From sequence record EU863408: a stretch of DNA of 64,000 bases. One strand, written 5' to 3'. Shown piece after piece: positions 1 through 64,000 of the stretch. Source of the stretch: Escherichia phage JSE. The position numbers and the translations under genes were made by a program. Within the stretch, counting starts at the first letter, position 1, and each line of letters opens with the position of its first letter. Under the pieces are notes generated by a model that saw only the letters and a list, made by a program, of their open reading frames with translations, made no database searches and was not told the DNA's origin.

Positions 1-19
1 GCCGGAAGCACAGGAAAAA

Positions 20-364
20 TTGGACATGTTGGCTATGTTTGAGTCAGAAGAACTATTGAAAATCGTTGAAGGTATCTCCGAGGATGAGCCGGAACTGGCG
101 GTAGCAATGCTGTCTATCATCGACGGAATTACTGTAAATGAAGCAATGGTTAAACATGTAAACGCACGCGGGGAAGTTGAACGTAAGAAAGATCGCAAAA
201 CCCGTGAGCGTAATGCTTACATGACTACTGGCCTAAGCAAAGCTAAACGCCGTCAAATTGCCCGTCGTGCTGCAAAAACCAAACGTGCAAATCCATCTAT
301 CGAACGTCATGCGGAACGTAAGCGCAAAAAAGCAATGCGTAAACGTAAGGCGTTAGGATTATAA
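20..364 (+). CDS. 68: prohead core protein (T4 gp68-like); may be 5'-truncated by the window edge
   Basis: Sits directly upstream of the gp21 homolog as in T4 order 67-68-21-22-23; frame is open back to position 2; very basic C-terminus. Confidence 0.5.
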
Positions 365-375
365 CAGGAAACAAC

Positions 376-1071
376 ATGGAAAAGAACGAATTACTGATCG
401 AACAATGGGGCGTTCCTTGTGCTCGCGGTAGTTCGTCATTGCTTGAATCATTTGATGATAAGGCTACAGGAAATCTCTATATTCAAGGGATTTTCCTGCA
501 AGCCGAAACGGTAAACCGTAATAAACGCTGGTATCCTCGCAGTGTTCTAGAAAATGCGGTTACTAAATACATACATGAACAAGTTGAGACACATCAAGCT
601 CTAGGCGAACTTAATCACCCAGCAAGAGCAATGCCAGATCCATCTAATGCTTGCATCATAATTGAAAAATTGTGGTGGGAAGGTAATAACGTGATGGGTA
701 AAGCCCGTGTTATTGAAGGGGATAAAGGCGCAGGTGATAAACTTGCTGCACTGATTCGCGCTGGCTGGATTCCTGGCGTTTCCTCCCGTGGATTGGGTCG
801 GTTGAAAGACTCTGGTCGCGGATACAATATTGTACAGGAAGGTTTTGTGTTGACGGTTGGTGTTGATGTTGTTTGGGGTCCGAGCGCACCGGATGCGTGG
901 GTAACTCCTGTGGTTGAGTCAACGGATAGCGATTCTAGCGCGTCAGACGCACCAGAAAGCGATAAAACCGAAAAAGTGACTAACCCTACAGCCTCACAAC
1001 AAAACATCGTAGAATCGAATAATAGCGCGTTTATGGCGCTCGCAGAAGCGTTATCTAAACGCTATAAATAA
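376..1071 (+). CDS. 21: prohead core scaffold protein and protease gp21
   Basis: 231 aa; N-terminal LLIEQWG and QAE.VNRNKR.YP segments match my recollection of T4 gp21; synteny before 22-23. Confidence 0.9.
   Translation: MEKNELLIEQWGVPCARGSSSLLESFDDKATGNLYIQGIFLQAETVNRNKRWYPRSVLENAVTKYIHEQVETHQALGELNHPARAMPDPSNACIIIEKLWWEGNNVMGKARVIEGDKGAGDKLAALIRAGWIPGVSSRGLGRLKDSGRGYNIVQEGFVLTVGVDVVWGPSAPDAWVTPVVESTDSDSSASDAPESDKTEKVTNPTASQQNIVESNNSAFMALAEALSKRYK
1063..1070 (+). promoter_or_regulatory. T4-type late promoter TATAAATA upstream of gene 22
   Basis: Exact TATAAATA about 33 nt before the gene 22 ATG. Confidence 0.5.
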
Positions 1072-1102
1072 TAACGTCGTTATCAACAAGAAGGTTATAA
1101 CC

Positions 1103-1897
1103 ATGCTTAAAGAAATGCTGCTCGAAGAAGCAAAACAGATCACCGTAGACGTTGCTCTCGATGACCTGTTTGAATCCGTCGAACTGTCGCCGGAAGTAAA
1201 AGAAAATTTTGGTACTATCTACGCTCAGGCGGTAAAAGCTAATGCTGTTGCTCTGGCAGAAAGCCACATTGAAAAAATCGCCGCTAAAGCCGATGAACTG
1301 GTAGAATCAAAGGTCGAAGAAGCACGCACCGAGATTGAAACCAAACTGTACGAAGATGCAGATAAATTCCTGAATCACTTAGGCGCTAAATGGCTGGCAG
1401 AAAATAAAGAAGCCGTTACCCGTAATATTAAAGCGGATCTGTGCGAATCCCTGATTGGTTCTCTGAAAGATGTTTTCGTTACTCACAATGTTGTAGTGCC
1501 GGAAGAATCTGTAGACGTTGTTGCTGAACTTGACGAAGCACTCAAAGAAGAAAAAGAAAAAACCTCCGAACTCTTTGATGCCAAACTGCAACTTGAAAGC
1601 GAAATTCGTGGTATGAAGCGCGAACAAGCGATCAATGAAAGCACTCGTGATCTTTCCGATACTCAGAAAGAAAAAGTAACCGCGCTGATTGAAGGTCTGG
1701 AATATAGCGAAACTTTCGATAAGAAATTAACTGCAATTGTCGAAATGGTGGCTAAGAAAGAAGACAAACCAGCGAAGATTGAAGAATCACTAAATACTGA
1801 TGCCGACAAGCTGAATGTTATTGCAGAAGCTGTCGAAGAATCAGAGAAAAAAGCAACTGTAGATTCCGGCGTATCTCGCTACCTGAATTTCATCTAA
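1103..1897 (+). CDS. 22: prohead scaffold protein gp22
   Basis: 264 aa acidic, alanine/glutamate-rich helical protein; position between 21 and 23. Confidence 0.85.
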   Translation: MLKEMLLEEAKQITVDVALDDLFESVELSPEVKENFGTIYAQAVKANAVALAESHIEKIAAKADELVESKVEEARTEIETKLYEDADKFLNHLGAKWLAENKEAVTRNIKADLCESLIGSLKDVFVTHNVVVPEESVDVVAELDEALKEEKEKTSELFDAKLQLESEIRGMKREQAINESTRDLSDTQKEKVTALIEGLEYSETFDKKLTAIVEMVAKKEDKPAKIEESLNTDADKLNVIAEAVEESEKKATVDSGVSRYLNFI

Positions 1898-1955
1898 TGC
1901 AATTCAAATCTACTAATAAATACTTTAGGTTAACAACAAACAAGGTTTAAAGAAC

Positions 1956-3542
1956 ATGAAAACTACCAAAGAACTGATGGAAAAATGGTCCCCGCTGCTG
2001 GAGAACGAAAAACTGCCGGAAATCGCAACTGCGTCTAAGCAGAAACTGGTTGCTAAAATTCTGGAATCTCAGGAAGCGGACTTTGCTGTAGATCCGATCT
2101 ATAAGGATGAAAAAGTTGTTGAAGCATTCGGTGGCTTTATCGCAGAAGCCGAAGTTGCTGGCGACCACGGTTATAACGCATCTAATATCGCGTCTGGTCA
2201 GACTACTGGTGCAATCACCAACGTAGGTCCGGCTGTTATCGGTATGGTTCGCCGTGCTATTCCTAACCTGATCGCATTTGATATTTGTGGTGTTCAGCCG
2301 ATGAGCACTCCGACTAGCCAGATCTTTGCAATCCGTTCTGTATACGGTGGCGACCCGCTGGCTGAACACGCTAAAGAAGCATTCCATCCGATGTACTCTC
2401 CGAATGCGTTCCATAGCTCTCTGGCTGCTAAAGATGCAACGACTGTTTCTCCTACTGGCACTGCGTTCCAGAAACTAACTCTCAGTACTCCGATTGCCGC
2501 AGGTGATATTGTACACCACACCTTCGCAGAAACTGGCATCGCATATCTGCAAAACGTTACCGCAGAACAAGTAACCCCGACCAAAGCTGACAGCGAGTCA
2601 GATGATGAAGTTGTCATGAAGCTGATGGAAGAAGGTAAACTGGCTGAAATCGCTTTCGGTATGGCTACTTCCATCGCTGAATTGCAGCAAGGGTTTAATG
2701 GTTCTCAGAATAACCCGTGGAACGAAATGTCAATGCGTATTGACAAACAGGTTGTTGAAGCGAAATCTCGCCAACTGAAAGCCCGTTATTCTATCGAAGT
2801 TGCGCAGGATCTGCGTGCTGTTCACGGTATGGATGCTGATGCTGAACTGAATGCTATCCTGGCTAACGAAGTTCTGCTGGAAATCAACCGTGAAATCGTT
2901 GACGTGATCAACTTTACCGCTCAGGTTGGTAAAACTGGTATGACTCAGACCGTTGGTTCTAAAGCTGGTGTATTTGACCTGCAAGACCCGATTGATACTC
3001 GCGGTGCTCGTTGGGCTGGTGAATCCTTCAAGTCTCTGATCTACCAGATCGACAAAGAAGCTGCTGAAATCGCTCGTCAGACTGGTCGCGGTGCTGGTAA
3101 CTTTGTTATCGCTTCCCGTAACGTTGTAAACATTCTGGCTTCTGCTGATCAGGGTATCAGTCTTGCTATGCAGGGTGCTGCACAGGGTCTGAATACCGAC
3201 ACCACTAAAGCTGTTTTCGCTGGTGTTCTGGCTGGTAAGTACAAAGTATTCATCGACCAGTATGCTCGTCAGGACTACTTCACCGTAGGTTACAAAGGCG
3301 ATAACGAAATGGATGCTGGTATCTACTATGCTCCGTATGTTGCTCTGACTCCGCTGCGTGCAACTGATCCGCAGTCTTTCCACCCGGTTCTGGGCTTCAA
3401 GACTCGCTACGGCATCGGCATCAACCCGTTTGCTGACAGCAAATCCCAGGCGCCGTCCGCTCGCATCACCTCCGGTATGTTGAGCAAAGACAGCGTAGGT
3501 AAAAACGCATACTTCCGTCGTGTATGGGTTAAAGGTTGCTAA
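1956..3542 (+). CDS. 23: major capsid protein gp23
   Basis: 528 aa; long stretches match my recollection of T4 gp23 (VRRAIPNLIAFDICGVQPM, GIYYAPYVALTPLR, NAYFRRV). Confidence 0.97.
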   Translation: MKTTKELMEKWSPLLENEKLPEIATASKQKLVAKILESQEADFAVDPIYKDEKVVEAFGGFIAEAEVAGDHGYNASNIASGQTTGAITNVGPAVIGMVRRAIPNLIAFDICGVQPMSTPTSQIFAIRSVYGGDPLAEHAKEAFHPMYSPNAFHSSLAAKDATTVSPTGTAFQKLTLSTPIAAGDIVHHTFAETGIAYLQNVTAEQVTPTKADSESDDEVVMKLMEEGKLAEIAFGMATSIAELQQGFNGSQNNPWNEMSMRIDKQVVEAKSRQLKARYSIEVAQDLRAVHGMDADAELNAILANEVLLEINREIVDVINFTAQVGKTGMTQTVGSKAGVFDLQDPIDTRGARWAGESFKSLIYQIDKEAAEIARQTGRGAGNFVIASRNVVNILASADQGISLAMQGAAQGLNTDTTKAVFAGVLAGKYKVFIDQYARQDYFTVGYKGDNEMDAGIYYAPYVALTPLRATDPQSFHPVLGFKTRYGIGINPFADSKSQAPSARITSGMLSKDSVGKNAYFRRVWVKGC

Positions 3543-3626
3543 TATAAGCCATTCCTGAAAACTCCGGTCGGGTGCAATACCCGACTTATCATAAACCTTA
3601 TGACAGTGTAAAGTGTTAATTCCAAA

Positions 3627-3655
3627 GGGAAGACTCGAAAGGGTCTTCCCTTTTT
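3627..3655 (+). terminator. rho-independent terminator after gene 23
   Basis: GGGAAGAC-loop-GTCTTCCC followed by TTTTT. Confidence 0.7.
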
Positions 3656-3758
3656 GCGTATTATAACCCGTCATAAATAAGGTTGCAAGCCTATACTCTA
3701 TTGGGAGCTAAAATAGATATACACAACAAACAATTCCACCAATTTTCGTAGTAACTGC

Positions 3759-3932
3759 ATGGCAAAGGGACCAATGAATGAAATGAGCGTTCATGTTGAT
3801 ATTGGGTCGGATAGATTTGGTAGATATACAGATCTGGTGTATGCCGACCTTGTTATGACATTCCAGCGTGACGCTAGCGGTAATTTTGGTTTTGGTACGC
3901 TGTTCCCTGAATTAACCCCAAATTCTCCATAA
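3759..3932 (+). CDS. hypothetical small protein (57 aa)
   Basis: Short ORF between 23 and 24 where T4 carries segD; weak ribosome-binding site. Confidence 0.2.
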   Translation: MAKGPMNEMSVHVDIGSDRFGRYTDLVYADLVMTFQRDASGNFGFGTLFPELTPNSP

Positions 3933-3943
3933 GGAGGAAATGC

Positions 3944-4096
3944 ATGAGTAAGAAAGAAAACAGCTATGTTATGACTCGTAAGGAATACAACGAATTGATG
4001 TTAGCATTAGCTTATGCAATTATTCGTTCTGATCATGCAATTAATCTGGTAAACAAAGTTAACCGTAGCGTTGATAATGTTTCTAGGAAGAAGTAA
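3944..4096 (+). CDS. hypothetical small protein (50 aa)
   Basis: ATG 6 nt downstream of a GGAGG Shine-Dalgarno at 3933-3937; followed by hairpin plus T-run at 4106-4133; not in ORF track (under 60 aa). Confidence 0.4.
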   Translation: MSKKENSYVMTRKEYNELMLALAYAIIRSDHAINLVNKVNRSVDNVSRKK

Positions 4097-4105
4097 GTTT
4101 ATTTT

Positions 4106-4133
4106 GGAATCCTTCGGATTCCTTTTTCTTTTT
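4106..4133 (+). terminator. hairpin terminator before gene 24
   Basis: GGAATCC-TTC-GGATTCC followed by T-run. Confidence 0.5.
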
Positions 4134-4134
4134 G

Positions 4135-4142
4135 TATAAATA
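4135..4142 (+). promoter_or_regulatory. T4-type late promoter TATAAATA upstream of gene 24
   Basis: Exact TATAAATA 38 nt before ATG 4180. Confidence 0.55.
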
Positions 4143-4179
4143 TGATATATCCATTAAGGCAAATACAGGATTCATAAAC

Positions 4180-5421
4180 ATGACTCATATTTTTACTGAA
4201 CTGTTGCGGGAATCTACTTCCTCAGTAGCTAACCAGACAGCGCGACCGCAACTATTATCATTAACTCGCGCGGTAAACAACCTGATTTTCTCTGATCTGG
4301 TAGCAATCCAGCCAACGGATCAACCAGTATCTGCATTGTACGGCCTACGTTATCTTAATCGTGATGGTCAGATGACTTTCCGAACTGCTACAACCTACGG
4401 TGGCGCGGCTGGTGATCGCACAGAGATTGAAGAGTTTTCAAAAGAAAAATCTTATGACGAAGGCGCACTGTTCAAATCAGACAATGTTGTATACGAAGTT
4501 GTGACCGCTGGTACAGTCGGTGCAGATGCCGAAACTCCAGAAGCTGCAATCTTTAAAGGCATAATGACAAACAAAATTCGTTTCTATAGCGATTGTGCAT
4601 CGGTAGAATACTTTGAAGATAAAAACACCGAAATTTCGTCTACCTCTATGCAGTTTGATAAATGGCAGGTTAATGTAGGTTCTCGTAAACTGAAAACCTC
4701 ATTCACGACCGAATTGATGCAGGATCTTGAGGCAAGCCAAATCAACTCTGAAAACTCTGTAATTGATCTTCTGGCTACGATCGCTTCAGAAGAGATCAAC
4801 AAAGATATTATTCAGAAGTTGATCACTGTATCATCTCGCTATAAAATTAAAGGGATCACCCCTGACGGCGTACTTTCTCTCGTTAGCGTTCAGGATGCAC
4901 CAGCACAAGCGCGTGAACTTTACCGCTATGCTTGCGAAATGAGCAATCAAATGTTGCGGACTTCCTCCTTTTCTGGTACATACGTTTTGGCGTCTTCTCG
5001 CGTGGTTGGCCTCCTACAATCTACCGGATGGATGGAAGAAACCGACAATGCTCTAAGCGAAGGTCGTCTACGTTGCGGTCTGGAAGTGTACGCAGACACG
5101 ACAGCACCTTTCGATTATATGCTCGTTGGTTGTAAGCACATGATCGGTGATATGGAGAGTGTAGGTTCTCTGTTCTACTCCCCATATACAGAAGCCGACG
5201 GCGCTGGCGCGTATAAGAGTGTAATTGACCCTAATAGCTTCCAGCATCATGTAGCTATTATGAATCGTTATTCACTCTCTGTCAACCCATATACATCAAA
5301 AGTTGATCAGGAAGAACACCAGGTCATCAAGGGTGACGATTGGGGTAAAATGGCTGGACGTTCAGAAATGTCCTACATTTTAGGAATCGAACTGCCACCG
5401 CTTGAGATTGACAACGCTTAA
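4180..5421 (+). CDS. 24: head vertex protein gp24
   Basis: ELLRESTSS start and overall similarity to T4 gp24 and to gp23; TATAAATA at 4135-4142 lies inside the longer track ORF, so start placed at ATG 4180. Confidence 0.9.
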   Translation: MTHIFTELLRESTSSVANQTARPQLLSLTRAVNNLIFSDLVAIQPTDQPVSALYGLRYLNRDGQMTFRTATTYGGAAGDRTEIEEFSKEKSYDEGALFKSDNVVYEVVTAGTVGADAETPEAAIFKGIMTNKIRFYSDCASVEYFEDKNTEISSTSMQFDKWQVNVGSRKLKTSFTTELMQDLEASQINSENSVIDLLATIASEEINKDIIQKLITVSSRYKIKGITPDGVLSLVSVQDAPAQARELYRYACEMSNQMLRTSSFSGTYVLASSRVVGLLQSTGWMEETDNALSEGRLRCGLEVYADTTAPFDYMLVGCKHMIGDMESVGSLFYSPYTEADGAGAYKSVIDPNSFQHHVAIMNRYSLSVNPYTSKVDQEEHQVIKGDDWGKMAGRSEMSYILGIELPPLEIDNA

Positions 5422-6009
5422 CTAAATATCTAACCAAGACAAGTCAGATCCGCCCAAGATTTTTTCGACGGCGGATCTATTTTCTTGATGATATAAGTTA
5501 AAACATGGTATCCCATGTCTACGGGCAACATAAACAGCAATTCTAGTTCCTCCCGAAACGATTCCATTAACTTCTTTCGCCCAGAATATCACACAATCTA
5601 CAGGATCATCAAGTGTCTCACCTAAGACTTGAGCAACATTTCTAGAAAACAGATTTTGCATGTATAACGGTATAGAACGAGGATTATCATAAACGTGTTC
5701 TAATTCATCCATCGCCAGATTTTTTTGTTCTAAGGTTTGCCATGCAATAACATCATGACCGTTATGCTTGTGGTCATAAAACTTCCAATTTGGAATGAAA
5801 ATTTTTCTATAATCTGGATCGTAATACTTCATGAAAGCATTGTCCATACCGTAAGCCCCTCCAGAATGCGCTACAACGCGATTTTCTGACAATACCCTCC
5901 CAATGGTACTAGCCATTATCAAAATGTCGCTAGGCGCTTTTCTAGAGCCTATTAAAGCACATCTACGAAGTGGTTTTACTCCAAATAGATCTTGTAACTG
6001 GTCAAACAT
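5422..6009 (-). CDS. SLOG-fold (DprA/Smf-like Rossmann) domain protein
   Basis: 195 aa; LIGSRKAPSD and VVAHSGGAYGMDNAF resemble the DprA/SLOG nucleotide-binding core; occupies the variable slot after gene 24 where T4 has rnlB. Confidence 0.45.
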   Translation of the reverse strand: MFDQLQDLFGVKPLRRCALIGSRKAPSDILIMASTIGRVLSENRVVAHSGGAYGMDNAFMKYYDPDYRKIFIPNWKFYDHKHNGHDVIAWQTLEQKNLAMDELEHVYDNPRSIPLYMQNLFSRNVAQVLGETLDDPVDCVIFWAKEVNGIVSGGTRIAVYVARRHGIPCFNLYHQENRSAVEKILGGSDLSWLDI

Positions 6010-6161
6010 AATATTTCCTCCATAGAAAGCAATATCATACTACAAGTTAATAACAAATACAAGTATCCGCGTAGCGGAAGCGAGCACAGCGAGCAATAAA
6101 ACACTTCCAGTAATTGATTAATAAATGTTCGAAACAAATTTTTATTATTCTATAAGATAAG

Positions 6162-6340
6162 TCTTCGTTTTGATCATAATTTAATCACACATGTAAAAAC
6201 TACACAAAAGGATATCGCTTCGCGAACTCCTACGGAGTATAACATTTGTGTTACAATATGTAGTGATTAATAATTAACCAAAGATACATTTTCTATGTTC
6301 TAAAGATCTTTCTTCGTTTTGATCATAATTTAATCAAACA
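6162..6340. repeat. direct repeat of a 26 bp unit TCTTCGTTTTGATCATAATTTAATCA (6162-6187 and 6312-6337)
   Basis: Two exact copies about 150 bp apart in a roughly 400 bp AT-rich non-coding region; related sequence in inverted orientation at 56395-56500. Confidence 0.6.
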
Positions 6341-6390
6341 GTATTAATATTGTGCACATGTAAACTAAAATTATGTTAATAACAGATAAC

Positions 6391-6418
6391 AAAAAACGCC
6401 GACCCGAAGGACGGCTAA
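6391..6418 (-). terminator. rho-independent terminator
   Basis: GCCGTCC-TTCG-GGTCGGC hairpin then T-run on minus strand. Confidence 0.55.
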
Positions 6419-6424
6419 TGTTAA

Positions 6425-6862
6425 TTATTTGTTGATAACGATCTGATTTCGGCGAATGGTAACATTACTCTTAGAGATGATCAGATCATCCGGCACTACG
6501 TTAGTTTTGTATGGCTGGAAGCGAACAAGCATCTGATTGCGTTTAGACCCTTCCTTAATCTTGATTTCCATCTGGATATTGTTGCCTACGTGAGCAACCG
6601 CAATTTCACCTTTATTCTCATAGACCCACTTGCTGGTAACGTCTCCTGCAAAAGCCTTAATAACTTGCAATGCTTCGTCGTATGCGGTAGAGCTGTGAAC
6701 TTTCAGAAGGCCAGCCGTAGCAAGACGGGAGCAGGTGATCGCCGGAGATTGCCAAACATCAACATTAATTTGCTCAATCAGAGTAACACCGCCCTGATCA
6801 ACTGCTTTGAATGCTTCGAACATTGCCTTTTTCATTGCTACGTGGTTTTTACGGAATTTCAT
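6425..6862 (-). CDS. hypothetical protein
   Basis: 145 aa ORF followed by hairpin terminator at 6391-6418. Confidence 0.6.
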   Translation of the reverse strand: MKFRKNHVAMKKAMFEAFKAVDQGGVTLIEQINVDVWQSPAITCSRLATAGLLKVHSSTAYDEALQVIKAFAGDVTSKWVYENKGEIAVAHVGNNIQMEIKIKEGSKRNQMLVRFQPYKTNVVPDDLIISKSNVTIRRNQIVINK

Positions 6863-6908
6863 AATTAGTCACCTCTATTGATTAGTTATTCAGAATATTA
6901 ATTACAAA

Positions 6909-7184
6909 TCAGGACATTGCCCGTTTGAATGCGTCCATTATAACAGTGTTATTTGGCTTGTCAACACGTTTTTGAACTTTATTTTTAAATTTTTTGTTGA
7001 TGTGGTGTTTACGATAAACAACCTTTTCACGGCTGGCGTAAGCCTCGCGTGCATCTTTTACCATCAACCATGCCTTAGCCGCATCTTGTCCGCTGATCCC
7101 GCCAATCTTCTTAGCAATATCAACAAAATTAAGACCGTGGTCTTCGCGTAGCATGTAAACCATTAACGCTGTTTTCTTGTCCAT
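6909..7184 (-). CDS. hypothetical protein, possible helix-turn-helix
   Basis: Start placed at internal ATG that overlaps the upstream stop (ATGA coupling at 7182-7186); track ORF extends to 7292. Confidence 0.45.
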   Translation of the reverse strand: MDKKTALMVYMLREDHGLNFVDIAKKIGGISGQDAAKAWLMVKDAREAYASREKVVYRKHHINKKFKNKVQKRVDKPNNTVIMDAFKRAMS

Positions 7185-7381
7185 CACTTCGCCCCATTGA
7201 CGATTAACAGGATAGTGATCAGTACCGGAAACTGGATCATGACAGTACCAATAAACCGGATAAACGCATTTTCTGACTTCCACACATGACATGCGACTAG
7301 CTGATAGACCATTGTTGCAACCAAAGCCAGAAAATACATCTCGATTGGTGCTTCTTTGATCAATCGTACAATCTCATTCAT
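7184..7381 (-). CDS. small hydrophobic membrane protein
   Basis: 65 aa with predicted transmembrane segments; sigma70-like promoter at 7509-7536 upstream. Confidence 0.45.
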   Translation of the reverse strand: MNEIVRLIKEAPIEMYFLALVATMVYQLVACHVWKSENAFIRFIGTVMIQFPVLITILLIVNGAK

Positions 7382-7508
7382 ACTTCACCTCATACATTCA
7401 TAAACACAACAACGAATAATACAGTAACAGTTATCAACGCCATTTTCAACCCCATATTCATAATATTTTCTTCGCCTCACTATGGACAGTAGCATGTCGA
7501 TGCGTGCC

Positions 7509-7536
7509 ATTATAGGCATCTAAATCGCTCTGTCAA
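7509..7536 (-). promoter_or_regulatory. sigma70-like early promoter (TTGACA-N16-TATAAT)
   Basis: Minus strand reads TTGACA, 16 nt, TATAAT upstream of the 7184..7381 gene block. Confidence 0.5.
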
Positions 7537-7540
7537 GCAC

Positions 7541-7571
7541 AAAAACAAAAAAGCCACCCCGAAGGATGGCT
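7541..7571 (-). terminator. rho-independent terminator after hoc
   Basis: AGCCATCC-TTCG-GGGTGGCT hairpin then T-run on minus strand. Confidence 0.6.
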
Positions 7572-7582
7572 GATAGATTTCA

Positions 7583-8797
7583 TTAAGCAGGATGCGTTTC
7601 ACGAATGCGTAGAACTCGCTCTAACGTATCTCGGTCCAGTTTATGTAAATCTTTGGAATGATACATGAAACCATTGCGAGATTCCATGCAAGTGCAATCA
7701 CTATATTGTTCTTCCGCTGCCGCGATTGTCTCCAGATCTTTGGCGTACTTGCTGGTTGAATAAACTTCTCGATCACGCCACTCTAACCCAGCCTCATTGA
7801 ATTTAACAATCTCGTCAAATACCCACCATCCAATGTAGATAAATGAAGTTTTGCGCCACGGGATCGGGTGTACGTAACGAAACATTTTAACAACTTCCAT
7901 TGAACATTTTCGGCTTGTACTTGCTGCAACTTCTACTGTTTCATCTTCGATCTGTTGATATAGTTTAGCAACACACCAGAATTTGGCTGTGTCATCGTAA
8001 GTAGCACTCTCTTTGAACAGATGACCGTCTGGCATGATAGAAAATCCTTCCAGTGCTTCGCCGTCCTCACTACCGATTAGAGTCGGTGACAGTTGCCCTT
8101 CGCGCTGCAAATACCAGTTATGTTTGATCGTCAATTCAGGCATACCGCTAGAATCGCCTACAATGTCCTCTGACACAACATAATTAAGTAAGATCTCATT
8201 ACCTAGTGCCACGGTCTTTGATTCCACCACATCCTGTTCTACGTTCATTGTTGCCAGCATGATTTTAGTCGATGCGCTATCGGCTGAATTTTCCGACTCA
8301 CCCCACACTTTTACAGTATACACGCCGTTTTTATCTGCTGTAAATTTTTTGATTGTAGTATTCTGTTTTGTGTCTATAACTTCTTCGCCCTTACTCCAAC
8401 TATAATGTAGTTCATAGTTGTCTGCTGGAGTCTTCCCACCCGAAAAATTTACTGTTGCATGTAATTCTACGTCTTTTTGTGATGATACGTAGAAATGCGG
8501 CGGTTCGGTGATATTTACGATTAATTCCGCTTCTTCCATGAGGAAAACTTCAGATTCTACTGATTCCATCGTATCAGTATCTTGTACCTTGACTTTATAG
8601 CTACCCGCATTTTCACTTGTTGCGCCTTCTACAGTTAGCGTAGCTGTGTTATTTTCATGCTGTTGGTCGTCTTTTGTCCATGTATATGTCAAATTGCTTG
8701 GTAATGGTTCGTCACCCGCTAAAGTCGCCGTTAAGGTGAAACCATCTCCAGCAAGAAAACATCTTTTGTTAGATTGTATTGATACTGTGAAAGCCAT
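7583..8797 (-). CDS. hoc: outer capsid decoration protein Hoc (Ig-like domains)
   Basis: 404 aa; repeated Ig-like segments; C-terminal YVHPIPWRK...GWWVFDEI...ESRNG matches the T4 Hoc capsid-binding domain as I recall it. Confidence 0.85.
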   Translation of the reverse strand: MAFTVSIQSNKRCFLAGDGFTLTATLAGDEPLPSNLTYTWTKDDQQHENNTATLTVEGATSENAGSYKVKVQDTDTMESVESEVFLMEEAELIVNITEPPHFYVSSQKDVELHATVNFSGGKTPADNYELHYSWSKGEEVIDTKQNTTIKKFTADKNGVYTVKVWGESENSADSASTKIMLATMNVEQDVVESKTVALGNEILLNYVVSEDIVGDSSGMPELTIKHNWYLQREGQLSPTLIGSEDGEALEGFSIMPDGHLFKESATYDDTAKFWCVAKLYQQIEDETVEVAASTSRKCSMEVVKMFRYVHPIPWRKTSFIYIGWWVFDEIVKFNEAGLEWRDREVYSTSKYAKDLETIAAAEEQYSDCTCMESRNGFMYHSKDLHKLDRDTLERVLRIRETHPA

Positions 8798-8966
8798 ATA
8801 AAGCCACTCCCATAGAAAATCCGAATTTAATTAATTGAAATAGTTGATTGCCATCAACCAGATAACCATTGCGATATTCCAATACATGAGTATTAGAATA
8901 GTGATGCAACGAGGCCGAAATAGTCTCGATCTCGTCTGGGTATTTGTTCTGTTTGATGTAATACAT
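8769..8966 (-). CDS. hypothetical small protein
   Basis: 65 aa ORF overlapping the hoc start by 29 nt. Confidence 0.3.
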   Translation of the reverse strand: MYYIKQNKYPDEIETISASLHHYSNTHVLEYRNGYLVDGNQLFQLIKFGFSMGVALYGFHSINTI

Positions 8967-9062
8967 TGATTTTGTTAGGCATGTAGTATCCTCTTTTTAA
9001 TTGCATAACGGAACTACAATTAAAATTATAACAAATATTTCACAACTTTTATCACCCAAAAA

Positions 9063-9788
9063 TTACTTGAGTGTGTGGAATTGGCTATGTTTAGTCTCTC
9101 GCACCTTGACAGACCCATCGCGTTTGATATAATAGATCAGTGACTTGAGGGTGTCGTGTACATACGCGTGCGGGAAACGTTCTGGATACTTCTTCCAATC
9201 TGGAGTATTAACGATCCAGTCGAAAATCCACCACGGGCAGGAGTAGTAACCACGACCGCCACCGATCAAGCAAATGGTCGGACGGAAGCCAGTAAGATCG
9301 CAAAATGAATCAGTGTCATGTGCTAGGGAACGATGCTCTGCTTCGTCAGAGAAAATGTTTGCTACCGGAGATTTCACTTTAACTTCCGGTGCTTCTTCAA
9401 CATCTGACTTAACTTCTTCGACCACTGGTTCAACTGCTGGAGATTCTTCTTTTGTTTCTTCAATGACGATCTCAGGTTCTTTCATTGCTTCAACCAGAGA
9501 CGGATCAACTTCGTCGAATACTATTTTATCATCTGCGGTGTCTGCTGCCAGAATAAGATCGTTAATACTGGTTCCTTCTGCCGGAGTTTCTTCTTCCATT
9601 TCGGAAGCCAGTTTAGTTAATTCGGTTTCTACGAACTCGATCATGTTCTCTAGTGATAAAGTCTTTTTGACCTTAATATCAAATTGTTTTGCGTAGTCAG
9701 CTAATTCTGTTTTAGCTGTTTTCTGTGCTTCTTTGTCGTCGGACGCCGCAATAGCGCGGAGTTCTTCGAAATATTCTTTATCAAACAT
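9063..9788 (-). CDS. inh: Inh-like capsid-associated protein
   Basis: 241 aa at the T4 inh position between hoc and uvsW; acidic low-complexity N-terminal half; C-terminal WWIFDWIV segment resembles the Hoc capsid-binding domain. Confidence 0.45.
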   Translation of the reverse strand: MFDKEYFEELRAIAASDDKEAQKTAKTELADYAKQFDIKVKKTLSLENMIEFVETELTKLASEMEEETPAEGTSINDLILAADTADDKIVFDEVDPSLVEAMKEPEIVIEETKEESPAVEPVVEEVKSDVEEAPEVKVKSPVANIFSDEAEHRSLAHDTDSFCDLTGFRPTICLIGGGRGYYSCPWWIFDWIVNTPDWKKYPERFPHAYVHDTLKSLIYYIKRDGSVKVRETKHSQFHTLK

Positions 9789-9814
9789 GTTATTCTCCTG
9801 ATTGGGGGTGTTTG

Positions 9815-9822
9815 TATAAATA
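9815..9822 (+). promoter_or_regulatory. T4-type late promoter TATAAATA upstream of uvsW
   Basis: Exact TATAAATA 37 nt before ATG 9859. Confidence 0.45.
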
Positions 9823-9858
9823 TTTGTATACTGTATTTATTGAGTGAGGCTATTCGCT

Positions 9859-11361
9859 ATGCAAGATATTAAAATTCACTTTCTGAACTATTCCCATGTT
9901 CAAATTGAATGTAGCGATTCAATTTTATTAGAAATGCGAGATTATTTTAGTTTTGAAGTCGAGGGAGCGCGGTTTCAAAAACGAGTAAAATACGGAGGCT
10001 GGGATGGGCGTATTCGTCTTTTAGATTACAACGGAAAGCTGCCAATCGGCCTAACTAAAACCGTGGGAATCTTCGCTAAAAATATGGGCTATAGTGTATG
10101 GGTAGATCCTCGCTTATTCGAAAAAGAACAAGTTACAGAAGAAGAAATTACAAAATGGTGTAATGCCTTAGAATTATATTCCGGTGCTAACAGGATCACC
10201 CCGCATTGGTATCAATCAAAGGCTGTCTTTGAAGGTATCCATCATAAACGCCGTATGTTAGTTTTGCCTACGTCCGCTGGTAAATCTGCGATTGCTTGTA
10301 TGTTGTCTCGCTGGTACTTAGAGAACTACGAAGGGAAAGTGCTGATCATCGTTCCTACCACGTCGCTAGTGCTGCAAATGCGTGATGACTTTGTTGATTA
10401 TCGCCAGTTTCCTTATGAAGCAATTCATACTATCATGAGCGGTACTAGTAAACACGTAGGTGATCGCCTGATCGTTGTTAGTACGTGGCAATCTGCATGT
10501 AAACAACCTCGTGAGTGGTTCCAGCAATTTGGGATGGTTATTGTTGACGAATGTCACAAAGCCACTGCTAAAAACCTGCTAAACATCGTTACTGATATGG
10601 ATCATTGCCAGTTTAAGATCGGCATGACTGGTTCCCCTCGTGACGGGAAAGCTAACATGATGCAGTATGTCGGGCTTTTCGGTGATATTTCTAAGATCGT
10701 GAGTATTGACCGCCTGATGGAAGAAGGGCAGGTGACAAAACTGAAAATTAACTGTCTTTTCCTTCGTTATACCGATGAGGAATGTAGCGCGGTTAAGGGG
10801 CGAGAATATGCGGAAGAGATCAAGTATATTACATCTAACCCACGACGAAATAAGTTTGCTTGTAATTTGGCGCTAAAACTCGCTAAGAAGGGCGAAAACG
10901 TATTCCTGATGTTCCGCAACACTAAGCACGGAAAACTTATGTATGACGCGTTACAGAAGGTACACGACAAGGTTTATTATATTGACGGTGGAGTTAAGAC
11001 AGAAGAACGAGACGAGTTCAAAAAATTAGCGGAAGGGGAAACAGGGATCATTTGTGTTGCGTCTTATGGTGTATTCTCTACTGGTGTTTCAATTAAGAAT
11101 TTGCATCATGTTATTTTCGGTCATCCAGTGAAGGAATCAACTATCGTTCGTCAGAGTATCGGTCGTGCATTGCGTAAACATGGTTCTAAGGATATTGCAA
11201 CGGTCTGGGATCTTATCGATCATTTGGCGGTTAAGACAAAGAGCAAGAATGCTAAGAAACAGTTTAGCCACCTTAATTATGCTCTTAAACATGCGCTTGA
11301 AAGAATAAAAATTTACAACACCGATCGATTCGAATATGTCACGAAAACAATCGAGATCTAA
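9859..11361 (+). CDS. uvsW: UvsW DNA/RNA helicase (SF2)
   Basis: Near-colinear match to T4 UvsW (LPTSAGKS Walker A, DECH box); start placed at ATG 9859 (MQDIKIHF); TATAAATA at 9815-9822. Confidence 0.95.
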   Translation: MQDIKIHFLNYSHVQIECSDSILLEMRDYFSFEVEGARFQKRVKYGGWDGRIRLLDYNGKLPIGLTKTVGIFAKNMGYSVWVDPRLFEKEQVTEEEITKWCNALELYSGANRITPHWYQSKAVFEGIHHKRRMLVLPTSAGKSAIACMLSRWYLENYEGKVLIIVPTTSLVLQMRDDFVDYRQFPYEAIHTIMSGTSKHVGDRLIVVSTWQSACKQPREWFQQFGMVIVDECHKATAKNLLNIVTDMDHCQFKIGMTGSPRDGKANMMQYVGLFGDISKIVSIDRLMEEGQVTKLKINCLFLRYTDEECSAVKGREYAEEIKYITSNPRRNKFACNLALKLAKKGENVFLMFRNTKHGKLMYDALQKVHDKVYYIDGGVKTEERDEFKKLAEGETGIICVASYGVFSTGVSIKNLHHVIFGHPVKESTIVRQSIGRALRKHGSKDIATVWDLIDHLAVKTKSKNAKKQFSHLNYALKHALERIKIYNTDRFEYVTKTIEI

Positions 11362-11404
11362 TAAATAGGGGCTTTAATGCCCCTTTATTCTACGGAGATT
11401 AAAA

Positions 11405-11641
11405 ATGATTAGCTTTAAACGTTTTTTGGTTGAGGCCGCTATTGACGGTTTCATGAGTAAGATTTATTCTTGTAATACTATCGAGGGATTAAATGAACTT
11501 GAGGCATATTATGAGAAGCGCAAGAAAGAAACAGAATTGAAACCTGCTGATGACATTTCGATCCGTGATGCTATCGCTGGACGCCGTAAGCAACTGGAAG
11601 CGGACAACGAGCCAGAAGAGGAGCCGGAAGAGGATTTTTAA
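11405..11641 (+). CDS. uvsW.1: UvsW.1 small acidic protein
   Basis: 78 aa ORF immediately after uvsW, as in T4. Confidence 0.65.
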   Translation: MISFKRFLVEAAIDGFMSKIYSCNTIEGLNELEAYYEKRKKETELKPADDISIRDAIAGRRKQLEADNEPEEEPEEDF

Positions 11642-11644
11642 GAT

Positions 11645-11680
11645 ATAAAAAAGCCCCATCAATGATGGGGCAAAATAAAC
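11645..11680 (-). terminator. terminator hairpin between uvsW.1 and the uvsY block
   Basis: GCCCCATC-AATG-ATGGGGC flanked by A/T runs. Confidence 0.5.
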
Positions 11681-11704
11681 CAATTAAAATCGGTTATCAA
11701 CAAA

Positions 11705-11881
11705 TTACATTAACAGCATTGTTTGCTCTACGAGTTGTTCTTGTTCTTCGCCGTTCGCATCTTCACTAATCGAACGTTCTGTTACTAGCTGTAAGCAGTA
11801 GCCAGTGTGAACAACGCCGTTTTCTGTCTGGACTGATAACGCATCCTCGACAGGTTGTTTACAACAAATACAGATTTTCAT
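11705..11881 (-). CDS. hypothetical Cys-rich small protein (58 aa)
   Basis: Starts MKICICCKQP; AGGAGG Shine-Dalgarno 6 nt upstream; sits in the uvsY.-1/-2 slot. Confidence 0.45.
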   Translation of the reverse strand: MKICICCKQPVEDALSVQTENGVVHTGYCLQLVTERSISEDANGEEQEQLVEQTMLLM

Positions 11882-11902
11882 AAAAATTCCTCCTGCATGT
11901 AT

Positions 11903-12310
11903 TTAGCGACCAGATTCCAGCATACGCAATTCTATAGCATTCTTGATCGCAAATCCACGAGATTTAACGATATCAAGTGCGCGACCAGCAAAATCCATTA
12001 CCATCTGGTAATATGCAATTTTCGTATCAAGCGGTAAGATCTCGTCGTCTGCTGCCATGACAACTTTCAATTCTGATTTCTCATATTCAGCACGACACCA
12101 GTCATCACTACGGTTAGTGTAAAAGTCAAGACGATTTTTCATAGCCTTTTTCTTTTTAGCCTCAAGAGCAATCGTCTCTCTTTTCGCCTCGCTGTAAATC
12201 CTTAACCACTTTGAGTATACTACCGGATTATTCAGCGCCTCCCATTGCAACTTAGTCGCATCGATCTTCATGTCAGCTTCTAATTGTTCTTTCAAATCGT
12301 TTAGGTCCAT
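11903..12310 (-). CDS. uvsY: UvsY recombination mediator
   Basis: 135 aa; colinear with T4 UvsY (KSRGFAIK segment conserved). Confidence 0.9.
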   Translation of the reverse strand: MDLNDLKEQLEADMKIDATKLQWEALNNPVVYSKWLRIYSEAKRETIALEAKKKKAMKNRLDFYTNRSDDWCRAEYEKSELKVVMAADDEILPLDTKIAYYQMVMDFAGRALDIVKSRGFAIKNAIELRMLESGR

Positions 12311-12357
12311 AATATCCCCTTATTCACACTAAGACCTATATCATATCACACACAAAA

Positions 12358-12744
12358 TCACTTTGCAAGTCTTATGCGTAGTTGTTCAAGATCATCTGGG
12401 TTATCTATTACTGAAAAGTAGATTGATACTATGATTGAGTTATCGTCGTACTGCGGAGTTACTTCTACTGTCAGGTTTCGGACCCGTGGTTCATAGTTTC
12501 GGATCGCCTCATTGATGTTTTTTGATAAGGTATCCACTGTCAGTGGGTTCATGTTCTCAAACAGTGATTTATTGAGATCGCATCCAAACAGTGGATCAAA
12601 TGGACGAGATCCCTTGCGAGTAGTCACGATCAGTAGAATAGAATCTTTAACCGCTTTAATCCCTATGTTCTTTTTAACGTCGTTATTCCACGATCTGGAT
12701 ATATTGAGATCCAAATCAGTATACATCTGATTAATAGTTGCCAT
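12358..12744 (-). CDS. 25: baseplate wedge protein gp25
   Basis: TTRKGSRPFDP.FGCDL and RNYEPR match T4 gp25; start placed at ATG 12744 with GAGG site. Confidence 0.9.
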   Translation of the reverse strand: MATINQMYTDLDLNISRSWNNDVKKNIGIKAVKDSILLIVTTRKGSRPFDPLFGCDLNKSLFENMNPLTVDTLSKNINEAIRNYEPRVRNLTVEVTPQYDDNSIIVSIYFSVIDNPDDLEQLRIRLAK

Positions 12745-12752
12745 GTTATACC

Positions 12753-13382
12753 TCAAAGAATTTTAAGGAAACTGGATAGACCTGATAATGAATATACACC
12801 AGATTCCCCGCATTCGCACTTGATCGGTACTGCCAGCGTGATTTGATTTCTTGTTAGCTCGTCGATCACTTCTTCCACTTTATCCGTGGTAAGCATATCC
12901 AGCACGCGGTCAAAGTCCTGTGCGTTCAGGTCGTCTATATTGAATTGCTGATCGCCGATCACGATATATTCGATACATGCAATTACCATCTGCATAATAT
13001 CAACATCTTCTGTAAACTTAGGTTGACGAAACTTGATTTTTACTTGTCCTAAGTCCAGAATATACGGTTCAACTTCTGGTATCTGTGTGCGTGAAACATC
13101 AAGAGAGTATACTTTCTCTTTATTGCATACACCACACACCCAAGTAGCATCAATTTTCATCTTATTGAGGCTGTGACACCATAAGAGAAGAAAAATATAT
13201 TCTGCTTCGCATTTCTCTAGCTCTAATGCATTGATCCCCGTACATTCATGTATGATCTCTATAACAACCTCTGACAGCTTGCCAGTCTCTTTTGCTGCTA
13301 CCAGTTTTTGAAATTCGCCGAAGGTGAAAGCACGGGCGTGTATCAACTTTTCGCCTAATTGGATCTTGAAAAAGTATTGCAT
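12753..13382 (-). CDS. 26: baseplate hub subunit gp26
   Basis: 209 aa, T4 gp26 size and position, divergent from gp51. Confidence 0.85.
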   Translation of the reverse strand: MQYFFKIQLGEKLIHARAFTFGEFQKLVAAKETGKLSEVVIEIIHECTGINALELEKCEAEYIFLLLWCHSLNKMKIDATWVCGVCNKEKVYSLDVSRTQIPEVEPYILDLGQVKIKFRQPKFTEDVDIMQMVIACIEYIVIGDQQFNIDDLNAQDFDRVLDMLTTDKVEEVIDELTRNQITLAVPIKCECGESGVYSLSGLSSFLKIL

Positions 13383-13424
13383 AATAAAACACCCTTTATA
13401 AACACATAGAATTATTTAGTATTT

Positions 13425-13432
13425 TATAAATA
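13425..13432 (+). promoter_or_regulatory. T4-type late promoter TATAAATA upstream of gene 51
   Basis: Exact TATAAATA about 20 nt before ATG 13453, in the divergent 26/51 intergenic region. Confidence 0.55.
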
Positions 13433-13452
13433 CCCGAAAGGGGGATTATACC

Positions 13453-14223
13453 ATGAATATTATCCGAATAAAACTGCCGGAAGGTGTGCAGAGATTTAAA
13501 CCATTCACGGTAAAAGATTATAGAGATTTCCTTCTGGTGTCAACTGAAATTAAGATGAATCCAGAAGAAGAACAAACGATTCTGGATGAGCTATTAGAAG
13601 AAATATATCCAGAAGTAGATCCGGCATTTCGTGAATATATTTTCCTGAATGTCTTTACTAGCTCAATTGGTAAAACAAAGATACCGCTTTGTTTTACTTG
13701 CCCGACTTGCAACAAAGAAAGAAAAATGTTGCTTAACTTACAGGTTGAAGCACTAAAACCAATCGTTCTAGAGGCCGCAGGGCTTAAAATAACTTTCCGG
13801 TATGTTAAACCATCAACCGACTATGCAAAAACGTTTCTGGATGCGATAGAGCGTGTATCTGATGGTATTAATGATTATCTATGGACTGAATTACCGGAAG
13901 AAGTTAGAGAACAGGTTATCGATTCAATCTCATTTGCTGAATTTGAAGAAGTTGTTAAGCAGATGCACACAATCAAGATCGAACAAAAGATATCTTGTTG
14001 TGAAAGTCATGACCTGAAATACATAGGTCTTCTTCCATTATTCAAATTGTTGTTGAATCCAGATGAGTTATTCATCTTTTATCGAATAAACCATCTATTG
14101 GCAAAATCAAATTATTCTATCAGTGATCTTATGGATATGTTACCGATTGAGAGAAACATTGCACTGACACTGGTCGAGAAAGACGTAAAAGAGGCAAATA
14201 ATGCAAAGAACGGGGTTTCCTAA
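13453..14223 (+). CDS. 51: baseplate hub assembly catalyst gp51
   Basis: 256 aa, T4 order 26-51-27; TATAAATA late promoter at 13425-13432. Confidence 0.85.
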   Translation: MNIIRIKLPEGVQRFKPFTVKDYRDFLLVSTEIKMNPEEEQTILDELLEEIYPEVDPAFREYIFLNVFTSSIGKTKIPLCFTCPTCNKERKMLLNLQVEALKPIVLEAAGLKITFRYVKPSTDYAKTFLDAIERVSDGINDYLWTELPEEVREQVIDSISFAEFEEVVKQMHTIKIEQKISCCESHDLKYIGLLPLFKLLLNPDELFIFYRINHLLAKSNYSISDLMDMLPIERNIALTLVEKDVKEANNAKNGVS

Positions 14224-15311
14224 TGTCTCAATAAAACTTTATCAGGATTATGAGGCATTTCTAAATCATCGCTTTATAGAGTTGGGTGCTACCTTTGTTA
14301 CAATGACTCTGCGTGATTCGATTCGTGGGGTGAATGAAGGATTGTTGCAATTCTATGATAATAAGGCGATGCATACAAAATTAAACGGGAGAGAGATCAT
14401 TCAGATTTCGCTATCCACTGCTAATACAGATGAAGTGTTTAACCGAATCTATGGGATCTCTCATAGTAATGTAACAATTGACCAAAAATCCGACAACATT
14501 TTAACATTCCAGTTAAAGAGCTATCACGAAACACTAAACCTTAAATTTTCTCGCTCATTGACAAATAACGCGGTTAATAACGTAACTAGCATGATTGATG
14601 CCATCTATAAGGAAGTTCCTTTATGGAAACCTACTATAAAGGGTGATAACGTTGTTATTCCTCGTTGTCCGTGGGTTAGTACCATAAATGACTATATGGA
14701 TTTTGTTAGGGCATACGGGCAAAGCGTAGAAACCGAGTCTTTCGTGTATTGCTGGGAAGATTTTGATGGTATAACGATTGCTGGATACGATACAATATTA
14801 AAAAATGAGCCAATACCAGCTATAATCTGTGAGCCTAGACTCATGGGGCAATTTATTGATATGTCGCCTAATCTGATGGTTTTTAATTTTGAGTGGCAGA
14901 CTAAGAGCAATGCTAAAGTTAAAAAATTCATTTAGCAATGTGACATACACCACTATTGATTTTGTTACTAAGCAGTATAATAAAATTATTGTTGGTAATG
15001 GGGATAATATTGCACACTTTGCTCATGGTGGCGCTTATGGCGATTTAACTTATAAGAATGCGTTTTTGGAAGGTTCTAAACTTGCCACAATAGAACAATA
15101 TGATTCATATGCTACCGCCGTGTGTCACGGTAATTTTTCGTTGCGCCCCGGTATGGTTATTCGATTCTTTGATGAGAAGCAACAAGCACGCAATGATTTT
15201 ATTGTTGACGAAGTGGTGCATGAAATTAGCCGAGAGCAATCATTAACTCACCTGTATATGATCGGTAACAGCGAAGAATTACAGGAAGTCAAATTTGAAG
15301 GTAAGATATAA
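14201..15311 (+). CDS. 27: baseplate hub subunit gp27, split by a frameshift at an A6 tract (14921-14926)
   Basis: Track ORFs 14201..14935 and 14889..15311 are the N- and C-terminal parts of T4 gp27; removing one A makes a single reading frame. Confidence 0.8.
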
Positions 15312-15829
15312 TGACAGAAACTAAACCTATGTTAAAATTTGTTGTTCCTGTAAAAAAATTAGAGATAAACGGGAAACATATTAAGATCCCAAAAATGGGG
15401 ATTAAGCAACATCGATTATTAAAAGATGTTCGTAGCTGTGATGAAACATTAAAGATTCTTCTTGATTCAATCTGTCCTGGGTTAAACGCAGCCGAGTCTG
15501 AGTTGGTTATGCTTAACCTTTGTGCGTTTAATGGTAAGTGTCTGGAAGAAAAAGATGGTCTTAAGTTGTCTGATGTATATATTTGTACAGAGACTGAATT
15601 TACTTTAAATGGTAAAGTCTTTAAATTTAAAAATCCAATGTATACTTCTGACCCCATTATCGATGACGCTGATTTCTTGAGTCATCATTATCACGATCCT
15701 AGCGTAGACTTCCATGATTTCCCAGCTTTTATTATGGATTGGGCTACAGGATTAAGAAAAACTATTGCACTGGATACACCGGAAGGTACTATCTATGGTG
15801 GAATTAACATATTGGATCGCCTATCATGA
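15311..15829 (+). CDS. 28: baseplate hub distal subunit gp28
   Basis: 172 aa, synteny 27-28-29. Confidence 0.85.
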   Translation: MTETKPMLKFVVPVKKLEINGKHIKIPKMGIKQHRLLKDVRSCDETLKILLDSICPGLNAAESELVMLNLCAFNGKCLEEKDGLKLSDVYICTETEFTLNGKVFKFKNPMYTSDPIIDDADFLSHHYHDPSVDFHDFPAFIMDWATGLRKTIALDTPEGTIYGGINILDRLS

Positions 15830-17559
15830 ATGACGCATTAACATCATTTCGCGGGATGCGCAAGGAAGCGGAAGAAAACCCGATTGATAAACTTAACAAA
15901 TTAGATAAACTTAATTCTATTGATAATTTGCAAGCCGCTACCGAATTGGTGGCAGAGACAGTAGAGCAAAAATCTAATGAAGTTGTTGGTGCGGTCGAGG
16001 ATAACACCGCAGCCAATGAATTGACGGCAGAAAATACACAATCTACCGCTGGCAATACCCAAAAAACTTATGAAGAATTGCAAAAACTCAATAATTTCTC
16101 TTCTCAGATGAATGAGAAATTACGTGGTTTTGGTGTTATGATGGAACGTAGATTTGGTGTTGTCAGTAAAATGGCTAGCGGTATTGGTGCGATTGAAGAA
16201 GCATTGAAAAAACCGGAACAACCGCAAACAATGCCATCACCTCAGCCAGTTTTGCCTACTGTACCGGAACAGCCTAACAATGACAACTATCAAGGTCTTC
16301 CAAAGAAAAAACCAGATGCTGATGACCGAAAGAAAAAGAACGCCACAGATAAGCGTAATGCTGATTCTATGGAAAATCTTCTTAAAGTTGTTCGTGGAGG
16401 ATTTAAAGAAACCATAGGTATCTCTAATAAGGTCTTAGGGATGTTATTTAAGATCACTTTGACCGCTATGGCAGAAGCCGCAAAATGGGGTGCTATTTTG
16501 ATGGGTATTGTTTTTGTCATTGATACCCTGATGGTTCATTTCAGATATTGGAGTGATTTATTCGAAACAAAATTCAATGAATTTATGGATAAGGCCGGAG
16601 GATGGGCTGGTCCTATTAGCGATATTTTAACTACTGTTCGTCAGGTTCGAGATTATTGGTCTAAAGGCGAATATGGAGAGTTAATTAAATCTCTTGTTAT
16701 GGGTATTGGTGATGCATTCTATAAAACCTTTATCCAACTTGATCGAATTATCACTACGGGTATTGCTAAAATTCTTCGTATGATCCCTGGCATGGGTGAT
16801 TATGCCGATAAGTTAGAATATGGTGCTTTAAAATCTGCTGTCGCTCAAGGCTATACGCCAAATGAAAGAGAACTCGAATTAATGGATAAGGTCGAGTCTG
16901 AACACGAAGAAGACAAATATGGAGAGCGCACAGGGTGGACCGGAAAAGCCCGTGATATTGGCGAGGCCATAGGCGAATCTATTAAGGATAAAGTTAACGA
17001 AGGTCTTGTTAGTCTGGGCTGGAGAGATCAAAAGGATGTTGACGCAGAGAAACGACAAGAAGAATTAAAACGCGGAGAATATAAGTCTGTTTCTGCTGAA
17101 CAACGATCTGCTAGTCGTAAACTTAGAATTAAAAGCGAGGGCGCGATCAATAATATTAATGAAGTTATGGAGAATTTGAGCGGTGACTATGACAAAGAAA
17201 GAATGGGAGAGTTGAAAAAGGATATTGATGTTTACCGTGAGCAAGTTCAAGATCCTACATTAGTTGAAAGTGATCGTTCTCAGTTAGAGCGTCTTATTGA
17301 AAAATTTGATGAGATGTATGCTGATAAAACTAAGGGTGTGGTTCCAACTAAATCTGTTCCGGCAACTGAAACGGAAACAGCAAAACAAGCGGAACGTACT
17401 GAACAAATGCAGAAACAAGCTGCAATCCAGCAACAAACGACAAATCAGACCTCAAACGTAAATAATACACAAATTGTAACAAACAATAGAACTATTAAAC
17501 AGGGTGCACCAACAACTAGAATTGATGCCCCAGGTACAATTAATATGGGGAACTTTTAA
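15826..17559 (+). CDS. 29: baseplate hub subunit / tail length determinator gp29
   Basis: 577 aa, size and position as T4 gp29. Confidence 0.85.
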   Translation: MNDALTSFRGMRKEAEENPIDKLNKLDKLNSIDNLQAATELVAETVEQKSNEVVGAVEDNTAANELTAENTQSTAGNTQKTYEELQKLNNFSSQMNEKLRGFGVMMERRFGVVSKMASGIGAIEEALKKPEQPQTMPSPQPVLPTVPEQPNNDNYQGLPKKKPDADDRKKKNATDKRNADSMENLLKVVRGGFKETIGISNKVLGMLFKITLTAMAEAAKWGAILMGIVFVIDTLMVHFRYWSDLFETKFNEFMDKAGGWAGPISDILTTVRQVRDYWSKGEYGELIKSLVMGIGDAFYKTFIQLDRIITTGIAKILRMIPGMGDYADKLEYGALKSAVAQGYTPNERELELMDKVESEHEEDKYGERTGWTGKARDIGEAIGESIKDKVNEGLVSLGWRDQKDVDAEKRQEELKRGEYKSVSAEQRSASRKLRIKSEGAINNINEVMENLSGDYDKERMGELKKDIDVYREQVQDPTLVESDRSQLERLIEKFDEMYADKTKGVVPTKSVPATETETAKQAERTEQMQKQAAIQQQTTNQTSNVNNTQIVTNNRTIKQGAPTTRIDAPGTINMGNF

Positions 17560-18617
17560 TGAAAATTAGTGTTATCAATGATGCCGTTGATAGCTTTAAA
17601 GCGGGGGTTAAAACCTCCGCTGGTTTTACCTCAAAAAATAAAGGGAAAACATTAACCGCTCAATTCCCCGCTGAACGTGCTAGCGGTAATGATGCTAGCG
17701 GTTATTATATCAACGACTTATATAATAATGGTCTGTTATTCACTGCATACGATTACACATCCCGTACTACTGGATCGTTGCGTGATTTCAGGAAAAAGAA
17801 AAATGTTGCTAGCGGTTTTGGCGGTAGCGTTAATATCGCTGGTTTTGATTTAAATTTGGGTGGGAGAAATGCTGCATTTGACCGAGAGGCAATTGCTAAT
17901 ATTCTTCTTCCTCGTAGTCAATCTGACGTTGACGCTGCCAGCCATAAGTTTAATGATGTTGGTGAATCTGTTATTTCTCGCGGCGGTGGTACTTTAGGCG
18001 GTGCTCTTTCTAATATGGCATCTACTGCCGTTTTTGGTGGTATCGAAAGTATTACTGGTGGATACCTTGCCGATCACGGTGAACAGATTTATAATACTGC
18101 GCGAAGCATGTATGCGGGTGCTGACGCACGAACGAAAAACTACGTATGGCATCTAACCCCACGTAGTATTGAAGACCTTCGCAATATTCTGATCATATAC
18201 GAAACGTTTTTAGAGTTGTCTTATGGTTCTAGTGGTATTTCCAGCACCGCAAAAGAATTAAAAGCGGAAGTTGATGCGTGGTATAAAAATACACTATTGA
18301 GCAAATCCACTCCAGCCGAGGCAAAGAGAAATGATACGCTGTTTGAAGGGATCACCGATTTTCTATCCAACGTAATTACTGTATCTAACCCGACAATATG
18401 GATGATCTCTAACTTCGGCAAGCGTACATCGTTTGAAGGGCGTAGCGATGCATTTGGTCCCGCTCAGATCTCAAGTGTACGTCTGGACAAGTCGCCTGAT
18501 GGTAAGTTTAATGGCCTTGCTATTTCTCCTAACTTGCCGAGTACCTTTGTTCTGGAAGTATCATTTAGAGAGATCTTGACACTTTCCCGTGGTACTATAT
18601 TTGGGAGTGCGGCATAA
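17559..18617 (+). CDS. 48: baseplate tail tube cap gp48
   Basis: 352 aa, synteny 29-48-54. Confidence 0.85.
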   Translation: MKISVINDAVDSFKAGVKTSAGFTSKNKGKTLTAQFPAERASGNDASGYYINDLYNNGLLFTAYDYTSRTTGSLRDFRKKKNVASGFGGSVNIAGFDLNLGGRNAAFDREAIANILLPRSQSDVDAASHKFNDVGESVISRGGGTLGGALSNMASTAVFGGIESITGGYLADHGEQIYNTARSMYAGADARTKNYVWHLTPRSIEDLRNILIIYETFLELSYGSSGISSTAKELKAEVDAWYKNTLLSKSTPAEAKRNDTLFEGITDFLSNVITVSNPTIWMISNFGKRTSFEGRSDAFGPAQISSVRLDKSPDGKFNGLAISPNLPSTFVLEVSFREILTLSRGTIFGSAA

Positions 18618-19549
18618 TGTTTGATTTAAATGACTTTAACGAACAAGCCGCTAACCTTGACTTTCAGCGATCTAACTTATTCAGCGTGGCATTTGCCACC
18701 ACTCCAAGTAATAAGACACAAGCGATCCTAGAAAGTATGGGTGGTGCGGTATATGATATTATACCAAATGCATTAAATGACTATTTCGGGATTACTCGTG
18801 GTGATTATACTGACGCATTAACAAATCTTGCTGTACAGGGTGTTAGGCGTGCTGTTGATTCATCTGGTGTCAAAAAGTATCTTTTAGGTGCAATGTCATC
18901 CCGCGTAGTTCAATCTCTTCTGGGGCAATTTGATGTTGGTACATATGCGCTTGACTGGTTCAATATGGCATATAAGACAAGCGGTCTTCTGGTGTATGCT
19001 GTTAAGGTTCCAGAAAACAGATTGAATTATGAAATGGACCGTAACCACAATGCGCCAAACATTCGAATTACCGGACGTGATTTTGATCCGCTTGTATTGA
19101 GCTTTAGAATGGACTCTAGCGCATCAAACTATAGAGCAATGCAGGATTGGGTTAACTCAGTAGAAGACCCCGTTACAGGGCTTCGTGCGCTTCCTGTTGA
19201 CGTTGAAGCAGATATTCAGGTCAACTTACATAACCGAATGGGAGTTCCTCACACGATCATGATGTTTAATGGTTGTGTTCCTGTTGGTGTGAGTGCACCG
19301 GAATTAAACTATGAAAACAACAACGAAATCACAACATTCGATGTTACTTTCGCATATCGTTCTATGCAAACTGGTGCTGTAGGAGAGCAAGCCGCGCGAG
19401 AATGGATTGAGGATAAGGCAATAAACGCAATAACAAACACTTTCGGTAATAATTTACTTGATAGTGGGTTATCTGCTGCTGGTAATGCTTTATCGCGTCT
19501 AAATGGCGTTGGTGGGCGTGTGGTGAATACTGTCACTAACTGGTTCTGA
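18617..19549 (+). CDS. 54: baseplate tail tube initiator gp54
   Basis: 310 aa, synteny; followed by terminator hairpin at 19559-19585. Confidence 0.85.
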   Translation: MFDLNDFNEQAANLDFQRSNLFSVAFATTPSNKTQAILESMGGAVYDIIPNALNDYFGITRGDYTDALTNLAVQGVRRAVDSSGVKKYLLGAMSSRVVQSLLGQFDVGTYALDWFNMAYKTSGLLVYAVKVPENRLNYEMDRNHNAPNIRITGRDFDPLVLSFRMDSSASNYRAMQDWVNSVEDPVTGLRALPVDVEADIQVNLHNRMGVPHTIMMFNGCVPVGVSAPELNYENNNEITTFDVTFAYRSMQTGAVGEQAAREWIEDKAINAITNTFGNNLLDSGLSAAGNALSRLNGVGGRVVNTVTNWF

Positions 19550-19558
19550 TAATCGAAA

Positions 19559-19590
19559 GGCGGGGATAATCCCCGCCTTTTTATTTTGCT
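19559..19590 (+). terminator. rho-independent terminator after gene 54
   Basis: GGCGGGG-ATAAT-CCCCGCC then TTTTTATTTT. Confidence 0.7.
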
Positions 19591-20066
19591 AAATCATTGC
19601 AATATTTTAGTGCCTTAGTTTGAAATTCTGCGCTGTTAAGTTCTTCATAACGGTCATAATCACCGTTTAATGCTGCCTTTCTTGCTTCTTGCTCTATCTG
19701 CATGTCAGACATGATAATACAGCGATCCCGTGCTTTCATCTTCTCAAGTTGTATAGACTCTTCTTTCTGTTTGCGCAATTCTTCTTGACGCTTCTTTTCT
19801 TCTCGTGCTTTCTCTTCCCGCGCTTCTTTGATTGCATCCTTGAACATCTGCGTTTGTGGTGCTAAACCAACTTTAACGCGATCCACGTCTCGACGTTCCA
19901 TTTTAGAAATAAAGCATGATTCGATCTGATCATCACTTGCATATGCTGCTTTACATTCACGAAGCAAGAAAACCGGATCTGATTTAGCATTCATCATAGC
20001 TTCCATGTTAGCACAACCAGTAAGAATGAATGCAGCCGCAAGACCAATCAGTTTAATCATTTTCAT
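19581..20066 (-). CDS. putative lipoprotein
   Basis: Signal peptide ending in lipobox LTGC; charged coiled-coil middle region. Confidence 0.5.
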   Translation of the reverse strand: MKMIKLIGLAAAFILTGCANMEAMMNAKSDPVFLLRECKAAYASDDQIESCFISKMERRDVDRVKVGLAPQTQMFKDAIKEAREEKAREEKKRQEELRKQKEESIQLEKMKARDRCIIMSDMQIEQEARKAALNGDYDRYEELNSAEFQTKALKYCNDLAK

Positions 20067-20887
20067 TTAGTCACCTCACCGAAAATTGTAAATTGTCTAC
20101 GATTCTCATCGCCGAAAGATTCTACTACGTCGTTTACCTTGACGCAAGTCCCGCGCGGTAAAATTACTTCACATTCGCAAGGGTTCCATGCAATGGACCC
20201 AACAACAAAACCTTTATGATCTTTTACATCAATCACCCATGATACATTACAAGAATGTTGCATCTTTCCGGTCATTGATTCATATCGATTCTCACAATAA
20301 AGGCTAGTGCTGTTTGATAGCCATCCTCCAAAGATGATCGGTGTCATGCTGGTCGATACAAAGTTTTTAAAGGTAAACTCCTTATCTTCAATGATGCGCT
20401 CTATTGTCTGAATGTCAAGATGTTGACCGCGATAAAGAGTACCGTTTAACTTTTCGGTTTTATCCATGACGCAATCCATCAAATCAACAATCTCTGATAT
20501 CTCATCGGTCATGTCTTCTTCGCCTAAGAGAGCACCATTTACCCATTCGTATTGTTCAGACACATAATCACAGATTGCAGTATATTCTTCTGGGGTTATG
20601 TTGTTATGTTTGTAATGTTTGAATACATTATCTCCAAAGTCTTCGGAGTGTACTTCATACATCACATTAATGATTTTCTTGACAAATCCATAATCTTGTG
20701 TCTCACGCTCAAGGAAGCGGATAACCTTCACATAATCATCAAAGTTAATCTGATCGCTGATCATCTCAGTGATCATGTAACCATTAATCCCCTCAATGTC
20801 ATATGTTTCGATGTAATTATCCATACGTTCCATCATTGATTCGCGTGATTCTTCCGAAAGACGAAAATCCTGTAATTGTTTGAACAT
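20063..20887 (-). CDS. Alt-like ADP-ribosyltransferase (short paralog)
   Basis: R-S-ExE catalytic triad signature (LYRGQ, STS, CECE) parallel to the C-terminus of the adjacent alt gene. Confidence 0.6.
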   Translation of the reverse strand: MFKQLQDFRLSEESRESMMERMDNYIETYDIEGINGYMITEMISDQINFDDYVKVIRFLERETQDYGFVKKIINVMYEVHSEDFGDNVFKHYKHNNITPEEYTAICDYVSEQYEWVNGALLGEEDMTDEISEIVDLMDCVMDKTEKLNGTLYRGQHLDIQTIERIIEDKEFTFKNFVSTSMTPIIFGGWLSNSTSLYCENRYESMTGKMQHSCNVSWVIDVKDHKGFVVGSIAWNPCECEVILPRGTCVKVNDVVESFGDENRRQFTIFGEVTK

Positions 20888-20904
20888 TTTAAACCTCCCA
20901 TATA

Positions 20905-20937
20905 ACAGAAAACGGGGCTAGTATAAAACTAGTCCCC
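20905..20937 (-). terminator. terminator after alt
   Basis: GGGGACTAGT-loop-ACTAGCCCC then T-rich tract on minus strand. Confidence 0.55.
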
Positions 20938-20965
20938 GTTTGAGTCAACCATTATTTCTTAAAAA

Positions 20966-23017
20966 TTACATTTTAAATTTATCTGGCATTGCGTCTACAG
21001 ATACCAGATCAGCGATAAGCTGACGTAGAGTTGCCTTATCTGCTTTCTTACGTTCGGTTTTAGCTTCGCTAATGAAGCTGGAGAAAGACAGGTCAGAAGC
21101 AGGTTTAACAACACCTTCACGGATGAATGCATCACCGTCTGCGATCATCTCGCCAGATTCTTGTAATGCTGCCAGTTCATTTTTGTTCATAATATGTGCC
21201 TCAATGTAATAAGTTTCTTGTGAATCCGTCGATGCCGTAGCACGAGTTACCGTATCAAAGGATAACACAACACCGCGAGGAAGTAAAATCTCGCATTCTT
21301 TGTAAGCAAATGCTTTGTTACCTACTGGCAATACAGGGATGTTTTCCGCGCCAGCAATGGAGAAAGCAACATTAGCGCCACCTTCACCGCGAGAGCCAGC
21401 CATAGAATCAACACCAGCAACGGCACTAGCCACGTTTGCATTCCAGCCGCCAAAAATGTTAGGTGCAAGGGAAGTGCTCACATAGTTTTTAAAGTAAAAC
21501 GCTTTTTGCTTACGTGCAGTTTCCCACATTTGCGACCGGAAGTCCATACCACGATACAGAATAGTACCCGGATCAAGTTTAACGCCATAGTTGGAGAAGG
21601 CATTATCCAGTGCATCGCACATCTTGACCAATTCTTCTGGATCTGAGATTCCTTCAAACTCTTCCAGCTTACGGTCGGTTAGGAAGTTGTTCATATTGAT
21701 GTATGCTGCATCGGCATATTCGCTCAACACAAAACCTTCCGCGCCTGGCAGATCAAGATCAATATTTGCCATCATTTCACCCATGTTGCTAGCAATTGCT
21801 TCAAACATACCGGAAGCAACATTACGTAGGGCATCGGTTTTAATCTGGGTGATATTACTACGCAGCATTTCAGCTTTTACATCTGCTGGCATAGACTGGT
21901 CTACTCGATCCATTGCCAGTGCGGTGATCTTGTTTTCGAATACTTCCTCGCTCATGATTTCTTTTAAGCGTTTGATTGATGCTGCGATAACTTCCGCAGA
22001 CAACGGATCATATTGATCCTGAACTTTTACCAGTTCGCTTACTGCGTATTTTGCATCGGCTTCGCTTTCAAAAATAGTACGCATGAAACCATAGCGAGTG
22101 ATAATATCACTTGTCCAGTCATTCAGAGAACGGGCGGTTGAACGTTCTAAGGCTTGACGATCAATCAGAGTATTAAACTGTTTCTTAGGTTCTGCTTCGG
22201 TGATATCTTCTTCCGGTTTAAGATTAATTTTTTCTGGATGATTCACATAGTCGCTGTTATAGGTCGCTTGAGTTTTCAGCATTTCTTCTTTAGTCAAACG
22301 AGATTTAGCCGCTACGCGTTGTTCCGCTTCCGCGTTTCGTTCTTCTTCTGACACAAGACTAGCCGCATACGCTTCATCTTTAGTCAGAGATTCACCAGTA
22401 GCCTTAGATACCCAGCGATCACCTAAATCACTTTCTACTTTAGTGAACAAGGAATCATCAAGTTTAATCCCTTTAATCTTATCAATCGCCATACCGCGAC
22501 GCTTGACAACAACTAAAGCGATCTTTTTGCTGGTCATTACTTCCTGCTGGAATACTTCAAACTTCGGTGTACGACGCACCAAACGCTCTATAACGCGCTT
22601 AACCAGTTCGGTCTTACCTTTCATGCGGGATACGTTAAAACGGAACATAACAGCGTCTAGTTGCGCTTTACGGGCTGTTTCCATAACCACATCAAAAGCA
22701 CTTGACATAACTGCAATCGGGTTATCGCCTAGACCATTTTTAAGCTGTACAATACGACCGCTTTTGTTCATTTCGCACAGTACAACATGTGCGGTCTTGT
22801 CACCCATACGAATGATTTTAGGTGTTTTGTTGGTGAAGTTACAAAGACGGACAATCACATCTTTATCGCGTGTCTGTACTGCAAAAAGCTGTTTAGGATT
22901 CTGCTTAGGCTTTAAGCACTGTACCGGGGCAATACTACCAAAGTTTTCTTCCTCTTCCGTCAACAGCCATTTCTCGAAAGATTCAATCATTAGATCGTCG
23001 ATTTCTAAGTTAAACAT
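20966..23017 (-). CDS. alt: Alt ADP-ribosyltransferase (packaged)
   Basis: 683 aa (T4 Alt is 682 aa); C-terminal YRG...STS...ECE motifs; position after gene 54. Confidence 0.85.
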   Translation of the reverse strand: MFNLEIDDLMIESFEKWLLTEEEENFGSIAPVQCLKPKQNPKQLFAVQTRDKDVIVRLCNFTNKTPKIIRMGDKTAHVVLCEMNKSGRIVQLKNGLGDNPIAVMSSAFDVVMETARKAQLDAVMFRFNVSRMKGKTELVKRVIERLVRRTPKFEVFQQEVMTSKKIALVVVKRRGMAIDKIKGIKLDDSLFTKVESDLGDRWVSKATGESLTKDEAYAASLVSEEERNAEAEQRVAAKSRLTKEEMLKTQATYNSDYVNHPEKINLKPEEDITEAEPKKQFNTLIDRQALERSTARSLNDWTSDIITRYGFMRTIFESEADAKYAVSELVKVQDQYDPLSAEVIAASIKRLKEIMSEEVFENKITALAMDRVDQSMPADVKAEMLRSNITQIKTDALRNVASGMFEAIASNMGEMMANIDLDLPGAEGFVLSEYADAAYINMNNFLTDRKLEEFEGISDPEELVKMCDALDNAFSNYGVKLDPGTILYRGMDFRSQMWETARKQKAFYFKNYVSTSLAPNIFGGWNANVASAVAGVDSMAGSRGEGGANVAFSIAGAENIPVLPVGNKAFAYKECEILLPRGVVLSFDTVTRATASTDSQETYYIEAHIMNKNELAALQESGEMIADGDAFIREGVVKPASDLSFSSFISEAKTERKKADKATLRQLIADLVSVDAMPDKFKM

Positions 23018-23055
23018 TTTATATCCTCTAGTTGATAACCTATAAACCTATATTT

Positions 23056-23084
23056 ATGAAAACGGGGCTTAACGCCCCTTTTTA
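23056..23084 (-). terminator. hairpin terminator, possibly bidirectional
   Basis: GGGGC-TTAAC-GCCCC with T-runs on both strands. Confidence 0.5.
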
Positions 23085-23297
23085 TTATAATGCACCATCG
23101 AGCAATTGCTCTAAGGTGTATCCTGAATAGTCTTTTTCAATCAGGATATATTTTCCTACTCGTTTAATACAACCGCGCATTTCAACGTATTCTGCGTAGT
23201 TGATGGTACGAGTTGTTCCATCTTCCAGTAATGCAGTACCGATTTCGTTAATGCGGTCATAAGTTACGTCGGTAATGATGATTTCGATGTTAGCCAT
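23085..23297 (-). CDS. hypothetical protein
   Basis: 70 aa ORF with own promoter cassette. Confidence 0.45.
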   Translation of the reverse strand: MANIEIIITDVTYDRINEIGTALLEDGTTRTINYAEYVEMRGCIKRVGKYILIEKDYSGYTLEQLLDGAL

Positions 23298-23333
23298 TTG
23301 ATACTCCTTAGTAGTTCGTTTCTGTATGGGTGT

Positions 23334-23362
23334 ATTATGATATACACCCTCTGTTATGTCAA
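23334..23362 (-). promoter_or_regulatory. early promoter cassette (TTGACA-N17-CATAAT)
   Basis: Precedes ORF 23085..23297; -10 overlaps a GGGTGTAT/ATACACCC palindrome. Confidence 0.5.
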
Positions 23363-23368
23363 CAACTT

Positions 23369-23548
23369 TTAGAACATTTTTGAAATTAATTCTGCTTTGA
23401 TTTCGCAGAGAACATCTAAAGATTTCTCGTCACCCGCTTTTGCTGCTTCTGCTTGCATTTTTGAAATGGCTTCAATCTCAGTGCAATTATAAGCCGCTTG
23501 AACTTTAGCGATTGCGATGATTGCCGATTCGATGGTTAAGTGTTTCAT
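23369..23548 (-). CDS. hypothetical small protein (59 aa)
   Basis: AAGGAG site 8 nt upstream; preceded by promoter cassette at 23581-23609; not in track. Confidence 0.4.
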   Translation of the reverse strand: MKHLTIESAIIAIAKVQAAYNCTEIEAISKMQAEAAKAGDEKSLDVLCEIKAELISKMF

Positions 23549-23580
23549 GTTTGATTCTCCTTTCGTTTCGGTATGTGTGT

Positions 23581-23609
23581 ATTATAGGGGATCGATGATC
23601 CCCTGTCAA
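23581..23609 (-). promoter_or_regulatory. early promoter with stem-loop spacer (PeSL-like)
   Basis: TTGACA, palindromic spacer GGGGATCATCGATCCCC, TATAAT, then AAGGAG site. Confidence 0.6.
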
Positions 23610-23617
23610 CAACTTTT

Positions 23618-24136
23618 TTAGTTATTTTTTAATTGCTCATCTTGCAATAGGGCAATCACATGCTGGCGATGTTCTTCCGATTGAGGCACACCGAAAAAGT
23701 TTGTTTTGTAGAAATACTCTAATCGGTCTTCTCGTGTGCTCTCTTCCATCATGATCGCGGGTAGTCCGAGATTTCGGAAACGTCGCTTTTCTGCTGGCGT
23801 AAAATCACTGTAATACAACATAGAATCATCATTACCAGCAATGCTAAACTCATCCTTCATAAAGGAGAATATTGCGTTTAAACGCTGTTTACCGTCCACG
23901 ATTTCGATCTCATAGCGAGAGCCATCATCAATCTTAGCCATTGCGATAGCACCAACCGGAAAATCATTAATCAGGTTTTCGATAAACATACGTTTGTTTT
24001 CTGTGTCCCATACTAAAGGACGCTGATAATCTGGGTTCATGTTGATATAGCCATCTTCTAACCATGCATCATAAACAGAGATGACAAAGTTTTTAGTATT
24101 GGTATAGTAACGGCGTTTAGGCGTTAAACGGTTCAT
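23618..24136 (-). CDS. DUF262 / ParB-like nuclease-fold domain protein
   Basis: DYQRPLVW and IVDGKQRLNAI motifs typical of DUF262; start placed at ATG 24136 with AGGAG site. Confidence 0.5.
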   Translation of the reverse strand: MNRLTPKRRYYTNTKNFVISVYDAWLEDGYINMNPDYQRPLVWDTENKRMFIENLINDFPVGAIAMAKIDDGSRYEIEIVDGKQRLNAIFSFMKDEFSIAGNDDSMLYYSDFTPAEKRRFRNLGLPAIMMEESTREDRLEYFYKTNFFGVPQSEEHRQHVIALLQDEQLKNN

Positions 24137-24137
24137 G

Positions 24138-24467
24138 TTATAGTCTCCTGAATGGATCATCACGTAAATCAATATCTTTTAAGAACTCATCCCATGAATG
24201 CCGGATATTGTTCTTAATTCTCCAGATAAGCGCAGGGATTGAACGCTCTCCCATCTGGAAGTAAGGATCATATGATCCGTATGCCCAATATGCTACTACA
24301 ATTCCACAATCAGCGCAATAGTATTCTATTTCACTTGCTGGCGACCAAAGTCCATCAATATGATCGGTGATCTTGCTTTCGATGTTATGGCTATGACAAT
24401 CAGGGCAACGGATGCAATGACCTTGTTTATCGTAATTTGACGTTAGCGAATACTTAAACAATCTCAT
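24138..24467 (-). CDS. zinc-ribbon protein
   Basis: Two CxxC pairs (CIRCPDC and CADC). Confidence 0.5.
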   Translation of the reverse strand: MRLFKYSLTSNYDKQGHCIRCPDCHSHNIESKITDHIDGLWSPASEIEYYCADCGIVVAYWAYGSYDPYFQMGERSIPALIWRIKNNIRHSWDEFLKDIDLRDDPFRRL

Positions 24468-25183
24468 TATAGATCCTTATTTGCTTCAAATACTGCCTTT
24501 GCGAATCCTCGCGGGGTAAGTGACCTTATAGTCTTTGTTTTCGTTCCTTTCCCGCCTAGCTTAGAATGCTGTTTACTGTACCCTTTATTAATCTGCAACG
24601 GTTTCTTTTCTGGCATTATAAAGCCTTGTCCGGACCATAAGCAAGTCTTTTTCGGGTACATATCACGGGCGGCAATATACTCAGGAAACGTAGGATGCTT
24701 ATCATCTTCCGGCAAATAACCGCCATATTCCCACGGATGGAACATATAATCAGGCTTACGCCACATGCTAGAGATAACGCTTACAGGATTCTCTATCATG
24801 TAGGGAACTCCTAGCCATTCACCCAAATAAGCGGTTATTTTAGCTGCCCTTACATCATGAACTTGAATCAATGGTCCTTGCTCTCGTTTCTTTCGTTCAA
24901 AGTGTGCAGCGCCACTAACAGCTAAATTGGTGCACGGTGGGAATGCAAAGATAATATCCGGTTTCCCCCATTCAAGGTCCATTGCTCTTTCCAGCCAGTT
25001 CAAATCAATCCAGGTGTTTACATAGGTAATGTTTGGATGTTCAAATCTGGTATTATACTTTTTGTATGTACCGTGGTCGGCGTCATCCGCATTAAAGCAG
25101 ACTACCTTATGACCTGCTTTAGCCCATTCTAGCCCCATTATCCCCGATCCGTCAAAGTTGCAGAATATTAATTTTTGTTTCAC
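24467..25183 (-). CDS. SAM-dependent methyltransferase-like protein (cytosine-5 MTase-like motifs)
   Basis: FxGxG motif I (FDGSGIMG), PC motif IV (FPPCTNLAVSG), ENP in place of ENV; lacks an obvious target-recognition domain. Confidence 0.4.
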   Translation of the reverse strand: MKQKLIFCNFDGSGIMGLEWAKAGHKVVCFNADDADHGTYKKYNTRFEHPNITYVNTWIDLNWLERAMDLEWGKPDIIFAFPPCTNLAVSGAAHFERKKREQGPLIQVHDVRAAKITAYLGEWLGVPYMIENPVSVISSMWRKPDYMFHPWEYGGYLPEDDKHPTFPEYIAARDMYPKKTCLWSGQGFIMPEKKPLQINKGYSKQHSKLGGKGTKTKTIRSLTPRGFAKAVFEANKDL

Positions 25184-25431
25184 GCTGCCCCCATTGGTTT
25201 GATAGTAACAGAATCTAAAAGACCTTTGTTAGCCAGTTCGCGGCAAGTTTTCAGATCCGCAACTTCCCAGCCAGCCGCAATCAGGTTATCAATGAGGCTG
25301 TTAGCAACTTCTTCGCTCATGAAAGAGCACTGTTTGCCGATGGTGTAGCGTACACGCTGTAATTTCAGTTTACGGAAGCCTTTAACGTTCAGGTCTTTAG
25401 CGATTTTCTTTGCGGTTTCGATGTTAGCCAT
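25180..25431 (-). CDS. hypothetical protein, first gene of a four-gene operon
   Basis: 83 aa; overlaps the next start; promoter cassette at 25472-25500. Confidence 0.5.
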   Translation of the reverse strand: MANIETAKKIAKDLNVKGFRKLKLQRVRYTIGKQCSFMSEEVANSLIDNLIAAGWEVADLKTCRELANKGLLDSVTIKPMGAA

Positions 25432-25471
25432 TGTTTGATTCTCCTAAGTGGTATCTCGTCTTGATGGTTGT

Positions 25472-25500
25472 ATTGTAGGGGAGTTATCCTCCCCTGTCAA
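25472..25500 (-). promoter_or_regulatory. early promoter with stem-loop spacer (PeSL-like)
   Basis: TTGACA, spacer GGGGAGGATAACTCCCC, TACAAT; drives the four-gene operon 25431 to 23618. Confidence 0.55.
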
Positions 25501-25514
25501 CACTTTTTATAAAA

Positions 25515-25682
25515 TTATTTGTTAATTTCTGGTGCGTTGCTAGGATAGTAACCTTCTTTAACTCCGAGATATTTCGCAACCATCCCTACAATCTTCTGTG
25601 CTACTACAATGTCAAATTTCAGATAATCTTCGCCGTGGGTTTCAATGATATATGCTTCACATGCTGCTTTAGTCTCGAACAT
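25515..25682 (-). CDS. hypothetical small protein (55 aa), copy A of a duplicated gene
   Basis: About 85 percent nucleotide identity to 28994..29161 by eye; own promoter cassette. Confidence 0.45.
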   Translation of the reverse strand: MFETKAACEAYIIETHGEDYLKFDIVVAQKIVGMVAKYLGVKEGYYPSNAPEINK

Positions 25683-25715
25683 TTTGATTCTCCTATTTCG
25701 TTTCGGTATGTGTGT

Positions 25716-25744
25716 ATTATAGGGGATCGGTGATCCCCTGTCAA
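25716..25744 (-). promoter_or_regulatory. early promoter with stem-loop spacer (PeSL-like)
   Basis: TTGACA, GGGGATCACCGATCCCC, TATAAT. Confidence 0.6.
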
Positions 25745-25750
25745 CAACTT

Positions 25751-26062
25751 TTAGCGACGGCGACGATGTTTTTTGCGAGTTGCCTTTTTGTATGCTTTAT
25801 ATGCCTTTTTACCGTTTTTATATGCTTTTTTGGTATATGATTGATTTTTCTTATTGTTTTTGTATGTTTCCCGGTCAGTATTAATTTCGTTACATTCCAC
25901 GAAACGGTGTCGATGTTCTTGTGGTATGATCAAACATTTATCATAATTAACCATTTCGTTTTTCGTTGTTTGTGGTTTCTTTGGTGTGTTGTTTGCACTA
26001 ACAGACCCAGCAAAGAGAATGAGTATAGCGGTCATTAACGCAAACATTGTTTTCTTAATCAT
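25751..26062 (-). CDS. secreted small basic protein
   Basis: N-terminal signal peptide; lysine/arginine-rich C-terminus. Confidence 0.5.
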   Translation of the reverse strand: MIKKTMFALMTAILILFAGSVSANNTPKKPQTTKNEMVNYDKCLIIPQEHRHRFVECNEINTDRETYKNNKKNQSYTKKAYKNGKKAYKAYKKATRKKHRRRR

Positions 26063-26120
26063 AATATTCTCCTTTAGTTTCTGCGGGAGTGTGAATATAA
26101 CACTCCCTTAATATTTTGTA

Positions 26121-26402
26121 TTATTCGTGATTAGTTTCGATGTTGTGCATTTTGCACCAGTTCAGCCAATCGCCCAGATCTTGATAGTTAATGCTTTTAT
26201 CTGCTGCCATCGTTTTTGTCTTGATACCCATATGTGCGTTATGAGTAAGCATTTTTACAGTGAACTCGATTTTATCGCCTTTAGCTTTAACATCAACCAG
26301 TTTGGTCCACTGGCTACCAGCACCGCGAATGTTCATACCAACGATGTTTCCGATGTATGCTTCTTTGTTTTTCAGGATTTCGGTTGCTTTGATGAATTTC
26401 AT
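26121..26402 (-). CDS. hypothetical protein
   Basis: 93 aa ORF with promoter cassette at 26436-26464. Confidence 0.5.
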   Translation of the reverse strand: MKFIKATEILKNKEAYIGNIVGMNIRGAGSQWTKLVDVKAKGDKIEFTVKMLTHNAHMGIKTKTMAADKSINYQDLGDWLNWCKMHNIETNHE

Positions 26403-26435
26403 TTTTGATTCTCCAGTTCGTTTCGGTATGGGTGT

Positions 26436-26464
26436 ATTATGCTATGTTCTTACTTTGGTGTCAA
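26436..26464 (-). promoter_or_regulatory. early promoter (TTGACA-N17-CATAAT)
   Basis: Cassette without palindromic spacer. Confidence 0.5.
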
Positions 26465-26473
26465 CAACTTTTT

Positions 26474-26743
26474 TTAGATATTTTCAGAAATAAATTTTAA
26501 AACTTGACGTAAATGTTTCTCATCTTTGATGGTAGCCGGAAGTTCTTCTTTTACTTCCTGTGCAAGATAGATATTTCCGTTCCAAGTGAAAGATCCGTCT
26601 TCGTTTACTCGATAGCTGAACATCCACTCGCAATCATTTTCGATTTCATATACACACAGAAGGGTGTAATCGTTAAAGCTATTGATTTCAAGGTCGAAGC
26701 CGTGACGTTTTGCAAAGTTGGTAGTGGTTTTAGTCAGTACCAT
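26474..26743 (-). CDS. hypothetical protein
   Basis: 89 aa ORF with promoter cassette at 26784-26812. Confidence 0.5.
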   Translation of the reverse strand: MVLTKTTTNFAKRHGFDLEINSFNDYTLLCVYEIENDCEWMFSYRVNEDGSFTWNGNIYLAQEVKEELPATIKDEKHLRQVLKFISENI

Positions 26744-26783
26744 TGTTTGATTCTCCTAAGTGGTATCTCGTCTTGATGGGTGT

Positions 26784-26812
26784 ATTATGCTATACACAGG
26801 ATCTGGTGTCAA
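26784..26812 (-). promoter_or_regulatory. early promoter (TTGACA-N17-CATAAT)
   Basis: Same cassette family. Confidence 0.5.
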
Positions 26813-26835
26813 TGCCTTTTTTAAAATTTTATGCA

Positions 26836-26862
26836 ATAAAAAAGCCGACGCTAAGGTCGGCT
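26836..26862 (-). terminator. rho-independent terminator
   Basis: AGCCGACC-TTAG-CGTCGGCT then T7 on minus strand. Confidence 0.6.
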
Positions 26863-26869
26863 AATAAAA

Positions 26870-27177
26870 TCATTTAGACAAATAATCATTCAGTGCAATC
26901 CGGTCGGCGTATGCTGGTGTTACGTCAATCGCAATCACTTTAACGCGTGCTTTCTTGCGACCTGGGTTTTCTCGTAACCAGTGCTCATGACCGTGAACAT
27001 TTTATACTGCGATGCTTCTTCGAAAGTACGGATCGGACAAGGGTAATCAGCGTAAAGGATCTCTAGGTCTTCGGTGATGTAAAAATATACATCATAATTA
27101 CTGTTCTCTAGTTTAAGCAGAGACTTTCGGAACATTGGGAGATTTTCGCGGGTAAATTCAAAGATATTATCTTTCAT
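26870..27177 (-). pseudogene. HxHW-family small protein, frameshifted at an A4/T4 tract (26997-27000)
   Basis: Track ORF 26935..27177 carries the family N-terminus (YFYITEDLEI); the C-terminal HGHEHW...VIAIDVTPAYAD lies in another frame. Confidence 0.4.
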
Positions 27178-27227
27178 AGTATTATCCTCAATAGTTGGAT
27201 GAAAAGGGGGGCTTAATGCCCCGTATA

Positions 27228-27515
27228 TTAAAACAGTCCTTCCTGTACACCGTAGTAGAGTTCATCGCTGATAATTTCATTAATGCGACGGTGTGCATAT
27301 TCCTGATTTGCGAAGTTGTCAGCAAGTTCTACTTTAGTTTCGCCATCATGAGTCCATTTAGTGATAACTTTACCATCGGCAAATTTGAAGTTGAACTCTT
27401 TAGCTACCGCATCGCGTACCAGACGTGCAAACTTATTGTTGCGGATTGCATTGTCGGTTTCGTGTGCAGCGTGAGCGAATTTGTTAACTTTCAGAGTGAT
27501 AGTAATGTATGCCAT
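27228..27515 (-). CDS. hypothetical protein
   Basis: 95 aa; possible paralog of 30649..30960 (shared AKEFN segment). Confidence 0.5.
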   Translation of the reverse strand: MAYITITLKVNKFAHAAHETDNAIRNNKFARLVRDAVAKEFNFKFADGKVITKWTHDGETKVELADNFANQEYAHRRINEIISDELYYGVQEGLF

Positions 27516-27561
27516 AATTTGATTCTCCTAGTTAGAAAGTGTATCTCGTTTCGACGGGTGT

Positions 27562-27590
27562 ATTATGCTATACACCCGATCCATTGTCAA
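27562..27590 (-). promoter_or_regulatory. early promoter (TTGACA-N17-CATAAT)
   Basis: GGGTGTAT/ATACACCC palindrome around the -10. Confidence 0.5.
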
Positions 27591-27922
27591 CGCCTTTTTA
27601 TAAAATAATTTTCGATATCTTTATGATGTTTTTCTCGTGCTTGGTCTGCCTCGGCTGGCGATACGTTGGAAGCGATAATCTTCACTACTGTTGCACCTTT
27701 TTCGGTGTCCGACACCCAATGATTATGGAAACCGCTATTATTAAACACTTGATAAGAAAATGATTTAATGTTAGGGAAATTATAAGTGTAATAACGTACC
27801 CTTAATTCTGAATCTACGTATAGATAGATCACCGCACCTAGATAGACCGTCTCACTCGTTCCGTCAACTAACAGTAGAGTATTTCGCAATTCTTCTAAAT
27901 TGTCTTTTGTAAGAAAAATCAT
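27587..27922 (-). CDS. HxHW-family small protein
   Basis: YLYVDSEL ... HNHW ... IASNVSPAEAD. Confidence 0.55.
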   Translation of the reverse strand: MIFLTKDNLEELRNTLLLVDGTSETVYLGAVIYLYVDSELRVRYYTYNFPNIKSFSYQVFNNSGFHNHWVSDTEKGATVVKIIASNVSPAEADQAREKHHKDIENYFIKRR

Positions 27923-27936
27923 AGTATAATCCTCAA

Positions 27937-28272
27937 TTAAACCAAATTAACTTTGGTGTTGTGGTGGTTTTCTCGTGCGTCGTCCGCTTCTTCCGGTGTC
28001 ACGTTACGAGCGACGACAATAACACTTGCTGCCTCTCCGTGATGATAGATCTCTACCCAATGGTTATGATTTGCGAATCCGTGTTTTATTGCGTAAGCGA
28101 ACGGCTTAGACGTCCAGTAGTAACTATAATATCGTACATTTAGATCGCTATCAATGTACAAATATGTGCTGTCGTTTACATTGCCACTAACAACAAAAAC
28201 AAGACAATTGCGAAGATCTGACAATATTTTGTCTGTCAATTTTATAATGTGACTGTTCATAATTAACACCAC
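27937..28272 (-). CDS. HxHW-family small protein
   Basis: YLYIDSDL ... HNHW ... VARNVTPEEAD; tandem with 27587..27922. Confidence 0.55.
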   Translation of the reverse strand: MVLIMNSHIIKLTDKILSDLRNCLVFVVSGNVNDSTYLYIDSDLNVRYYSYYWTSKPFAYAIKHGFANHNHWVEIYHHGEAASVIVVARNVTPEEADDARENHHNTKVNLV

Positions 28273-28478
28273 TCAAGAGTTTTTGAAAACACATCTATCC
28301 ATTGTTGAGTATATGCGGTTTCTTTCCATGACACAATACCAGTCGAATAATGGTTTTTGTTTCCAGAAAAGGACGGGCATTTTGATGCATCTTCCATCAT
28401 CTTTTCGGCGAACTCTGGTTCGTATACCCGCAGAATCTGTTGATATGCTTTGTATTCTTTAAATTTGCTCATAATCAT
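28263..28478 (-). CDS. hypothetical protein
   Basis: 71 aa ORF. Confidence 0.4.
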   Translation of the reverse strand: MIMSKFKEYKAYQQILRVYEPEFAEKMMEDASKCPSFSGNKNHYSTGIVSWKETAYTQQWIDVFSKTLEWC

Positions 28479-28737
28479 TCACTACCTTATCAGCTTCTTT
28501 TGTTGTTTTTACATCAACTGCGATAACCCGTAAAGGTTCGTCATGGTTCCACCAATGATCGTGAATATCGGCTTGTGATTTATCACCAAAGGAATCACGA
28601 ATATCATTTTTACATTTATAGCTAATGTGACCGTCATAGTCAACATAAAGGTAATTATCGAAAATCGGCGTTTTTAAGATCATACCGAAAAATCTTTCTT
28701 TGTGTGTCTTATCCAGTGTTGCAGTAATTCGCATCAT
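28459..28737 (-). CDS. HxHW-family small protein
   Basis: YLYVDYDG ... HDHWW ... VIAVDVKTTKEAD. Confidence 0.5.
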   Translation of the reverse strand: MMRITATLDKTHKERFFGMILKTPIFDNYLYVDYDGHISYKCKNDIRDSFGDKSQADIHDHWWNHDEPLRVIAVDVKTTKEADKVVNDYEQI

Positions 28738-28749
28738 AATATATTCCTC

Positions 28750-28929
28750 TTAGAAAGGGATGGTCATTTCTTGAGCTTGTACATTCTCGTTAGGATTAAA
28801 CTTCATCCAACCGATATTGTCTACCAGCATATGCACATTTTTATCATATCCTACGTGGGTAGTCAATACTGTATGTGCTTTACCTTCAACGATGATTTCC
28901 ATGTACTTCTGAACTTCGATAGCTTTCAT
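28750..28929 (-). CDS. hypothetical small protein (59 aa)
   Basis: GGAGAATCAAA-ATG start context; promoter cassette at 28962-28990; not in track. Confidence 0.4.
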   Translation of the reverse strand: MKAIEVQKYMEIIVEGKAHTVLTTHVGYDKNVHMLVDNIGWMKFNPNENVQAQEMTIPF

Positions 28930-28961
28930 TTTGATTCTCCGTTTGTTGTCTTGATGGGAGT

Positions 28962-28990
28962 ATCTTACTACTCCCTTTAATCATTGTCAA
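28962..28990 (-). promoter_or_regulatory. early promoter cassette, weak -10 (TAAGAT)
   Basis: TTGACA plus GGGAGTA/TACTCCC palindrome. Confidence 0.4.
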
Positions 28991-28993
28991 CTA

Positions 28994-29161
28994 TTATTTG
29001 TTAATTTCCGGTGCGTTGCTTGGATAGTAGCCTTCTTTAACACCCAGATATTTTGCAACCATTCCGGTGATCTTCTGTGCTACTACGATATCGAATTTCA
29101 GGTAGTCTTCACCGTGGTTTGCTACAATGTATGCTTCGCATTCTGCTTTAGTCTGGAACAT
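28994..29161 (-). CDS. hypothetical small protein (55 aa), copy B of a duplicated gene
   Basis: Paralog of 25515..25682; start placed at ATG 29161 because the longer track ORF would include the promoter. Confidence 0.45.
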   Translation of the reverse strand: MFQTKAECEAYIVANHGEDYLKFDIVVAQKITGMVAKYLGVKEGYYPSNAPEINK

Positions 29162-29195
29162 TTTTGATTCTCCTATATCTCGTTGGTATGTGTGC

Positions 29196-29224
29196 ATTAT
29201 AGGGGATCACCGATCCCCTGTCAA
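29196..29224 (-). promoter_or_regulatory. early promoter with stem-loop spacer (PeSL-like)
   Basis: TTGACA, GGGGATCGGTGATCCCC, TATAAT. Confidence 0.6.
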
Positions 29225-29229
29225 CAACT

Positions 29230-29524
29230 TTATAATGCTTTATATGCGTATTTCATAAATTTGTCTGCCACTTCATTGGCATGTTCAGATTCTACGCCTG
29301 ATTCGAGAACAATAGCTAGGTCGGTTTCGTCATTCCCGCCGTACCAATGATTTGATGTTCGATTTTTTTCAATTGGAAATTGGTCACTTTTATCTGTGCG
29401 ACAAAATACATCTAAATGCTCATCGATGTAAAAGATCCAATCTTCATAAAGAATAACGGGTATTAGCAAGATTTTTATTGCCTTCAACGAAAGGTTCGGC
29501 TACAAACAAATTAGTATGTTCCAT
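29230..29524 (-). pseudogene. HxHW-family small protein, frameshifted at an A5/T5 tract (29472-29476)
   Basis: ATG at 29524 with TATAAT and GAGG upstream reads 26 codons then stops; the family body (IFYIDEHL ... SNHW ...) continues in the +1 frame. Confidence 0.4.
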
Positions 29525-29540
29525 AGTAATTTCCTCAAAA

Positions 29541-29732
29541 TTATACAGCTTCGTAAACTTCCCAATGTCCAACACCAGCACGCTTAACGAAAAGGTTTTC
29601 TTTGATGTTATTCATAAACGTCTGGATGGATTTAATGCGGTTTGAAGGTTTCCATTCTTCGTTGGAATTGCGGCGATACATAATAACATTACCAGTTCGC
29701 TTATATTCAGCAACCATTTTAAGACAACACAT
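29541..29732 (-). CDS. hypothetical protein
   Basis: 63 aa ORF. Confidence 0.35.
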   Translation of the reverse strand: MCCLKMVAEYKRTGNVIMYRRNSNEEWKPSNRIKSIQTFMNNIKENLFVKRAGVGHWEVYEAV

Positions 29733-29788
29733 AATATTATCCTCAATTTGTGGGAGAGTATTACCCCTCCCGATGTTGTTATATTACA

Positions 29789-30109
29789 TTACACAAAATG
29801 GCGTGTCAATGCTTCTTTTGCGGTTCCGCTAAGACTTTCGATCTCGCCTGGCATAACATCAACCGCCAGAACTTCTACAACATCCTCGGACCCTAACCAG
29901 TGAGTATGGCCTTTGTAGAACTTGATAACCAGACTACCTTCCTCGTCCCATTTAACGCTATCGCTAGCCCACCACACATCACCGTCGATAAAGTTGATGT
30001 AAAGCACACTACGCCACATTGAATTAATTACTTTCAATACTGCGCCTTTCATCTCTTCCACGGTATGGTCTTCCATTTTGAAGACCTCACCTACCTGAAC
30101 TTTTGCCAT
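29789..30109 (-). CDS. HxHW-family small protein
   Basis: GHTHW ... VLAVDVMPGE; start placed at ATG 30109 right after the stop of the upstream ORF. Confidence 0.5.
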   Translation of the reverse strand: MAKVQVGEVFKMEDHTVEEMKGAVLKVINSMWRSVLYINFIDGDVWWASDSVKWDEEGSLVIKFYKGHTHWLGSEDVVEVLAVDVMPGEIESLSGTAKEALTRHFV

Positions 30110-30110
30110 G

Positions 30111-30377
30111 TTACATGCTCCGAATATGTTTAGCTGCATCTTCCAGTTCGTCGATAGTGACACTGTGTGCCAGTAAGTGTACTGGTTGTGGTTCTTCACC
30201 TTCCATAGTATTGATCAGATGACCGTTTCCTGGGTGGAATGTATCGTTGCCGTTCCAAATAGCATACACATCATCTTCTGTTACGTAGATAATAAGTCCA
30301 ATCGGTGATTCTGGTAATTGAAAAATTTTACCCACTGCATCTTTGCGATTGTTTACGATATCTTTTACTGTCTTCAT
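30111..30377 (-). CDS. hypothetical protein, divergent relative of the HxHW family
   Basis: IYVTEDDVY and LLAHSVTIDELEDA resemble family blocks. Confidence 0.4.
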   Translation of the reverse strand: MKTVKDIVNNRKDAVGKIFQLPESPIGLIIYVTEDDVYAIWNGNDTFHPGNGHLINTMEGEEPQPVHLLAHSVTIDELEDAAKHIRSM

Positions 30378-30396
30378 TTAGTTACCTCTCGTTAAA

Positions 30397-30576
30397 TTAC
30401 ATCACAATCACGCCAGCCGTTGAAAGTTGATGTTTCAACTGAGCATTTTCTGCTACTGTCAAATCAATGATTTCTTGTGACGCTGCAATCATATAGCCAT
30501 TGGTGATATTGTTTTGCATCAGTTCAATGGTTTCTTCGTTGTAGCGGATTTTAGCGATGATTTCGTTGAAGTTCAT
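30397..30576 (-). CDS. hypothetical small protein (59 aa)
   Basis: Promoter cassette at 30611-30640 and GGAGAATCAAAC-ATG start context; not in track. Confidence 0.4.
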   Translation of the reverse strand: MNFNEIIAKIRYNEETIELMQNNITNGYMIAASQEIIDLTVAENAQLKHQLSTAGVIVM

Positions 30577-30610
30577 GTTTGATTCTCCTAGTTCGTTTCG
30601 GTATGTGTGT

Positions 30611-30640
30611 ATTATAGGGGAGTTTAACCTCCCCTGTCAA
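30611..30640 (-). promoter_or_regulatory. early promoter with stem-loop spacer (PeSL-like)
   Basis: TTGACA, GGGGAGGTTAAACTCCCC, TATAAT. Confidence 0.55.
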
Positions 30641-30648
30641 CAACTTTT

Positions 30649-30960
30649 TTAAAGTTTTTCCATGATAACGGTCATAATTACATCTTCTGCGCGAGCGGTC
30701 AGATTATCAGCGTCAGCATGTGGGCGGTTGGTTGTTACAGAGATAACACCGTTGCGCACTGGTTTGATATTGATATCAAGATGATCCGCGAAACGTTCGC
30801 CAGTTACAGAATGAATTTTGGTGTTAAATTCTTTTGCCAGTGCCTTGCGAACTTCACGAATCAGGATAGCGTTTTTCAGTTGGTTCTCCGCGCTCATGGT
30901 CTTCTGGGTGTTCATGGTTCCGTCGAAGTCAATCATTGGCAGCGTTACGATGTATTTCAT
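30649..30960 (-). CDS. hypothetical protein
   Basis: 103 aa ORF with promoter cassette at 31006-31034. Confidence 0.5.
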   Translation of the reverse strand: MKYIVTLPMIDFDGTMNTQKTMSAENQLKNAILIREVRKALAKEFNTKIHSVTGERFADHLDINIKPVRNGVISVTTNRPHADADNLTARAEDVIMTVIMEKL

Positions 30961-31005
30961 TTTTGATTCTCCGTTTAAGAAAGTGTGTTTCGTTTTGATG
31001 TGTGT

Positions 31006-31034
31006 AGTATAGGGGATACGTGATCCCCTGTCAA
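31006..31034 (-). promoter_or_regulatory. early promoter with stem-loop spacer (PeSL-like)
   Basis: TTGACA, GGGGATCACGTATCCCC, TATACT. Confidence 0.5.
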
Positions 31035-31047
31035 CAACTTTTTTGAA

Positions 31048-31392
31048 TTATTTTTTCATGAGCTTAATGGCTTCTTCCATAGCCAGCACATTTCGATAGT
31101 TAGGGTATCGTGTTAGATCGTCATACATTCGCTTAAGGGTGGAAACTTCCTCAAACTCTGGGTTTTCTAGATACAGTTGAACAAATTGTTTCTCTACCAT
31201 CTCGGCTTTTAGCTTGTCTGCTTGTTCCTGTTCATATGATTTCGTTGGACCCAACACCAACAAAATGATAAAGGTGATCAACGGGCTAATGATCAATGAT
31301 AGGATAACATAACCGATAACGCTACGGTTTAAACGGCTTGCGTACATGCCTACCAGGAAAACAAAAAGGATATAGATAAACAGAAAGAACAT
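31048..31392 (-). CDS. small membrane protein
   Basis: Two hydrophobic helices at the N-terminus. Confidence 0.5.
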   Translation of the reverse strand: MFFLFIYILFVFLVGMYASRLNRSVIGYVILSLIISPLITFIILLVLGPTKSYEQEQADKLKAEMVEKQFVQLYLENPEFEEVSTLKRMYDDLTRYPNYRNVLAMEEAIKLMKK

Positions 31393-31399
31393 ATAATAG

Positions 31400-31873
31400 T
31401 TACTCCTTATTTTCGCGCTCGTACTTTTCGAAATAAAATTCTACTGGCTGGTCATGAATTGACAGCAAGCCAAAGCGTTTAGCCGCTCGCAATCCCATAT
31501 TGCGCTGAATATACTTCTGGAAGTTCTCGCGTATACACTTACGCCAGTATTCTAAGCCCATACAGCTTTTATAAAGATTGCATTGTACACACGCCGGATT
31601 CATGTTATCAAGTATATCATGTTCCGGTTTATGCATTCCTACGACCTTATACTTCCACGATCCATCATCATTACGGGCAATTCGTCCATTTTCATCATAG
31701 ACTACCTTTGAGCGTCGCAATACTGGTTTGATGTGGTCTGCGTGCCAGCGATCCCCTAGTTCCTCGCCACAATAGGCACAACGTCCACCATATTTCATTT
31801 TCAGGATCTGGCGTTGCTCTTTCTTTGACAATTTTTTAGGTTTAGGGGCTTTCGCCCCTTCATTATCACACAT
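31400..31873 (-). CDS. HNH endonuclease
   Basis: CAYCGEEL ... WHADHIKP ... CVQCN HNH zinc-finger motif; overlaps the ligase 3' end. Confidence 0.65.
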   Translation of the reverse strand: MCDNEGAKAPKPKKLSKKEQRQILKMKYGGRCAYCGEELGDRWHADHIKPVLRRSKVVYDENGRIARNDDGSWKYKVVGMHKPEHDILDNMNPACVQCNLYKSCMGLEYWRKCIRENFQKYIQRNMGLRAAKRFGLLSIHDQPVEFYFEKYERENKE

Positions 31874-33368
31874 CGAATACCTCTTTTACTGTATTTGCAG
31901 TGGTCTTGTCGTAGCGAATACGTTTGATGATTGGGAGAAATAAAGAGAACTCCGGTTCATCTTCTTTACGTGATTTGCTGCGGATATACCCGTTGCATGT
32001 CATCTCAATGACTTTTCCAATCAGGTTATGACGGTCAGCCCATAACATTTCTCGGTCGAGTTCATTTCGACGATCGAACGGAATTACACGTTCAGTACCA
32101 TCATCACCTTTTTCGGTTGTAGTGTCGGTTAATCCCGATCCGGTGTTAGTCATCATTCGTCCGCACGCACTACGGACAGTAAAACCGCCTACCTTATTGG
32201 GGTCTTTACTATGCGGATATACATCAACAATTTCCGCGTCGAAGTCAATCACTTCTTTAAATTTAACCTGATCTTTACTACGGCGATCTTCAAATACACC
32301 ATGTAAATTTTTAAGGATAATACCTTCTAAGCCCATGTTTACATAGCGATGATATACTTCGCGAGCTTCATCTATATTGTTAACTACAGTGTTTTCGATT
32401 ATCTGAACACGAGGATCGTTAAGTTCTTCAACAATCTGTTTTAGTTCTTCGAATCGATCTTTATATTGCTTCGTTGCTTTCTCGTTTCCGTAATACACAT
32501 CACGGTCGATAACATCCCAGACAGTGTAAACAATACATTGGGCTTCTTCTTTTGGAATAGTTCCTTTCAGTGATTTGTTGAGGATACCATTTACGGTCTG
32601 ACGATCTGCAACAACGGATTCTTTTACTGCTTCCGCTACTGGCGTTAATGGCATTTCCTCTTCTTCAAATATCCATGACAGAGTACCATCATAAACGCTT
32701 TCAACGAAGTTCTGCGCTGGTGTTTGCGAAAGGGTAGGCATATATACCAATTCCCCATCTAGAACAATTCCACGGCCTCGTAGACGCTCTAAAACAGCAA
32801 ACAAATCATCCAGCCCCTGATAGGTATTACCTGAACGGGTATAGATTGCTAATGTTTCCCCGTCAATATCAGCCATCCCACGAGCGCCATCGCTTTTAAG
32901 TTGTGCATACGCCGGATACTTGATATTAGCAATAGTCTTATCAGAACATGACGATGCAAGGTGACACGGTTGCTGGGGGATCAGTTTCTTCCATACCTTG
33001 TTTGCAGTGGTAGCTGAACAGCCGCATTCCAGATCACGATTCAGGACCATCATTGCAACTTTAGCATCATCCTCTGACAAGCAAGTCAGAGTATCGGTAA
33101 CTAGCTGTAATGCTGCATTACCAGTTACTTGACGCGTGGCAAGTTTATTTTTAAAGACCTGTAATGCACCGGATAAAGACAATACAGACGAATAACGCGA
33201 TGGTTTATCGTATTTCTTTACGCCAAACGTAACCTGTTTGCAATATGCCAGATAAAAACATTCTTTCAGTGTTTCATTGCTTGCAGATTCTTTCAGGATC
33301 TTTTCTTTCAGCGATGTTTTGTCTGTTGCTGCAAGCTGGTTAATGATATTAAGAATTGACATTTTCAC
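31866..33368 (-). CDS. 30: ATP-dependent DNA ligase gp30
   Basis: 500 aa; colinear with T4 DNA ligase, including a lysine-containing YAQLKSDGAR segment and GIILKN. Confidence 0.95.
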   Translation of the reverse strand: MKMSILNIINQLAATDKTSLKEKILKESASNETLKECFYLAYCKQVTFGVKKYDKPSRYSSVLSLSGALQVFKNKLATRQVTGNAALQLVTDTLTCLSEDDAKVAMMVLNRDLECGCSATTANKVWKKLIPQQPCHLASSCSDKTIANIKYPAYAQLKSDGARGMADIDGETLAIYTRSGNTYQGLDDLFAVLERLRGRGIVLDGELVYMPTLSQTPAQNFVESVYDGTLSWIFEEEEMPLTPVAEAVKESVVADRQTVNGILNKSLKGTIPKEEAQCIVYTVWDVIDRDVYYGNEKATKQYKDRFEELKQIVEELNDPRVQIIENTVVNNIDEAREVYHRYVNMGLEGIILKNLHGVFEDRRSKDQVKFKEVIDFDAEIVDVYPHSKDPNKVGGFTVRSACGRMMTNTGSGLTDTTTEKGDDGTERVIPFDRRNELDREMLWADRHNLIGKVIEMTCNGYIRSKSRKEDEPEFSLFLPIIKRIRYDKTTANTVKEVFDV

Positions 33369-33828
33369 CTCGTTTTGTTAAACGTTCACGAATATCATTG
33401 AGGATACTACAAAATTCCGATTCAGTCAATATAGTCTTTAACGGATCAGTTCCACCTATGCTATGACGTAATTTCTTATTTCCTGTAGCGAGTAATGCTT
33501 TACAAAATTCTGGGTTATTCCGTGCCATCGTAACAAATGCCAGATGTACCAGTCTGTAATAATGCTCACTCATTCGATGAATCGGGCGACCCTGAAAATA
33601 TAACATGTGATTCTCAATCTTTTCAGTTCTTCCGGTTCTTTTTGCTTTGCCACCGTGCATCAAAAAGATTTCTCTTTGTCTCTGAGGGTTCTTAAATCTT
33701 AGCCCCTGTAAAAATCCTTCTGTGCTGTTAATATCGCAACCAAATAGACGGAATGGTCTTTTATTGAAATTACTCAATTCACCCGATGGATAAGGTCCAC
33801 CCGCATAGATATCAATTTCAGAAGTCAT
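33349..33828 (-). CDS. NADAR (YbiA-like) domain protein
   Basis: GELSNF...STEGFLQGLRF and ALLATG..KL.H resemble the E. coli YbiA/NADAR family. Confidence 0.5.
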   Translation of the reverse strand: MTSEIDIYAGGPYPSGELSNFNKRPFRLFGCDINSTEGFLQGLRFKNPQRQREIFLMHGGKAKRTGRTEKIENHMLYFQGRPIHRMSEHYYRLVHLAFVTMARNNPEFCKALLATGNKKLRHSIGGTDPLKTILTESEFCSILNDIRERLTKRGENVNS

Positions 33829-33982
33829 TGAAACTAATCTCGCTAATCAGAGAGAACGGATCATAATCGTCATTAGGAATATCGATAGTAATCGAATGAG
33901 GATTTACCCATACACCAAACTGGTCTTCTTCGGTGAATACTTCGGTATGGATTTCGTGGATGTTTACATTCATAGTTTTCAT
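33818..33982 (-). CDS. hypothetical small protein (54 aa)
   Basis: Short ORF overlapping the start of the downstream gene; not in track. Confidence 0.3.
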   Translation of the reverse strand: MKTMNVNIHEIHTEVFTEEDQFGVWVNPHSITIDIPNDDYDPFSLISEISFNDF

Positions 33983-34025
33983 AATAAAATTCCTTAATAA
34001 TCAATAACTTACAAAATCATATAGC

Positions 34026-34054
34026 CAAAATATAGGCGGGATTATTTCCCGCCG
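34026..34054 (-). terminator. terminator after gene 31
   Basis: GGCGGGA-AATAA-TCCCGCC hairpin. Confidence 0.5.
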
Positions 34055-34064
34055 TTTAAAATCA

Positions 34065-34388
34065 TTAACCGTAAACTACCACAATATTCTGTTTGTGTGT
34101 TACAGTCCATTTCAGGTCGATCTCTTCTTCCTTCTTAACGCCGTTAATAACGTCTGGGTGAGGAACTTTATTCATCTTGCCATGTGGCAGTAGAACAGTT
34201 TTACCCAGCAATTCTTTATCTACAGTCTCGCCAATATCAATAATCTTACCTACCAGCGGAATCTCGCCCATAGTGCGCTTTTGCTCAATAATGATCCCCA
34301 TAGAGCTTTTTACTTCGGTCCCTGCGCTTTCTGCTTTAGCTTCGATAATTACATAATCACCAAGTGCTTTAGGAGTTTTAACGGTCAT
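34065..34388 (-). CDS. 31: co-chaperonin gp31 (GroES-like)
   Basis: 107 aa; GDYVIIEAK N-terminus, GroES-like; T4 position after gene 30 region. Confidence 0.8.
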   Translation of the reverse strand: MTVKTPKALGDYVIIEAKAESAGTEVKSSMGIIIEQKRTMGEIPLVGKIIDIGETVDKELLGKTVLLPHGKMNKVPHPDVINGVKKEEEIDLKWTVTHKQNIVVVYG

Positions 34389-34429
34389 AATTTTATTACC
34401 TCTTCAAATCAATACAGTTTAATGATGAA

Positions 34430-34750
34430 TTATTTATAAATTTCGACGATCTGCGCGGGAGTCAGCCCATCTACATTAATCAGACTATCAAGCCCAAAAC
34501 TACGGAAACCTTCAACTGCAATTTCATATACTGGCAAAGATGTTTCTGATTCTTTACGCGGTTTTTCAACATTCGGAACTAACCACTTTTCGTATGTTTC
34601 GAACGGCATCAGTGCCGGATCTCGCGTGGCGATCATCTCACGGACAGTACCATCTTTCTTAGTAAACTGCAAAGAGTGAGTACCGACCGAAAACATTTTC
34701 TTTAGTGCTTCACGAAGTGCGATATTATCAACTTGTTCAGTCATTATCAA
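34430..34750 (-). CDS. hypothetical protein
   Basis: 106 aa ORF between 31 and cd. Confidence 0.5.
   Translation of the reverse strand: MIMTEQVDNIALREALKKMFSVGTHSLQFTKKDGTVREMIATRDPALMPFETYEKWLVPNVEKPRKESETSLPVYEIAVEGFRSFGLDSLINVDGLTPAQIVEIYK
34431..34438 (-). promoter_or_regulatory. possible late promoter for gene 31
   Basis: Plus-strand TATTTATA (TATAAATA on minus) about 43 nt upstream of the gene 31 start. Confidence 0.35.
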
Positions 34751-35243
34751 TACCCTTCAAATCAGTCAATAATGCTTTTGGAATACGCGTGATCGTAATA
34801 TCTGCATTATTCAGAATATCAGCCCAATCACGCCCACCATTTCGATCATATGTGTCGCAATAGTATAGATGTTTAATTCCACTGTTTGCAATTGCTTTAG
34901 CGCAATCTGGACACGGTGAAGCAGTACACCACATACTAGCGCCTTCAATCGATACACCGCTACGGGCAGCAAACAAAATAGCATTTAATTCAGCGTGGAT
35001 CTCGTTTTTCTGTGACCATGCACTATGCTCTGGTCGTTTTTCTGGGATCATTTTGCCGTCATCATCCAGCCAACCGTTTTTATGTGCATGACAGCTACAA
35101 TTTACTTGCCCTGCTGGAGTTCCGTTAAATCCAGTAGAAATGATTCGCCCGTCTTTTTCGATCAGTGCGCCTACCTTCCACGAAACACATTTAGAGTTCT
35201 TTGCGATTAGATAGGCGATCTGCATGTAAGTTTGTGACAACAT
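34737..35243 (-). CDS. cd: dCMP deaminase
   Basis: Cytidine/deoxycytidylate deaminase zinc motifs HAELNAI and PCPDCAKAI. Confidence 0.9.
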   Translation of the reverse strand: MLSQTYMQIAYLIAKNSKCVSWKVGALIEKDGRIISTGFNGTPAGQVNCSCHAHKNGWLDDDGKMIPEKRPEHSAWSQKNEIHAELNAILFAARSGVSIEGASMWCTASPCPDCAKAIANSGIKHLYYCDTYDRNGGRDWADILNNADITITRIPKALLTDLKGIDND

Positions 35244-35264
35244 AATATAATCCTCACATATTAA

Positions 35265-35468
35265 TTAACCGTATACGCGAAAGTATTCTACCGATCCGTC
35301 GCTATACTGTTTTACATTGAATGTATTCACACCATGATCATTGCTCATAATGACATATACACTGCGACGCTCATCACCAAACGGGTTAACTGGTGCGGGT
35401 TCAATTTCAACATTAAAACCACGTTTAGCAAGTGCTTCGCCTAATTGCTTGAGTTTATCGGTAAACAT
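35265..35468 (-). CDS. hypothetical protein
   Basis: 67 aa ORF. Confidence 0.45.
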   Translation of the reverse strand: MFTDKLKQLGEALAKRGFNVEIEPAPVNPFGDERRSVYVIMSNDHGVNTFNVKQYSDGSVEYFRVYG

Positions 35469-36346
35469 TAAAAGTCTCCGTAGTTAACCTGAAAACATTC
35501 TACACCAATTGAGCGGTACATGTCAACCACTTGATCACGGTCATCTACTGCCAAAACAACATGATAACGCGGTGCAATTTCCGAGAAGAAGATCTCTTTC
35601 TTCACTTCATGGTCTGGACGTCGATCATTAGTTTCACGCTGGAAGTGATCGCTAGGTTCAATACCCTGTTCACGCAGCCATTGCAGAGTATCTTCTTCGC
35701 AAACATCCTCACGCCCTGAGCATGTAATGATACGATAACCATTATCACGATACAGTTTAAGCATTTCGATCACTTGCGGACGCGGTTTATCTTCTTTGAC
35801 CTTTGTCCAGTCAAACGGATGACGACCGCCCTTATCCGCTAATGTCCCATCAATATCAAAGATCACCGCTTTCGGTAGCATGGTATTCGGTTTGTATACT
35901 TCTTGACCCATATATTCCTGCATAAGATAAAATTGGTTGCGCAGATGAGAAAGTGGAATTGCTTTCTCGCCGCGATAGAAATTACGTTTCTTTAGTGTCT
36001 CAAATGATTCATTGAACACTTGTTCAGTATACACCGCGTTAAATTCTTTTGCAAGTTCTTTGTAGAATACACGATGTTTTTCTTTCAGGTTGGTATCAGA
36101 GATAATGATACTCAATCCGCGTGATAGAGTCTCGCGAGCAATCATTCTCTGAATAGACTCTACCAGCTTTTCTTTTTCCTTAGTATACTTGTATTTCAAA
36201 AGTGAGTCAACACCAAACAACATAAGACGAAGATCATCACGATTCACATTACGATAATTACTAAACCGTTTACATGTTTCCATAGCCCATGTAGTTTTAC
36301 CGGACCCAGAACAACCAACGGTTAAAATCACTTCACATTTCGGCAT
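35468..36346 (-). CDS. pseT: polynucleotide 5'-kinase / 3'-phosphatase
   Basis: P-loop GCSGSGKTTWA and HAD motif DIDGTL; start placed at MPKCEV overlapping the upstream stop. Confidence 0.9.
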   Translation of the reverse strand: MPKCEVILTVGCSGSGKTTWAMETCKRFSNYRNVNRDDLRLMLFGVDSLLKYKYTKEKEKLVESIQRMIARETLSRGLSIIISDTNLKEKHRVFYKELAKEFNAVYTEQVFNESFETLKKRNFYRGEKAIPLSHLRNQFYLMQEYMGQEVYKPNTMLPKAVIFDIDGTLADKGGRHPFDWTKVKEDKPRPQVIEMLKLYRDNGYRIITCSGREDVCEEDTLQWLREQGIEPSDHFQRETNDRRPDHEVKKEIFFSEIAPRYHVVLAVDDRDQVVDMYRSIGVECFQVNYGDF

Positions 36347-36798
36347 TATTTCTCCTTCGGTTTGCACCGTTCCTCATTAAGTTCTTTGCGATAATAACAC
36401 ATGATCAACTTACTTTCAAGTGTATATCTCTTAATATCAGCCAACCAGACTCTAAATTTTTGGGAGTCCTCCCACGACATAGAAACTCTAGGTTTACCGT
36501 CTATTGTATCCACTTTCAGGTCAATGTCAACTTTTTCTATTGGTGCTGGTAGTGGAGGATGTAATTTCGGTTCCTGTGAATAATGGTCCATTGTACACGA
36601 AGAAAGAGCAAATACAATAGGTACAGCGAAGACATGGATTATGGCGGTCTGAAAATTCTTATGTGCTTTCTTAAACAACCAGTGTATCACGAAAATTGAA
36701 AACACCATAAGGATAATAATGCTTGCACCTATCCCCAGATAATCAACCAGATTAAAATTGCTTATCTGCTCTTGCGTAGGCAATATTTCTATGCTCAT
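36346..36798 (-). CDS. membrane protein
   Basis: N-terminal transmembrane helix. Confidence 0.5.
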   Translation of the reverse strand: MSIEILPTQEQISNFNLVDYLGIGASIIILMVFSIFVIHWLFKKAHKNFQTAIIHVFAVPIVFALSSCTMDHYSQEPKLHPPLPAPIEKVDIDLKVDTIDGKPRVSMSWEDSQKFRVWLADIKRYTLESKLIMCYYRKELNEERCKPKEK

Positions 36799-37118
36799 TT
36801 AGTAGCCTCCTTTAATTCTTCGGTAAACTCCTTAAATGAATCATTAAGCTGTTTCTCTACCAACTTGGGTTTTTGTGCTACTACATAGCCTCGTGTAGCG
36901 TCTTTCATTGCTTTGTTTTGTTCTTCTGCAAACTTAGTTCTTATTCCGTACATCTCCTTTTGTAGTGAGTCTACGACCTTCATCTTTTCATCTGTCTTTT
37001 TCTTATACTCTGTAAATTCCTGATTTAATCGGTCCACCTCCTTTTTATTTTCCCACCACATATTGCCACCTACCCCCAGCAACACAGATATGATAACAAT
37101 GTATATCAGCTTTGACAT
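36795..37118 (-). CDS. membrane-anchored coiled-coil protein
   Basis: Start placed at MSKLIY; the longer track ORF would read through the rnlA terminator hairpin. Confidence 0.45.
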   Translation of the reverse strand: MSKLIYIVIISVLLGVGGNMWWENKKEVDRLNQEFTEYKKKTDEKMKVVDSLQKEMYGIRTKFAEEQNKAMKDATRGYVVAQKPKLVEKQLNDSFKEFTEELKEATK

Positions 37119-37129
37119 ATTACCCCCAA

Positions 37130-37156
37130 CGACAAAAGGCGGGGAACTAGCCCCGC
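37130..37156 (-). terminator. terminator after rnlA
   Basis: GCGGGGC-TAGTT-CCCCGC hairpin then T-run on minus strand. Confidence 0.55.
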
Positions 37157-37162
37157 TTATTA

Positions 37163-38347
37163 TTACCAATCAATCTTATCAGCCGGAATCAGTTTCTTAT
37201 AATTCCGTAGATAGTAAGTTTTCATTGAAGCCAGAATACGGTCATAATCAAGACCATCAAATGCAATCATCAGACACATGAAAATATATGATTGTGCATC
37301 ACCATGTTTACGTGATTCGATAGTCGCATTGGATGCATATGTCTTTCTGTCTTCTCCCGCGTGTGCGTTATAAAATTCTGTTGCTGTCGTAAAGGCATTG
37401 CGAAGAATGGACCTGAATGCTTCCTCGAATAGCTCAATTCGTTCCAGTGCTTCCGGTTCGCCTTCATATGCAGCACGCAAATCATCGGTTTCGCTTTCTA
37501 CGACATAGTAGATCAGGTTATTAGGAAACATCGATGTGTTTTTAATGTTATGCACACCAATATACCATTCACTCTTCACCTTGAACATTTGACCGTCTTT
37601 AGTGCGTGCAACAATTCCTTCGATACCTTCTGCGGTCCGAACTTCATCAAGAATATTGCTAAAACGCGCTGAATCAACCTGTAACGCATTTACCAGATGA
37701 GGACGTAGGATTGCGTCAGCAAATAGCATTTGATGCGGTACGTACTCTCCTGTGACGTTATGGCGTACATTCAGAAGTGTTAGCGACGGTTCAGAATATT
37801 CTACAACAATTCGGTTGCTGGGTGCTGTATATTCAAAGTTGAAAGTATAATCAGACCCAATATCGGCGATCTTAGCGCGTAGATCCGCATACTTCTCTGA
37901 ATACAGAAGACCGTTTGCTCTCTCTGCCTGGCTTGAGTACAAGGCCGCTTTAGACTTCAACTGAACATAGCCGTTATCAATGTATGTGCTTACTAGACTA
38001 CCGTCCATTTTGTCCATGACCATTTCCACATCTTCCGGCTTAAAGCGAGCGCGATCATTCTCACCCAAATTAAAAAACTTCTCCATAGGACGAGATGCAA
38101 TGCGGACAGGTCGGTCTTTATCATCGATTTCAAACATGATCCCGCGACACTCTAACGCATCTGGTTTATTCCACATTTCCGGTTTGCTCAAGTACAGATA
38201 ACTAAAAATGCGCATACGGGTTTGCATCGCCGTAATTTCATCTTTGTAATAGAACGTATCAGATCCGTCACATAGTGCCATCAGATTTTTGAACAATGCT
38301 AAAACTTTTTTTGTTGTTTTCTTTTGTTGACATAATTTGTGTTCCAT
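37163..38347 (-). CDS. rnlA: RNA ligase 1
   Basis: Colinear with T4 Rnl1 (PDALECRGIMFE, RIASRPMEKFFNL). Confidence 0.9.
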   Translation of the reverse strand: MEHKLCQQKKTTKKVLALFKNLMALCDGSDTFYYKDEITAMQTRMRIFSYLYLSKPEMWNKPDALECRGIMFEIDDKDRPVRIASRPMEKFFNLGENDRARFKPEDVEMVMDKMDGSLVSTYIDNGYVQLKSKAALYSSQAERANGLLYSEKYADLRAKIADIGSDYTFNFEYTAPSNRIVVEYSEPSLTLLNVRHNVTGEYVPHQMLFADAILRPHLVNALQVDSARFSNILDEVRTAEGIEGIVARTKDGQMFKVKSEWYIGVHNIKNTSMFPNNLIYYVVESETDDLRAAYEGEPEALERIELFEEAFRSILRNAFTTATEFYNAHAGEDRKTYASNATIESRKHGDAQSYIFMCLMIAFDGLDYDRILASMKTYYLRNYKKLIPADKIDW

Positions 38348-38730
38348 TCTGGTTTAAATTTGGTGATCAAAACAGGTTCTTCGATATCGGCAGTGCTTAT
38401 AATATCTTTACCCGTTGGATTCTCGATGTACAACTCAAAGCATTGGCGGTAATAGAATGTTACTGTCTTACCTTCCTCTAGCGCCTTATGAATATTCTTA
38501 CTCTTGCGAGTATCCGCTGTTGGTGTTTGTCTGTTAATGCTCGTCCGGTAATAATTGATCCGCTTTCTGAGATTAACAGTCTGACCAATGTATACCAGTT
38601 CATCATCAACCACAATAGCGTAAAGAACATTTAAACGGTTTTTCTGAGGCGGTAGAATCACATCACCATCTTTACACTCTAAACATGAATATTTAACGAA
38701 TCCATAGTTTTCTATTAGCTCATTAATCAT
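38299..38730 (-). CDS. GIY-YIG nuclease domain protein
   Basis: VLYAIVVDDELVYIGQTVNLRKRINYY matches the GIY-YIG core; only 143 aa. Confidence 0.55.
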   Translation of the reverse strand: MINELIENYGFVKYSCLECKDGDVILPPQKNRLNVLYAIVVDDELVYIGQTVNLRKRINYYRTSINRQTPTADTRKSKNIHKALEEGKTVTFYYRQCFELYIENPTGKDIISTADIEEPVLITKFKPEWNTNYVNKRKQQKKF

Positions 38731-38749
38731 TATCCTTTCCTCACGTCAC

Positions 38750-38773
38750 AACAAAGGCGGGATTTCTCCCGCC
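38750..38773 (-). terminator. rho-independent terminator
   Basis: GGCGGGA-GAAA-TCCCGCC hairpin then T-run on minus strand. Confidence 0.55.
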
Positions 38774-38780
38774 CACCTTA

Positions 38781-39179
38781 TTAACTTTCCAGAATATCGC
38801 GAGCTTCGTTACGCTCCTTGATGATTTTCAGGACAAATTCCAGTTTTTCTTTGTTCAGTGTTCCGTTTTCCATTGCTTCTTTGACGGTAAACACTCCGCC
38901 ACCTTGCCCGTATACAGTGACAGTGATTTCACCTAACATCGTGGTATGAAAACCGCCAATTTTCGGTGATTCGAAAGAAACAATCACCTCACGGATAGTA
39001 TTGCCATCGTTGATTTCTTCCAGCGTAATATCGCTTTTGTAAGCGGTTGCTTTAACCATACGGATCAGCATAGTCTGATCTGGGGAGATGGTCATTTTGT
39101 CCATTGCATGTTGCAATGCAGCGTAACCGAAAACTTTAACGAAGTCCAGAACGTCTTTGCGAGTTTGAAATTTAATCAT
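38781..39179 (-). CDS. hypothetical protein
   Basis: 132 aa ORF with promoter cassette at 39220-39249. Confidence 0.5.
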   Translation of the reverse strand: MIKFQTRKDVLDFVKVFGYAALQHAMDKMTISPDQTMLIRMVKATAYKSDITLEEINDGNTIREVIVSFESPKIGGFHTTMLGEITVTVYGQGGGVFTVKEAMENGTLNKEKLEFVLKIIKERNEARDILES

Positions 39180-39219
39180 CTTGATACTCCTTAGTAAGTT
39201 AGTTTCGTTTCGATGGGGT

Positions 39220-39249
39220 ATCTTACTACCCCCGTTTCAGGCTGTCAAC
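39220..39249 (-). promoter_or_regulatory. early promoter cassette, weak -10
   Basis: TTGACA plus GGGGGTAGTAAGATACCCC palindrome. Confidence 0.4.
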
Positions 39250-39467
39250 TACTTTTTAATGACAAGTTCGAATTTTGCTACCTTACGTCCTCGTTTATTG
39301 AAAGCAACCCACGGACGGTTTTCAATGTAGAACAATTCTTCGCCAATAATGAATACTGGCTGATTGTAAAGGCGACCCATCAGGTCACGCTGGCGAATGG
39401 TAGTAGATTCGTATACTTCGCCTACTACAAAGTGTTTGCTGATAGAGTCGGTGCAAGTAAATTTCAT
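39249..39467 (-). CDS. hypothetical protein
   Basis: 72 aa ORF with promoter cassette at 39501-39530. Confidence 0.45.
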   Translation of the reverse strand: MKFTCTDSISKHFVVGEVYESTTIRQRDLMGRLYNQPVFIIGEELFYIENRPWVAFNKRGRKVAKFELVIKK

Positions 39468-39500
39468 TTTGATTCTCCTGTGTTTCGTTTCGATGGGGGT

Positions 39501-39530
39501 ATCTTACTACCCCCCGCTATTCAGTGTCAA
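39501..39530 (-). promoter_or_regulatory. early promoter cassette, weak -10
   Basis: TTGACA plus GGGGGGTAGTAAGATACCCCC palindrome. Confidence 0.4.
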
Positions 39531-39537
39531 CTACTTT

Positions 39538-39756
39538 TTACTTGTTGTATTCATTCCACCATTGAGTGAGCTTATCAATTATTTTTGTGTTTCTATCCAA
39601 CTTATCCCACCGTTTTCGAGGGTTTATCAACCGGAATAGGTAAGGTGTACTTGTTAAGTGAACTCGGTCACTGTAGTGATTGATGTACTGCTTTTCAATT
39701 CTAAGTTTCATCTTTTTACGATGAAAATATGCAATGACTTGTTCTTCTGTTTCCAT
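39538..39756 (-). CDS. hypothetical protein
   Basis: 72 aa ORF with promoter cassette at 39781-39809. Confidence 0.45.
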   Translation of the reverse strand: METEEQVIAYFHRKKMKLRIEKQYINHYSDRVHLTSTPYLFRLINPRKRWDKLDRNTKIIDKLTQWWNEYNK

Positions 39757-39780
39757 ATGTTCCTCCGTTTCGATGTGCGT

Positions 39781-39809
39781 ATTATGCTATGGTAAGATCC
39801 GATTGTCAA
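39781..39809 (-). promoter_or_regulatory. early promoter (TTGACA-N17-CATAAT)
   Basis: Precedes ORF 39538..39756. Confidence 0.5.
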
Positions 39810-39857
39810 CACCCAATAACAAAAAAAGTCGCCACTATGGGCGACTTTGAACAAACA

Positions 39858-40334
39858 TTAATCATGACCGTGATTTGCAATATCCGCTCGTGTCGTGTCT
39901 TTGTGATTACCTACGTCAAAGACACGATAACCATTTTCACGAAGAACTTTAATCACTTCTGGGTTATCCTCAAAGACTCCGACAACTTCATCTTTATCAA
40001 AGGATTTAATTACCTCTAATTTGATGTGATAGTCTTTACGGGAATCATTGCGACCTCTCATAAAGATTTTATCGAAACACACATCATTAGCGATCAACCA
40101 TTCCACCGTTTCCATGTAAGCATGTGAACTTCGTCCGGTGAGGATGTAAATCAAATGCCCGTTGTCGGAAAGAGCATTGATAACACGGATTACATCGTAA
40201 ATGGGGGAATCTCCCCCACATGCCTTGTTATATTCGATCCATGACTCGACTTTATCAAGATTTTCGGTTGGCATCTTTGCTAGTCGATGTGTTGGATCTG
40301 TGATCGTAAAATCTAAATCGACAAAATATATCAT
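39858..40334 (-). CDS. HAD-like hydrolase/phosphatase
   Basis: N-terminal VDLDFT resembles HAD motif I; overlaps nrdB 3' end. Confidence 0.4.
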   Translation of the reverse strand: MIYFVDLDFTITDPTHRLAKMPTENLDKVESWIEYNKACGGDSPIYDVIRVINALSDNGHLIYILTGRSSHAYMETVEWLIANDVCFDKIFMRGRNDSRKDYHIKLEVIKSFDKDEVVGVFEDNPEVIKVLRENGYRVFDVGNHKDTTRADIANHGHD

Positions 40335-41497
40335 AGATATTTCCCGAATCGGTTGTAGTCATCGTCTGTTAAATCGGTATTAACCTGAGACACCAGATAC
40401 ATAATCTCTACTTCCTGCGCTGCATTCTGCACTTCGTCAGAGTTTAACCACTTACGCATCCACGGTAAAGGATGACGACGAACACTAAACGGGCTTTTCA
40501 GTCCGGCAGCACGCATACGGGAATCTGCCAGGTATTCTACATAGGTTTTCAGAATTTCCGGTGACAGGTTAGGAATTGCCCCCATTGCGAATAGGTGGTC
40601 TACCCATTCTTTTTCTTGCTCGACAACATCCAGAAAGATTTTCGTTGCTTCGCCTTCAAGTTCTTCCGCAATCTGTTTCCACTCATCACCATCAACCCCC
40701 GTTTGCCATTGACGAATAATGTATTGTGTGCCTTTTAAGTGAAGTTGTTCATCACGCGCAATAAATTTCATGATCTTCGCGTTACCTTCCAGTAAACCAC
40801 GTTCGGCAAAGCTGAAAGTACATGCAAAGGACACATAAAAACGAATTGCTTCCAGTGCGTTGACGCAGTGTGCACACAGATAAATCGAAGCCATCAGATC
40901 TCGTTTTGTATCTTCAAAAAATCTTCTTGCATCATCTAATGCTGTCTGGTCGTCTCGTTCTTCCCAATAGCGGAGATCTTCTTTTGCATTCTCATACTTA
41001 CGAATCCAATAAAGAACATCATCATAATATTTCCCGATAGATTCCGCTCGCTTCATGATAGCAGGGTTATCGATGATCTGGTCGAACTCACTAGCCGGAT
41101 CAATGAAACAGTTACGCATAATGTGTGTATAGCTTCGGCTATGAATCGTTTCGCTGAATGTCCATGTTTGCAACCATGTATCGAGAGTTGGATCAGATAC
41201 AATTGGACCAAATGCTGCGGACGGTGCGCGACCTTGAATAGAATCAAGTAATGTCTGATACTTCAAGTTTTCAGTAAAGAAACGCTTTTCAACGTCACCC
41301 ATATTAAGATATTGAATGCGGTCGGTTGCAAGTGAAATTTCTTCTGGACGCCAGAAAAATGACAGAGATTTTTCAATTAATTCTTCAAATACTTGATGAC
41401 GCTGAATGTCATAACGAGCGATACCTAAACCGCTACCCAGAAACATCGGTTCATTCATAATATCAACGTGTTCACGATTAAATACCGTATTTCCCAT
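40331..41497 (-). CDS. nrdB: ribonucleotide reductase beta subunit
   Basis: 388 aa as T4 NrdB; uninterrupted, so no intron. Confidence 0.9.
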   Translation of the reverse strand: MGNTVFNREHVDIMNEPMFLGSGLGIARYDIQRHQVFEELIEKSLSFFWRPEEISLATDRIQYLNMGDVEKRFFTENLKYQTLLDSIQGRAPSAAFGPIVSDPTLDTWLQTWTFSETIHSRSYTHIMRNCFIDPASEFDQIIDNPAIMKRAESIGKYYDDVLYWIRKYENAKEDLRYWEERDDQTALDDARRFFEDTKRDLMASIYLCAHCVNALEAIRFYVSFACTFSFAERGLLEGNAKIMKFIARDEQLHLKGTQYIIRQWQTGVDGDEWKQIAEELEGEATKIFLDVVEQEKEWVDHLFAMGAIPNLSPEILKTYVEYLADSRMRAAGLKSPFSVRRHPLPWMRKWLNSDEVQNAAQEVEIMYLVSQVNTDLTDDDYNRFGKYL

Positions 41498-42145
41498 TCA
41501 CATATTCCTCATTTTACAGTTATCAAAGTGCCATCGTAGAGCATTGCCTTTATTGGTAATTTTACCGCAATGCGGACAAGGATCTGCCATTGTTGCTTCC
41601 TTTGTCCGTTGTGAAATCAGCTTTCTCATTTCCTCGCTATGTGGTATTCCTTTAGTTGGCGATGGTTTCCCAAACATAGGATTTTTACTTCCCATTCTAG
41701 CTTTTGAAATGTTTAACGCGTGCTCCTTTGTTTTTGGCTTACGCATTTTAGCTTTTGTCTCTTCTGATTTCAATACACCTTTCGAAGATTCGCTAATCTT
41801 TCTTCGCGTTTCTTCTTTCATCGGCTTGCCCTTTCTTTGTTCAGAGATAAGTACCCTAGCTTGTTCATATACCCTAGACGAAACAATATAATCTCTTTTA
41901 TTGGTCTTCGCATTTTTTGCTAAACACATCATACCAAATGCTTGTGCCATAGGTCCACCATGAATTTTGGCCAGCAGATGATGAATCACGAAATGTTCTT
42001 TTGCTGTCAACTCAATCAGGTTATCAACTTCATCACCGCCACCCATAGATCGCGGTAAAATATGATGTGTTTCCTTATATCCTTCAACGGTTCCTCTGAT
42101 CTTTGCTTTTTCTATGATTGCGTCATGTAGTTTTTGTAAGTTCAT
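41498..42145 (-). CDS. mobE: HNH homing endonuclease (MobE-like) with NUMOD3-type repeats
   Basis: HHILPRSMGGGDEVDNLIELTAKEHFVIHH HNH motif; repeated K.S.E..KG tracts; lies between nrdA and nrdB as T4 mobE. Confidence 0.65.
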   Translation of the reverse strand: MNLQKLHDAIIEKAKIRGTVEGYKETHHILPRSMGGGDEVDNLIELTAKEHFVIHHLLAKIHGGPMAQAFGMMCLAKNAKTNKRDYIVSSRVYEQARVLISEQRKGKPMKEETRRKISESSKGVLKSEETKAKMRKPKTKEHALNISKARMGSKNPMFGKPSPTKGIPHSEEMRKLISQRTKEATMADPCPHCGKITNKGNALRWHFDNCKMRNM

Positions 42146-42214
42146 GAATTAATCCTCTTTTCTGTATACCATTATTTATCAGGTATCCAGAAGAAGGATT
42201 AATTCACCTCACTA

Positions 42215-42382
42215 TTATCCGACAACCTCAAAACATTTATCATCAGGAAGAATAGCCCATTCTACGCCGTATTCATCCTCAACGTAGTAGCAAGTCCCAT
42301 CATGTCGAGCATCATATTCATCACCGACAACAAAGCTATCAGCTAGCTCAAAATCTACAGCAACACATTTTAATTTGGTCAT
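42215..42382 (-). CDS. hypothetical small protein (55 aa)
   Basis: Start placed at internal ATG 42382 with GAGG site; promoter cassette at 42414-42442. Confidence 0.4.
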   Translation of the reverse strand: MTKLKCVAVDFELADSFVVGDEYDARHDGTCYYVEDEYGVEWAILPDDKCFEVVG

Positions 42383-42413
42383 AATAAAATCCTCACTTGT
42401 TTTTGATGGTTGT

Positions 42414-42442
42414 ATTATAGCGGGGATTTCTCCCCGCGTCAA
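42414..42442 (-). promoter_or_regulatory. early promoter with stem-loop spacer (TTGACG-N17-TATAAT)
   Basis: Spacer GCGGGGAGAAATCCCCGC. Confidence 0.5.
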
Positions 42443-42450
42443 CACTTATT

Positions 42451-44694
42451 TTACAGCTTGCAAGATGAGCACTCGCTAGCGTCTTCCGTACCATCTGCAC
42501 CGTCGCGAACGTTCGCATAATACAGGGTTTTCAGACCGTAATATTGAGCAAACAACATATCATCTAACACATCAGCAATATCGACTTTACCAGTCTTATA
42601 AGTGCTTGGATCGTATGATGTATTGGAACTAATCGCCTGATCCACAAACTTCTGCATGATCGCTGCCAGTGTGAGATAAGGCTTGTTACCTTTCTTGATC
42701 AGTGTCCAAAGCAGGTCAATAACATCAGCATTATTCTCTACGTTCGGAATAACCTGATTAAATTGCCCTTCTTTCGATCCTTTAACCGATACAATCCCGC
42801 GAGGCGGTTCAATACCGTTTGTGCTGTTAGATACCTGAGAAGACGACTCACAAGGCATCAGCGCCGACAGTGTACTGTTACGAATGCCATATTTTTTCAG
42901 GTCTTCGCGCAGTTCTTCCCAATCCATCTCATACACCGGATCAACCAGTTCATCTACTGTCTTTTTGTACCAGTCGATAGGAAGTTCACCGCGACCATAG
43001 CGTGTTTCGTGCATCAGTTCGCAAGCACCCTTCTCTTTAGCCAGTCGCACACTAGCCTTAATCAGAGCATATTGCAAGCGTTCAAACGTTTTATGCGTAA
43101 ACTCGTTAGCGTCTTCATATGTGAAGAAATTATCTGCTAGATATGATGCAAAGTTAGTCACACCAACACCCAGAGAGCGACGTTTTTTGGCTGTCAGAGC
43201 TTGTTCTACAGGATAATCCTGATAATCTAACAGGTTGTCAAGTGCACGCACCATAACCATAGCAATGCGTTCTACTTCTTCCATATTTTCGATATCGAAA
43301 TTACCTAAAACATATGCTGCCAAAGTACATAGGCTAATTTCTGAATCATCACGACCCATCGGTTTTGTAGGCAGAGCAATTTCACAACACAGGTTAGATT
43401 GTTTAATCGGTGCTACATTACGAATAAACGCCCCGTGATTGTTCATGTTGTCTGTGAACGTTGGGTAGATTCGACCAGTGTTAAAACGTTCAATTGCCAC
43501 CGCTAAAAACAGGTCTTCGGCTTTAACACGAGTTTTACGAACACTCGGATCTTTTTCCAGTTTTTCGTAAAGCTGGCGGAAACCTTCCTCGTCTCGGAAG
43601 TACAGATCCCACAACAAGCCACCCGCAACATCTGGACTAAACAGAGTAATGTAATCCCGTTTAAGGAATCGCTCTACCATCAGGTTATTAATCTGTACGC
43701 CGTAATCAAGATGACGAATGCGGTTATCTTCCACCCCCTTATTGTTCTTTAACACAATCAGACTTTCAAACTCTAAATGCCATATTGGGTAATAGAGAGT
43801 CGCCGCCCCGCCACGAATGCCGCCTTGTGAGCATGACTTAACGGCCGTCTGAAAATGTTTCCAGAATGGGATAACGCCAGTATGACGAACTTCACCATGC
43901 CCGATCTTAGATCCTTCCGCGCGAATCATGCCAGCGTTGATACCGATACCAGCACGCTTGCTAATATACTTGATGATTGCATTTGCTGTTTCGTTGATGC
44001 CCTGCAATGAGTCATCACTTTCGATCACCACACACGAACTAAATTGGCGTGTTGGGGTACGCACACCTGCCATAATCGGAGTAGGTAGAGAGATTTGCTT
44101 ATTCGCAACAGCATTATAAAAATCAATCACATGTTCAAGTCGATTTTCTGTCTCTTCTTGATGCAAGCACATACCGATCAGCATATACGCAAATTGTGGT
44201 GTTTCGATGATTTTCTTAGTGCTGCGATCCTGAACAAGATATTTCTCTTTTAACTGCATCGCACCAGCATAGGTCATTTTAAAATCAAGTTTATGGTCGA
44301 TGAATTTCTCCAGATATTCCACTTCTTCATGGGAATACTTTTGCAGAATTTCGCGATCATATTTTCCGGTTGCAATATTACGCTCAATATGGCTGTAAAA
44401 ATCAATCGGTTGGAATTGACCGTATACTGATTTGCGAAGCGCGAACATTGCAAGGTTACTTGCTACATATTGATAATCGGGTGTTTCTACAGTAATGTTA
44501 TCTGCTGCGACCTTAATCAATACTTTCTGGATATCGTTGGTAGACATACCTTCTGTCAGAAGTGGTTCAACCATATCAAACAATTCATATGGATCAACGT
44601 TATGACCTTCGGCTGCCGCTTCCAGAATTTTCATTACTTTTTCTTTTTCAAACGGAACAGTCAGACCGGAAGACTTAACAACATTTTTAATCAT
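42451..44694 (-). CDS. nrdA: ribonucleotide reductase alpha subunit
   Basis: 747 aa; ATP-cone N-terminus; class I RNR large-subunit size, adjacent to nrdB. Confidence 0.95.
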   Translation of the reverse strand: MIKNVVKSSGLTVPFEKEKVMKILEAAAEGHNVDPYELFDMVEPLLTEGMSTNDIQKVLIKVAADNITVETPDYQYVASNLAMFALRKSVYGQFQPIDFYSHIERNIATGKYDREILQKYSHEEVEYLEKFIDHKLDFKMTYAGAMQLKEKYLVQDRSTKKIIETPQFAYMLIGMCLHQEETENRLEHVIDFYNAVANKQISLPTPIMAGVRTPTRQFSSCVVIESDDSLQGINETANAIIKYISKRAGIGINAGMIRAEGSKIGHGEVRHTGVIPFWKHFQTAVKSCSQGGIRGGAATLYYPIWHLEFESLIVLKNNKGVEDNRIRHLDYGVQINNLMVERFLKRDYITLFSPDVAGGLLWDLYFRDEEGFRQLYEKLEKDPSVRKTRVKAEDLFLAVAIERFNTGRIYPTFTDNMNNHGAFIRNVAPIKQSNLCCEIALPTKPMGRDDSEISLCTLAAYVLGNFDIENMEEVERIAMVMVRALDNLLDYQDYPVEQALTAKKRRSLGVGVTNFASYLADNFFTYEDANEFTHKTFERLQYALIKASVRLAKEKGACELMHETRYGRGELPIDWYKKTVDELVDPVYEMDWEELREDLKKYGIRNSTLSALMPCESSSQVSNSTNGIEPPRGIVSVKGSKEGQFNQVIPNVENNADVIDLLWTLIKKGNKPYLTLAAIMQKFVDQAISSNTSYDPSTYKTGKVDIADVLDDMLFAQYYGLKTLYYANVRDGADGTEDASECSSCKL

Positions 44695-44761
44695 ATTACC
44701 TCACTTCATATTTTAGCAGGAACAAGTTTATCCTCCATATTGGGGGCTTTCGCCCCCTTTG

Positions 44762-45985
44762 TTATACTGCCATTTGAGCGGTGATCGCTGGATGGCTTTG
44801 ATAGTTGTGAATTTTAAAATCTTTCGGAGTCTTTGTCAATACCTCATCTAAAGATTTAAATTCCGGCAACTCAATTATTGGTTTATCAAACGGAACACGG
44901 CTTAACTGTTCCATAACTTGATCAAAATGGTTTTTGTAAATGTGGCAATCCCCACACTGATAAACCAGTTCGCCAACTTCTAATCCGCAAATCTTCGCGA
45001 TGATATGCGTTAACAGTGCATAGCTCGCTACGTTGAACGGATTCCCTAAAAAGAGATCATTCGAACGCATGAAAAATAAACAACTCAATTTGTTGTCGTT
45101 GGAAACATAAAACTGTACCATCGGATGACATACACCTAACACAGCATTATGCGTTTCCTGTACGTTCCATGAATCAATGATAATACGACGACTATATGGA
45201 TCATTCTTGATCATGTCAATAACTTTTTGTAACTGGTCTTCCCAAATCTTCGGGCGATAGACATATTCTTCATCGTCTTTAGTGCTTGATGTGTCTACGT
45301 CCATACTAACAAACATCGTGGTATCCGGTGCTATAATATCCCCACCCAGATAATCACTATCAAGCAGATAACCGAAATAACCATCATCTACCCATTCCTG
45401 GAATCCCCACAAGCAATATGCATCATTAACAAAATTAGATTGAGTCTTCCAGTGGTCTGCTACCAGAATATAATCAAACTCTTCATAACGCATACCACGC
45501 CAGATAGCACATAAACGGTCTTCTGTTTCATTGGTTGGTGTAAAGTCTTCTACCCACGGGTGCTTAAATGTATGTGTATATTTGCTCTTAACGCGCTTAA
45601 TTTTGATTTCACCGTGTGGATGAATCGGTTTTCGTCGCCATGCCATACCATACATATTACCGACATTATAACCATTGAATCGCAAGGGATTCTTTTCTTT
45701 CATATCAAGACAGTTGCCGCGCCAAATATCAAAGGCTTCCTCGTCAAACTTGCCGCGTGTAATTTCCTGTAAGCGACGGCGGTCAAGTGATCCCTCCATA
45801 AACCATAGCAATTCGCCAATTACAGAGGCTGTAGCCATCTTTTTAGTGGTCAGTAAGGGGAAACCCTTGCTTAAATCAATTCGCATTTCTGCACCGAATT
45901 TAGAGAGCGTACCTACCCCAGTTCGGTCTTCACGAGGCCAGCCATTATCAAGAACATCACGCAATAGTTTCAAATATTCTTTCAT
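44762..45985 (-). CDS. td: thymidylate synthase with roughly 120 aa internal insertion
   Basis: ThyA motifs (RTGVGT, VCHPMVQFYV, DPYSRRIII); 407 aa versus about 264-290 aa for typical ThyA/Td. Confidence 0.85.
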   Translation of the reverse strand: MKEYLKLLRDVLDNGWPREDRTGVGTLSKFGAEMRIDLSKGFPLLTTKKMATASVIGELLWFMEGSLDRRRLQEITRGKFDEEAFDIWRGNCLDMKEKNPLRFNGYNVGNMYGMAWRRKPIHPHGEIKIKRVKSKYTHTFKHPWVEDFTPTNETEDRLCAIWRGMRYEEFDYILVADHWKTQSNFVNDAYCLWGFQEWVDDGYFGYLLDSDYLGGDIIAPDTTMFVSMDVDTSSTKDDEEYVYRPKIWEDQLQKVIDMIKNDPYSRRIIIDSWNVQETHNAVLGVCHPMVQFYVSNDNKLSCLFFMRSNDLFLGNPFNVASYALLTHIIAKICGLEVGELVYQCGDCHIYKNHFDQVMEQLSRVPFDKPIIELPEFKSLDEVLTKTPKDFKIHNYQSHPAITAQMAV

Positions 45986-46226
45986 CCCACACCACCTTTT
46001 TCTTATTGATTGCTTTCTTACGCAGTTTTGCTACTGTCTCGTCAATGTCTATAAAGATAACACCACGGTCGAATACAGTTGCAGGTCTTGAGATATCGCT
46101 ATTTTCTTGCACAGGAAGCCATGATGCGCTCGCTTCATCATAGAGATATTGTAAACCGTAATAATCTACGGCTACTGCGTAGTTTTCACTGGTAGCCGTC
46201 CATAATTGAATAATACCGACTTTCAT
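45957..46226 (-). CDS. hypothetical protein
   Basis: Start placed at MKVGIIQLW, overlapping the stop of the upstream small ORF (TAATG). Confidence 0.4.
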   Translation of the reverse strand: MKVGIIQLWTATSENYAVAVDYYGLQYLYDEASASWLPVQENSDISRPATVFDRGVIFIDIDETVAKLRKKAINKKKVVWDERIFETIA

Positions 46227-46318
46227 TATTGTTCCCGTCCACAATGTAAACACCGACTACCAGCAAACATCAAAGATTCACCACAATGTTTGCACTCATA
46301 ATCTGTCAGAATTTTCAT
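46226..46318 (-). CDS. hypothetical zinc-ribbon mini-protein (30 aa)
   Basis: MKILTDYECKHCGESLMFAGSRCLHCGREQ; packed between frd stop and next start; not in track. Confidence 0.3.
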   Translation of the reverse strand: MKILTDYECKHCGESLMFAGSRCLHCGREQ

Positions 46319-46319
46319 G

Positions 46320-46901
46320 TTACGCCTTCTTACGTTCTAAAATTTGTTCGCTGATCAGGTAATCATCAAGGAAGTAATTATGTTCTTCTTTTGTTGCAAA
46401 ATCAAAATATAATTCCTGAATCATTTCCTTAGAGATACCAACATCATATTCGAACGGATCATTAATTCCTGCTCGTTGAACATATGTTAACACAATACGG
46501 TCCGCAAAGTCAACCGCTTTTTCAATCAGGGAAGGTCCACCAATAACGCTTACCAAACCTTGCAATTTCTCTATGACTTCTAATAATTCCTTCAATCCAC
46601 CATCATTAGTAATCGCGGTATACACATCTGGTTGGTCGCCGTTTTTTGCTTTCGGTGCTGGCTTACTGGTATCGGTGCTAACAACCACATTCACACGACC
46701 TTCCAGTGCTTTAGGAAGACTTTCAAAGGTATTACGTCCCATTACCACCGCCGCAAGATCAACATCTCCCATAGTGCGCATTTTAAAGTTTTCCATGTCC
46801 TTTTTGATTGGACGACCCCACGGTAAACCGCCTTTAAAACCAAAAGCCCAATTTTCATCCGACATTTTAGTGTCACCAATCGCAAATACACATTGAATCA
46901 T
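46320..46901 (-). CDS. frd: dihydrofolate reductase
   Basis: 193 aa as T4 Frd; DHFR motifs (GLPW, VVMGR.TFESL). Confidence 0.9.
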   Translation of the reverse strand: MIQCVFAIGDTKMSDENWAFGFKGGLPWGRPIKKDMENFKMRTMGDVDLAAVVMGRNTFESLPKALEGRVNVVVSTDTSKPAPKAKNGDQPDVYTAITNDGGLKELLEVIEKLQGLVSVIGGPSLIEKAVDFADRIVLTYVQRAGINDPFEYDVGISKEMIQELYFDFATKEEHNYFLDDYLISEQILERKKA

Positions 46902-46916
46902 AATATAAATCTCCTA

Positions 46917-47246
46917 TCAAACCAGCTTGAGATAGTTTTCGTTAACGTTTTCTTCTGTGATCTCGGTTTTAAACTCATTACCAACATCAGGAGAAACATA
47001 ATAGCGTTCGGAATAATCACGCCACATTTTCAGTAGGCTGACACCAACATTAACACCATTTTCCCAGAAACGGAAGATAATTTTATTTGCGGTGTAGCGG
47101 TAATCGCTTTGAATCAAGCTGCCATCACCGCGACGTGATTCATAAACCGTAATACATTCACGGTTAGCGGCTTTAAGACATTCTTCAATAGTGCCGCATG
47201 AGATAATTTCGGTTGAGTCGTTTACGATTTGTTCTACAGTCCACAT
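46917..47246 (-). CDS. hypothetical protein
   Basis: 109 aa ORF with promoter cassette at 47278-47305. Confidence 0.5.
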   Translation of the reverse strand: MWTVEQIVNDSTEIISCGTIEECLKAANRECITVYESRRGDGSLIQSDYRYTANKIIFRFWENGVNVGVSLLKMWRDYSERYYVSPDVGNEFKTEITEENVNENYLKLV

Positions 47247-47277
47247 AATATAATCCTCTCTTTGTTTCGATGTGTGT

Positions 47278-47305
47278 ATTATACATTACCACATAAGCAT
47301 GTCAA
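47278..47305 (-). promoter_or_regulatory. early promoter (TTGACA-N16-TATAAT)
   Basis: Precedes ORF 46917..47246. Confidence 0.5.
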
Positions 47306-47332
47306 CACCTTTTTCATAAATTTTTAGGCAAT

Positions 47333-47360
47333 AAAAAAGCCTCCCCGAAGGAAGGCTTTA
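47333..47360 (-). terminator. terminator after gene 32
   Basis: AGCCTTCC-TTCG-GGGAGGCT hairpin then T-run on minus strand. Confidence 0.6.
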
Positions 47361-47367
47361 AAATTCA

Positions 47368-48342
47368 TTACATCCCTAACAGAGCGTCAAGATCATCCAG
47401 ATCAGAAGCGGAGGAAGTACCGCCACCCAGATCCAGCGATGCCATCAGGTCATCAGCGGAAGAATCTAACGCCGTGCTAGCTGCGTTAATACCAACTACA
47501 GTGCTAGCTGCGTTAATACCAGCATCGAATGCATTCATCTGTGCGTCAAAATCGTCAAGCTGGCTGTTAATCGCTGCCGCAGCACTGGAAGCCGCAGCAC
47601 CAGCTACCATAGAAACGCCCATAGTTTTCTTAAATTTGGTTTCCAGTTCATCGAACGGTTTAAACTGGCTAGGCGCTACAATCTCACTCAGGTCAACCAT
47701 GTTTTCCATCAGATATTTCTGATATGCTTCGTCTTCAATTTTCGGAAGCTGTGATTGCTGCATGAAACGAGAATCATCATAGTTCTGGTGTTTATCAACC
47801 TTCTTAGCTTTCAGGAGGAAGTTAGCACCGGAGAACACACAAGTTACATCTACCGGAACTTCGCCCATATCGGTATTCACGTTCACCATTGCAACGATCT
47901 TATCATAAATTTTCTGACCGAAGCGGAATTTGAATACCTTACCTTCATTTTCTGGTGCTTGAGGATCTTTCAGTACCAGAATATTTGCGTAGTAAGAGGC
48001 TTTACGCTTAATCAGTTGCCATTCGGTTTTATCGGTATTGTACAGATCTTTTTCGTTAATATATTTGCACACAGGGCAAGAATCAAAATCACCGTGGGTG
48101 CTGGAGCAGTTTTCCCAATACCATTTGCCATTAACTTTGAAGGAATGGTTTACCAGTTTCACAATCGGCAGACCGTCTTCTGTCTTAGACGGCAGGAAGC
48201 GAATCAGGGCTTCACCGTTACCTGCTGCATCAGTCTTAATCTTCCACTCTTTCGGATCTTCTTTGGAGAAACCGTTGCCACCTTTCAGTGCGGCCAGTTG
48301 AGCTTGCAGTTTGGAAGAATCTTGGCGTTTAAACATATTCAC
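47368..48342 (-). CDS. 32: single-stranded DNA-binding protein gp32
   Basis: Colinear with T4 gp32 (AVIRFLPSK, NEGKVFK.RFG.KI.DKI); Ser/Asp-rich acidic tail. Confidence 0.95.
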
Positions 48343-48372
48343 TATTCCTTCTTTTGATTAATTTACTAGACT

Positions 48373-48400
48373 ATTATACAGATTTAAATTTACTTGTCAA
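48373..48400 (-). promoter_or_regulatory. sigma70-like promoter for gene 32 (TTGACA-N16-TATAAT)
   Basis: Canonical hexamers about 30 nt upstream of the gene 32 start. Confidence 0.55.
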
Positions 48401-49077
48401 CTATTTGTTTCTGTTTTTAATTGAGATATTTCTTTACACTCTTTAACTACTTTAACAAATAATGCTCTTGCTTTTGCGGCGTCAATAACAAGTAGTTTCT
48501 TGTACGCCTTCATTTTAACACTATAAGTTTGCCAAATCAAGTCTTTGGCTACCTTGTCGTGTTCGTCGATTATATTTAGAAAGCTATCTAACAACATAAA
48601 CGACTCAAACGATATAATCCGATTTTGCAGTAGTTTAAAGATACCGCTAGTTTCGGTTGCGGGATTGTATGTAATTAGCTCTTTAAGAGTAACCCCGCGT
48701 TTCTCGGAGAAGTATACCAGACTTTTAATGTCATCGTCAAATCGTGTTGCTGCATCGGTTATCTTTCCTATGTATTCCATATAAAAGCCGTATGCGTCAA
48801 CATCAGTGATTTCACCTACCCATGCATCGGTATTAGCTACCAGATTGCTTAGGAATAGGAAGTATAATTCTCTTAGATTGTACTTTTCCGCTAATTTTGC
48901 GAAATAATACTTATCTCTGCGTTTATTGAATGCGGCATCAGACAACCGCATCCTCCAATTGTATTTTACGCAATCATAACGCCCGTTCATGTGAGCTTTC
49001 ATCATGCAATATAACATATACACAGATTTAGCATTAATTCGCATATCTGGATCTGGAGGAAGACGGTTTCTGATCAT
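48397..49077 (-). CDS. 59: helicase loader gp59
   Basis: Colinear with T4 gp59 (NGKYD.IKYNW.MR.SDAA..KRRDKY, IFKLLQ..IISFE.F.LLDSFLNIID). Confidence 0.9.
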   Translation of the reverse strand: MIRNRLPPDPDMRINAKSVYMLYCMMKAHMNGRYDCVKYNWRMRLSDAAFNKRRDKYYFAKLAEKYNLRELYFLFLSNLVANTDAWVGEITDVDAYGFYMEYIGKITDAATRFDDDIKSLVYFSEKRGVTLKELITYNPATETSGIFKLLQNRIISFESFMLLDSFLNIIDEHDKVAKDLIWQTYSVKMKAYKKLLVIDAAKARALFVKVVKECKEISQLKTETNS

Positions 49078-49086
49078 ACATACCCC

Positions 49087-49356
49087 TTAAATATCGAGAG
49101 TGTTGGTCGGTTCGTCGATCACTCCCTTCCTGAGCGTTCTATTTACTATACATTCTTGTGTGATCTTGTCAATAATGGACACCGGAATATACTTCTGATA
49201 GTGACCATATTCGATAGAGTTTTCCTCTACAAACTGCGTTGTCGCTTCAAGATAAGTCAATCCCTCTTCAACAACCAGTTTTTCGATTGCAAGACCGTTT
49301 GCTGTTTTGTTCGCGGCTTTTACCGCATGTTCATTAAGCATTGAACACCCGATCAT
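49087..49356 (-). CDS. 33: late transcription accessory protein gp33
   Basis: Y/SYLEATT.F.EENSI segment as in T4 gp33; start uncertain. Confidence 0.75.
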   Translation of the reverse strand: MIGCSMLNEHAVKAANKTANGLAIEKLVVEEGLTYLEATTQFVEENSIEYGHYQKYIPVSIIDKITQECIVNRTLRKGVIDEPTNTLDI

Positions 49357-49609
49357 AGAGTTCTACCGCTTCGTCGCGTTCTGCTTCGAAGGTTTCGCGC
49401 TGTTGCTGGTGATACAGTTTAAACAGAATGCCCCACATTTTACCATCGACGCCTAATTCTTCTTTAGCACGCTGTTTGATCTCTTTGATCTTATCGCCGT
49501 ATGCTTCTTGAATGGTTTTCTGATCGCTGGCTTCTTTAATCAGTTGTGCCAGGGTATTTCCGTGCACTGCTTCGTCAAATACTACTTTTTCTTTTTTCTG
49601 TTCAGTCAT
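49334..49609 (-). CDS. dsbA: double-stranded DNA-binding protein DsbA
   Basis: 91 aa; FDEA.HG...A..IKEASD and ELGVDGKM segments as in T4 DsbA. Confidence 0.7.
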   Translation of the reverse strand: MTEQKKEKVVFDEAVHGNTLAQLIKEASDQKTIQEAYGDKIKEIKQRAKEELGVDGKMWGILFKLYHQQQRETFEAERDEAVELYDRVFNA

Positions 49610-49613
49610 AATA

Positions 49614-50210
49614 TTAACCCTCTTTCGTCATTAATTGAAAACCACGTTCAGCTTTTGAAATTTCGCTAGGACTTAAATCGTCACCAACATATTCTAGCAT
49701 CATTTCTCGGATAATGTCAAGTGCTTTTTCATCACCTGATTTTAACTCGAACTCAAGTTCATAGTGAGCCTCTCCCATTCTTTCGCCGACTTTGCAATAA
49801 TAGAAAGTGTCTTTGCACATTTCCACTATAGCACCCTCAAGGTCAAGTGTCAATGACTTGCGGTATGTCATTACTTGCAATAAAGGAACGATAAGGTCGG
49901 AGTTTACGCCTAGACTATCAACATAATGATAGAAATCATCCATTGTTGAAAAAGTGATTTCTTCTCGGTTGAATAGTCCAGATTCACTATCACCTATTTT
50001 GACCATAATCAATGATCTATTAACGTCAAGTCGAGCATAAATTCCTTTTCGACGCATTGCATGATCTTCGGTATCATAATAAAATTCGTGTTTTAGAGTG
50101 TTAGCACGATCTACTAGATTGTACCCGTCATACATTGCTACCCACAAATCACAGATTGTTTCGACGCCAATTTGTGAGTGTGCATAGTATTTTAATTCAA
50201 GTTCTTTCAT
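49614..50210 (-). CDS. CYTH-domain (triphosphate tunnel metalloenzyme) protein
   Basis: N-terminal ExExK (KELELK), central RRKG, C-terminal YELEFELK; lies between dsbA and rnh where T4 has no gene. Confidence 0.5.
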   Translation of the reverse strand: MKELELKYYAHSQIGVETICDLWVAMYDGYNLVDRANTLKHEFYYDTEDHAMRRKGIYARLDVNRSLIMVKIGDSESGLFNREEITFSTMDDFYHYVDSLGVNSDLIVPLLQVMTYRKSLTLDLEGAIVEMCKDTFYYCKVGERMGEAHYELEFELKSGDEKALDIIREMMLEYVGDDLSPSEISKAERGFQLMTKEG

Positions 50211-50220
50211 ATGTCAACCC

Positions 50221-51168
50221 TTAGAACTCACCAATTTTCTGCAACATTTTAACTAACGCATTGGTTACAAAATAGTTATAAATTTTACCGCGTGGTGCTG
50301 GTTTAGATTTCTCCCATGCTAACAAAATTTCATATTCGATGTTATCAGGAATAAATTCAAAATCAATAAGTTCGCGGTTTTCGTCAAAGCGTAGTGCTTC
50401 TTCCTCTGTCATCAAAGACTTTGGATCTTCGGCATCGAAAATTTGCTCTAACCATTTGGTTGCAATTGGTTTAGCTCGTTCCCCTTCCAGTCGTGAGATA
50501 ATGAAATCACTACGGCACTTGATAGAAGCTACACCGTCTTTTGCGTCACCCTTAACACATTTTACCATAAGGTCTTTGTAAGGGCTACCATATTTGCATT
50601 TCTTCCATGCTTTCTGTACTGGCGCCCACTGTTTCACGTTTTTGTATTTGTGCAACTGTGTGTAGTCACCATCGCCGGAGTTGATTAGCACCTGGCGACC
50701 TTCTACAGAAAACTTTTTAGTTAACACAGCGATTATATCATCTGCTTCAACTTTGTCAACCTTAATAACGTGATAAGGCATGTTCTCTTTAAACTCTTCG
50801 GTGATCTTATTGATCGCAGCAAAGATCATCTCCCAATCACGCGGATCTGCGTCTCGTTTTTCCTTACGGTTGCGTTTATAGTAAGGGGCGATATCACGTC
50901 GCCAGTAACCTTTACTTGAATCAAAGGCAAGTACCGTAATTGGGTATTGCTCTTTGAATTTTGTCATATTATAACGCATGGTGTCAAGGATAAGATGACG
51001 AATCATGCCTTCATTAATAGGATCTTCCGGTTTAAAGGTATGCGAGATAGTAGCAATCATAAGCTGCGACATATCAATCAAATGCACACCTTCCGGCAGT
51101 TTATCTTCTGGATCATCGAAGAAATCATTAAGTGTAGCGGTAGTTTTTGTAAACGGGTTATACGTCAT
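50221..51168 (-). CDS. rnh: RNase H / FEN-type 5'-3' exonuclease
   Basis: Colinear with T4 RNase H (GYWRRD, MPY.V...DK.EADD.IAVL, GDGD.TQLHKY.NVKQW). Confidence 0.9.
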   Translation of the reverse strand: MTYNPFTKTTATLNDFFDDPEDKLPEGVHLIDMSQLMIATISHTFKPEDPINEGMIRHLILDTMRYNMTKFKEQYPITVLAFDSSKGYWRRDIAPYYKRNRKEKRDADPRDWEMIFAAINKITEEFKENMPYHVIKVDKVEADDIIAVLTKKFSVEGRQVLINSGDGDYTQLHKYKNVKQWAPVQKAWKKCKYGSPYKDLMVKCVKGDAKDGVASIKCRSDFIISRLEGERAKPIATKWLEQIFDAEDPKSLMTEEEALRFDENRELIDFEFIPDNIEYEILLAWEKSKPAPRGKIYNYFVTNALVKMLQKIGEF

Positions 51169-51170
51169 AA

Positions 51171-51356
51171 TTAAGTTCTCTCCACTCTCACAACAACATA
51201 TTCGCCAAACGAGTTAGATACTTCACGATCATACCCGTATTTCTCCATAACTCGCAGAATTGCATTGTTTAATTCGGCACGGAAATAATTATAATCCTTA
51301 TCAGGGATTCTGTCAACTACCCATTTTGCACCTTCTGACAAATCAACTTTAACCAT
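51171..51356 (-). CDS. hypothetical small protein
   Basis: 61 aa ORF between rnh and gene 34. Confidence 0.4.
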   Translation of the reverse strand: MVKVDLSEGAKWVVDRIPDKDYNYFRAELNNAILRVMEKYGYDREVSNSFGEYVVVRVERT

Positions 51357-51394
51357 AATATATCATCCTCTTTTGTTTCTATCAAGCCTCATTT

Positions 51395-51402
51395 TATAAA
51401 TA
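51395..51402 (+). promoter_or_regulatory. T4-type late promoter TATAAATA upstream of gene 34
   Basis: Exact TATAAATA about 29 nt before ATG 51431. Confidence 0.55.
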
Positions 51403-51430
51403 TGAACATACTATAAAAGGAGACCCAATA

Positions 51431-54400
51431 ATGGCAGATTTTTCTCAACATTTCAAGGCCACATTTGGCTTTGACGCTGGTAATGAAAAGGTCGTCAATG
51501 TAGCATACGCAGATAAAAACACATCAACGGATGCGGTCAACGTTGAATTTTTCAATTACCATAATGGTATTACTCAGTATGACACAACTCGCGGTTATGA
51601 TCAATACGGAACTACAATCTATCAAAACCGTCCGTATTATGCAAAAGAAGATATCACAAAGCCAGCAGGTGATTTTGACCCGACTAAATGGCAAGCACTG
51701 CGCACGGACCCACGTTGGGATTATATTGCAGCAACTTCCAGTGATACTCCTTTAAAGTCTGGTGATTATATCGCAGCAGATGGTCAATTTGCAAACTTGA
51801 CTTTCTCTATGCCAACTAAACCAGCAGAGGGAGACACTATAACAGTAAAAGATATCGGTGGCAAGTGTGGTGTTAACGAATTATCGTTCTTGAGTTCAGG
51901 ACATGAGTTTTACCATAACGGTAATGTGTATAACCGAAAATGGTATTGCACTACCCCGTATGCAATGAACTATTTCATCTTTGTTCGGAATCGTTGGCAT
52001 GTTTATCAGACGGGAACAGAGCCGCGCGGTGTATACGCACAGCCAGCGATTGATGCTATTCAAATGCAGAATGGTGATCAGGTATTTCGTCGTAGTTCGT
52101 TGGGTAATATTACCTTAGTGCTTCCTAAGTTTGCCAACAATGGCGACATGATCCAGACTACAGACCTTGACGGATTAACCGCAACCAACCACGTTACGGT
52201 TAAAGTTCATGAGCACGCAGAAGAACAATCAATTGGCACGTCCGGTCTAAAAGAGATTATCGGTAAGCGTAGCGGTCATGGTGTATTCATCTTTGACAAG
52301 ACGGAAAACTTATGGCGTTTGTGGGATGGTGATCAGTCTGTTCGTCTTAAACCGATCATCGATGACACTCGCTTGCAACCTAATAGCTATGTTGCTGTAT
52401 TTGGTGGTCGTGATGTTACTCTGACGCTGCCGACCAATGTCGAGCCGGGTGATCGTATTCAAGTTTCTATGCAGTATATGCAAGGAAACCAGAATTGCCG
52501 TATTATCACCGCCACAGAGGATACAAAAATCCTTATGCAGAAAAACATGGTTCAGTTTCCTAAGCGTAGCGAGTACCCATTCAATGGGACTGATACATGG
52601 ACTGGAGTGTCTGAATTGTCTTTCAACGCTGCAAATGATTATGTACCTTATCTGGAGTTCTCTTATTCAGAAGGTGATGATGGTAAGAAATACTGGTTGG
52701 TGGCACATGCTCACCCGATTGTAGAACGAGTAGATCCGACTCGTAAAGATCGTGTTGGTGTAATTGCACTGGCTACCCAAACTGAAACGAATAAAAACCA
52801 TGAAGAGAATCCTAGCGACGAAGTTGCAGTAACACCAAAAATGCTGGCTAATAAAACCGCCAACGAAACTCGACGCGGTATTGCTCGCATTGCGACTCAA
52901 GCGGAAACGCATCAAGATACTGGTTCCAACTTCCTGGATGATGTTATCGTTACGCCTAAAAAGTTAAATGACTGTGTTGCTACCGAAGCCCGTCGTGGTG
53001 TGATGGAAATTGCAACCCAGCACGAAACCAATGAAGGTTTAGACGATACCCGCGCTATTACTCCTAAGAAATTAGAAGAACGTCGCGCTTCCGAAGATCT
53101 CGCTGGTATTGCTGAAATTGTTCAGGCTGGCGGCAGTGCTGCCGCTCGACGTGGCGAAGCTGGTACAGGGATCTATAACATCAATGACCATGCTAAAATT
53201 GTTACGCCAAAAAACATCAACGAAGTCAAGGCGACCGAAACTTCCCGTGGTGTTGGCTATCTGGCAACTGACGCGGAAGTGCAAGGGGCTACAGAATCAA
53301 CCCCGCAAGATGCTTTACTCATCACGACTCGCACGCTAACGAAACGTACTGCTACCGAATCGCGCACTGGTATCGCTGAAATTGCAACTCAGGAAGAAAC
53401 AAACTTAGGTCAAAGTGATAACCATATCATCACGCCTAAAAAGTTGCATACTCGCCGCGCAACGGAAACTTTACACGGTTTAGCAGAAATTGCAACTCAG
53501 CCGGAATTTGACGCAGGTCTTGACGATGCTCGCATTTCTACCCCATTGAAGATTAAAACCTTCTTTGAGAATGCACAGCGTTTGAAAGTCGATCCGACTC
53601 AGGGGCTTAACCTTACTGGTGATTTGTGGCAAGGTATCACGATTCGCGGTTTGGATGCAACCGAAGATACAAAAGGTGTCGCTAAAGTTGCTACTACTCA
53701 GCTTACGGATGCTGGTCAAGATGATACTACAATCATCACGCCTAAAAAGCTGCAAGGCAAAAAGGCCACCGAAGGTAAAGAAGGTATTATCCGAGTTGGT
53801 ACTCAAGCCGAAACCGTGGCTGGTGCACTGGCTAATGTAGCAATTTCTCCGAAGAACTTCAAATATGTTGTTCAGACAGAGGATACATGGAAAGCAACCG
53901 AAGCGCGTCGTGGTTTCTTGAAAGTTGCTACTCAGGAAAACTGTTTTGTTGGTGATAATCTGCAAGGTTCTACTCAAGAACTAGGAAACTACCAGCATGA
54001 CGGAATTGCTGTTACCCCTAAAGGATTAAACTACGCACTTGCTAATTTCTTACCTAAGATGGCAACCGCTCAGAATAGTTTGAAATTGGGTAACGTAGAG
54101 GCCGCTAAATGGGCGCGTAGAGACATTGACCAGACCATAGAGAGCAATTACACGTTTAATAAAAACGTTAACGTGAAGGGCGATTTAGAGTGCTTAAAAT
54201 CAGGTTCCTTTGAAACTCTGTCTGTGACTAAGAACTCAACCGACGATCCGAGTAATGGTCATCTGGTGTTGGGTGAGCGTGGAGTTGACGGTCACACCGG
54301 AATTACTCTGCATGGCACAACCGCATCGGAAGGCATGAAAAACTCGTGGTCTATTATCGTTGGTGGTACTGGAACAGCGCAAGTTGTTGATAGTGATGCT

Positions 54401-55171
54401 ATCGCTTTCGGTAAAATCAATGATGGTGGAGTCGTCGAGCATTACGCCTTTGCTATGGAACACAATGGCGACGCGACAGCATATAGAGACTTTATTGCAG
54501 GTCGTAACCTGTATGCGAAACAAGGCGGTTTATACATTGTTGACCAGTCTAATCCGGCAATGACTCGTTCCCCAGATGGTATGCTGAATATCGGTCACGG
54601 TGGAAGTGTTAACATCAAGGCAGGTCATCAAACGTTAACTACAGAGATCGCCGGACAGAAATATCAGATCGTACACGCAGGAAACGCTGATGAAGTTCTT
54701 AACCGTCAGTTTGTTAAGAATGCTGGCGATACAATGGTCGGTAAGCTGACTATGGATAATGCGCCTATTGTTTCTGTTAAGCATGAAGCTAGCGCGGCAA
54801 CCGCTCCGGCAATCAGCAACATCGGTTTCTGGAATATGCGCGTTACTACCCAGAACATCAAAGAAACTTATCCAGAGAAGAAAAACGGTACTCTGATGCA
54901 ATGGGGTACTGACGCGGACGGGCTTACCCAGCTTTGGTCCCCAGATGGTACTCATAAACATTATATCCGTTCCGGTACTGGTGGTCAATGGACCGCATGG
55001 GGTGAAATTTACACCAAACAGAATAAGCCTACCGCTCAGGAAATCGGGGCAGTAGTTGCAGAAGGTGGTTTAATGAACTCTATGACGGTGCGTGACTGGA
55101 TCAAAGTTGGTAATGTTAAAATCATCGCCAATAATCTGACTCGTACCGTAGACTTTATCTGGGAAGACTAA
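51431..55171 (+). CDS. 34: long tail fibre proximal subunit gp34
   Basis: 1246 aa; repeated ATE.R.G.AEIATQ-type motifs; TATAAATA at 51395-51402. Confidence 0.9.
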   Translation: MADFSQHFKATFGFDAGNEKVVNVAYADKNTSTDAVNVEFFNYHNGITQYDTTRGYDQYGTTIYQNRPYYAKEDITKPAGDFDPTKWQALRTDPRWDYIAATSSDTPLKSGDYIAADGQFANLTFSMPTKPAEGDTITVKDIGGKCGVNELSFLSSGHEFYHNGNVYNRKWYCTTPYAMNYFIFVRNRWHVYQTGTEPRGVYAQPAIDAIQMQNGDQVFRRSSLGNITLVLPKFANNGDMIQTTDLDGLTATNHVTVKVHEHAEEQSIGTSGLKEIIGKRSGHGVFIFDKTENLWRLWDGDQSVRLKPIIDDTRLQPNSYVAVFGGRDVTLTLPTNVEPGDRIQVSMQYMQGNQNCRIITATEDTKILMQKNMVQFPKRSEYPFNGTDTWTGVSELSFNAANDYVPYLEFSYSEGDDGKKYWLVAHAHPIVERVDPTRKDRVGVIALATQTETNKNHEENPSDEVAVTPKMLANKTANETRRGIARIATQAETHQDTGSNFLDDVIVTPKKLNDCVATEARRGVMEIATQHETNEGLDDTRAITPKKLEERRASEDLAGIAEIVQAGGSAAARRGEAGTGIYNINDHAKIVTPKNINEVKATETSRGVGYLATDAEVQGATESTPQDALLITTRTLTKRTATESRTGIAEIATQEETNLGQSDNHIITPKKLHTRRATETLHGLAEIATQPEFDAGLDDARISTPLKIKTFFENAQRLKVDPTQGLNLTGDLWQGITIRGLDATEDTKGVAKVATTQLTDAGQDDTTIITPKKLQGKKATEGKEGIIRVGTQAETVAGALANVAISPKNFKYVVQTEDTWKATEARRGFLKVATQENCFVGDNLQGSTQELGNYQHDGIAVTPKGLNYALANFLPKMATAQNSLKLGNVEAAKWARRDIDQTIESNYTFNKNVNVKGDLECLKSGSFETLSVTKNSTDDPSNGHLVLGERGVDGHTGITLHGTTASEGMKNSWSIIVGGTGTAQVVDSDAIAFGKINDGGVVEHYAFAMEHNGDATAYRDFIAGRNLYAKQGGLYIVDQSNPAMTRSPDGMLNIGHGGSVNIKAGHQTLTTEIAGQKYQIVHAGNADEVLNRQFVKNAGDTMVGKLTMDNAPIVSVKHEASAATAPAISNIGFWNMRVTTQNIKETYPEKKNGTLMQWGTDADGLTQLWSPDGTHKHYIRSGTGGQWTAWGEIYTKQNKPTAQEIGAVVAEGGLMNSMTVRDWIKVGNVKIIANNLTRTVDFIWED

Positions 55172-55178
55172 TTAAAGG

Positions 55179-55194
55179 GGGCGAAAGCCCCCTA
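55179..55194 (+). other. GNRA-tetraloop RNA hairpin GGGGGC-GAAA-GCCCCC between genes 34 and 35
   Basis: Perfect 6 bp GC stem with GAAA loop, no T-run; same hairpin recurs on the minus strand at 44748-44763 upstream of nrdA. Confidence 0.45.
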
Positions 55195-55204
55195 TGGGGT
55201 TATT

Positions 55205-56344
55205 ATGACACAAGATATAGAATTACGCAACACTGGAATTAGGTTTGCGCATTTCGACGAAGACTCTGCGACATTTACCAGCATTTCAGAAAATAACTCT
55301 GTGATGTATAAGCTGGAAGTGCGCGGATCTAATGCGGATTCGACCAAACCAGCAAGGATTAGATTTAATGGAGTGGAGATCGTTGGCACTGGCTATGAAA
55401 ATGGCCTAAATTTTAAAGTTCTTACTCCAACTGGACAACTACACGAAGAAAAGGTATTCTATGGTCGCGGTGCTGTTTTGGCAATGCGTGATTATCTTTA
55501 TTTGCTGAAAGGTGACTATATCATTGCGATGGCAACACATGGAGAATTGTTTGCAGATCCGATAAGTGATGATATATTTTCTAAGCTGGGATCTGTATCA
55601 TTCCCGAATCACATTTTGTTACAGCAAATGCCTCGTGTATCCTATGCAGCAATTTATTCTACTAAAATGGGTAAAATTGTGTGCGAAGGGATGCAAGCAA
55701 CGCACGGAGAAGGTCAAGATTCGTCTATACAAATTGAGAAAGTTTATGATACTATAGACGATCTTGCAATAACAGGAACACCACAACGATTTTTAGATTA
55801 TCCGGTTGAATATGTTAGCGAAGATGCCGAACATTTCGAGCTAATACAATGGCCTCATGATGAGATCAGCGCACCACTTGAATATTTTAACATAAAGGCA
55901 GGTGACAAACTATCAATATCCTTTGAATTGTTCCGTGATAGTGCCGCAGCCGCAGCCAACGTAACAGCGCGTTTCTATCACAACTACTTCACTGATGGAC
56001 AATATCAAACTGGCGTTCGTTATAATACCAGCCAGAAGGATCAATGGGAAAAGTTTGAAGCCGTCTATACCGTACCGGAAGGAGTTGATAGTGTTACCAC
56101 TGGTTGTATCAGATATCCAACCAACTCAAATGAAGGTATTGTTAAAATTAGAAACATACTAATAACGCCGATCAGCGGAGTCGTCAAAACTACTGGTCCG
56201 ACTTCATTTGGTGTTAATGGTGTTAGAACAACTCATATTCAGGATAACGGTGATTTTACTAACCCTGTAATGAGTCTTCTTAAACTGCCTAGAGATAATA
56301 AACACATCACATCCAACAACTTTAAAGAGTTCGATGTTGATTAA
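55205..56344 (+). CDS. 35: long tail fibre hinge connector gp35
   Basis: 379 aa, position between 34 and 36. Confidence 0.85.
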   Translation: MTQDIELRNTGIRFAHFDEDSATFTSISENNSVMYKLEVRGSNADSTKPARIRFNGVEIVGTGYENGLNFKVLTPTGQLHEEKVFYGRGAVLAMRDYLYLLKGDYIIAMATHGELFADPISDDIFSKLGSVSFPNHILLQQMPRVSYAAIYSTKMGKIVCEGMQATHGEGQDSSIQIEKVYDTIDDLAITGTPQRFLDYPVEYVSEDAEHFELIQWPHDEISAPLEYFNIKAGDKLSISFELFRDSAAAAANVTARFYHNYFTDGQYQTGVRYNTSQKDQWEKFEAVYTVPEGVDSVTTGCIRYPTNSNEGIVKIRNILITPISGVVKTTGPTSFGVNGVRTTHIQDNGDFTNPVMSLLKLPRDNKHITSNNFKEFDVD

Positions 56345-56356
56345 CATTTTTAACAA

Positions 56357-56386
56357 GCCGATCCTCGTGGTCGGCTTTATTTTTAT
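56357..56386 (+). terminator. terminator after gene 35
   Basis: AGCCGATC-CTCGTG-GTCGGCT then TTATTTTT. Confidence 0.6.
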
Positions 56387-56505
56387 ACAGTTGGTTAAAA
56401 CATAACCGAAACGAAGAAAGATCTTTAGAATAATAGAAAATTTGTTTCGGTTAAAAAATAGTCAGTGCCTACGGCACGTCGCGAAGCGATATTTTGTTAA
56501 CATTC

Positions 56506-56513
56506 TATAAATA
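56506..56513 (+). promoter_or_regulatory. T4-type late promoter TATAAATA upstream of gene 36
   Basis: Exact TATAAATA about 34 nt before ATG 56547. Confidence 0.55.
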
Positions 56514-56546
56514 CTCGGAACTATAACTAATTTTTGAGGTTACTTT

Positions 56547-58037
56547 ATGGCAGATTTGAAACATGGATCTACTGTAGGCGGATCTCCCATTTGGACGCAA
56601 GGAAACTTGACGATCCAGCCAGCGGGGGATCAGCTTTTCTACAAAGGTCATAAAATCTATACCGCTTTTGATAAACCTTCGGCTGCCGATTTTGATGCTG
56701 TTAGTGCTAAAGACGGTGGCACATTTCAAAAGCAGGTCCATTTTGAGGAAGGTTTAAGCGTAGGTAGCGCATCGGCTGGAGAAACCAAAAAGAACGGGAT
56801 CTTTAAAGGAAATAGTGATGCGGCTAACTTTGATGGTGTAAGTTGGGGTTTGCATTCGTGGAAATCTATTGGTTTTGTTAATGCCCGTGATGGCGTTATC
56901 ATGGCTTATATTGACACTACCACAGGTGATTTTAAAACTAAAGGGACTATCGAAGGGACAACCATTAAAGACACAGGTCAACGCGTCTATAGCCCTGTTA
57001 ATAAACCAACGAATAATGATTTAGATTTGGTGTCTCGTCGCGGTGATACCCTCACAGGAACATATAATTTAAACACTGTCACTGTTAAACTATCGGTTGA
57101 TTCGAAATTAATTGCAAGGGAACGTGATTTAATTAATTTTGATGCGACTAAGATCTATTATGGTAACGTTCTTGATACGTTGGTCTTCCGAAGTAAAGAT
57201 GAGCCTACCATTTTTGTTAATGGCAGAGAAGGTCGTTTTTATCACACCAACAATAAACCAACTAAAGCCGATGTTGGGCTAGGCAATGTCACCAATGATG
57301 CACAGGTTAAACGTGCTGGTGATATTATGGAAGGTAACTTGCAAGCGCCTAGAATGTTGGCGACAAACGATCCGGCTGGTCCTAATGAATTGGTTCGTTT
57401 GAGCTACTTTGAGAGAAAATCAATGGTAGCAAATCCAACCATCATTGGAAACGTTGATTGGAACACTCTTATTAATCGCGGTATCTATCGTGTGGAAAAT
57501 GCTGGGTCAGGTACTAATAAACCGTCTGATAGCTATTATAACGGCGTTTTGATGGTATATCGCCCAGAAGATGCGGTCGGTACTCGTCGAATTGTTCAGG
57601 TGTATTATCCTGAATCTATTGACCATCCGATGTGCTGGCGTTCGTGTTCTAATGAATCATGGACTGCATGGAACTATGTAGATCACCGTAAATTAGCCGA
57701 TATTCGCTATGTTAACGTAACTGGCGATACCATGACAGGACCGTTAACTGTTCCGGCTGCAAACGGTGTTAGAACAGCTAGAGGTGCATATAATGGTGAT
57801 AACTACTATGCTGGGTTAAATAGTGCCGATGGCACGGCTATGATTCACCGTATCAGCGATATTAAAGCCACTGAAAAATTGGGTATTACACATGATTCGA
57901 AAGCTGTTTTCGTTAAATCGCGTGGAAATACTCAAGCCACAGACCGCTATGAACTTTACCACGAAGGGCATAAACCTACCCCTGCCGAAGTTGGCGCGGT
58001 TCCACTTAATGCGGTGATTGATTTTGGTACTTTCTAA
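56547..58037 (+). CDS. 36: long tail fibre distal-half proximal subunit gp36 (enlarged)
   Basis: N-terminus MADLKHGSTVGGSPIWTQGN ... PAGD..FYK matches T4 gp36; 496 aa versus 221 aa in T4; TATAAATA at 56506-56513. Confidence 0.8.
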   Translation: MADLKHGSTVGGSPIWTQGNLTIQPAGDQLFYKGHKIYTAFDKPSAADFDAVSAKDGGTFQKQVHFEEGLSVGSASAGETKKNGIFKGNSDAANFDGVSWGLHSWKSIGFVNARDGVIMAYIDTTTGDFKTKGTIEGTTIKDTGQRVYSPVNKPTNNDLDLVSRRGDTLTGTYNLNTVTVKLSVDSKLIARERDLINFDATKIYYGNVLDTLVFRSKDEPTIFVNGREGRFYHTNNKPTKADVGLGNVTNDAQVKRAGDIMEGNLQAPRMLATNDPAGPNELVRLSYFERKSMVANPTIIGNVDWNTLINRGIYRVENAGSGTNKPSDSYYNGVLMVYRPEDAVGTRRIVQVYYPESIDHPMCWRSCSNESWTAWNYVDHRKLADIRYVNVTGDTMTGPLTVPAANGVRTARGAYNGDNYYAGLNSADGTAMIHRISDIKATEKLGITHDSKAVFVKSRGNTQATDRYELYHEGHKPTPAEVGAVPLNAVIDFGTF

Positions 58038-58041
58038 TTTT

Positions 58042-58066
58042 AGCGGGGATTATCTCCCCGCTTTTC
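58042..58066 (+). terminator. terminator after gene 36
   Basis: AGCGGGGA-TTAT-CTCCCCGCT then TTTT. Confidence 0.6.
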
Positions 58067-58107
58067 TAAATAATATTATTCTAATAACCGTTTAAGGATT
58101 TTATAAA

Positions 58108-61017
58108 ATGGCAGATTTAAACAGAATCCAATTTAAACGTACTAGCACGAAAGGTCGTAAACCTGATGCTACTACAATGACGCAAGGTGAACTTGCTATC
58201 AACCTGCATGATTATTATTTGTTTACAAAAAATGACTCTGGTTCTATTATTAACTTAAGCTGTCCTCCGATCTATGACCGCGATGTTATCATGGCTGGTA
58301 AAGTAAAGGGAGATTATTACATTTTAGGTAAAACCGCCAATTATCTTGAAGATCAGACAGCGAGAGACCTTAACCGTTTTGGAGCATTCCGTACCAACGG
58401 TCTAGATGGATTTTTAGATTTGACCTTGCATGTTCCTCATTCTGCTGGCGTTCAACATGGTCGAGGATTTACTTTCCGTTATGCGACTGGCGGATCTCGT
58501 GTTGAAACATATGGGTATAATGCACAGGGACAAAAAGCATTTAGCTATAAAATGTATCATGAAGGTGATAAACCAACTCCAGGAGAACTGAACGTTTATA
58601 GCAAACAAGAAGTAGATAGAATGTTTGTTAAAAACGTTAAACTTTCTACAGGTTCTGGTGATATCGTTGACGGTTATTTTAAATTAGCGACTGCGATGAT
58701 TCCACAAGACGGTCGTAGTGTATTTTTCCGTATTCATGGTGGTAACGGATATAACATTACTGCATACGATCAAGTTGATATTGTAGAAATTGTTATTCGC
58801 AGTGGAAATAATCGTCCTAAAGGTGTTAACGTTATTGCATACCGCCGAAATACAAACAAAGCATTTGATGTTTTGGCTGTTAATACTTCTGGTGATAACT
58901 ATGATATCTACGTGAAATATCAGCGTTACACTGATAACGTTATTGTTGAATTTGGTAAAAGTGTTGATGTTAATCTGGTAGTCCATGACGTTCCAGACTT
59001 TGTTGTTGATCGTCCTGTTGGCGATAATGTTATTGGCGGTCGCGCGGTAACTCTTTTCAACACCGAAAACAAACGAGGTGTGTTGAGTTTTGACGACAAT
59101 ACACAAAACAGCTATGATATTGTTCACATGAGTAATGATAAAGGTACTGGACGAAAATATATTCGTAAATTCCGTAGTAACTATAATGAAATGATCTGGC
59201 ATGAGACGGTTCAAGGTAACGTATATCGTTTAGCTACTGGAACTACCGACGCAAACGAAGTTCTCAAAATTACCGACCGCACGTTGCAAACTGGCAATGC
59301 TGTTTTTGACGGTGGTAATAATAATGTTCGTTTACATCGTAAAACCGGAAAAAGTAACTATCTGGAATATTATGATGCCCGTGACGGAGCAAATAAACGT
59401 CAGGGATATATTGGGTATGGCGATGCCACAACTAACCAGTTGTCAATTATTAACGAACTCTCCGAAGGTAATAACTCGATTTTCTTTAACGAGACAGGTC
59501 AAATTTCACTTAACGTAGGAAAGACAAAAATTGTTCATAGCAACGGACAATATATTTCTACCAACGCCGATAACTATCGTATAATTTATGGTAATTATGG
59601 AACATTCTGGCGAAATGATAGCGTTAAACTTTATCTCATGTCCACTGCCGAAAATGATAAATGGGGTACTTGGAATAGCTATCGACCATTCATTTACAAC
59701 CTAACCAGCGGCGATGTTCAATTGGGTGGTGATGGTAACGAATCGGCATTAACGTTAGAATGTGCTTCTCGTGCCGCTCGCTTTAGTAATGACGTTTACA
59801 TTAAGAAAGGGCTTTTGACTTTCGACGCTGGGCGATTAGGATCTCGCGATTATATTAGATTTAATCATTGGGGCGATAGCAATAACGGTCGCGATAACAT
59901 CCTACAGATTGAAGACAGTCAGGGCGCACATTTTACCACTGAACGTGCTATGGGTACTGGTAACATAACAGCACGTTTTAAAGGCTTTGTTCGTGTTGAG
60001 TCTGGTGAGATTGCATTTGATGCTAATCGGGGGTCGCAGTCTCAATTTACCTTACACACATGGGGTAACGAGCAACGCAAACAGGTTTTTGAATGTAAGG
60101 ATGCTACAAGTTATCACTGGTATACTGAACGTACTCAGGGTGGCACTGGACCTATTCTGTTCGTTATGGCGGGTAGTCTAAACGTTGGTAGCAATATCAC
60201 AACAACTGGTCCGGATATTACGTTTAAACGCGCTGGCAATAAGCACATCTGGTTTAGAGATCCAAACGGCTTAGAGTTAGGCTTGATGTACTGCGATGAT
60301 GCTGGTGCTATTCGCTTCCGTGGTCAGAAACAAGCCCAGGCGTGGAAATTTGCAGATAAAATGATCCAGTTGGAATCTGGCACTGTATCCGGTGGCGGTA
60401 ATGGCCTGATTCGTGGTGAAGTTGCTGGCGGTAGTTGGGCTAGCTGGCGTGACCGTGCTGCTGGCCTTATGGTTGGGTGTCCTCAATCAACCAATTCCGC
60501 TCATAACATCTGGAAAGCTACTCATTGGGGTCAATATCACATTGCAGCAATGGGTGTACATGTTCCTAACGGTACTATCGGTGATGCTATAGCTCGCCTA
60601 AACGTTCATGACGCCAACTTTGACTTTAGCGCCTCCGGTGACATGTCGGCAGGGCGTAACGGTTCGTTTAACGATGTTTATATTCGTTCTGATGCTCGCC
60701 TTAAAATCAATAAGGAAGAGTATAAGGAGAATGCCACTGATAAAGTTAATCGCTTGACTGTGTACACCTACGATAAGGTTAAATCTTTAACTGACCGTAG
60801 TGTTATCGCCCATGAAGTTGGTATTATTGCTCAGGATCTTGAGAAAGAATTGCCGGAAGCAGTAACAACTTCTAAGGTCGGCGACCCAGATAAACCAGAA
60901 GAGATCTTAACAATTTCTAACTCTGCTGTCAACGCTCTTTTAATTAAGGCGTTTCAGGAAATGAGCGAAGAATTGAAAGCCGTTAAAGCTGAACTAGCGG
61001 AACTTAAAAAGAATTAA
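58108..61017 (+). CDS. 37: long tail fibre distal subunit gp37 with C-terminal intramolecular chaperone (peptidase S74-like) domain
   Basis: N-terminus MADLNRIQFKRTS ... GELAINL matches T4 gp37; C-terminus SDARLK...GIIAQDLEKELPEAV...coiled coil matches the endosialidase-type chaperone domain. Confidence 0.85.
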   Translation: MADLNRIQFKRTSTKGRKPDATTMTQGELAINLHDYYLFTKNDSGSIINLSCPPIYDRDVIMAGKVKGDYYILGKTANYLEDQTARDLNRFGAFRTNGLDGFLDLTLHVPHSAGVQHGRGFTFRYATGGSRVETYGYNAQGQKAFSYKMYHEGDKPTPGELNVYSKQEVDRMFVKNVKLSTGSGDIVDGYFKLATAMIPQDGRSVFFRIHGGNGYNITAYDQVDIVEIVIRSGNNRPKGVNVIAYRRNTNKAFDVLAVNTSGDNYDIYVKYQRYTDNVIVEFGKSVDVNLVVHDVPDFVVDRPVGDNVIGGRAVTLFNTENKRGVLSFDDNTQNSYDIVHMSNDKGTGRKYIRKFRSNYNEMIWHETVQGNVYRLATGTTDANEVLKITDRTLQTGNAVFDGGNNNVRLHRKTGKSNYLEYYDARDGANKRQGYIGYGDATTNQLSIINELSEGNNSIFFNETGQISLNVGKTKIVHSNGQYISTNADNYRIIYGNYGTFWRNDSVKLYLMSTAENDKWGTWNSYRPFIYNLTSGDVQLGGDGNESALTLECASRAARFSNDVYIKKGLLTFDAGRLGSRDYIRFNHWGDSNNGRDNILQIEDSQGAHFTTERAMGTGNITARFKGFVRVESGEIAFDANRGSQSQFTLHTWGNEQRKQVFECKDATSYHWYTERTQGGTGPILFVMAGSLNVGSNITTTGPDITFKRAGNKHIWFRDPNGLELGLMYCDDAGAIRFRGQKQAQAWKFADKMIQLESGTVSGGGNGLIRGEVAGGSWASWRDRAAGLMVGCPQSTNSAHNIWKATHWGQYHIAAMGVHVPNGTIGDAIARLNVHDANFDFSASGDMSAGRNGSFNDVYIRSDARLKINKEEYKENATDKVNRLTVYTYDKVKSLTDRSVIAHEVGIIAQDLEKELPEAVTTSKVGDPDKPEEILTISNSAVNALLIKAFQEMSEELKAVKAELAELKKN

Positions 61018-61057
61018 GGAAACTCCCAGGGAAGGGAACTACTAAGGAGAAACGGCT

Positions 61058-61297
61058 ATGGTCTATAATATCGTCATTGGTGCTTTGTCTAATTTCGGAA
61101 TGAAATTATTGTCAAAGTTAATTAGTGAAAAGATGCTCACTAAAATTTTCTTCTATTGCGCTCGTCGTCTTGCGGCTTATACCAATACGCCAATTGATGA
61201 TCGTTTTGTGGAAGAACTTTATAAGGAGTTTAATAAAGATCAGTCAGAAGATAGTAACGAGCAAGATAAACCTAGTGATAGTCAACTACCTAAATAA
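61058..61297 (+). CDS. hypothetical small protein in the gp38 slot
   Basis: 79 aa; strong AAGGAGA site; amphipathic N-terminus, acidic tail; no similarity to gp38 recognised. Confidence 0.4.
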   Translation: MVYNIVIGALSNFGMKLLSKLISEKMLTKIFFYCARRLAAYTNTPIDDRFVEELYKEFNKDQSEDSNEQDKPSDSQLPK

Positions 61298-61330
61298 GAG
61301 TACACTGTCATAGTTATCTTAGGGCATTAT

Positions 61331-61987
61331 ATGCAAGTTTCTGAAAAAGGGAAAGACTTTGCTATCTCAAATGTCCTGCGCGCTATTTTCACAACTAAAA
61401 GCACGGAGTTGCTCGTACTTCGTGTTTTTGCTGCCGTCGTGTTGTCCATATTGGCATTTGTCGTTTATAGTAAAAACGAGTTATTTGCGCTTTATAAAGA
61501 GACTCGTTATGAGACTTATGCTCACATTCTCCAGGTAGAGAAAGACCGCAATTTTGATAATGCAGCACAGGAGCAGTTACAGATAGTTCATGTATCGGCT
61601 GATGCCGATTTTTCTGCTGTTTTTAGTTTTCGTCCGAAAAACCTAAACTATTTTGTTGATTTGGTGGCATATGAAGGAAAGCTACCGCATACAATCGATG
61701 AAAAGAATTTAGGCGGATTCCCTATCAATAAAACGAGTGAAGAATATCGTAGGCATCTTTTAGGTAAATCATATTTTACCGATAAAGATTTCCAGTATAT
61801 TCCATCAAGAGAAAAGAAATTAGAGAGTATCGATATAGGGGTTATGTATTCTTGTCCTATATTCAATCTCGACAATGTCTATTCTGGTAGTATCTCCATT
61901 GCATGGAAGAATAAACCGGATATTGACATTGAGAATTTAGATACTCTTTGCAATCAATCTGCCAGAATCCTCGGAAGGATTAGATAA
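61331..61987 (+). CDS. t: holin
   Basis: 218 aa; colinear with T4 holin T (LEQLQIVH.S.EADFSAV.SFRPKNLNYFVD..AYEGKLP, ARILGR). Confidence 0.9.
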   Translation: MQVSEKGKDFAISNVLRAIFTTKSTELLVLRVFAAVVLSILAFVVYSKNELFALYKETRYETYAHILQVEKDRNFDNAAQEQLQIVHVSADADFSAVFSFRPKNLNYFVDLVAYEGKLPHTIDEKNLGGFPINKTSEEYRRHLLGKSYFTDKDFQYIPSREKKLESIDIGVMYSCPIFNLDNVYSGSISIAWKNKPDIDIENLDTLCNQSARILGRIR

Positions 61988-61993
61988 CTTAAA

Positions 61994-62024
61994 GGGGAAG
62001 CCTTTAGGCCTCCCCTTCTTTTTA
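61994..62024 (+). terminator. terminator after holin t, possibly bidirectional
   Basis: GGGGAAGCC-TTTA-GGCCTCCCC then TTCTTTTTAT. Confidence 0.6.
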
Positions 62025-62270
62025 TTGGCGCATAGAAGCCCCTGAATCACATTTTGACGCTGTATGATGAAAACAGGTAGCGTACCAGTCATCGGCTTGT
62101 TTGTCTTCGTCAGAAAACGCGTAATTGCGTTGTATACCGTTTTCTACTTTGACCAGTGCAATAGCTGTTTCTGGAAGATCAATCAATCGGACAAAATCAC
62201 CATCTTCCCACTCTACACGAGCAATATCATAGCCCATCTCAAAGTATACAATCGCTTGTTCTAATTTCAT
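62022..62270 (-). CDS. hypothetical protein
   Basis: 82 aa ORF; no similarity to T4 AsiA recognised. Confidence 0.4.
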   Translation of the reverse strand: MKLEQAIVYFEMGYDIARVEWEDGDFVRLIDLPETAIALVKVENGIQRNYAFSDEDKQADDWYATCFHHTASKCDSGASMRQ

Positions 62271-62596
62271 TCTGGAAACTTCCCGTAAACATTCTCTGCC
62301 AACTTACGTGCATCTTTTACAATATCTTTCATGTAATGACTATAATTTTTAGCTAGATCAATGATGCAATCAACAAAGAAGTAATAGCGTCGCAGTGCTA
62401 CCAGCTCAACATCTTCAAGATGACCATTTTCTCCAATCGCTGAAATGTGTTTAAATTCCTTTCGGATCGCGTCCATCGCTACATTAACTTCTTTTATAAT
62501 ATCTTTCGTATTATATGCACCTCGACTAATCAAAATTTTGGTTAGGTCTTCTGCTTTTTCTTGAAAGTTGTCAATTTCAAACTCGATCATAATCAC
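62267..62596 (-). CDS. hypothetical protein (paralog of 62705..63037)
   Basis: Shared C-terminal ...AENVYGKF / ...TENIFGKF. Confidence 0.45.
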   Translation of the reverse strand: MIMIEFEIDNFQEKAEDLTKILISRGAYNTKDIIKEVNVAMDAIRKEFKHISAIGENGHLEDVELVALRRYYFFVDCIIDLAKNYSHYMKDIVKDARKLAENVYGKFPE

Positions 62597-62704
62597 CTCT
62601 CATAATTTCACGCTGTTGTTTCAACATTTTTTCGTGGTTTGCTAATTCTATACCTTGTAATAGCATAACCAGTGCAATTTTCAATGATTCATCATCTTTC
62701 ATAA

Positions 62705-63037
62705 TCAAAATTTACCGAAAATATTCTCTGTCATAATTCTTGCTTCGTCGATTATTTTCGTCATGTTCATGGTGTAGTTATGATCATTTAGTGCTTTAAT
62801 AACAACGAGCAAGGAATCTAAAAACACTCGATACCGGGTATATTCTACGCTATTTGTGAATACCGATGTTTTCTCGACTTTATCGATCAGATAGCCTAAA
62901 ACCGATAGCGCCTCGTTTACTTCCCTTGTTACTTTATCGGCGCTAAACAACACCGGATAAAGACGCGGTGTGATTAACCGCGCTGCCTCTTTCAATTCGG
63001 TCGCTTTCCATGATTCATATTTGTCATAGTTAAACAT
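62705..63037 (-). CDS. hypothetical protein (paralog of 62267..62596)
   Basis: 110 aa. Confidence 0.45.
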   Translation of the reverse strand: MFNYDKYESWKATELKEAARLITPRLYPVLFSADKVTREVNEALSVLGYLIDKVEKTSVFTNSVEYTRYRVFLDSLLVVIKALNDHNYTMNMTKIIDEARIMTENIFGKF

Positions 63038-63049
63038 TATATAATCCTC

Positions 63050-63382
63050 TTACAGATGAAAACCTGTTACGATCACCGCATCGATCATACCGCTAGGAAT
63101 AAACGGTTCGCCCTCTTTTATTTCAACTTTGAATTGATGCCATTTCGCTAATACTTCTTCCGGTACACCCAGCGATTCGGCGTCTGCTTTAGTTTCATCC
63201 ATAATCCAACTAGGCTGCATGAGCGCATAGTTTACATAGTCCATTTCTGGGGTCATGTCATCAATGTTAATATATTTGCAGTTGACGCGTTTCAGAATTT
63301 CAAATTCTTTATTATCAACCTGTACCATGTATAATTCAGTAGTTTCTGGGATCAGTTCCCACACAATCAGTACATTTTTCAT
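63050..63382 (-). CDS. hypothetical protein
   Basis: 110 aa ORF. Confidence 0.45.
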   Translation of the reverse strand: MKNVLIVWELIPETTELYMVQVDNKEFEILKRVNCKYINIDDMTPEMDYVNYALMQPSWIMDETKADAESLGVPEEVLAKWHQFKVEIKEGEPFIPSGMIDAVIVTGFHL

Positions 63383-63390
63383 AGTTCACC

Positions 63391-63759
63391 TCACTTAACA
63401 AAGATTTTCTTTAATGCTTTCAGGATCGTTGCTTCCGGCGCTTCTTCCGGTGGAGGAAGCAATTCTACCACTTCCTCTTCCAACTCGATATAGTCTACCA
63501 GATATTCTACATAGAATGCAAGTGCTTCCATGAAATTAGATGCTACATCCGATTCACCACAAGCGCCTACATGCATTGTATAAACATCACTGCGATCAAG
63601 TTTGTGGATGCTTCCCAGATAGTTTCGGTTATACCAGACTTCCCACACTTTCAGCTTTCCGGTTTTGGTTGCTGTTTTATAATCGGTTTCGTAATGATGC
63701 AATTGACGTTGCAAATCATTGATAATAACACATTTTTCGTAATTGTTTTGAATTTCCAT
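63391..63759 (-). CDS. hypothetical protein
   Basis: 122 aa ORF. Confidence 0.45.
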   Translation of the reverse strand: MEIQNNYEKCVIINDLQRQLHHYETDYKTATKTGKLKVWEVWYNRNYLGSIHKLDRSDVYTMHVGACGESDVASNFMEALAFYVEYLVDYIELEEEVVELLPPPEEAPEATILKALKKIFVK

Positions 63760-63769
63760 GATGTAATCC

Positions 63770-63961
63770 TCACTTATCGTTAAGAAGTTCTAAAACTTTC
63801 TGTCGTACTTTGTCAATATTAGTTGATTCAAAAACTGTACGGTATCCCCAGCTTTGACCGTATGATCGCGAGCAATCCCCATATCCCCATTGTTCAACCT
63901 GATAGTATTCAAGGAATGGGTGCTGCCGAACTATGATACCATCGCGATTAAAAATTACCAT
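63770..63961 (-). CDS. hypothetical protein
   Basis: 63 aa ORF. Confidence 0.35.
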   Translation of the reverse strand: MVIFNRDGIIVRQHPFLEYYQVEQWGYGDCSRSYGQSWGYRTVFESTNIDKVRQKVLELLNDK

Positions 63962-64000
63962 AATATAATCCTCACGTCAACAACTTATTTTCGGTTGTAC

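What the first reader, a model, noticed from the sequence alone, without database searches (positions are those of the whole stretch)
25515..25744. Duplicated 55 aa gene with duplicated promoter cassette
ORF 25515..25682 and ORF 28994..29161 encode near-identical 55 aa proteins (MFETKAACEAYIIETHGEDYLKFDIVVAQKIVGMVAKYLGVKEGYYPSNAPEINK versus MFQTKAECEAYIVANHGEDYLKFDIVVAQKITGMVAKYLGVKEGYYPSNAPEINK). DNA identity is about 85 percent by eye, and each copy is followed upstream by the same stem-loop promoter cassette. The roughly 3.5 kb separation with unrelated genes in between suggests cassette-mediated duplication or transposition rather than simple tandem duplication.
Basis: seen in the sequence. 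Interest (0 to 1): 0.45.

Follow-up and report, generated by a model that had tools for sequence, protein, structure and literature searches.

The report
Duplicated small phage gene between PeSL cassettes
The two near-identical 55-residue genes are real: they are ORF191 and ORF205 of an RB49-like T4-type coliphage, each sitting between copies of the already published promoter/stem-loop "PeSL" cassettes that shuffle small genes in this exact region, so this is a clean example of a known mechanism and not a new system.

Summary
ORFs 25515..25682(-) and 28994..29161(-) encode 55-aa proteins with 49/55 identical residues and 142/168 identical bases. The repeated unit is 239 bp (25514-25752 and 28993-29231): a promoter/stem-loop cassette plus the ORF, ending one base past the stop codon.

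The window is a Krischvirus (RB49/phi1-like). The copies are RB49 ORF191 and ORF205, in the hyperplastic region where Arbiol et al. 2010 defined PeSLs (TTGACA-N17-TATAAT with a GGGG...CCCC hairpin in the spacer). That paper cloned PeSL206/205 as a strong promoter and found mini-circles carrying ORFs 191-194.

The cassette is not private to the pair. The PeSL in front of copy A is 96% identical to one in front of an unrelated gene, against about 84% to copy B's.

The duplication is old and both copies are constrained (dS about 1, dN/dS about 0.05). Relatives show:
- PeSL-bounded loss of copy A (Brandy, JK32, UPWr_E1, MIZ4);
- deletion of everything between the copies (Cognac, FL04);
- mosaic gene conversion between the copies.

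Cassette-mediated dispersal fits the evidence but the original event cannot be reconstructed. Protein function is unknown. Interest is low to moderate.

The parts
25515..25682 (-). Copy A: 55-aa ORF, ortholog of RB49 ORF191 / phi1 ORF191 (phrog_8009)
25683..25752 (-). PeSL upstream of copy A. The AAAAGTTG lead-in comes first, then -35 TTGACA at 25739-25744. The hairpin GGGGATCACCGATCCCC is at 25722-25738 and -10 TATAAT at 25716-25721. A leader with the AGGAG ribosome-binding site follows.
25432..25514 (-). PeSL downstream of copy A (PeSL191/190). The core TTGACA-GGGGAGGATAACTCCCC-TACAAT is at 25472-25500. It drives the ORF190 homolog at 25180..25431.
28994..29161 (-). Copy B: 55-aa ORF, ortholog of RB49 ORF205 / phi1 ORF205
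29162..29231 (-). PeSL upstream of copy B (PeSL206/205). The core TTGACA-GGGGATCGGTGATCCCC-TATAAT is at 29196-29224. The RB49 ortholog of this element gave about 13,000 Miller units in a lacZ fusion (PMC2839356).
28930..28993 (-). PeSL downstream of copy B (PeSL205/204), a different subclass. It has TTGACA, a 17-nt spacer and -10 TAAGAT (28962-28990). The hairpin GGGAGTA-N6-TACTCCC overlaps the -10 box. The -35 box starts 4 nt after the stop codon of copy B.
25514..25752 (-). Repeat unit A (239 bp: PeSL core plus ORF through the stop codon)
28993..29231 (-). Repeat unit B (239 bp), 84.9% identical to unit A
25753..28992 (-). Variable block of small ORFs between the copies (homologs of RB49 ORFs 193-204 plus window-specific ORFs). 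It is wholly absent in phages Cognac and FL04.

Best explanation
The window comes from a Krischvirus, an RB49/phi1-type T4-like coliphage. The two genes are the orthologs of RB49 ORF191 and ORF205, in the hyperplastic early-gene region between alt and DNA ligase.

Each copy is a self-contained early-expression module. It has a PeSL (promoter-early stem-loop): a consensus sigma70 promoter whose 17-nt spacer forms a GC-rich hairpin. The published work reports that such hairpins attenuate read-through from upstream. A consensus ribosome-binding site, the 55-codon ORF and then the next PeSL follow directly.

The roughly 70-90 nt PeSLs are a dispersed repeat family. The phage's homologous-recombination machinery exchanges DNA between them. 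I infer that one such PeSL-by-PeSL exchange placed a second copy of the ORF at another PeSL a few kb away. The route could have been an excised mini-circle or an unequal exchange between replicating genomes.

The event is old, because synonymous sites are saturated. Both copies have since been kept by purifying selection, with six fixed amino-acid differences. They still recombine with each other, which gives gene-conversion patches and, in some phages, deletion of the whole block between them.

Shown here: the anatomy, the orthology, the selection pattern, and the PeSL-bounded deletions and chimeric junctions in relatives. Taken from the literature: promoter and attenuator activity, and circle formation. 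Inferred: the route of the original duplication. Unknown: what the protein does. It is probably a small helical early protein that acts on a host component.
For: Identity of the phage and genes:
- Megablast of 24000-30000 hits 62 phage records, the named ones listed all Krischvirus or RB49-like coliphages. The best cover 83% of the query at about 95-96% identity.
- Copy A is RB49p191/phi1p191 and copy B is RB49p205/phi1p205.

PeSL anatomy:
- There are ten sites with at least 11 of 12 consensus promoter positions in 9 kb, all on the gene strand and all intergenic.
- The hairpins fold with 7-8 bp stems.
- The paper defines PeSLs with exactly these features. It tested PeSL206/205 as a promoter and sequenced mini-circles holding ORFs 191-194.

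Age and selection:
- 17 codons differ only synonymously and 6 differ in amino acid. dN is 0.055, dS 1.05 and omega 0.05.
- A and B share derived residues (H16, E18, Y38) against the siphovirus and metagenome homologs.
- Only the single gene is repeated; the neighbouring genes are unrelated.

Recombination footprints in relatives:
- Brandy, JK32 and UPWr_E1 lack copy A. Their junction is a chimeric PeSL: the 5' half is PeSL193/191 and the 3' half is PeSL191/190.
- MIZ4 lacks ORFs 186-191 and has another chimeric PeSL.
- Cognac and FL04 lack everything between the copies and keep one gene. Their crossover points differ, lying inside the PeSL or at the start of the ORF.
- Synonymous-site patches of A type occur in B copies and the reverse, in Brandy, Sf20, RB49 and Cognac.
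- The spacing between the copies ranges from 3258 to 4326 bp among genomes.
Against: - The founding event is not observable. PeSL similarity is family-wide and PeSL halves are exchanged among loci, so the boundaries of the original duplicated segment are erased.
- Concerted evolution between the copies could mimic a sister relationship.
- The hairpins lack a following U tract and are not picked up as intrinsic terminators by the scan. Attenuator function therefore rests on the published reporter assay for a different PeSL (211/210).
- No function could be assigned to the protein. There is no Pfam or NCBIfam hit, only PHROG 8009 of unknown function. The AlphaFold model has pLDDT 67, and Foldseek found nothing with E <= 0.001 (best E 5.6).
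Confidence: 0.78

Rival explanations
1. The duplication began as a tandem one. An unequal crossover between the PeSLs on either side of a single ORF gave PeSL-ORF-PeSL-ORF. The two copies were later pushed 3-4 kb apart by stepwise PeSL-mediated insertion of other small ORFs between them.
For: The interval between the copies is highly variable in length and content among close relatives: 3258-4326 bp, with window-specific ORFs. It even differs at the slot next to copy A, which is empty in phi1, holds ORF192 in RB49 and holds a new 103-aa ORF here. Insertions between the copies therefore do happen. Unequal exchange between flanking PeSLs is the simplest way to make a first duplicate.
Against: It needs about a dozen later insertions, all between the copies, where one transposition would do. 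No surveyed genome has the copies adjacent. The one-copy genomes are deletions with mosaic junctions, not ancestral states.
Confidence: 0.15
2. The two copies are not an in-genome duplication. They are two diverged alleles of one mobile gene, acquired separately from different phages by recombination at PeSLs (xenologs).
For: The gene family moves between unrelated phages. Homologs with 70-72% identity lie in the siphoviruses Swiduovirus swi2 and Skatevirus SeSz-2, as a small divergently transcribed two-gene unit with its own promoter and terminator. An 83% homolog lies on an unrelated metagenome contig. dS about 1 fits long separate histories.
Against: A and B share derived residues and the C-terminal PEINK tail that the siphovirus homologs lack. 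The exhaustive profile search of 1.84 billion representatives found only about four clusters, so no plausible separate donor lineage is known.
Confidence: 0.07

Closest known systems
PeSL (promoter-early stem-loop) plus ORFan cassettes of RB49/phi1 (Arbiol et al. 2010, PMC2839356; Comeau et al. 2014, PMC4122927)
   Same: It is the same phage genus, the same hyperplastic region and the same orthologous elements. The features match: consensus TTGACA-N17-TATAAT, a GGGG-loop-CCCC hairpin in the spacer, an AT-rich lead-in, and a ribosome-binding site plus ATG at the 3' end. Indels between relatives have chimeric PeSLs at their junctions. PeSL206/205 and the ORF191-194 circle were studied directly in that paper.
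   Different: Neither paper's main text contains 'paralog', and 'duplicat' occurs only once in the 2010 paper, where it describes replicate cultures. The ORF191/ORF205 paralogy is therefore not discussed there. The same holds for the deletions between the two copies, the gene-conversion mosaics and the swapping of hairpin alleles.
Morons of lambdoid and other tailed phages (Hendrix et al. 2000, as discussed in PMC2839356)
   Same: Both are a single accessory gene carrying its own promoter and terminator-like element, inserted between other genes. The siphovirus homologs of this gene look like a classical moron.
   Different: In the moron model the regulatory flanks are not the vehicle of mobility. 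Here the flanks are a conserved repeat family at which the recombination junctions lie.
Integron gene cassettes
   Same: Both are arrays of small, mostly unknown-function ORFs, each bounded by a structured (hairpin-forming) repeat, that can be excised as circles and reinserted. The authors of the PeSL paper draw this analogy themselves.
   Different: No integrase or attC-type site is present. Every PeSL carries its own promoter, whereas an integron has one shared promoter. Exchange is thought to use general homologous recombination.

Membership tests
PeSL cassette (Arbiol et al. 2010) | Near-perfect sigma70 promoter, TTGACA-N17-TATAAT | tested here: met
   12/12 consensus positions at 25716-25744 and 29196-29224. 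The downstream elements score 11/12 (25472-25500) and 10/12 (28962-28990).
PeSL cassette (Arbiol et al. 2010) | Stable stem-loop with polyG/polyC arms placed between, or overlapping, the -35 and -10 boxes | tested here: met
   8-bp stems GGGGAUCN/NGAUCCCC with a 3-nt loop fill the spacer of both upstream PeSLs. The hairpin overlaps the -10 box in the PeSL downstream of copy B.
PeSL cassette (Arbiol et al. 2010) | AT-rich lead-in after the upstream gene's stop codon, and a Shine-Dalgarno sequence plus start codon of a small ORFan at the 3' end | tested here: met
   The sequences read TAA...AAAAGTTG before the -35 box and AGGAGAATCAAA(A)ATG at the 3' end.
PeSL cassette (Arbiol et al. 2010) | Clustered in a hyperplastic region of a T4-type phage genome | tested here: met
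   Krischvirus identity and synteny with RB49 ORFs 185-212. Ten such promoters lie in 9 kb.
PeSL cassette (Arbiol et al. 2010) | Indels between close relatives bounded by PeSLs, leaving a single chimeric PeSL | tested here: met
   Junctions of Brandy/JK32/UPWr_E1, MIZ4, Cognac and FL04.
PeSL cassette (Arbiol et al. 2010) | Strong promoter activity and terminator/attenuator activity in vivo | not testable with these tools
   Published for RB49 PeSL206/205 (promoter, about 13,000 Miller units) and for the PeSL211/210 hairpin (terminator). The hairpins here lack a U tract and are not listed as terminator-like.
PeSL cassette (Arbiol et al. 2010) | Formation of extrachromosomal mini-circles by PeSL-by-PeSL exchange | not testable with these tools
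   Published for RB49 ORFs 191-194 and ORF210 by inverse PCR.
PHROG phrog_8009 (unknown function) | Full-length profile match | tested here: met
   E 6.8e-38 (copy A) and 1.2e-38 (copy B), covering residues 1-55 of a 55-position profile. There is no Pfam or NCBIfam family.

The most novel reading that the evidence does not exclude
The two paralogs with their PeSLs may act as 239-bp direct repeats that make the whole 3.3-4.3 kb block of about a dozen ORFans between them a single excisable and re-insertable unit. Phage populations would then constantly produce with-block and without-block variants, of which Cognac and FL04 would be fixed examples. Separately, the PeSL hairpins may be active recombination initiators. 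The exact reverse-complement loop alleles (ACC/GGT) found at the same orthologous PeSL in different phages could be footprints of hairpin or cruciform extrusion followed by template switching or structure-specific cleavage, and not just passive homology.
Probability: 0.2. Interest if true: 0.5.

Novelty: already known. Interest (0 to 1): 0.27.

Why it matters
The pair is an in-genome example of the step that the PeSL model proposes but that the authors did not show: a PeSL-flanked ORF ending up at a second PeSL site. The comparative data here add independent, sequence-level junctions to a model that rested mainly on one phage pair and on inverse PCR. These comprise four distinct deletions bounded by PeSLs or by the repeat unit itself, plus gene-conversion mosaics. 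For annotation, it explains why assemblies and gene callers stumble at this spot. They produce extended 67/77-aa calls that start inside the -10 box, and the two short contigs examined end about 55 bp past the repeated gene. It does not reveal a new kind of element, and the protein's function remains unknown.

Tried and rejected
Protein function:
- Pfam and NCBIfam gave no family for the 55-aa protein.
- PHROGs gave only phrog_8009, of unknown function, plus a weak phrog_485 hit.
- AlphaFold2 on a 5-sequence alignment gave a two-helix model with a disordered conserved tail at pLDDT 67.
- Foldseek against the PDB gave nothing below E = 5, so no functional inference was drawn.

Other searches that gave little:
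- Rfam found nothing in 23000-32000 at gathering score.
- The word-indexed protein search found 4 clusters and the exhaustive profile search about 4 true clusters, so the family is tiny.
- IMG/VR gave only two loci.
- Literature searches for Krischvirus plus paralog/duplication and for Krischvirus plus PeSL gave nothing useful.

Ideas rejected:
- Segmental duplication, because the neighbouring genes are unrelated.
- A third or degraded copy in the window.
- The 67-aa extended form of copy B, because its ATG overlaps the -10 box.
- Using PeSL similarity to define the duplication boundaries, because the PeSL of copy A is closer to that of an unrelated gene.

Full report
**1. Observation**

All genes in 23-32 kb run on the minus strand. 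They share 49/55 residues and 142/168 bases. Within the window there are exactly two copies, and they are the most similar pair of non-overlapping ORFs in it.

Upstream of each ATG lies a perfect TTGACA-17 nt-TATAAT promoter. Its spacer is an 8-bp-stem hairpin: GGGGATCACCGATCCCC for copy A and GGGGATCGGTGATCCCC for copy B. The strict motif occurs six times in the window against none in 100 shuffles.

By blastn the repeated unit is 239 bp, at 25514-25752 and 28993-29231, with 84.9% identity. Homology begins at AAAGTTG just before the -35 box and ends one base after the stop codon. Downstream of each copy comes another cassette of the same general kind but different sequence. After copy A it is TTGACA-GGGGAGGATAACTCCCC-TACAAT at 25472-25500. 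After copy B it is TTGACA-N17-TAAGAT at 28962-28990, with a hairpin overlapping the -10 box.

**2. What it is**

The region 24000-30000 matches 62 phage records, the named ones listed all Krischvirus or RB49-like coliphages (RB49, phi1, Sf20 and others). The best cover 83% of it at about 95-96% identity. Against the annotated RB49 and phi1 records, copy A is ORF191 and copy B is ORF205. They lie in the run of small early ORFs between alt and DNA ligase.

This is the hyperplastic region in which Arbiol et al. 2010 (PMC2839356) defined the PeSLs, or promoter-early stem-loops. [quoted passage not shown] Each ends with the Shine-Dalgarno sequence and ATG of an ORFan. There are about 50 per genome.

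The paper used these very elements:
- PeSL206/205, the cassette in front of copy B, gave about 13,000 Miller units in a lacZ fusion.
- The ORF192 slot next to ORF191 is their model indel.
- One sequenced mini-circle contained ORFs 191-194.

The 'stem-loop promoter cassette' is therefore a known, named element, and every sequence-level defining feature is met here.

**3. Is the cassette duplicated with the gene?**

It is not, in any demonstrable sense. Over 70 nt the PeSL of copy A is 95.7% identical to the PeSL at 23550-23617, which drives an unrelated gene (the ORF186 homolog). It is 89% identical to the one at 30578-30648, and only about 84% identical to the PeSL of copy B.

Across twelve related loci, orthologous PeSLs carry different hairpin alleles drawn from a small repertoire with loops ACC, GGT, GGGA, ATC and others. 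In RB49 the PeSL of ORF191 has the GGGA loop, and in this window it has ACC. PeSL206/205 has GGT in this window, RB49 and Brandy, but ACC in phi1, Sf20 and MIZ4. Promoter halves are thus exchanged independently of the gene they drive.

**4. Age and selection**

Seventeen codons differ only synonymously and six change the amino acid. Nei-Gojobori gives dN 0.055, dS 1.05 and omega 0.05. The duplication is old and both copies are under purifying selection.

Copy A is 100% conserved at protein level in 42 records. Copy B is identical in this window, RB49, Brandy and others.

Against the outside homologs, A and B share derived residues (H16, E18, Y38). Copy A has one private change (E7A) and copy B has four (E3Q, E14A, T15N, V32T). 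This favours an in-lineage duplication, with one caveat: gene conversion between the copies can create shared states.

**5. Recombination footprints in relatives**

Of about 57 Krischvirus records, about 50 have two copies. The exceptions and mosaics are as follows.
- Brandy, JK32 and UPWr_E1 lack copy A. ORF193 is followed directly by ORF190 through a single chimeric PeSL. Its 5' half is PeSL193/191 and its 3' half, after ACACACAT, is PeSL191/190.
- MIZ4 lacks ORFs 186-191 and has a different chimeric PeSL.
- Cognac and FL04 lack the whole interval between the copies. ORF206 is followed by one 55-aa gene and then ORF190. In Cognac the sequence is B type as far as the ribosome-binding site, A type from the ATG, and carries a B-type patch near the 3' end. 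In FL04 the exchange lies further upstream.
- Synonymous-site mosaics are common. The Brandy B copy has an A-type stretch over codons 17-25. The Sf20 A copy has a B-type patch. The RB49 B copy has an A-type 3' end.
- The spacing between the copies is 3479 bp here, 4326 in RB49, 3275 in phi1 and 3767 in Sf20.

These are several independent events, and all their breakpoints fall in PeSLs or in the repeated unit.

**6. Mechanism**

Shown here:
- each copy is a promoter-hairpin-RBS-ORF module bounded by PeSLs;
- PeSLs and the paralogs are sites of homologous exchange in this genus.

From the literature:
- PeSLs are strong early promoters;
- a PeSL hairpin attenuates read-through;
- PeSL-by-PeSL exchange yields circles.

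Inferred: the second copy arose by such an exchange, which placed the ORF at another PeSL.

A tandem duplication later spread apart by insertions cannot be excluded. Nor can separate acquisition of two alleles. Both of these would also run through PeSLs.

The hairpins have no following U tract and are not scored as intrinsic terminators, so their attenuator role rests on the published assay.

**7. The protein**

The family is very small. The word-indexed search found four clusters, and an exhaustive profile search of 1.84 billion representatives found about four true clusters. It is PHROG 8009, of unknown function, with no Pfam or NCBIfam family.

Homologs with 70-72% identity occur in two siphovirus genera (Swiduovirus swi2 and Skatevirus SeSz-2). 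There the gene is part of a divergently transcribed two-gene unit with its own promoter-like site and terminator, but no GGGG...CCCC hairpin.

AlphaFold2 gives two helices (residues 5-16 and 18-39) and an unstructured but invariant tail, KEGYYPSNA, at pLDDT 67. Foldseek finds nothing.

My best guess is a small early protein that binds a host component. This is inference only.

**8. Verdict**

The finding is real and correctly described. It is an instance of a published mechanism at the published locus. Three things may be unreported: the ORF191/ORF205 paralogy itself, the deletions between the two copies, and the conversion mosaics. Neither PeSL paper uses 'paralog', and 'duplicat' appears only once, for replicate cultures. 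Novelty is low and interest is low to moderate.

Noticed in passing
window 25751-26062 (-), with the hairpin at 26085-26107: The slot between the ORF193 and ORF191 homologs is the paper's model indel: ORF192 in RB49, empty in phi1. Here it holds a different 103-aa ORF with a signal-peptide-like N-terminus and a K/R-rich tail. It has no tblastn or blastn match in 50,697 phage records. Its only relatives are 91-97% identical proteins on short Logan metagenome contigs. The two contigs examined (the 97% cluster) have the same ORF194-ORF193-new ORF-ORF191 order. The ORF is preceded by a hairpin-only element (GGGAGTGTTATATTCACACTCCC) with no consensus -35 or -10 box.
   Followed up: yes
window 25722-25738 and 29202-29218; loci L001-L014: The hairpins of the two PeSLs are exact reverse complements of each other (loop ACC versus GGT). 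Both orientations also occur at the same orthologous PeSL in different phages, upstream of the ORF210, ORF209, ORF205 and ORF186 homologs. The cause is either repeated loop inversion in a perfect palindrome or frequent swapping of promoter halves between PeSLs.
   Followed up: partly
L012 (MIZ4) 9186-9266; L003 (Brandy) 10681-10766; L010 (JK32); L011 (UPWr_E1): In MIZ4, ORF193 is joined directly to ORF185, so ORFs 186-191 are missing. The junction is a chimeric PeSL whose 5' half is the PeSL206/205 type. Brandy, JK32 and UPWr_E1 share another chimeric junction that removes only ORF191.
   Followed up: yes
window 23281-23297 (-) and 25415-25431 (-): The ORF185 and ORF190 homologs are otherwise unrelated proteins. 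They share their first 16 coding bases (ATGGCTAACATCGAAA, MANIE), contiguous with the PeSL leader. PeSL homology may therefore run into the first codons and create chimeric N-termini.
   Followed up: no
window 30110-30374 (ORF 30111..30377, 88 aa) and about 27631-28257: These segments are present in the window but have no DNA match of at least 120 bp in RB49, phi1, Sf20, Brandy, Cognac or FL04. The first is a clean insertion of one small ORF between the ORF209 and ORF208 homologs.
   Followed up: partly
window 27587-27922 (-) and 27937-28272 (-): These are adjacent tandem paralogs of 111 aa each, 43% identical. They are a second, older duplication inside the block between the two 55-aa genes.
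   Followed up: no
window 29195-29197 (-); protein P0004: Automated gene calls extend copy B to 67 or 77 aa by starting at an ATG that overlaps the -10 box (TATAATG). P0004 and P0006 look like chimeric or truncated calls at contig ends. The two short metagenome contigs examined end about 55 bp past the repeated gene, which would fit repeat-induced assembly breaks.
   Followed up: partly

What the first reader, a model, noticed from the sequence alone, without database searches (positions are those of the whole stretch)
26990..27010. Frameshift inside an HxHW-family gene at an A4/T4 tract
The ORF starting at 27177 has the family N-terminus but stops at about 26935, while the conserved HGHEHW...VIAIDVTPAYAD C-terminus lies in a different frame and runs to about 26870. 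The frames could be joined by adding one A at the run at 26997-27000. This is the second homopolymer-associated frame break in the window, so it is either a systematic homopolymer error or a pseudogenised paralog.
Basis: seen in the sequence. Interest (0 to 1): 0.4.

Follow-up and report, generated by a model that had tools for sequence, protein, structure and literature searches.

The report
One-base frame break in phage JSE
A small phage gene of unknown function is split by one missing A that every relative has. The same record also splits an essential baseplate gene in this way, so this is most likely a sequencing error, or otherwise an ordinary dead gene.

Summary
The window is Escherichia phage JSE, an RB49-like Krischvirus. 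On the minus strand, an 80-aa ORF (27177..26935, deposited as EpJSE_00203) carries the N-terminal 59 residues of the RB49 ORF197 family (phrog_9345). The conserved C-terminal 43 residues (NVHGHEHW...DYLSK) sit in the -1 frame (27001..26870) and have no start codon of their own.

All 46 related phage records, and all 16 homologous loci I aligned directly, have A5 and one intact 100-103-aa gene. No collection searched holds the A4 form.

The window has at least four JSE-private one-base run-length frame breaks:
- gp27 baseplate hub, essential in T4: A6 instead of A5 at 14921-14926
- this gene
- a second small gene at 29458-29460
- the denA/rnlA overlap at 38306-38312

RB49 and Phi1 have none over the same region.

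Nothing supports programmed frameshifting: there is no slippery heptamer, no downstream structure and no conservation of the split.

Best reading: a homopolymer miscall in the deposited sequence (about 0.6). Rival: a real, recent inactivating mutation in a dispensable gene (about 0.35). Either way the finding is ordinary.

The parts
26870..27177 (-). Whole gene unit: the JSE homologue of RB49 ORF197 (RB49p197, phi1p197; phrog_9345). It is 308 nt here and 309 nt in relatives.
26935..27177 (-). The 80-aa ORF as deposited (EpJSE_00203, ACL78152.1). Residues 1-59 belong to the family; residues 60-80 are out-of-frame sequence.
26870..27001 (-). C-terminal 43 codons plus stop in the -1 frame. They hold the family's invariant H-x-H-W and A/D-V-T-P-x-x-A-D motifs. 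There is no start codon until a GTG 22 codons before the end.
27000..27003 (-). A4 run (T4 on the + strand) where every relative has A5. This is the site of the frame break.
27037..27039 (-). Codon 47 is TGT (Cys). It is private to JSE; all orthologues have GGT (Gly) in YPGPIR.
27185..27189 (-). GAGGA Shine-Dalgarno sequence, 7 nt upstream of the ATG at 27177.
   Evidence: sequence
26843..26862 (-). Terminator-like hairpin followed by a T-run, 7 nt after the stop codon of the full-length reading frame. It marks the end of the single-gene unit.
27208..27222 (-). Terminator-like hairpin of the upstream gene. It marks the 5' boundary of the unit.

Best explanation
The break is most likely an artefact of the deposited phage JSE sequence: a one-base under-call of an A5 homopolymer, recorded as A4. 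On this reading the real phage encodes a normal 102-aa ORF197-family protein from a single gene with its own ribosome-binding site and terminator. Shown: the one-base difference, that it is private to JSE, that the downstream frame is perfectly conserved, and that the same record carries other run-length frame breaks, one of them in an essential gene. Inferred: that the difference arose during sequencing or assembly rather than in the phage.
For: 1. The window is phage JSE. The 80-aa product, the split gp27 pieces and the 26-aa fragment are exact matches to JSE proteins, and the two fragment proteins form singleton clusters.
2. All 46 related phage records span 67 nt where the query has 66. 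All 16 homologous loci read directly have CAGTATAAAAATG, i.e. A5.
3. The A4 form is absent from IMG/VR and GTDB genomes. The 4 hits in JGI metagenome contigs are unrelated chance matches.
4. JSE gp27 is split at GTTAAAAAATTC (A6, 14921-14926) into 244-aa and 133-aa pieces. The named members listed from its 141-member cluster (RB49, KFS-EC, G2248, Brandy, UPWr_E1 and others) are 369 aa apart from the JSE pieces and one 236-aa Salmonella assembly entry, and 4 of 4 aligned relatives have A5. T4 gene 27 is essential (established T4 genetics), so a plaque-forming phage should not carry this break. The record therefore contains run-length errors.
5. Two more JSE-private one-base run-length breaks exist: G3 at 29458-29460 and T7 at 38306-38312 in the denA/rnlA overlap.
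6. A symmetric screen over the same region found 4 breaks in real genes in JSE, 0 in RB49, 0 in Phi1, none flagged in kvi core genes, and 2 in Cognac.
7. The affected share rises with run length: 1 of 6 seven-base runs, 1 of 44 six-base runs, 1 of 741 four-base runs.
8. Downstream of the break there is no decay. All 43 codons are 100% identical in protein to GEC-3S and kaaroe, and there are 0 nucleotide differences from kaaroe.
Against: 1. The gene lies in a dispensable hyperplastic region, and some relatives, such as Cognac, lack it.
2. Phage kvi has an independent one-base deletion in the same gene (GAAAA-CCAGG) in a region that is otherwise clean, so real frameshift inactivation of this gene seems to happen.
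3. JSE has a private Gly47Cys change at a residue invariant in all orthologues, which would fit relaxed constraint.
4. Two of the four breaks hit small genes of the hyperplastic region, more than a uniform error process would predict.
5. A rough rate estimate gives about 1-2% for an error landing in this gene's two 5-base runs. One real case among about 46 genomes, or among about 170 protein sequences, gives 0.5-2%. That favours error only modestly.
6. I could not establish the sequencing platform of JSE from the papers held.
Confidence: 0.6

Rival explanations
1. A real, recent loss-of-function mutation: polymerase slippage shortened A5 to A4 in a dispensable hyperplastic-region gene of the JSE lineage, perhaps fixed during plaque purification or lab propagation. 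The result would be an 80-aa truncated product lacking the invariant HxHW motif and the C-terminal strand and helix, i.e. a young pseudogene.
For: The gene is accessory and is absent from Cognac. kvi carries an independent frameshift in the same gene, while the core genes in its 50 kb are intact. JSE has a private Gly47Cys at an invariant position. A second small gene of the same region is also broken in JSE. Real indels also favour homopolymers.
Against: The same record has a break of the same kind in essential gp27, which cannot be real. There is no decay downstream of the break. The A4 allele appears in no other genome, metagenome or protein cluster. Apart from JSE and kvi, all 35 other orthologue clusters are full length.
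Confidence: 0.35
2. Programmed recoding: the full-length protein is made from the A4 allele by -1 ribosomal frameshifting (tRNA-Lys slipping on U-AAA-A) or by transcriptional slippage. This would yield both an 80-aa and a 102-aa product.
For: A -1 shift at UAU AAA AUG would give exactly the orthologue sequence QYK-N-VHGHEHW (sequence).
Against: There is no X XXY YYZ heptamer: the zero-frame codons are UAU AAA AUG, and slipping AAA back gives UAA. The downstream 111 nt fold no better than shuffled sequence (z -0.16). A4 is far shorter than the roughly 8-9-base runs known to drive RNA polymerase slippage (established knowledge). No relative has the two-frame layout; all 46 are in frame, so nothing is conserved for selection to act on.
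Confidence: 0.02
3. Two genuine separate genes: an 80-aa gene and an independently translated C-terminal mini-gene.
For: None beyond the existence of the two open frames.
Against: The C-terminal frame has no ATG, GTG or TTG until a GTG 22 codons before the stop, and no ribosome-binding site. All orthologues are single ORFs of 100-103 aa. The AlphaFold model is one compact domain that spans the break.
Confidence: 0.01

Closest known systems
RB49 ORF197 / Phi1 ORF197 (RB49p197 NP_891768.1, phi1p197 YP_001469542.1), PHROG family phrog_9345, function unknown
   Same: Same position between the ORF198 and ORF194 homologues. Nucleotide identity is 91-98%. With one A added, the protein matches the profile end to end.
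   Different: JSE has A4 instead of A5, so the deposited ORF is 80 aa instead of 102. JSE also has Cys instead of the invariant Gly47.
Homopolymer run-length errors in deposited phage genomes, for example the split gp27 in JSE and the split gp28 and nrdB in phage Cognac
   Same: A single-base length change in an A/T run, private to one record, splitting a gene that is intact in all relatives.
   Different: This gene is non-essential, so unlike gp27 the break is not biologically impossible. An error is inferred, not proven.
kvi_65 of Escherichia phage kvi (QHR71544.1, 85 aa)
   Same: The same gene, also truncated by a one-base deletion at a short run (GAAAACCCAGG to GAAAACCAGG).
   Different: The site is 35 nt downstream, the event is independent, and no frame breaks were flagged in real genes across the surrounding 50 kb of kvi.
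Programmed -1 ribosomal frameshift sites, for example dnaX A AAA AAG and the tail-chaperone G/GT sites of other phages
   Same: Two overlapping frames that a -1 shift on a Lys codon would join.
   Different: There is no slippery heptamer, no stimulatory structure, and no conservation of the split among relatives.

Membership tests
phrog_9345 / RB49 ORF197 family | Full-length match to the family profile | tested here: met
   The corrected 102-aa protein covers profile positions 1-102 of 106 at E 6.8e-49. The paralogues at 27587..27922 and 27937..28272 also match.
phrog_9345 / RB49 ORF197 family | Invariant Y33, H64-x-H66-W67 and A83 | tested here: met
   These residues are present only when the two frames are joined. 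The 80-aa deposited product lacks H64, H66, W67 and A83.
phrog_9345 / RB49 ORF197 family | Same genomic position as the orthologues | tested here: met
   The gene is flanked by the 95-aa (ORF198) and 89-aa (ORF194) homologues, as in RB49, Phi1, GEC-3S, kaaroe, G2494 and the metagenome contigs.
Sequencing or assembly homopolymer error | Run-length difference private to one record | tested here: met
   0 of 46 records, 0 of 16 aligned loci and 0 hits in the collections carry A4.
Sequencing or assembly homopolymer error | Other run-length breaks in the same record, including in genes that must be intact | tested here: met
   gp27 is split at an A6 run where relatives have A5. Further breaks lie at 29458-29460 and 38306-38312. 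RB49 and Phi1 have none.
Sequencing or assembly homopolymer error | Read-level or re-sequencing disagreement with the deposited base count; an error-prone platform | not testable with these tools
   No reads are available. The JSE genome paper (Denou et al. 2009, Virology) is not in the held library, and the other papers found do not state the platform.
Pseudogene (real inactivation) | ORF disrupted relative to intact orthologues | tested here: met
Pseudogene (real inactivation) | Further signs of relaxed constraint | tested here: inconclusive
   There is one private replacement at an invariant Gly. Against this, there are 0 changes in the 43 downstream codons, and 5 synonymous to 1 non-synonymous differences from kaaroe.
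Programmed -1 ribosomal frameshift | Slippery heptamer X XXY YYZ in the zero frame | tested here: not met
   The zero-frame codons are UAU AAA AUG, which contain no such heptamer.
Programmed -1 ribosomal frameshift | Downstream stimulatory RNA structure | tested here: not met
   Minimum free energy is -23.9 kcal/mol against a shuffle mean of -23.4; z = -0.16.
Programmed -1 ribosomal frameshift | Two-frame arrangement conserved in relatives | tested here: not met
   All relatives are in frame.

The most novel reading that the evidence does not exclude
The break is real, and together with the independent break in phage kvi it shows that ORF197-type genes of the Krischvirus hyperplastic region are repeatedly switched off by run-length changes. 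That would mean contingency-like on/off variation of a tandem family of small HxHW proteins whose predicted fold has no solved relative, possibly host-range or anti-defence accessories.
Probability: 0.05. Interest if true: 0.35.

Novelty: not a real feature. Interest (0 to 1): 0.07.

Why it matters
It matters little biologically. In practice, the JSE reference record (NC_012740 / EU863408 per the cited papers) appears to contain several one-base homopolymer errors in this 64-kb stretch. These split gp27, ORF197 and an ORF206-like gene, and alter the denA/rnlA junction. They have seeded singleton fragment proteins in the protein databases (EpJSE_00203, EpJSE_00212 and the two gp27 pieces). Anyone using JSE for comparative genomics, or as a phage-therapy reference, should treat these as probable artefacts. 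If the ORF197 break is real, it is only one more dead accessory gene.

Tried and rejected
- I searched IMG/VR, JGI metagenome contigs and GTDB genomes for the A4 allele and for the JSE-specific Cys47 haplotype. Nothing relevant turned up; the 4 metagenome hits were unrelated chance matches.
- An exact look-up of the 80-aa product on contigs found nothing.
- I looked for independent JSE-like assemblies through neighbouring proteins. All 11 contexts found carry an intact 102-aa gene where the contig reaches it, and none has the JSE haplotype.
- I tried to find the sequencing platform of JSE in the literature. The genome paper is not held and the other papers do not say.
- My first tblastn screen used composition-based statistics and missed the gp27 and denA breaks. 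I repeated it without them.
- The raw blastn indel list was too noisy in diverged stretches to use directly.
- Programmed frameshifting and the two-gene reading were considered and rejected, as set out under the rival explanations.

Full report
**What is in the sequence.** On the minus strand, an ATG at 27177 preceded by GAGGA opens an 80-aa ORF that stops at 26937-26935. One frame over (-1), codons from 27001 to the TGA at 26872-26870 read NVHGHEHWLRENPGRKKARVKVIAIDVTPAYADRIALNDYLSK. That frame is closed just upstream by TAA (27004-27002). It has no ATG, GTG or TTG until a GTG 22 codons before its end. The two frames meet at an A4 run on the coding strand, which is T4 at 27000-27003 on the + strand. 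A terminator-like hairpin with a T-run (26862-26843) follows the stop of the long frame, and another hairpin (27222-27208) closes the upstream gene. The layout is therefore that of one gene unit.

**Where the window comes from.** Megablast places the window in the genus Krischvirus (RB49-like T4-type coliphages), with no identical record in the phage collection. Exact protein look-ups identify it as Escherichia phage JSE, 166,418 bp. The 80-aa product is EpJSE_00203 (ACL78152.1 / YP_002922275.1), a singleton cluster.

**Comparison with relatives.**
- The orthologue is annotated as a single 309-nt CDS (102 aa) in G2494, kaaroe, GEC-3S, RB49 (RB49p197) and Phi1 (phi1p197), and as a 306-nt CDS (101 aa) in UPWr_E1.
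- DNA alignments show TATAAAAATG (A5) in every relative and TATAAAATG (A4) in the window.
- All 46 phage records that match a 66-nt query across the site align over 67 nt.
- All 16 homologous loci I read directly, from GenBank phages, ENA metagenome scaffolds and Logan contigs, have A5.
- Of 37 protein clusters found with the corrected protein, 35 are 100-103 aa. The two short ones are JSE (80 aa) and kvi_65 (85 aa).
- The A4 allele was not found in IMG/VR or GTDB genomes. The four JGI metagenome hits are unrelated sequences.
- With one A added, the JSE protein matches phrog_9345 over its full length (E 6.8e-49). Downstream of the break it is 100% identical to the GEC-3S and kaaroe proteins.

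**Is it recoding?** No. The zero-frame codons UAU AAA AUG contain no X XXY YYZ heptamer. Slipping tRNA-Lys back one base would pair it with UAA. The 111 nt downstream fold no better than shuffled sequence (z = -0.16). Four A's are far too few for transcriptional slippage (established knowledge). Nothing is conserved among relatives that selection could act on.

**Error or real mutation?** I screened ORFs from five relatives against the window with tblastn, and screened private indels with blastn.
- The window holds four one-base run-length changes that are private to JSE and break real genes:
  - gp27 baseplate hub at 14921-14926, A6 against A5 in 4 of 4 relatives
  - this gene
  - an ORF206-like small gene (phrog_15965) at 29458-29460, where the coding strand reads AATACCCGTT against AATACC-GTT in RB49 and Cognac
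  - the denA/rnlA overlap at 38306-38312, A7 against A6 on the coding strand, which shortens denA to 143 aa and moves the rnlA start
- JSE's gp27 is deposited as two CDSs of 244 and 133 aa. The named members listed from its 141-member cluster are 369 aa, apart from those two pieces and one 236-aa Salmonella assembly entry.
- Gene 27 is essential in T4 (established genetics). A plaque-forming phage should not carry this break, so the record contains at least one run-length error.
- The same screen gives 0 breaks in real genes for RB49 and Phi1, none flagged in kvi, and 2 for Cognac (gp28 and nrdB).
- The affected share rises with run length: 1 of 6 seven-base runs, 1 of 44 six-base runs and 1 of 741 four-base runs.
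- Downstream of the ORF197 break there is no decay at all.

All of this favours an artefact.

**What points the other way.**
- The gene lies in the hyperplastic region between alt and gene 30, with promoter-stem-loop cassettes of the kind described for RB49 and Phi1 (PMC4122927). One example is TTGACA-GGGGATCGGTGATCCCC-TATAAT at 29224-29196.
- Some relatives lack the gene, for example Cognac.
- Phage kvi carries an independent one-base deletion in the same gene (GAAAA-CCAGG), and no other real gene in its 50 kb was flagged as broken.
- JSE has a private Gly47Cys (GGT to TGT, 27039-27037) at a residue invariant in all orthologues.
- A rough comparison of rates favours error only modestly. Taking the two breaks in core genes as errors gives about 0.8% per run of 5 bases or more. 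That is 1-2% for this gene's two such runs, against 0.5-2% for a real frameshift (one case among about 46 genomes or about 170 protein sequences).
- I could not find which platform was used for JSE. The genome paper is not held.

My estimates are 0.6 for an artefact, 0.35 for a real recent frameshift, 0.02 for recoding and 0.01 for two genes.

**Verdict.** The finding is accurate but ordinary. The break is private to JSE and is one of several run-length breaks in that record. It is most likely a homopolymer miscall, and otherwise a young pseudogene in a dispensable region. Re-sequencing about 200 bp would settle the question.

Noticed in passing
window 14201-15311 (+), run at 14921-14926: The essential baseplate hub gene gp27 is split into ORFs 14201..14935 (244 aa) and 14889..15311 at an A6 run. 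RB49, Phi1, UPWr_E1 and Cognac have A5 and a single 369-aa gene. JSE's GenBank record annotates two 'gp27' CDSs (ACL78132.1 and ACL78133.1). This is almost certainly a sequence error.
   Followed up: yes
window 29230-29523 (-), run at 29458-29460 (+ strand GGG): A second small gene of the hyperplastic region (ORF206-like, phrog_15965, with an S-N-H-W motif) is split by a one-base insertion: AATACCCGTT against AATACC-GTT in RB49 and Cognac. The 26-aa N-terminal piece is deposited as EpJSE_00212, a singleton cluster.
   Followed up: yes
window 38299-38347 (-), run at 38306-38312: A7 on the coding strand against A6 in 4 of 4 relatives, inside the 65-nt denA/rnlA overlap. In JSE, denA ends early (143 aa instead of 153) and rnlA is read from a different upstream ATG (394 aa instead of 389).
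   Followed up: partly
L011 / L016 (phage kvi, MN850615.1), kvi_65: There is an independent one-base deletion in the same ORF197 gene (GAAAACCCAGG to GAAAACCAGG), giving an 85-aa product. No other real gene in the surrounding 50 kb of kvi was flagged as frame-broken.
   Followed up: partly
L005 (phage Cognac, MZ504877.1) about 16370-16430 and 38470-38700: Cognac's gp28 (122 aa against 172) and nrdB (split into 972-nt and 228-nt CDSs) are frame-broken relative to four other genomes. These look like assembly errors in that record.
   Followed up: partly
window 27587-30377 (-): A tandem array of small paralogous genes shares an invariant H-x-H-W motif and a V-x-A-x-D-V-T-P-x-x-A-D tail. The predicted fold is confident but has no PDB relative, and the function is unknown.
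   Followed up: partly
window 29196-29224 (-), and similar sites near 25730, 26784-26812 and 30620: Early-promoter and stem-loop cassettes (TTGACA, then a GC-rich hairpin, then TATAAT) sit between the small genes. They match the PeSL elements described for RB49 and Phi1 hyperplastic regions (PMC4122927).
   Followed up: no
window 3767, 3884, 3938, 6388, 6397, 39215, 44762, 47259: Further JSE-private one-base indels relative to all aligned relatives. By position they lie mostly in intergenic stretches, several of them in short runs. I did not determine whether they are natural variation or errors.
   Followed up: no

What the first reader, a model, noticed from the sequence alone, without database searches (positions are those of the whole stretch)
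29465..29524. Second frameshifted HxHW-family gene at an A5/T5 tract
An ATG at 29524 with TATAAT and GAGG upstream opens a frame that terminates after 26 codons, while the family body (IFYIDEHL...SNHW...) continues in the +1 frame from about 29487 to 29230. Removing one A from the run at 29472-29476 joins them. Together with the gp27 and 26997 cases, this makes three frame breaks, all at A/T homopolymers.
Basis: seen in the sequence. Interest (0 to 1): 0.4.

Follow-up and report, generated by a model that had tools for sequence, protein, structure and literature searches.

The report
One-base frameshift in small phage gene
A small gene of unknown function in this RB49-like (T4-type) coliphage is broken by one extra C that no related genome carries; it is most likely a sequence-record error or a private knockout mutation, and it is ordinary.

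Summary
The frame break is real in the window. ATG 29524 opens a 26-codon ORF (stop 29446-29444), and the rest of the gene runs in the +1 frame to 29230.

The window is a Krischvirus (RB49-like T4-type phage) and the gene is the orthologue of RB49 ORF206 (97 aa, phrog_15965, function unknown). In alignments the A5 tract (29472-29476) is identical in relatives with intact genes. The extra base is a C in ACCCG (minus strand 29460-29458), where relatives have ACCG.

All 52 related phage records have one base fewer in the 71-nt stretch spanning the site. The aligned subset and three IMG/VR and metagenome contigs show the missing base is this C.

Nothing suggests programmed frameshifting: there is no conservation, slippery site or structure.

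The same window has three more window-specific one-base run-length changes that break genes: gp27 (an essential baseplate hub protein), the ORF197 orthologue, and the denA/rnlA overlap. Four comparator genomes have roughly 0-2 each.

My reading is a sequencing or assembly error (about 0.6) or a private null mutation in a dispensable gene (about 0.33). Interest is low.

The parts
29444..29524 (-). N-terminal fragment ORF: ATG 29524-29522, 26 codons, stop TGA 29446-29444. Codons 1-22 are the true N-terminus of the ORF206 orthologue. Codons 23-26 (RYSL) are out-of-frame junk.
29458..29460 (-). The lesion: CCC on the coding strand (GGG on the + strand) where all relatives examined at base level have one base fewer (ACC-GTT, ACG-GTT or ACA-ATC, i.e. 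Thr22-Val/Ile23).
29230..29457 (-). Body of the ORF206 orthologue (codons 23-97, VILYEDWIFYIDEHL...SNHW...KYAYKAL, stop TAA 29232-29230). It is in the +1 frame relative to the ATG at 29524. It encodes all four predicted beta-strands and the C-terminal helix.
29472..29476 (-). It has the same length and sequence in the near-identical relatives aligned (RB49, ELT3, ECD7 and others), so it is not the site of the frameshift.
29533..29536 (-). GAGG Shine-Dalgarno sequence, 8 nt upstream of the ATG. It is conserved in the aligned relatives.
29540..29545 (-). TATAAT hexamer that contains the TAA stop (29543-29541) of the upstream ORF207 orthologue. No -35 partner was found, so it is probably not a promoter. 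ORF206 is probably co-transcribed with ORF207.
29541..29732 (-). ORF207 orthologue (63 aa), the upstream gene in the same transcription unit. It ends 16 nt before the ORF206 ATG.
29781..29809 (-). Promoter-like site (TTGACA-17-TAATAT, 10 of 12) upstream of ORF207. It is the likely early promoter for the ORF207-ORF206 pair.
   Evidence: consensus match only
29363..29369 (-). A7 run inside the gene body, its longest homopolymer. It is intact here. In an unrelated Logan assembly (L016) this run is A6 and gives a 68-aa truncated product (P0017).
29196..29224 (-). PeSL206/205 cassette just downstream of the gene's stop: TTGACA-GGGGATC-GGT-GATCCCC-TATAAT. It is a perfect sigma-70 promoter whose spacer is a stem-loop. 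It terminates ORF206 transcripts and drives ORF205.
   Evidence: Arbiol et al. 2010, PMC2839356

Best explanation
The window carries the orthologue of RB49 ORF206. This is a 97-aa early-region ORFan that sits between the ORF207 orthologue and the PeSL206/205 promoter/terminator cassette. One extra C (CC to CCC at 29458-29460) lies between codons 22 and 23. As written, translation from ATG 29524 leaves the conserved frame after Thr22, adds four junk residues and stops. All of the predicted folded part (four beta-strands, the HW motif, the C-terminal helix) stays untranslated.

The extra base is most likely a base-calling or assembly error in this genome record, and the phage itself probably encodes the normal 97-aa protein.

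Shown: the position and nature of the extra base, its absence from every relative examined, and the other run-length breaks in the window. Inferred: that it is an error rather than a real mutation.
For: - All 52 related phage records have 70 nt where the window has 71, and all 50 that carry any annotation list a protein-coding gene there (two records are unannotated).
- Base-level alignments of 13 fetched loci place the difference at the C run.
- The CCC form has no exact match in IMG/VR. A pattern that allows either form finds only the CC form, in 1 IMG/VR contig and 2 metagenome contigs.
- Removing the C restores four residues that are invariant in 15 orthologue clusters and gives a full-length match to phrog_15965.
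- The same window has an A5 to A6 insertion that splits gp27 (369 aa in four relatives) into 244-aa and 140-aa ORFs. Gene 27 is essential in T4 (established genetics), so at least one one-base insertion error in this record is very likely.
- Two more window-specific one-base run-length changes break the ORF197 orthologue and the denA tail.
- That makes 4 CDS-breaking private indels in about 46 kb of comparable sequence. RB49, ECD7, ELT3 and UPWr_E1 have about 0, 1, 1 and 1. My own rough, post hoc Poisson estimate, not a tool result, gives P about 0.007.
Against: - A 2-to-3 run is not a classic long-homopolymer error site.
- The window's total of private small indels is not far above the comparators: 14, against 5, 8, 10 and 12.
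- The gene is dispensable. Phage phiS lacks the whole ORF206-210 module, and another assembly has an independent frameshift in this gene. A real knockout would therefore be tolerated.
- No reads are available, so error and mutation cannot be separated from the sequence alone.
Confidence: 0.6

Rival explanations
1. The extra C is a genuine, strain-private frameshift mutation. This phage carries a null allele (pseudogene) of a non-essential hyperplastic-region ORFan and makes only a 26-aa peptide.
For: - Hyperplastic-region ORFans are gained, lost and replaced between close relatives (Arbiol et al. 2010, PMC2839356).
- phiS lacks the ORF206-210 module.
- A Logan contig has an independent A7 to A6 frameshift in the orthologue.
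- ELT3 (denA) and UPWr_E1 (pseT.3) also carry private frame breaks in accessory genes.
Against: - No independent sequence shares the CCC allele.
- It occurs in a record that also breaks essential gp27 by the same kind of one-base change, which argues for record quality rather than biology.
Confidence: 0.33
2. Programmed +1 ribosomal frameshifting, or transcriptional slippage, rejoins the two frames, so the split gene is a regulated recoding site.
For: There is only the formal geometry: a 54-nt overlap (29499-29446) in which a +1 shift would give a full-length product.
Against: - Every relative encodes the protein in a single frame, so nothing is conserved as a recoding signal.
- By inspection the zero-frame codons at the site (ACC CGU UAU UCU UUA UGA) offer no good +1 re-pairing. 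There is no rare or stop codon in the A site next to a slippery codon, and no Shine-Dalgarno-like stimulator upstream.
- The downstream RNA folds no better than shuffled sequence (z -1.23).
- A C3 run is too short for efficient polymerase slippage (established knowledge).
Confidence: 0.02
3. The body is still expressed as an N-terminally truncated protein (79 or 85 aa) from an internal TTG (29470 or 29487), so function is partly retained. This assumes the C is real.
For: - TTG 29470 has a weak AAGG 10 nt upstream.
- The predicted folded core begins at residue 22, and residues 1-10 are modelled with low confidence.
Against: - The TTG starts have weak or no Shine-Dalgarno sequence and lie inside a translated upstream ORF.
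- The N-terminal 22 residues are strongly conserved among orthologues, which implies they matter.
- No gene product with either sequence is on record.
Confidence: 0.05

Closest known systems
RB49 ORF206 (RB49p206, NP_891777.1) and its orthologues; PHROG family phrog_15965 (unknown function)
   Same: - 97% DNA identity over the gene.
- The same neighbours: ORF207 upstream, and PeSL206/205 plus ORF205 downstream.
- The repaired product matches the family profile over 1-97 of 97.
   Different: The window copy has one extra C after codon 22, so the annotated-style ORF is split. All other members seen are single ORFs of 96-106 aa, apart from an 86-aa form (P0016) and one Logan variant broken at the A7 run.
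PeSL-flanked ORFan cassettes of the hyperplastic regions of RB49/phi1-type phages (Arbiol et al. 2010, PMC2839356; Comeau et al. 2014, PMC4122927)
   Same: The gene lies in the alt-to-gene-30 hyperplastic region and is followed by a perfect PeSL (29196-29224). PeSL206/205 itself was shown there to be a very strong promoter.
   Different: PeSL-mediated change works by exchanging whole modules. The event here is a single-base indel inside an ORF and has nothing to do with PeSL recombination.
Homopolymer-length errors in deposited phage genomes
   Same: It is a one-base change in a mononucleotide run. It is private to one record and accompanied by similar changes that break other genes, including an essential one. 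The public ECD7 record likewise has a broken gp32.
   Different: The sequencing platform of the source is unknown to me.
Programmed +1 frameshift sites (E. coli prfB type)
   Same: Only the arrangement: a short zero-frame ORF overlapping a longer +1-frame ORF.
   Different: There is no conserved shift site, no in-frame stop next to a slippery codon, no Shine-Dalgarno-like stimulator, and no conservation in any relative.

Membership tests
RB49 ORF206 orthologous group / phrog_15965 | Full-length sequence match to the family profile | tested here: met
   After deleting the extra C: E 5.1e-62, residues 1-97 on profile positions 1-97 of 97. There are 17 homologous clusters at 69-99% identity.
RB49 ORF206 orthologous group / phrog_15965 | Conserved position between ORF207 and the PeSL206/205-ORF205 unit | tested here: met
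   Gene order matches the annotated RB49, ELT3 and ECD7 loci. The PeSL is at 29196-29224.
RB49 ORF206 orthologous group / phrog_15965 | Single uninterrupted ORF of about 96-106 codons | tested here: not met
   The window has a 26-codon ORF plus a +1-frame body. The cause is a one-base insertion.
   This protein and RB49 ORF206 have S-N-H-W. Most orthologue clusters have H-N-H-W. Only H59 and W60 are invariant across orthologues plus three paralogues.
   - hhalign of the orthologue profile against the 107-aa paralogue gives E 3.3e-5, probability 72%.
- Against the 106-aa and 92-aa paralogues it gives E 0.005 and 0.013, with probability below 10%.
- Foldseek matches the model to a 92-aa uncharacterised phage-JSE protein, likely a paralogue: E 5e-3, TM 0.55.
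- There are no cross-hits between their PHROGs for this protein.
Programmed ribosomal frameshift site | The frame change is conserved among relatives | tested here: not met
   All 52 phage records have one base fewer across the site, consistent with a single frame. The aligned loci and 3 IMG/VR or metagenome contigs confirm a single-frame gene.
Programmed ribosomal frameshift site | Slippery sequence with a stimulatory element (slow A-site codon, upstream SD-like element or downstream structure) | tested here: not met
   Inspection of 29499-29444 finds none. The downstream fold has z -1.23, with 22 of 200 shuffles folding as well.
   The A5 run at 29472-29476 is identical in relatives with intact genes. 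The change is C2 to C3 at 29458-29460.
PeSL regulatory cassette (Arbiol et al. 2010) | Strong sigma-70-like promoter combined with a stem-loop, placed between ORFans | tested here: met
   29196-29224 scores 12 of 12 for the promoter hexamers and has a GGGGATC/GATCCCC stem in the spacer. Function was not tested here; it was tested for RB49/phi1 PeSL206/205 in PMC2839356.

The most novel reading that the evidence does not exclude
The four private one-base run-length changes (gp27, ORF197, ORF206, denA/rnlA) are all real. They would reflect a phage population in which short mononucleotide runs switch accessory genes on and off at high frequency. Essential gp27 would then be rescued by low-level slippage, since only three copies are needed per virion.
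Probability: 0.02. Interest if true: 0.5.

Novelty: not a real feature. Interest (0 to 1): 0.07.

Why it matters
It matters mainly for annotation hygiene.
- The gene should be annotated as the ORF206 orthologue with a one-base frameshift at 29458-29460 (sequence to be verified), not as two ORFs and not as a recoding site.
- The window contains at least four such breaks, including essential gp27. Any downstream inference from split or truncated ORFs in this record should therefore be treated with caution.
- If the C is real, the only biological message is that one more dispensable ORFan of unknown function has been knocked out in one isolate.

Tried and rejected
- Exact-product look-ups for the truncated forms found nothing on record: the 85-aa and 79-aa bodies and the 244-aa gp27 fragment. 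The source record could not be identified this way.
- NC_012740 (phage JSE) is absent from the phage collection while Phi1 is present. BFVD lists JSE proteins of 92 and 88 aa, the same lengths as two window paralogues. I suspect the window is JSE but could not show it. The JSE genome paper is not held.
- Pfam gave no family for this protein or four paralogues.
- A literature search for frameshifts in RB49, phi1 or JSE found nothing relevant.
- The programmed-frameshift reading was rejected.

Full report
**What the window is.** The region matches Krischvirus genomes (RB49-like T4-type coliphages, Straboviridae) at 95-99% DNA identity. Genes around the finding lie on the minus strand. They sit in the hyperplastic early region between alt and gene 30 (DNA ligase). 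No record in the phage collection is identical to the window. NC_012740 (JSE) is missing from the collection while Phi1 is present, so the window may be JSE. This is a guess.

**Checking the observation.** On the minus strand, the ATG at 29524-29522 is preceded by GAGG (29536-29533) and TATAAT (29545-29540). It opens MEHTNLFVAEPFVEGNKNLANTRYSL and stops at TGA 29446-29444, which is 26 codons. A second ORF in the +1 frame, open from 29499 and listed from TTG 29487, runs to TAA 29232-29230. It encodes ...VILYEDWIFYIDEHL...SNHW...KYAYKAL. The A5 run is at 29472-29476. The described geometry is therefore real.

The TATAAT includes the TAA stop of the upstream 63-aa gene (the ORF207 orthologue, 29541-29732). 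A consensus scan found no -35 partner for it. The nearest promoter-like site upstream is at 29809-29781. ORF206 is therefore probably co-transcribed with ORF207.

**Where the frame is actually broken.**
- RB49, ELT3 and ECD7 each annotate one uninterrupted 97-codon gene here (RB49p206 and its equivalents).
- In the DNA alignment the A5 tract and its flanks are identical in all four sequences. The only indel is one extra C in the window: ACCCGTT against ACCGTT, at 29460-29458 on the coding strand.
- A 71-nt query spanning the site hit 52 phage records. Every one aligns 70 bases to the window's 71. All 50 records that carry annotation list a gene there; two records are unannotated.
- Thirteen fetched loci, including Logan and ENA metagenome contigs, show ACC-GTT, ACG-GTT or ACA-ATC (Thr-Val/Ile) at this point.
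- The CCC form has no exact match in IMG/VR. A pattern allowing either form found only the short form, in one IMG/VR contig and two metagenome contigs.
- Removing the C gives NK-NLANT-VILY, in which N18, L19, A20 and T22 are invariant over 15 orthologue clusters.
- The repaired protein matches phrog_15965 over its full length (E 5e-62).

**What the gene is.** The protein is a 97-aa ORFan with no Pfam family and no named homologue. An AlphaFold model built on 18 sequences is moderately confident (pLDDT 70.9, pTM 0.67). It shows a short N-terminal helix, four beta-strands (residues 22-26, 29-33, 39-42, 70-75) and a C-terminal helix (79-88). The HW motif sits in a low-confidence loop.

The frameshift falls exactly at the start of the first strand. 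As written, the whole folded part is lost.

Directly downstream lies a perfect PeSL cassette, TTGACA-GGGGATC-GGT-GATCCCC-TATAAT, at 29196-29224. It corresponds to PeSL206/205, which Arbiol et al. showed to be a very strong promoter (PMC2839356).

**Is it programmed?** No relative needs a frameshift here. By inspection, the zero-frame codons across the overlap offer no good +1 re-pairing, no stop or rare codon next to a slippery codon, and no Shine-Dalgarno-like stimulator. The downstream RNA is no more structured than shuffled controls (z -1.23). I reject recoding (about 2%).

**Error or mutation?** I compared the window with about 50 kb each of RB49, ECD7, ELT3 and UPWr_E1. Four one-base changes are private to the window and break annotated genes:
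- gp27: A5 to A6 at 14921-14926. This splits a 369-aa baseplate hub protein into 244-aa and 140-aa ORFs.
- ORF197 orthologue: T5 to T4 on the + strand at 27000-27003.
- ORF206 orthologue: the subject of this report.
- denA tail / rnlA start: T6 to T7 on the + strand at 38306-38312.

The comparators have about 0 (RB49), 1 (ECD7, in gp32), 1 (ELT3, in denA) and 1 (UPWr_E1, in pseT.3). A second small break in UPWr_E1 was not excluded. Gene 27 is essential in T4 (classical genetics), so the gp27 break is almost certainly a record error. That raises the odds that the other one-base changes in the same record are errors too.

Several points weigh the other way:
- A 2-to-3 run is not a typical homopolymer error site.
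- The window's total of private small indels (14) is not far above the others (5-12).
- The gene is clearly dispensable. phiS lacks the ORF206-210 module, and a Logan assembly has an independent A7 to A6 frameshift in this gene.

I put a record error at about 0.6 and a real private null mutation at about 0.33. The remainder is split between internal initiation and recoding.

**Verdict.** It is a single extra C, not an A/T-tract change. It is an ordinary frameshift, most probably an artefact, in a known ORFan of unknown function. Interest is low. Reads or an amplicon across the four sites would settle the question.

Noticed in passing
window 14201-15311 (+); A6 run 14921-14926: The gp27 baseplate hub gene is split into 244-aa and 140-aa ORFs by one extra A (A5 in RB49, ECD7, ELT3 and UPWr_E1). 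Gene 27 is essential in T4, so this is very probably a sequence error. If it were real it would need recoding.
   Followed up: partly
window 26873-27177 (-); T4 run 27000-27003 (+ strand): The ORF197 orthologue (102 aa in RB49, ECD7 and ELT3) is broken by loss of one base from an A5 run on its coding strand. The window ORF ends early at 80 aa.
   Followed up: partly
window 38271-38347 (-); T7 run 38306-38312 (+ strand): One extra base sits in the overlap between denA and rnlA. It shortens denA from 153 to 143 aa and puts the RB49-style rnlA start codon out of frame. An upstream ATG at 38347 is now in frame with the rnlA body.
   Followed up: partly
window 23581-23609, 25716-25744, 29196-29224, 31006-31034 (all -): There are four copies of the PeSL cassette TTGACA-GGGGATC-nnn-GATCCCC-TATAAT, against 0 expected by chance. 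These are the mobile promoter/terminator cassettes described by Arbiol et al. 2010.
   Followed up: partly
L016 (Logan SRR10692239_43744), gene at 1196-1402; corresponds to window A7 run 29363-29369: An independent frameshift of the same gene occurs in another dataset. A7 to A6 gives a 68-aa product (P0017) ending ...PIEKIEHQIIGTAGMTKPT. The window's A7 run is intact.
   Followed up: yes
L014 (PP449093.1, phage phiS): This phage goes straight from the HNH gene next to the ligase gene to the ORF205 orthologue. The ORF206-210 module is absent, which shows the gene is dispensable in nature.
   Followed up: partly
L006 about 47863 (ECD7); L007 about 12327 (ELT3); L008 about 12636 (UPWr_E1): Public relatives also carry private frame breaks: gp32 (essential) in ECD7, denA (+2) in ELT3, and the pseT.3 spanin gene (G6 run) in UPWr_E1. 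Single-base frame breaks are common in deposited Krischvirus genomes.
   Followed up: partly
window 5425-6137 (-), frame change near 6015: UPWr_E1 encodes a 238-aa DprA-like protein. The window has a frame change near 6015, and RB49 and ECD7 break at the corresponding position and annotate only the 195-aa C-terminal part. This looks like an older shared truncation or a different start.
   Followed up: no
window 25752-26121 and 26765-26861: The window lacks RB49 ORFs 192, 195, 196 and 196.1. It keeps the ORF211 and HNH ORF212 orthologues, which ECD7 and ELT3 lack. This is the module shuffling at PeSLs expected for this region.
   Followed up: no

What the first reader, a model, noticed from the sequence alone, without database searches (positions are those of the whole stretch)
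31400..31873. HNH endonuclease overlapping the 3' end of DNA ligase
A 157 aa HNH protein (CxxC ... HADH ... CxxC) is inserted directly downstream of gene 30 with an 8 nt overlap. The window also has a MobE-like HNH between nrdA and nrdB (41498..42145) and a minimal GIY-YIG protein overlapping the rnlA start (38299..38730), while nrdB and td are intron-free. This is a pattern of free-standing homing endonucleases beside conserved genes.
Basis: partly seen in the sequence, partly recalled or inferred. Interest (0 to 1): 0.4.

Follow-up and report, generated by a model that had tools for sequence, protein, structure and literature searches.

The report
Resident HNH nuclease gene beside ligase
A small HNH DNA-cutting enzyme gene really does sit just after the DNA ligase gene of this RB49-like (Krischvirus) phage, but it has been annotated since 2006, is present in every relative examined and evolves like a core gene, so it looks like a settled resident nuclease, not an actively jumping homing endonuclease.

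Summary
ORF 31400..31873 on the minus strand encodes a 157-aa Cys4-zinc HNH nuclease (C32xxC35, H44-A-D46-H47, N90, C95xxC98-N99). Its ATG overlaps the ligase stop codon by 8 nt (ATGTGTGA).

The window is a Krischvirus, and this gene is RB49 ORF212, listed in 2006 and 2010 as a putative mobile element.

The homing reading is only partly supported:
- All 57 complete Krischvirus genomes carry the gene at this site.
- A divergent metagenomic relative (ligase 72% aa identity, HNH 70%) keeps the same ligase-HNH junction.
- dN/dS is 0.013, against 0.033 for ligase.
- It has no recognisable DNA-recognition module.
- By contrast, the window's mobE ortholog (41498..42145, 51% to T4 MobE) is in only 6 of 57 genomes and looks like a true sporadic homing gene.
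- The "minimal GIY-YIG" gene is denA (endonuclease II), a core T4 gene.

At family level the HNH does look like a mobile cassette. It is sporadic between trbC and traN in IncF plasmids, with a frameshifted copy in pOU1113, and it occurs in prophage replication/nin regions.

Best reading: a cassette acquired long ago, now fixed and kept under selection, co-expressed with ligase and probably a nickase. Its substrate is unknown. Already known; low interest.

The parts
31400..31873 (-). HNH nuclease gene (ortholog of RB49 ORF212 / RB49p212), 157 aa. Zinc ligands C32, C35, C95, C98. Catalytic D46-H47, N90, N99, K102. Conserved C-terminal helical region (W110, R111, R129, F146, F148, E149).
31866..31873 (-). 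8-nt overlap ATGTGTGA between the HNH start codon and the ligase stop codon
   Evidence: read directly; the same junction is annotated in RB49, Phi1, Makalu_002, SSG23, G2494, ECD7, Brandy, MIZ4 and kvi
31880..31885 (-). Shine-Dalgarno AAGAGG, 6 nt upstream of the HNH ATG and embedded in the last ligase codons (K-E-V-F-D-V)
   Evidence: read directly; the local RNA fold is
31866..33368 (-). gene 30, ATP-dependent DNA ligase, the upstream gene of the same transcription unit
   Evidence: Pfam DNA_ligase_A_M E=3.9e-22; RB49 annotation
33349..33828 (-). gene 30.3, upstream member of the conserved 30.3-30-HNH block
   Evidence: Pfam Phage_30_3 E=1.2e-38
31048..31392 (-). Variable downstream ORF (RB49 ORF211 homolog, membrane protein). 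It marks the start of the hyperplastic region and is present in only 20 of 57 Krischvirus records. The indel breakpoint near 31413 lies in the last HNH codons.
   Evidence: PMC2839356
31006..31034 (-). Strong sigma-70-type early promoter (TTGACA-17-TATACT) inside a repeated PeSL-like cassette. It is the first promoter downstream of the HNH. No promoter lies directly upstream of the HNH.
41498..42145 (-). mobE ortholog, a free-standing HNH homing endonuclease between nrdA and nrdB. It serves as the internal contrast: sporadic in the genus.
   Evidence: phrog_655 E=1.3e-55; NUMOD3; 51% identity to T4 MobE; present in 6 of 57 Krischvirus records
38299..38730 (-). denA (endonuclease II), a GIY-YIG-type core T4 gene, not a homing endonuclease
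   Evidence: RB49 annotation; phrog_1111 E=1.7e-52

Best explanation
The ORF encodes a catalytically intact, small, stand-alone zinc-ribbon HNH (beta-beta-alpha-metal) nuclease. It belongs to a family of 120-160-aa HNH cassettes that circulate among mobile elements: prophage replication/nin regions, siphovirus early regions, and the tra operons of conjugative plasmids. One such cassette entered the ancestor of the RB49-like phages just downstream of gene 30, at the edge of the hyperplastic region. Since then it has been inherited vertically as a resident gene. It has no promoter of its own. It is read from the gene 30.3-30 transcript, uses a Shine-Dalgarno sequence embedded in the last ligase codons, and starts 8 nt before the ligase stop, so it is probably made early together with ligase through translational coupling. 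Shown: the gene, its motifs, its fold, its fixation, its co-divergence with ligase, and its strong purifying selection. Inferred: it is a single-active-site, Mg/Mn-dependent DNA nickase or cutter whose activity benefits the phage, for example by attacking host or competitor DNA or by nicking DNA for recombination and replication. It is not an enzyme that currently homes into empty ligase-adjacent sites.
Against: No biochemical or genetic data exist for this protein or any close homolog, and PDB sequence searches found nothing below E=0.18. A homing gene that has swept to fixation and is still re-invading unsampled empty lineages could also stay intact. Seven T4 free-standing endonucleases are likewise promoter-less cassettes (PMC2988022), so the expression context does not discriminate. 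The 57 genomes are closely related (>=95% nt identity), and the deeper evidence rests on two short metagenomic contigs. The family is sporadic and sometimes decayed in plasmids, which shows selfish-element behaviour elsewhere. The beneficial function is inferred only from conservation.
Confidence: 0.6

Rival explanations
1. It is an active free-standing homing endonuclease. It cuts a site in or near gene 30 of relatives that lack it and is copied in by double-strand-break repair. On this view it has simply reached fixation in the sampled Krischvirus population.
For: It has an HNH catalytic core and lies next to a conserved gene as a promoter-less cassette, as several T4 mob/seg genes do (PMC2988022). 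It was listed as a putative mobile element in PMC1524935 and PMC2993671. Family members show precise presence/absence between trbC and traN in IncF plasmids and a decayed copy in pOU1113. An unrelated AP2-type HNH sits next to ligase in a Pseudotevenvirus, so ligase flanks do attract such genes.
Against: No empty site was found in 57 genomes, 2 IMG/VR contigs or 3 metagenomic contigs. The gene diverges at the same rate as ligase out to about 70% aa identity. dN/dS of 0.013 is lower than for ligase, although fixed homing genes are expected to decay. No NUMOD, AP2, IENR or HTH recognition module was detected, unlike the window's mobE ortholog. The next-closest T4-type ligases are only about 44-51% identical, too far for homologous repair.
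Confidence: 0.2
2. It is a DNA-metabolism accessory that works with ligase. It would be a structure- or nick-specific nuclease for recombination-dependent replication or repair, or for processing the PeSL stem-loops of the adjacent hyperplastic region, with ligase sealing the products.
For: It is translationally coupled to ligase. Homologs in other phages sit in replication and recombination modules, next to helicase, polymerase, RecT, NinG-like and Vsr-like genes. There are weak PHROG matches to endonuclease VII families. It lies at the border of the PeSL-rich hyperplastic region.
Confidence: 0.12
3. It is a packaging-associated HNH of the HK97 gp74 / GVE2 type that assists terminase cleavage.
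Against: It is not adjacent to terminase genes here or in any homolog context examined. It lies in an early operon. T4-type phages package by the gp16/gp17 headful mechanism (established knowledge). Matches to Cas9-type HNH domains are stronger.
Confidence: 0.02

Closest known systems
RB49 ORF212c / RB49p212 (NP_891783.1) and phi1p212, annotated 'HNH endonuclease'
   Same: Orthologous: 97-100% aa identity, the same position downstream of gene 30, and the same 8-nt overlap. Listed under 'putative mobile DNA elements' and 'other HNH' in PMC1524935 and PMC2993671.
   Different: Nothing material. The window carries the ...ERENKE allele that goes with the ORF211-type downstream gene.
T4 Mob-type free-standing HNH homing endonucleases (e.g. 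MobE)
   Same: HNH catalytic motif, a promoter-less cassette between genes of a conserved early operon, and a family found on many mobile elements.
   Different: Mob proteins are 200-260 aa with C-terminal DNA-binding modules (NUMOD3 in the window's own mobE ortholog) and are sporadic (6 of 57). This protein is 157 aa with no such module, is fixed (57 of 57), co-diverges with ligase, and is not detectably similar in sequence to the mobE ortholog (no other locus in the window matched the HNH in tblastn).
Cas9 / IscB-type HNH nuclease domain
   Different: It is a stand-alone protein with a Cys4 zinc ribbon, a 27-residue beta-hairpin insertion (residues 54-80) and its own C-terminal helical domain. 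It has no RuvC domain or guide-RNA machinery. Sequence identity is 14-22%.
Small HNH cassettes of prophage nin/replication regions and IncF/IncI tra operons (phrog_2118; e.g. HK225 gp55, Sasha gp76, HCM1.27c-like, the trbC-traN HNH)
   Same: The same family at 40-50% aa identity, with an alignable length of 120-140 aa and the invariant residues R21, C32, Y34, C35, D46, H47, N90, C95, C98, N99, K102, R111, F146, F148, E149.
   Different: Those copies are sporadic and sometimes decayed. The Krischvirus copy has an extra Lys-rich 18-aa N-terminus and a longer hairpin insertion, and it is fixed.

Membership tests
HNH (beta-beta-alpha-metal) nuclease superfamily | Catalytic His general base with the D/H-H...N...N/H motif | tested here: met
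   H44-A-D46-H47, N90 and N99. D46, H47, N90 and N99 are invariant in 65 homologs. Pfam PF01844 scores above its cutoff.
HNH (beta-beta-alpha-metal) nuclease superfamily | Beta-beta-alpha fold, here with a Cys4 zinc site | tested here: met
HNH (beta-beta-alpha-metal) nuclease superfamily | Metal-dependent DNA cleavage activity | not testable with these tools
   Requires purified protein.
Free-standing homing endonuclease (mob/seg type) | Sporadic presence/absence among close relatives, with empty cognate sites | tested here: not met
   Present in 57 of 57 Krischvirus genomes, 2 IMG/VR contigs and 3 metagenomic contigs, with no empty site. The mobE control is present in 6 of 57.
Free-standing homing endonuclease (mob/seg type) | Phylogeny incongruent with flanking host genes, or evidence of recent transfer | tested here: not met
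   The HNH and the ligase C-terminus show equal divergence (70% and 72% aa identity; dN 0.225 and 0.219) in L006. Within the genus, dS is similar for the HNH, ligase and gp30.3.
Free-standing homing endonuclease (mob/seg type) | Separate DNA-recognition module that gives a long target site | tested here: inconclusive
   No NUMOD, AP2, IENR or HTH domain was found in Pfam or NCBIfam. A conserved 50-aa C-terminal helical region of unknown role exists.
Free-standing homing endonuclease (mob/seg type) | Insertion between conserved genes | tested here: inconclusive
   The upstream flank (gene 30) is conserved. The downstream flank is the hyperplastic region and varies between genomes.
Free-standing homing endonuclease (mob/seg type) | Site-specific cleavage of the endonuclease-less allele and super-Mendelian inheritance | not testable with these tools
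   Needs phage crosses and cleavage assays.
Terminase-associated HNH (HK97 gp74 type) | Gene adjacent to the terminase/portal genes, next to the cos site | tested here: not met
   It lies in the early ligase operon. Homologs sit in replication/nin or tra contexts.
T4 endonuclease VII (gp49) resolvase | Endo VII fold and sequence family | tested here: not met

The most novel reading that the evidence does not exclude
The phrog_2118-type proteins could be a distinct class of minimal (120-160 aa) free-standing HNH cassettes. They would spread between operon genes of very different mobile elements (IncF and IncI tra operons, lambdoid nin regions, a T4-type early operon) without any classical DNA-recognition domain. 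The Krischvirus copy would then be a domesticated member retained as a phage weapon, or as a nick-making partner of ligase, possibly acting on the PeSL stem-loops of the adjacent hyperplastic region.
Probability: 0.15. Interest if true: 0.45.

Novelty: already known. Interest (0 to 1): 0.15.

Why it matters
On its own the finding matters little. The gene has been annotated as an HNH endonuclease and listed as a putative mobile element since the RB49 genome papers. The useful outcome is a correction: being an HNH next to a conserved gene is not enough to call a homing endonuclease. Within this one window a fixed, strongly selected HNH (57 of 57 genomes), a truly sporadic mobE ortholog (6 of 57) and a core GIY-YIG enzyme (denA) sit side by side and can be told apart by distribution and selection. 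If the resident HNH has a phage-beneficial role, it would be an example of domestication of a cassette that still behaves selfishly in conjugative plasmids.

Tried and rejected
- **Paralogs in the window.** tblastn found none. The extra blastn "places" in relatives are PeSL-like intergenic repeats, not HNH copies.
- **An HNH-less Krischvirus.** The apparent 58th ligase record is a 1.5-kb partial RB49 entry.
- **Empty sites in other collections.** IMG/VR gave 6 ligase loci, of which 2 are Krischvirus and both carry the HNH. JGI metagenomes gave 20 ligase loci. The one Krischvirus contig among them carries the HNH with three 1-nt homopolymer deletions, most likely sequencing error. The distant T4-type ligases (<=51% identity) have no such HNH.
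- **Terminase-associated HNH.** Rejected on genomic context.
- **Endonuclease VII-like resolvase.** Rejected on fold score.
- **A conserved partner gene across 80 IMG/VR loci.** None found. DNA methyltransferases are near the HNH in 3 of about 8 inspected contexts, but not consistently.
- **PDB sequence search.** Nothing below E=0.18.
- **PADLOC.** Only weak hits to generic HNH domains of the PtuB and Cas9 type.
- **Literature on the trbC-traN HNH.** Nothing relevant found.
- **RNA structure around the start.** The predicted hairpin gives z=-2.76 and is not decisive about RBS occlusion.
- **The "HNH homing endonuclease" overlapping ligase in Klebsiella phage kp20.** This is a mis-annotated ligase.

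Full report
**What is there**

The window is an RB49-like T4-type phage of the genus Krischvirus. A 2.5-kb stretch around the finding matches 58 phage records at 95-99% nt identity, best vB_EcoM_G37-3 at 99.0%.

On the minus strand, ORF 31400..31873 encodes 157 aa. The ligase gene (31866..33368, minus; Pfam DNA_ligase_A_M E=3.9e-22) ends in TGA at 31866..31868. The HNH ATG is at 31871..31873.

A strong Shine-Dalgarno sequence, AAGAGG (31880..31885), lies 6 nt upstream of the ATG, inside the last ligase codons. The quoted motifs are real: C32xxC35, H44-A-D46-H47 and C95xxC98. The protein passes the Pfam HNH cutoff (27 bits against 21.4) and matches phrog_2118 "HNH endonuclease" at E=2.7e-54.

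**It is already annotated**

The gene is the ortholog of RB49p212 / RB49 ORF212c, annotated "HNH endonuclease" in RefSeq at the same place.
- Nolan et al. 2006 list RB49ORF212c under "putative mobile DNA elements" (PMC1524935).
- Petrov et al. 2010 count one "other HNH" putative homing gene in both RB49 and phi1 (PMC2993671).

**The other genes cited in the finding**

- **41498..42145** has a NUMOD3 motif and matches phrog_655 "homing endonuclease" at E=1.3e-55. It is 51% identical to T4 MobE, which lies at the same nrdA/nrdB site. Only 6 of 57 Krischvirus records carry it. The others have three tiny ORFs or a cytosine methyltransferase there. This one is a genuine sporadic free-standing homing gene.
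- **38299..38730** is denA (endonuclease II), as annotated in RB49 (phrog_1111 E=1.7e-52). It is a GIY-YIG-type core T4 gene at its usual place next to rnlA, not a homing endonuclease.
- **nrdB and td** are uninterrupted ORFs, and Rfam finds no intron anywhere in the window.

**Distribution test for the ligase-adjacent HNH**

- Every complete Krischvirus record carries the gene at the same junction: 57 of 57 by DNA search and 57 by protein search at >=95% identity.
- The 58th ligase hit is a 1.5-kb partial RB49 entry that stops inside ligase.
- Both Krischvirus contigs in IMG/VR have it.
- The one Krischvirus contig in the JGI metagenome scan also has it. That copy has three 1-nt deletions in homopolymer runs on a 1-kb contig, which most likely are sequencing errors.
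- Two Logan contigs from a divergent relative (L006, L007) encode an HNH 70% identical that again follows ligase directly, with a 1-nt overlap. Their ligase C-terminus is 72% identical to the window's.
- In that relative the non-synonymous divergence is the same for both genes (dN 0.225 for the HNH, 0.219 for ligase), and synonymous sites are saturated.

The gene was therefore already in place in a fairly deep ancestor and has travelled with ligase ever since. No T4-type phage outside this lineage has it. The next ligases are only about 44-51% identical.

**Selection**

Across ten Krischvirus genomes the HNH has dN/dS = 0.013 at mean dS 0.154. Ligase gives 0.033 and gp30.3 gives 0.030. No disrupted copy was seen in the 57 records. 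A homing gene that has run out of empty sites is expected to decay, and this one is more constrained than its essential neighbour.

The only regular variation is at the extreme C-terminus...ERENKE* versus ...EREHQEK*. It coincides with an indel whose breakpoint lies near 31413. On the far side of that breakpoint, the downstream membrane-protein ORF (31048..31392, RB49 ORF211) is present in 20 of 57 records and absent in 37. Arbiol et al. describe ORF211 as RB49-specific and as part of the hyperplastic region shuffled through PeSL cassettes (PMC2839356). The HNH is thus the last gene of the conserved 30.3-30 block.

**What the protein looks like**

An alignment of 65 homologs shows these invariant residues:
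- the four zinc cysteines;
- D46, H47, N90, N99 and K102;
- residues of a C-terminal helical region (R111, F146, F148, E149).

The D-H...N...N..K arrangement parallels the Cas9 HNH site (that comparison is from my own knowledge). A single active site in a small monomer suggests nicking, but this is an inference. No NUMOD, AP2, IENR or HTH recognition module was detected. The Krischvirus proteins add an 18-residue Lys-rich N-terminus and a longer beta-hairpin (residues 54-80) compared with most homologs.

**Expression context**

A terminator-like hairpin follows gene 31 at 34053..34035. Between there and the HNH there is no strong sigma-70-type promoter and no T4 late TATAAATA box. The first strong promoters lie downstream at 31034..31006 and 30640..30611.

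The HNH is therefore probably read from the 30.3-30 message and translationally coupled to ligase (inference). This does not discriminate between the hypotheses, because seven T4 homing genes are also promoter-less cassettes (PMC2988022).

**The wider family**

Outside Krischvirus, identity drops to 50% or less.
- **Phages.** Homologs lie in early, replication or nin regions, not next to terminase. Examples are Sasha gp76, downstream of a methyltransferase gene; HK225 gp55, in the nin region; eiAU, downstream of the DNA polymerase gene; and fLi-Aba03, after a helicase.
- **Metagenomic and prophage contigs.** The contexts are similar.
- **IMG/VR.** It holds more than 570 relatives. Across the best 80 loci the neighbours are DnaB-like, O/P-like, NinG-like and Vsr-like genes, with no conserved partner.
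- **Plasmids.** 2,684 plasmid records, 2,435 of them conjugative, carry a member. One sits between trbC and traN of an IncF tra operon with a 4-nt overlap onto traN. Another sits between traX and a DotA/TraY gene.

Among about 3,450 F-type plasmids matching that trbC-traN region, an evenly spaced sample of 40 showed roughly a quarter with the HNH. In most of the rest the match begins at the traN start and trbC is annotated directly abutting traN, which is a precise empty site. pOU1113 carries a copy inactivated by two 1-nt deletions.

At family level, then, intact, decayed and empty states all occur, as expected for a selfish free-standing cassette.

**Synthesis**

The most economical reading is an old acquisition of such a cassette by the RB49-lineage ancestor, followed by fixation and retention under selection (confidence about 0.6). 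What the nuclease does for the phage is not shown. Plausible roles are:
- nicking or cutting host or competitor DNA;
- making nicks for recombination-dependent replication;
- acting on the neighbouring PeSL structures.

The main rival, at about 0.2, is a still-active homing endonuclease whose empty sites are unsampled. A ligase-linked repair or recombination role is possible (about 0.12). A packaging role is very unlikely.

**Verdict**

The gene is already known and of low interest. The mobE ortholog in the same window is the real example of the proposed pattern.

Noticed in passing
window 44762..45985 (-): The thymidylate synthase ORF is 407 aa. A translated in-frame insertion of about 130 aa (residues ~118-248) lies between the YGxxWR and DQL...SRR motifs. 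RB49 td is likewise 410 aa. The insert has no Pfam match and is not an intron.
   Followed up: partly
window 47247..47367 versus RB49 locus L001 32240..33697: RB49 carries a 1458-nt gene annotated 'endonuclease' (RB49p240) between the RB49p239 homolog and gene 32. The window goes straight from 46917..47246 to gene 32 (47368..48342). This is another presence/absence polymorphism of a nuclease gene.
   Followed up: partly
window 41498..42145 (-): The mobE ortholog (51% aa identity to T4 MobE, same nrdA/nrdB site) is present in only 6 of 57 Krischvirus records. Genomes lacking it carry three tiny ORFs or a DNA-cytosine methyltransferase at that site. nt identity over this region is higher in the 6 genomes that carry mobE (96.5-98%) than in those that lack it (about 93-98%, mostly 95-96%).
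   Followed up: yes
L020 5577..6188 (ECD7) and L019 5927..6538 (G2494): A further sporadic 612-nt HNH homing endonuclease gene lies between gene 31 and 31.1 in some Krischvirus genomes. It is absent from the window, RB49, Phi1 and others.
   Followed up: partly
window 30944..31061, similar to 23561..23633, 25696..25752, 30561..30665, 29180..29231, 27505..27612 and 25415..25526: A family of repeated intergenic cassettes containing consensus early promoters. They match the promoter-early stem-loops (PeSL) that Arbiol et al. 2010 implicated in modular shuffling of the hyperplastic region.
   Followed up: partly
window 31048..31392 (-): The membrane-protein ORF (RB49 ORF211 homolog, reported as similar to a Vibrio superintegron ORF) is present in 20 of 57 Krischvirus records. 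Its indel breakpoint near 31413 falls in the last codons of the HNH gene and creates two HNH C-terminal alleles.
   Followed up: yes
L106 3986..4405; L108 601..1000: The same HNH family sits between trbC and traN in a minority of IncF conjugative plasmids. Most F-type plasmids have a precise empty site there, and Salmonella Dublin pOU1113 has a frameshifted copy.
   Followed up: partly
L115 (MAVA01000210.1) 435..875: A 1-kb metagenomic Krischvirus contig has three 1-nt deletions in homopolymer runs within 75 nt of the HNH gene. This is probably sequencing error, but a decaying copy cannot be excluded.
   Followed up: partly
L105 2142..3392 (Klebsiella phage vB_KleM_kp20): The DNA ligase gene of this Slopekvirus record is annotated 'putative HNH homing endonuclease', an apparent mis-annotation in the public record.
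   Followed up: no
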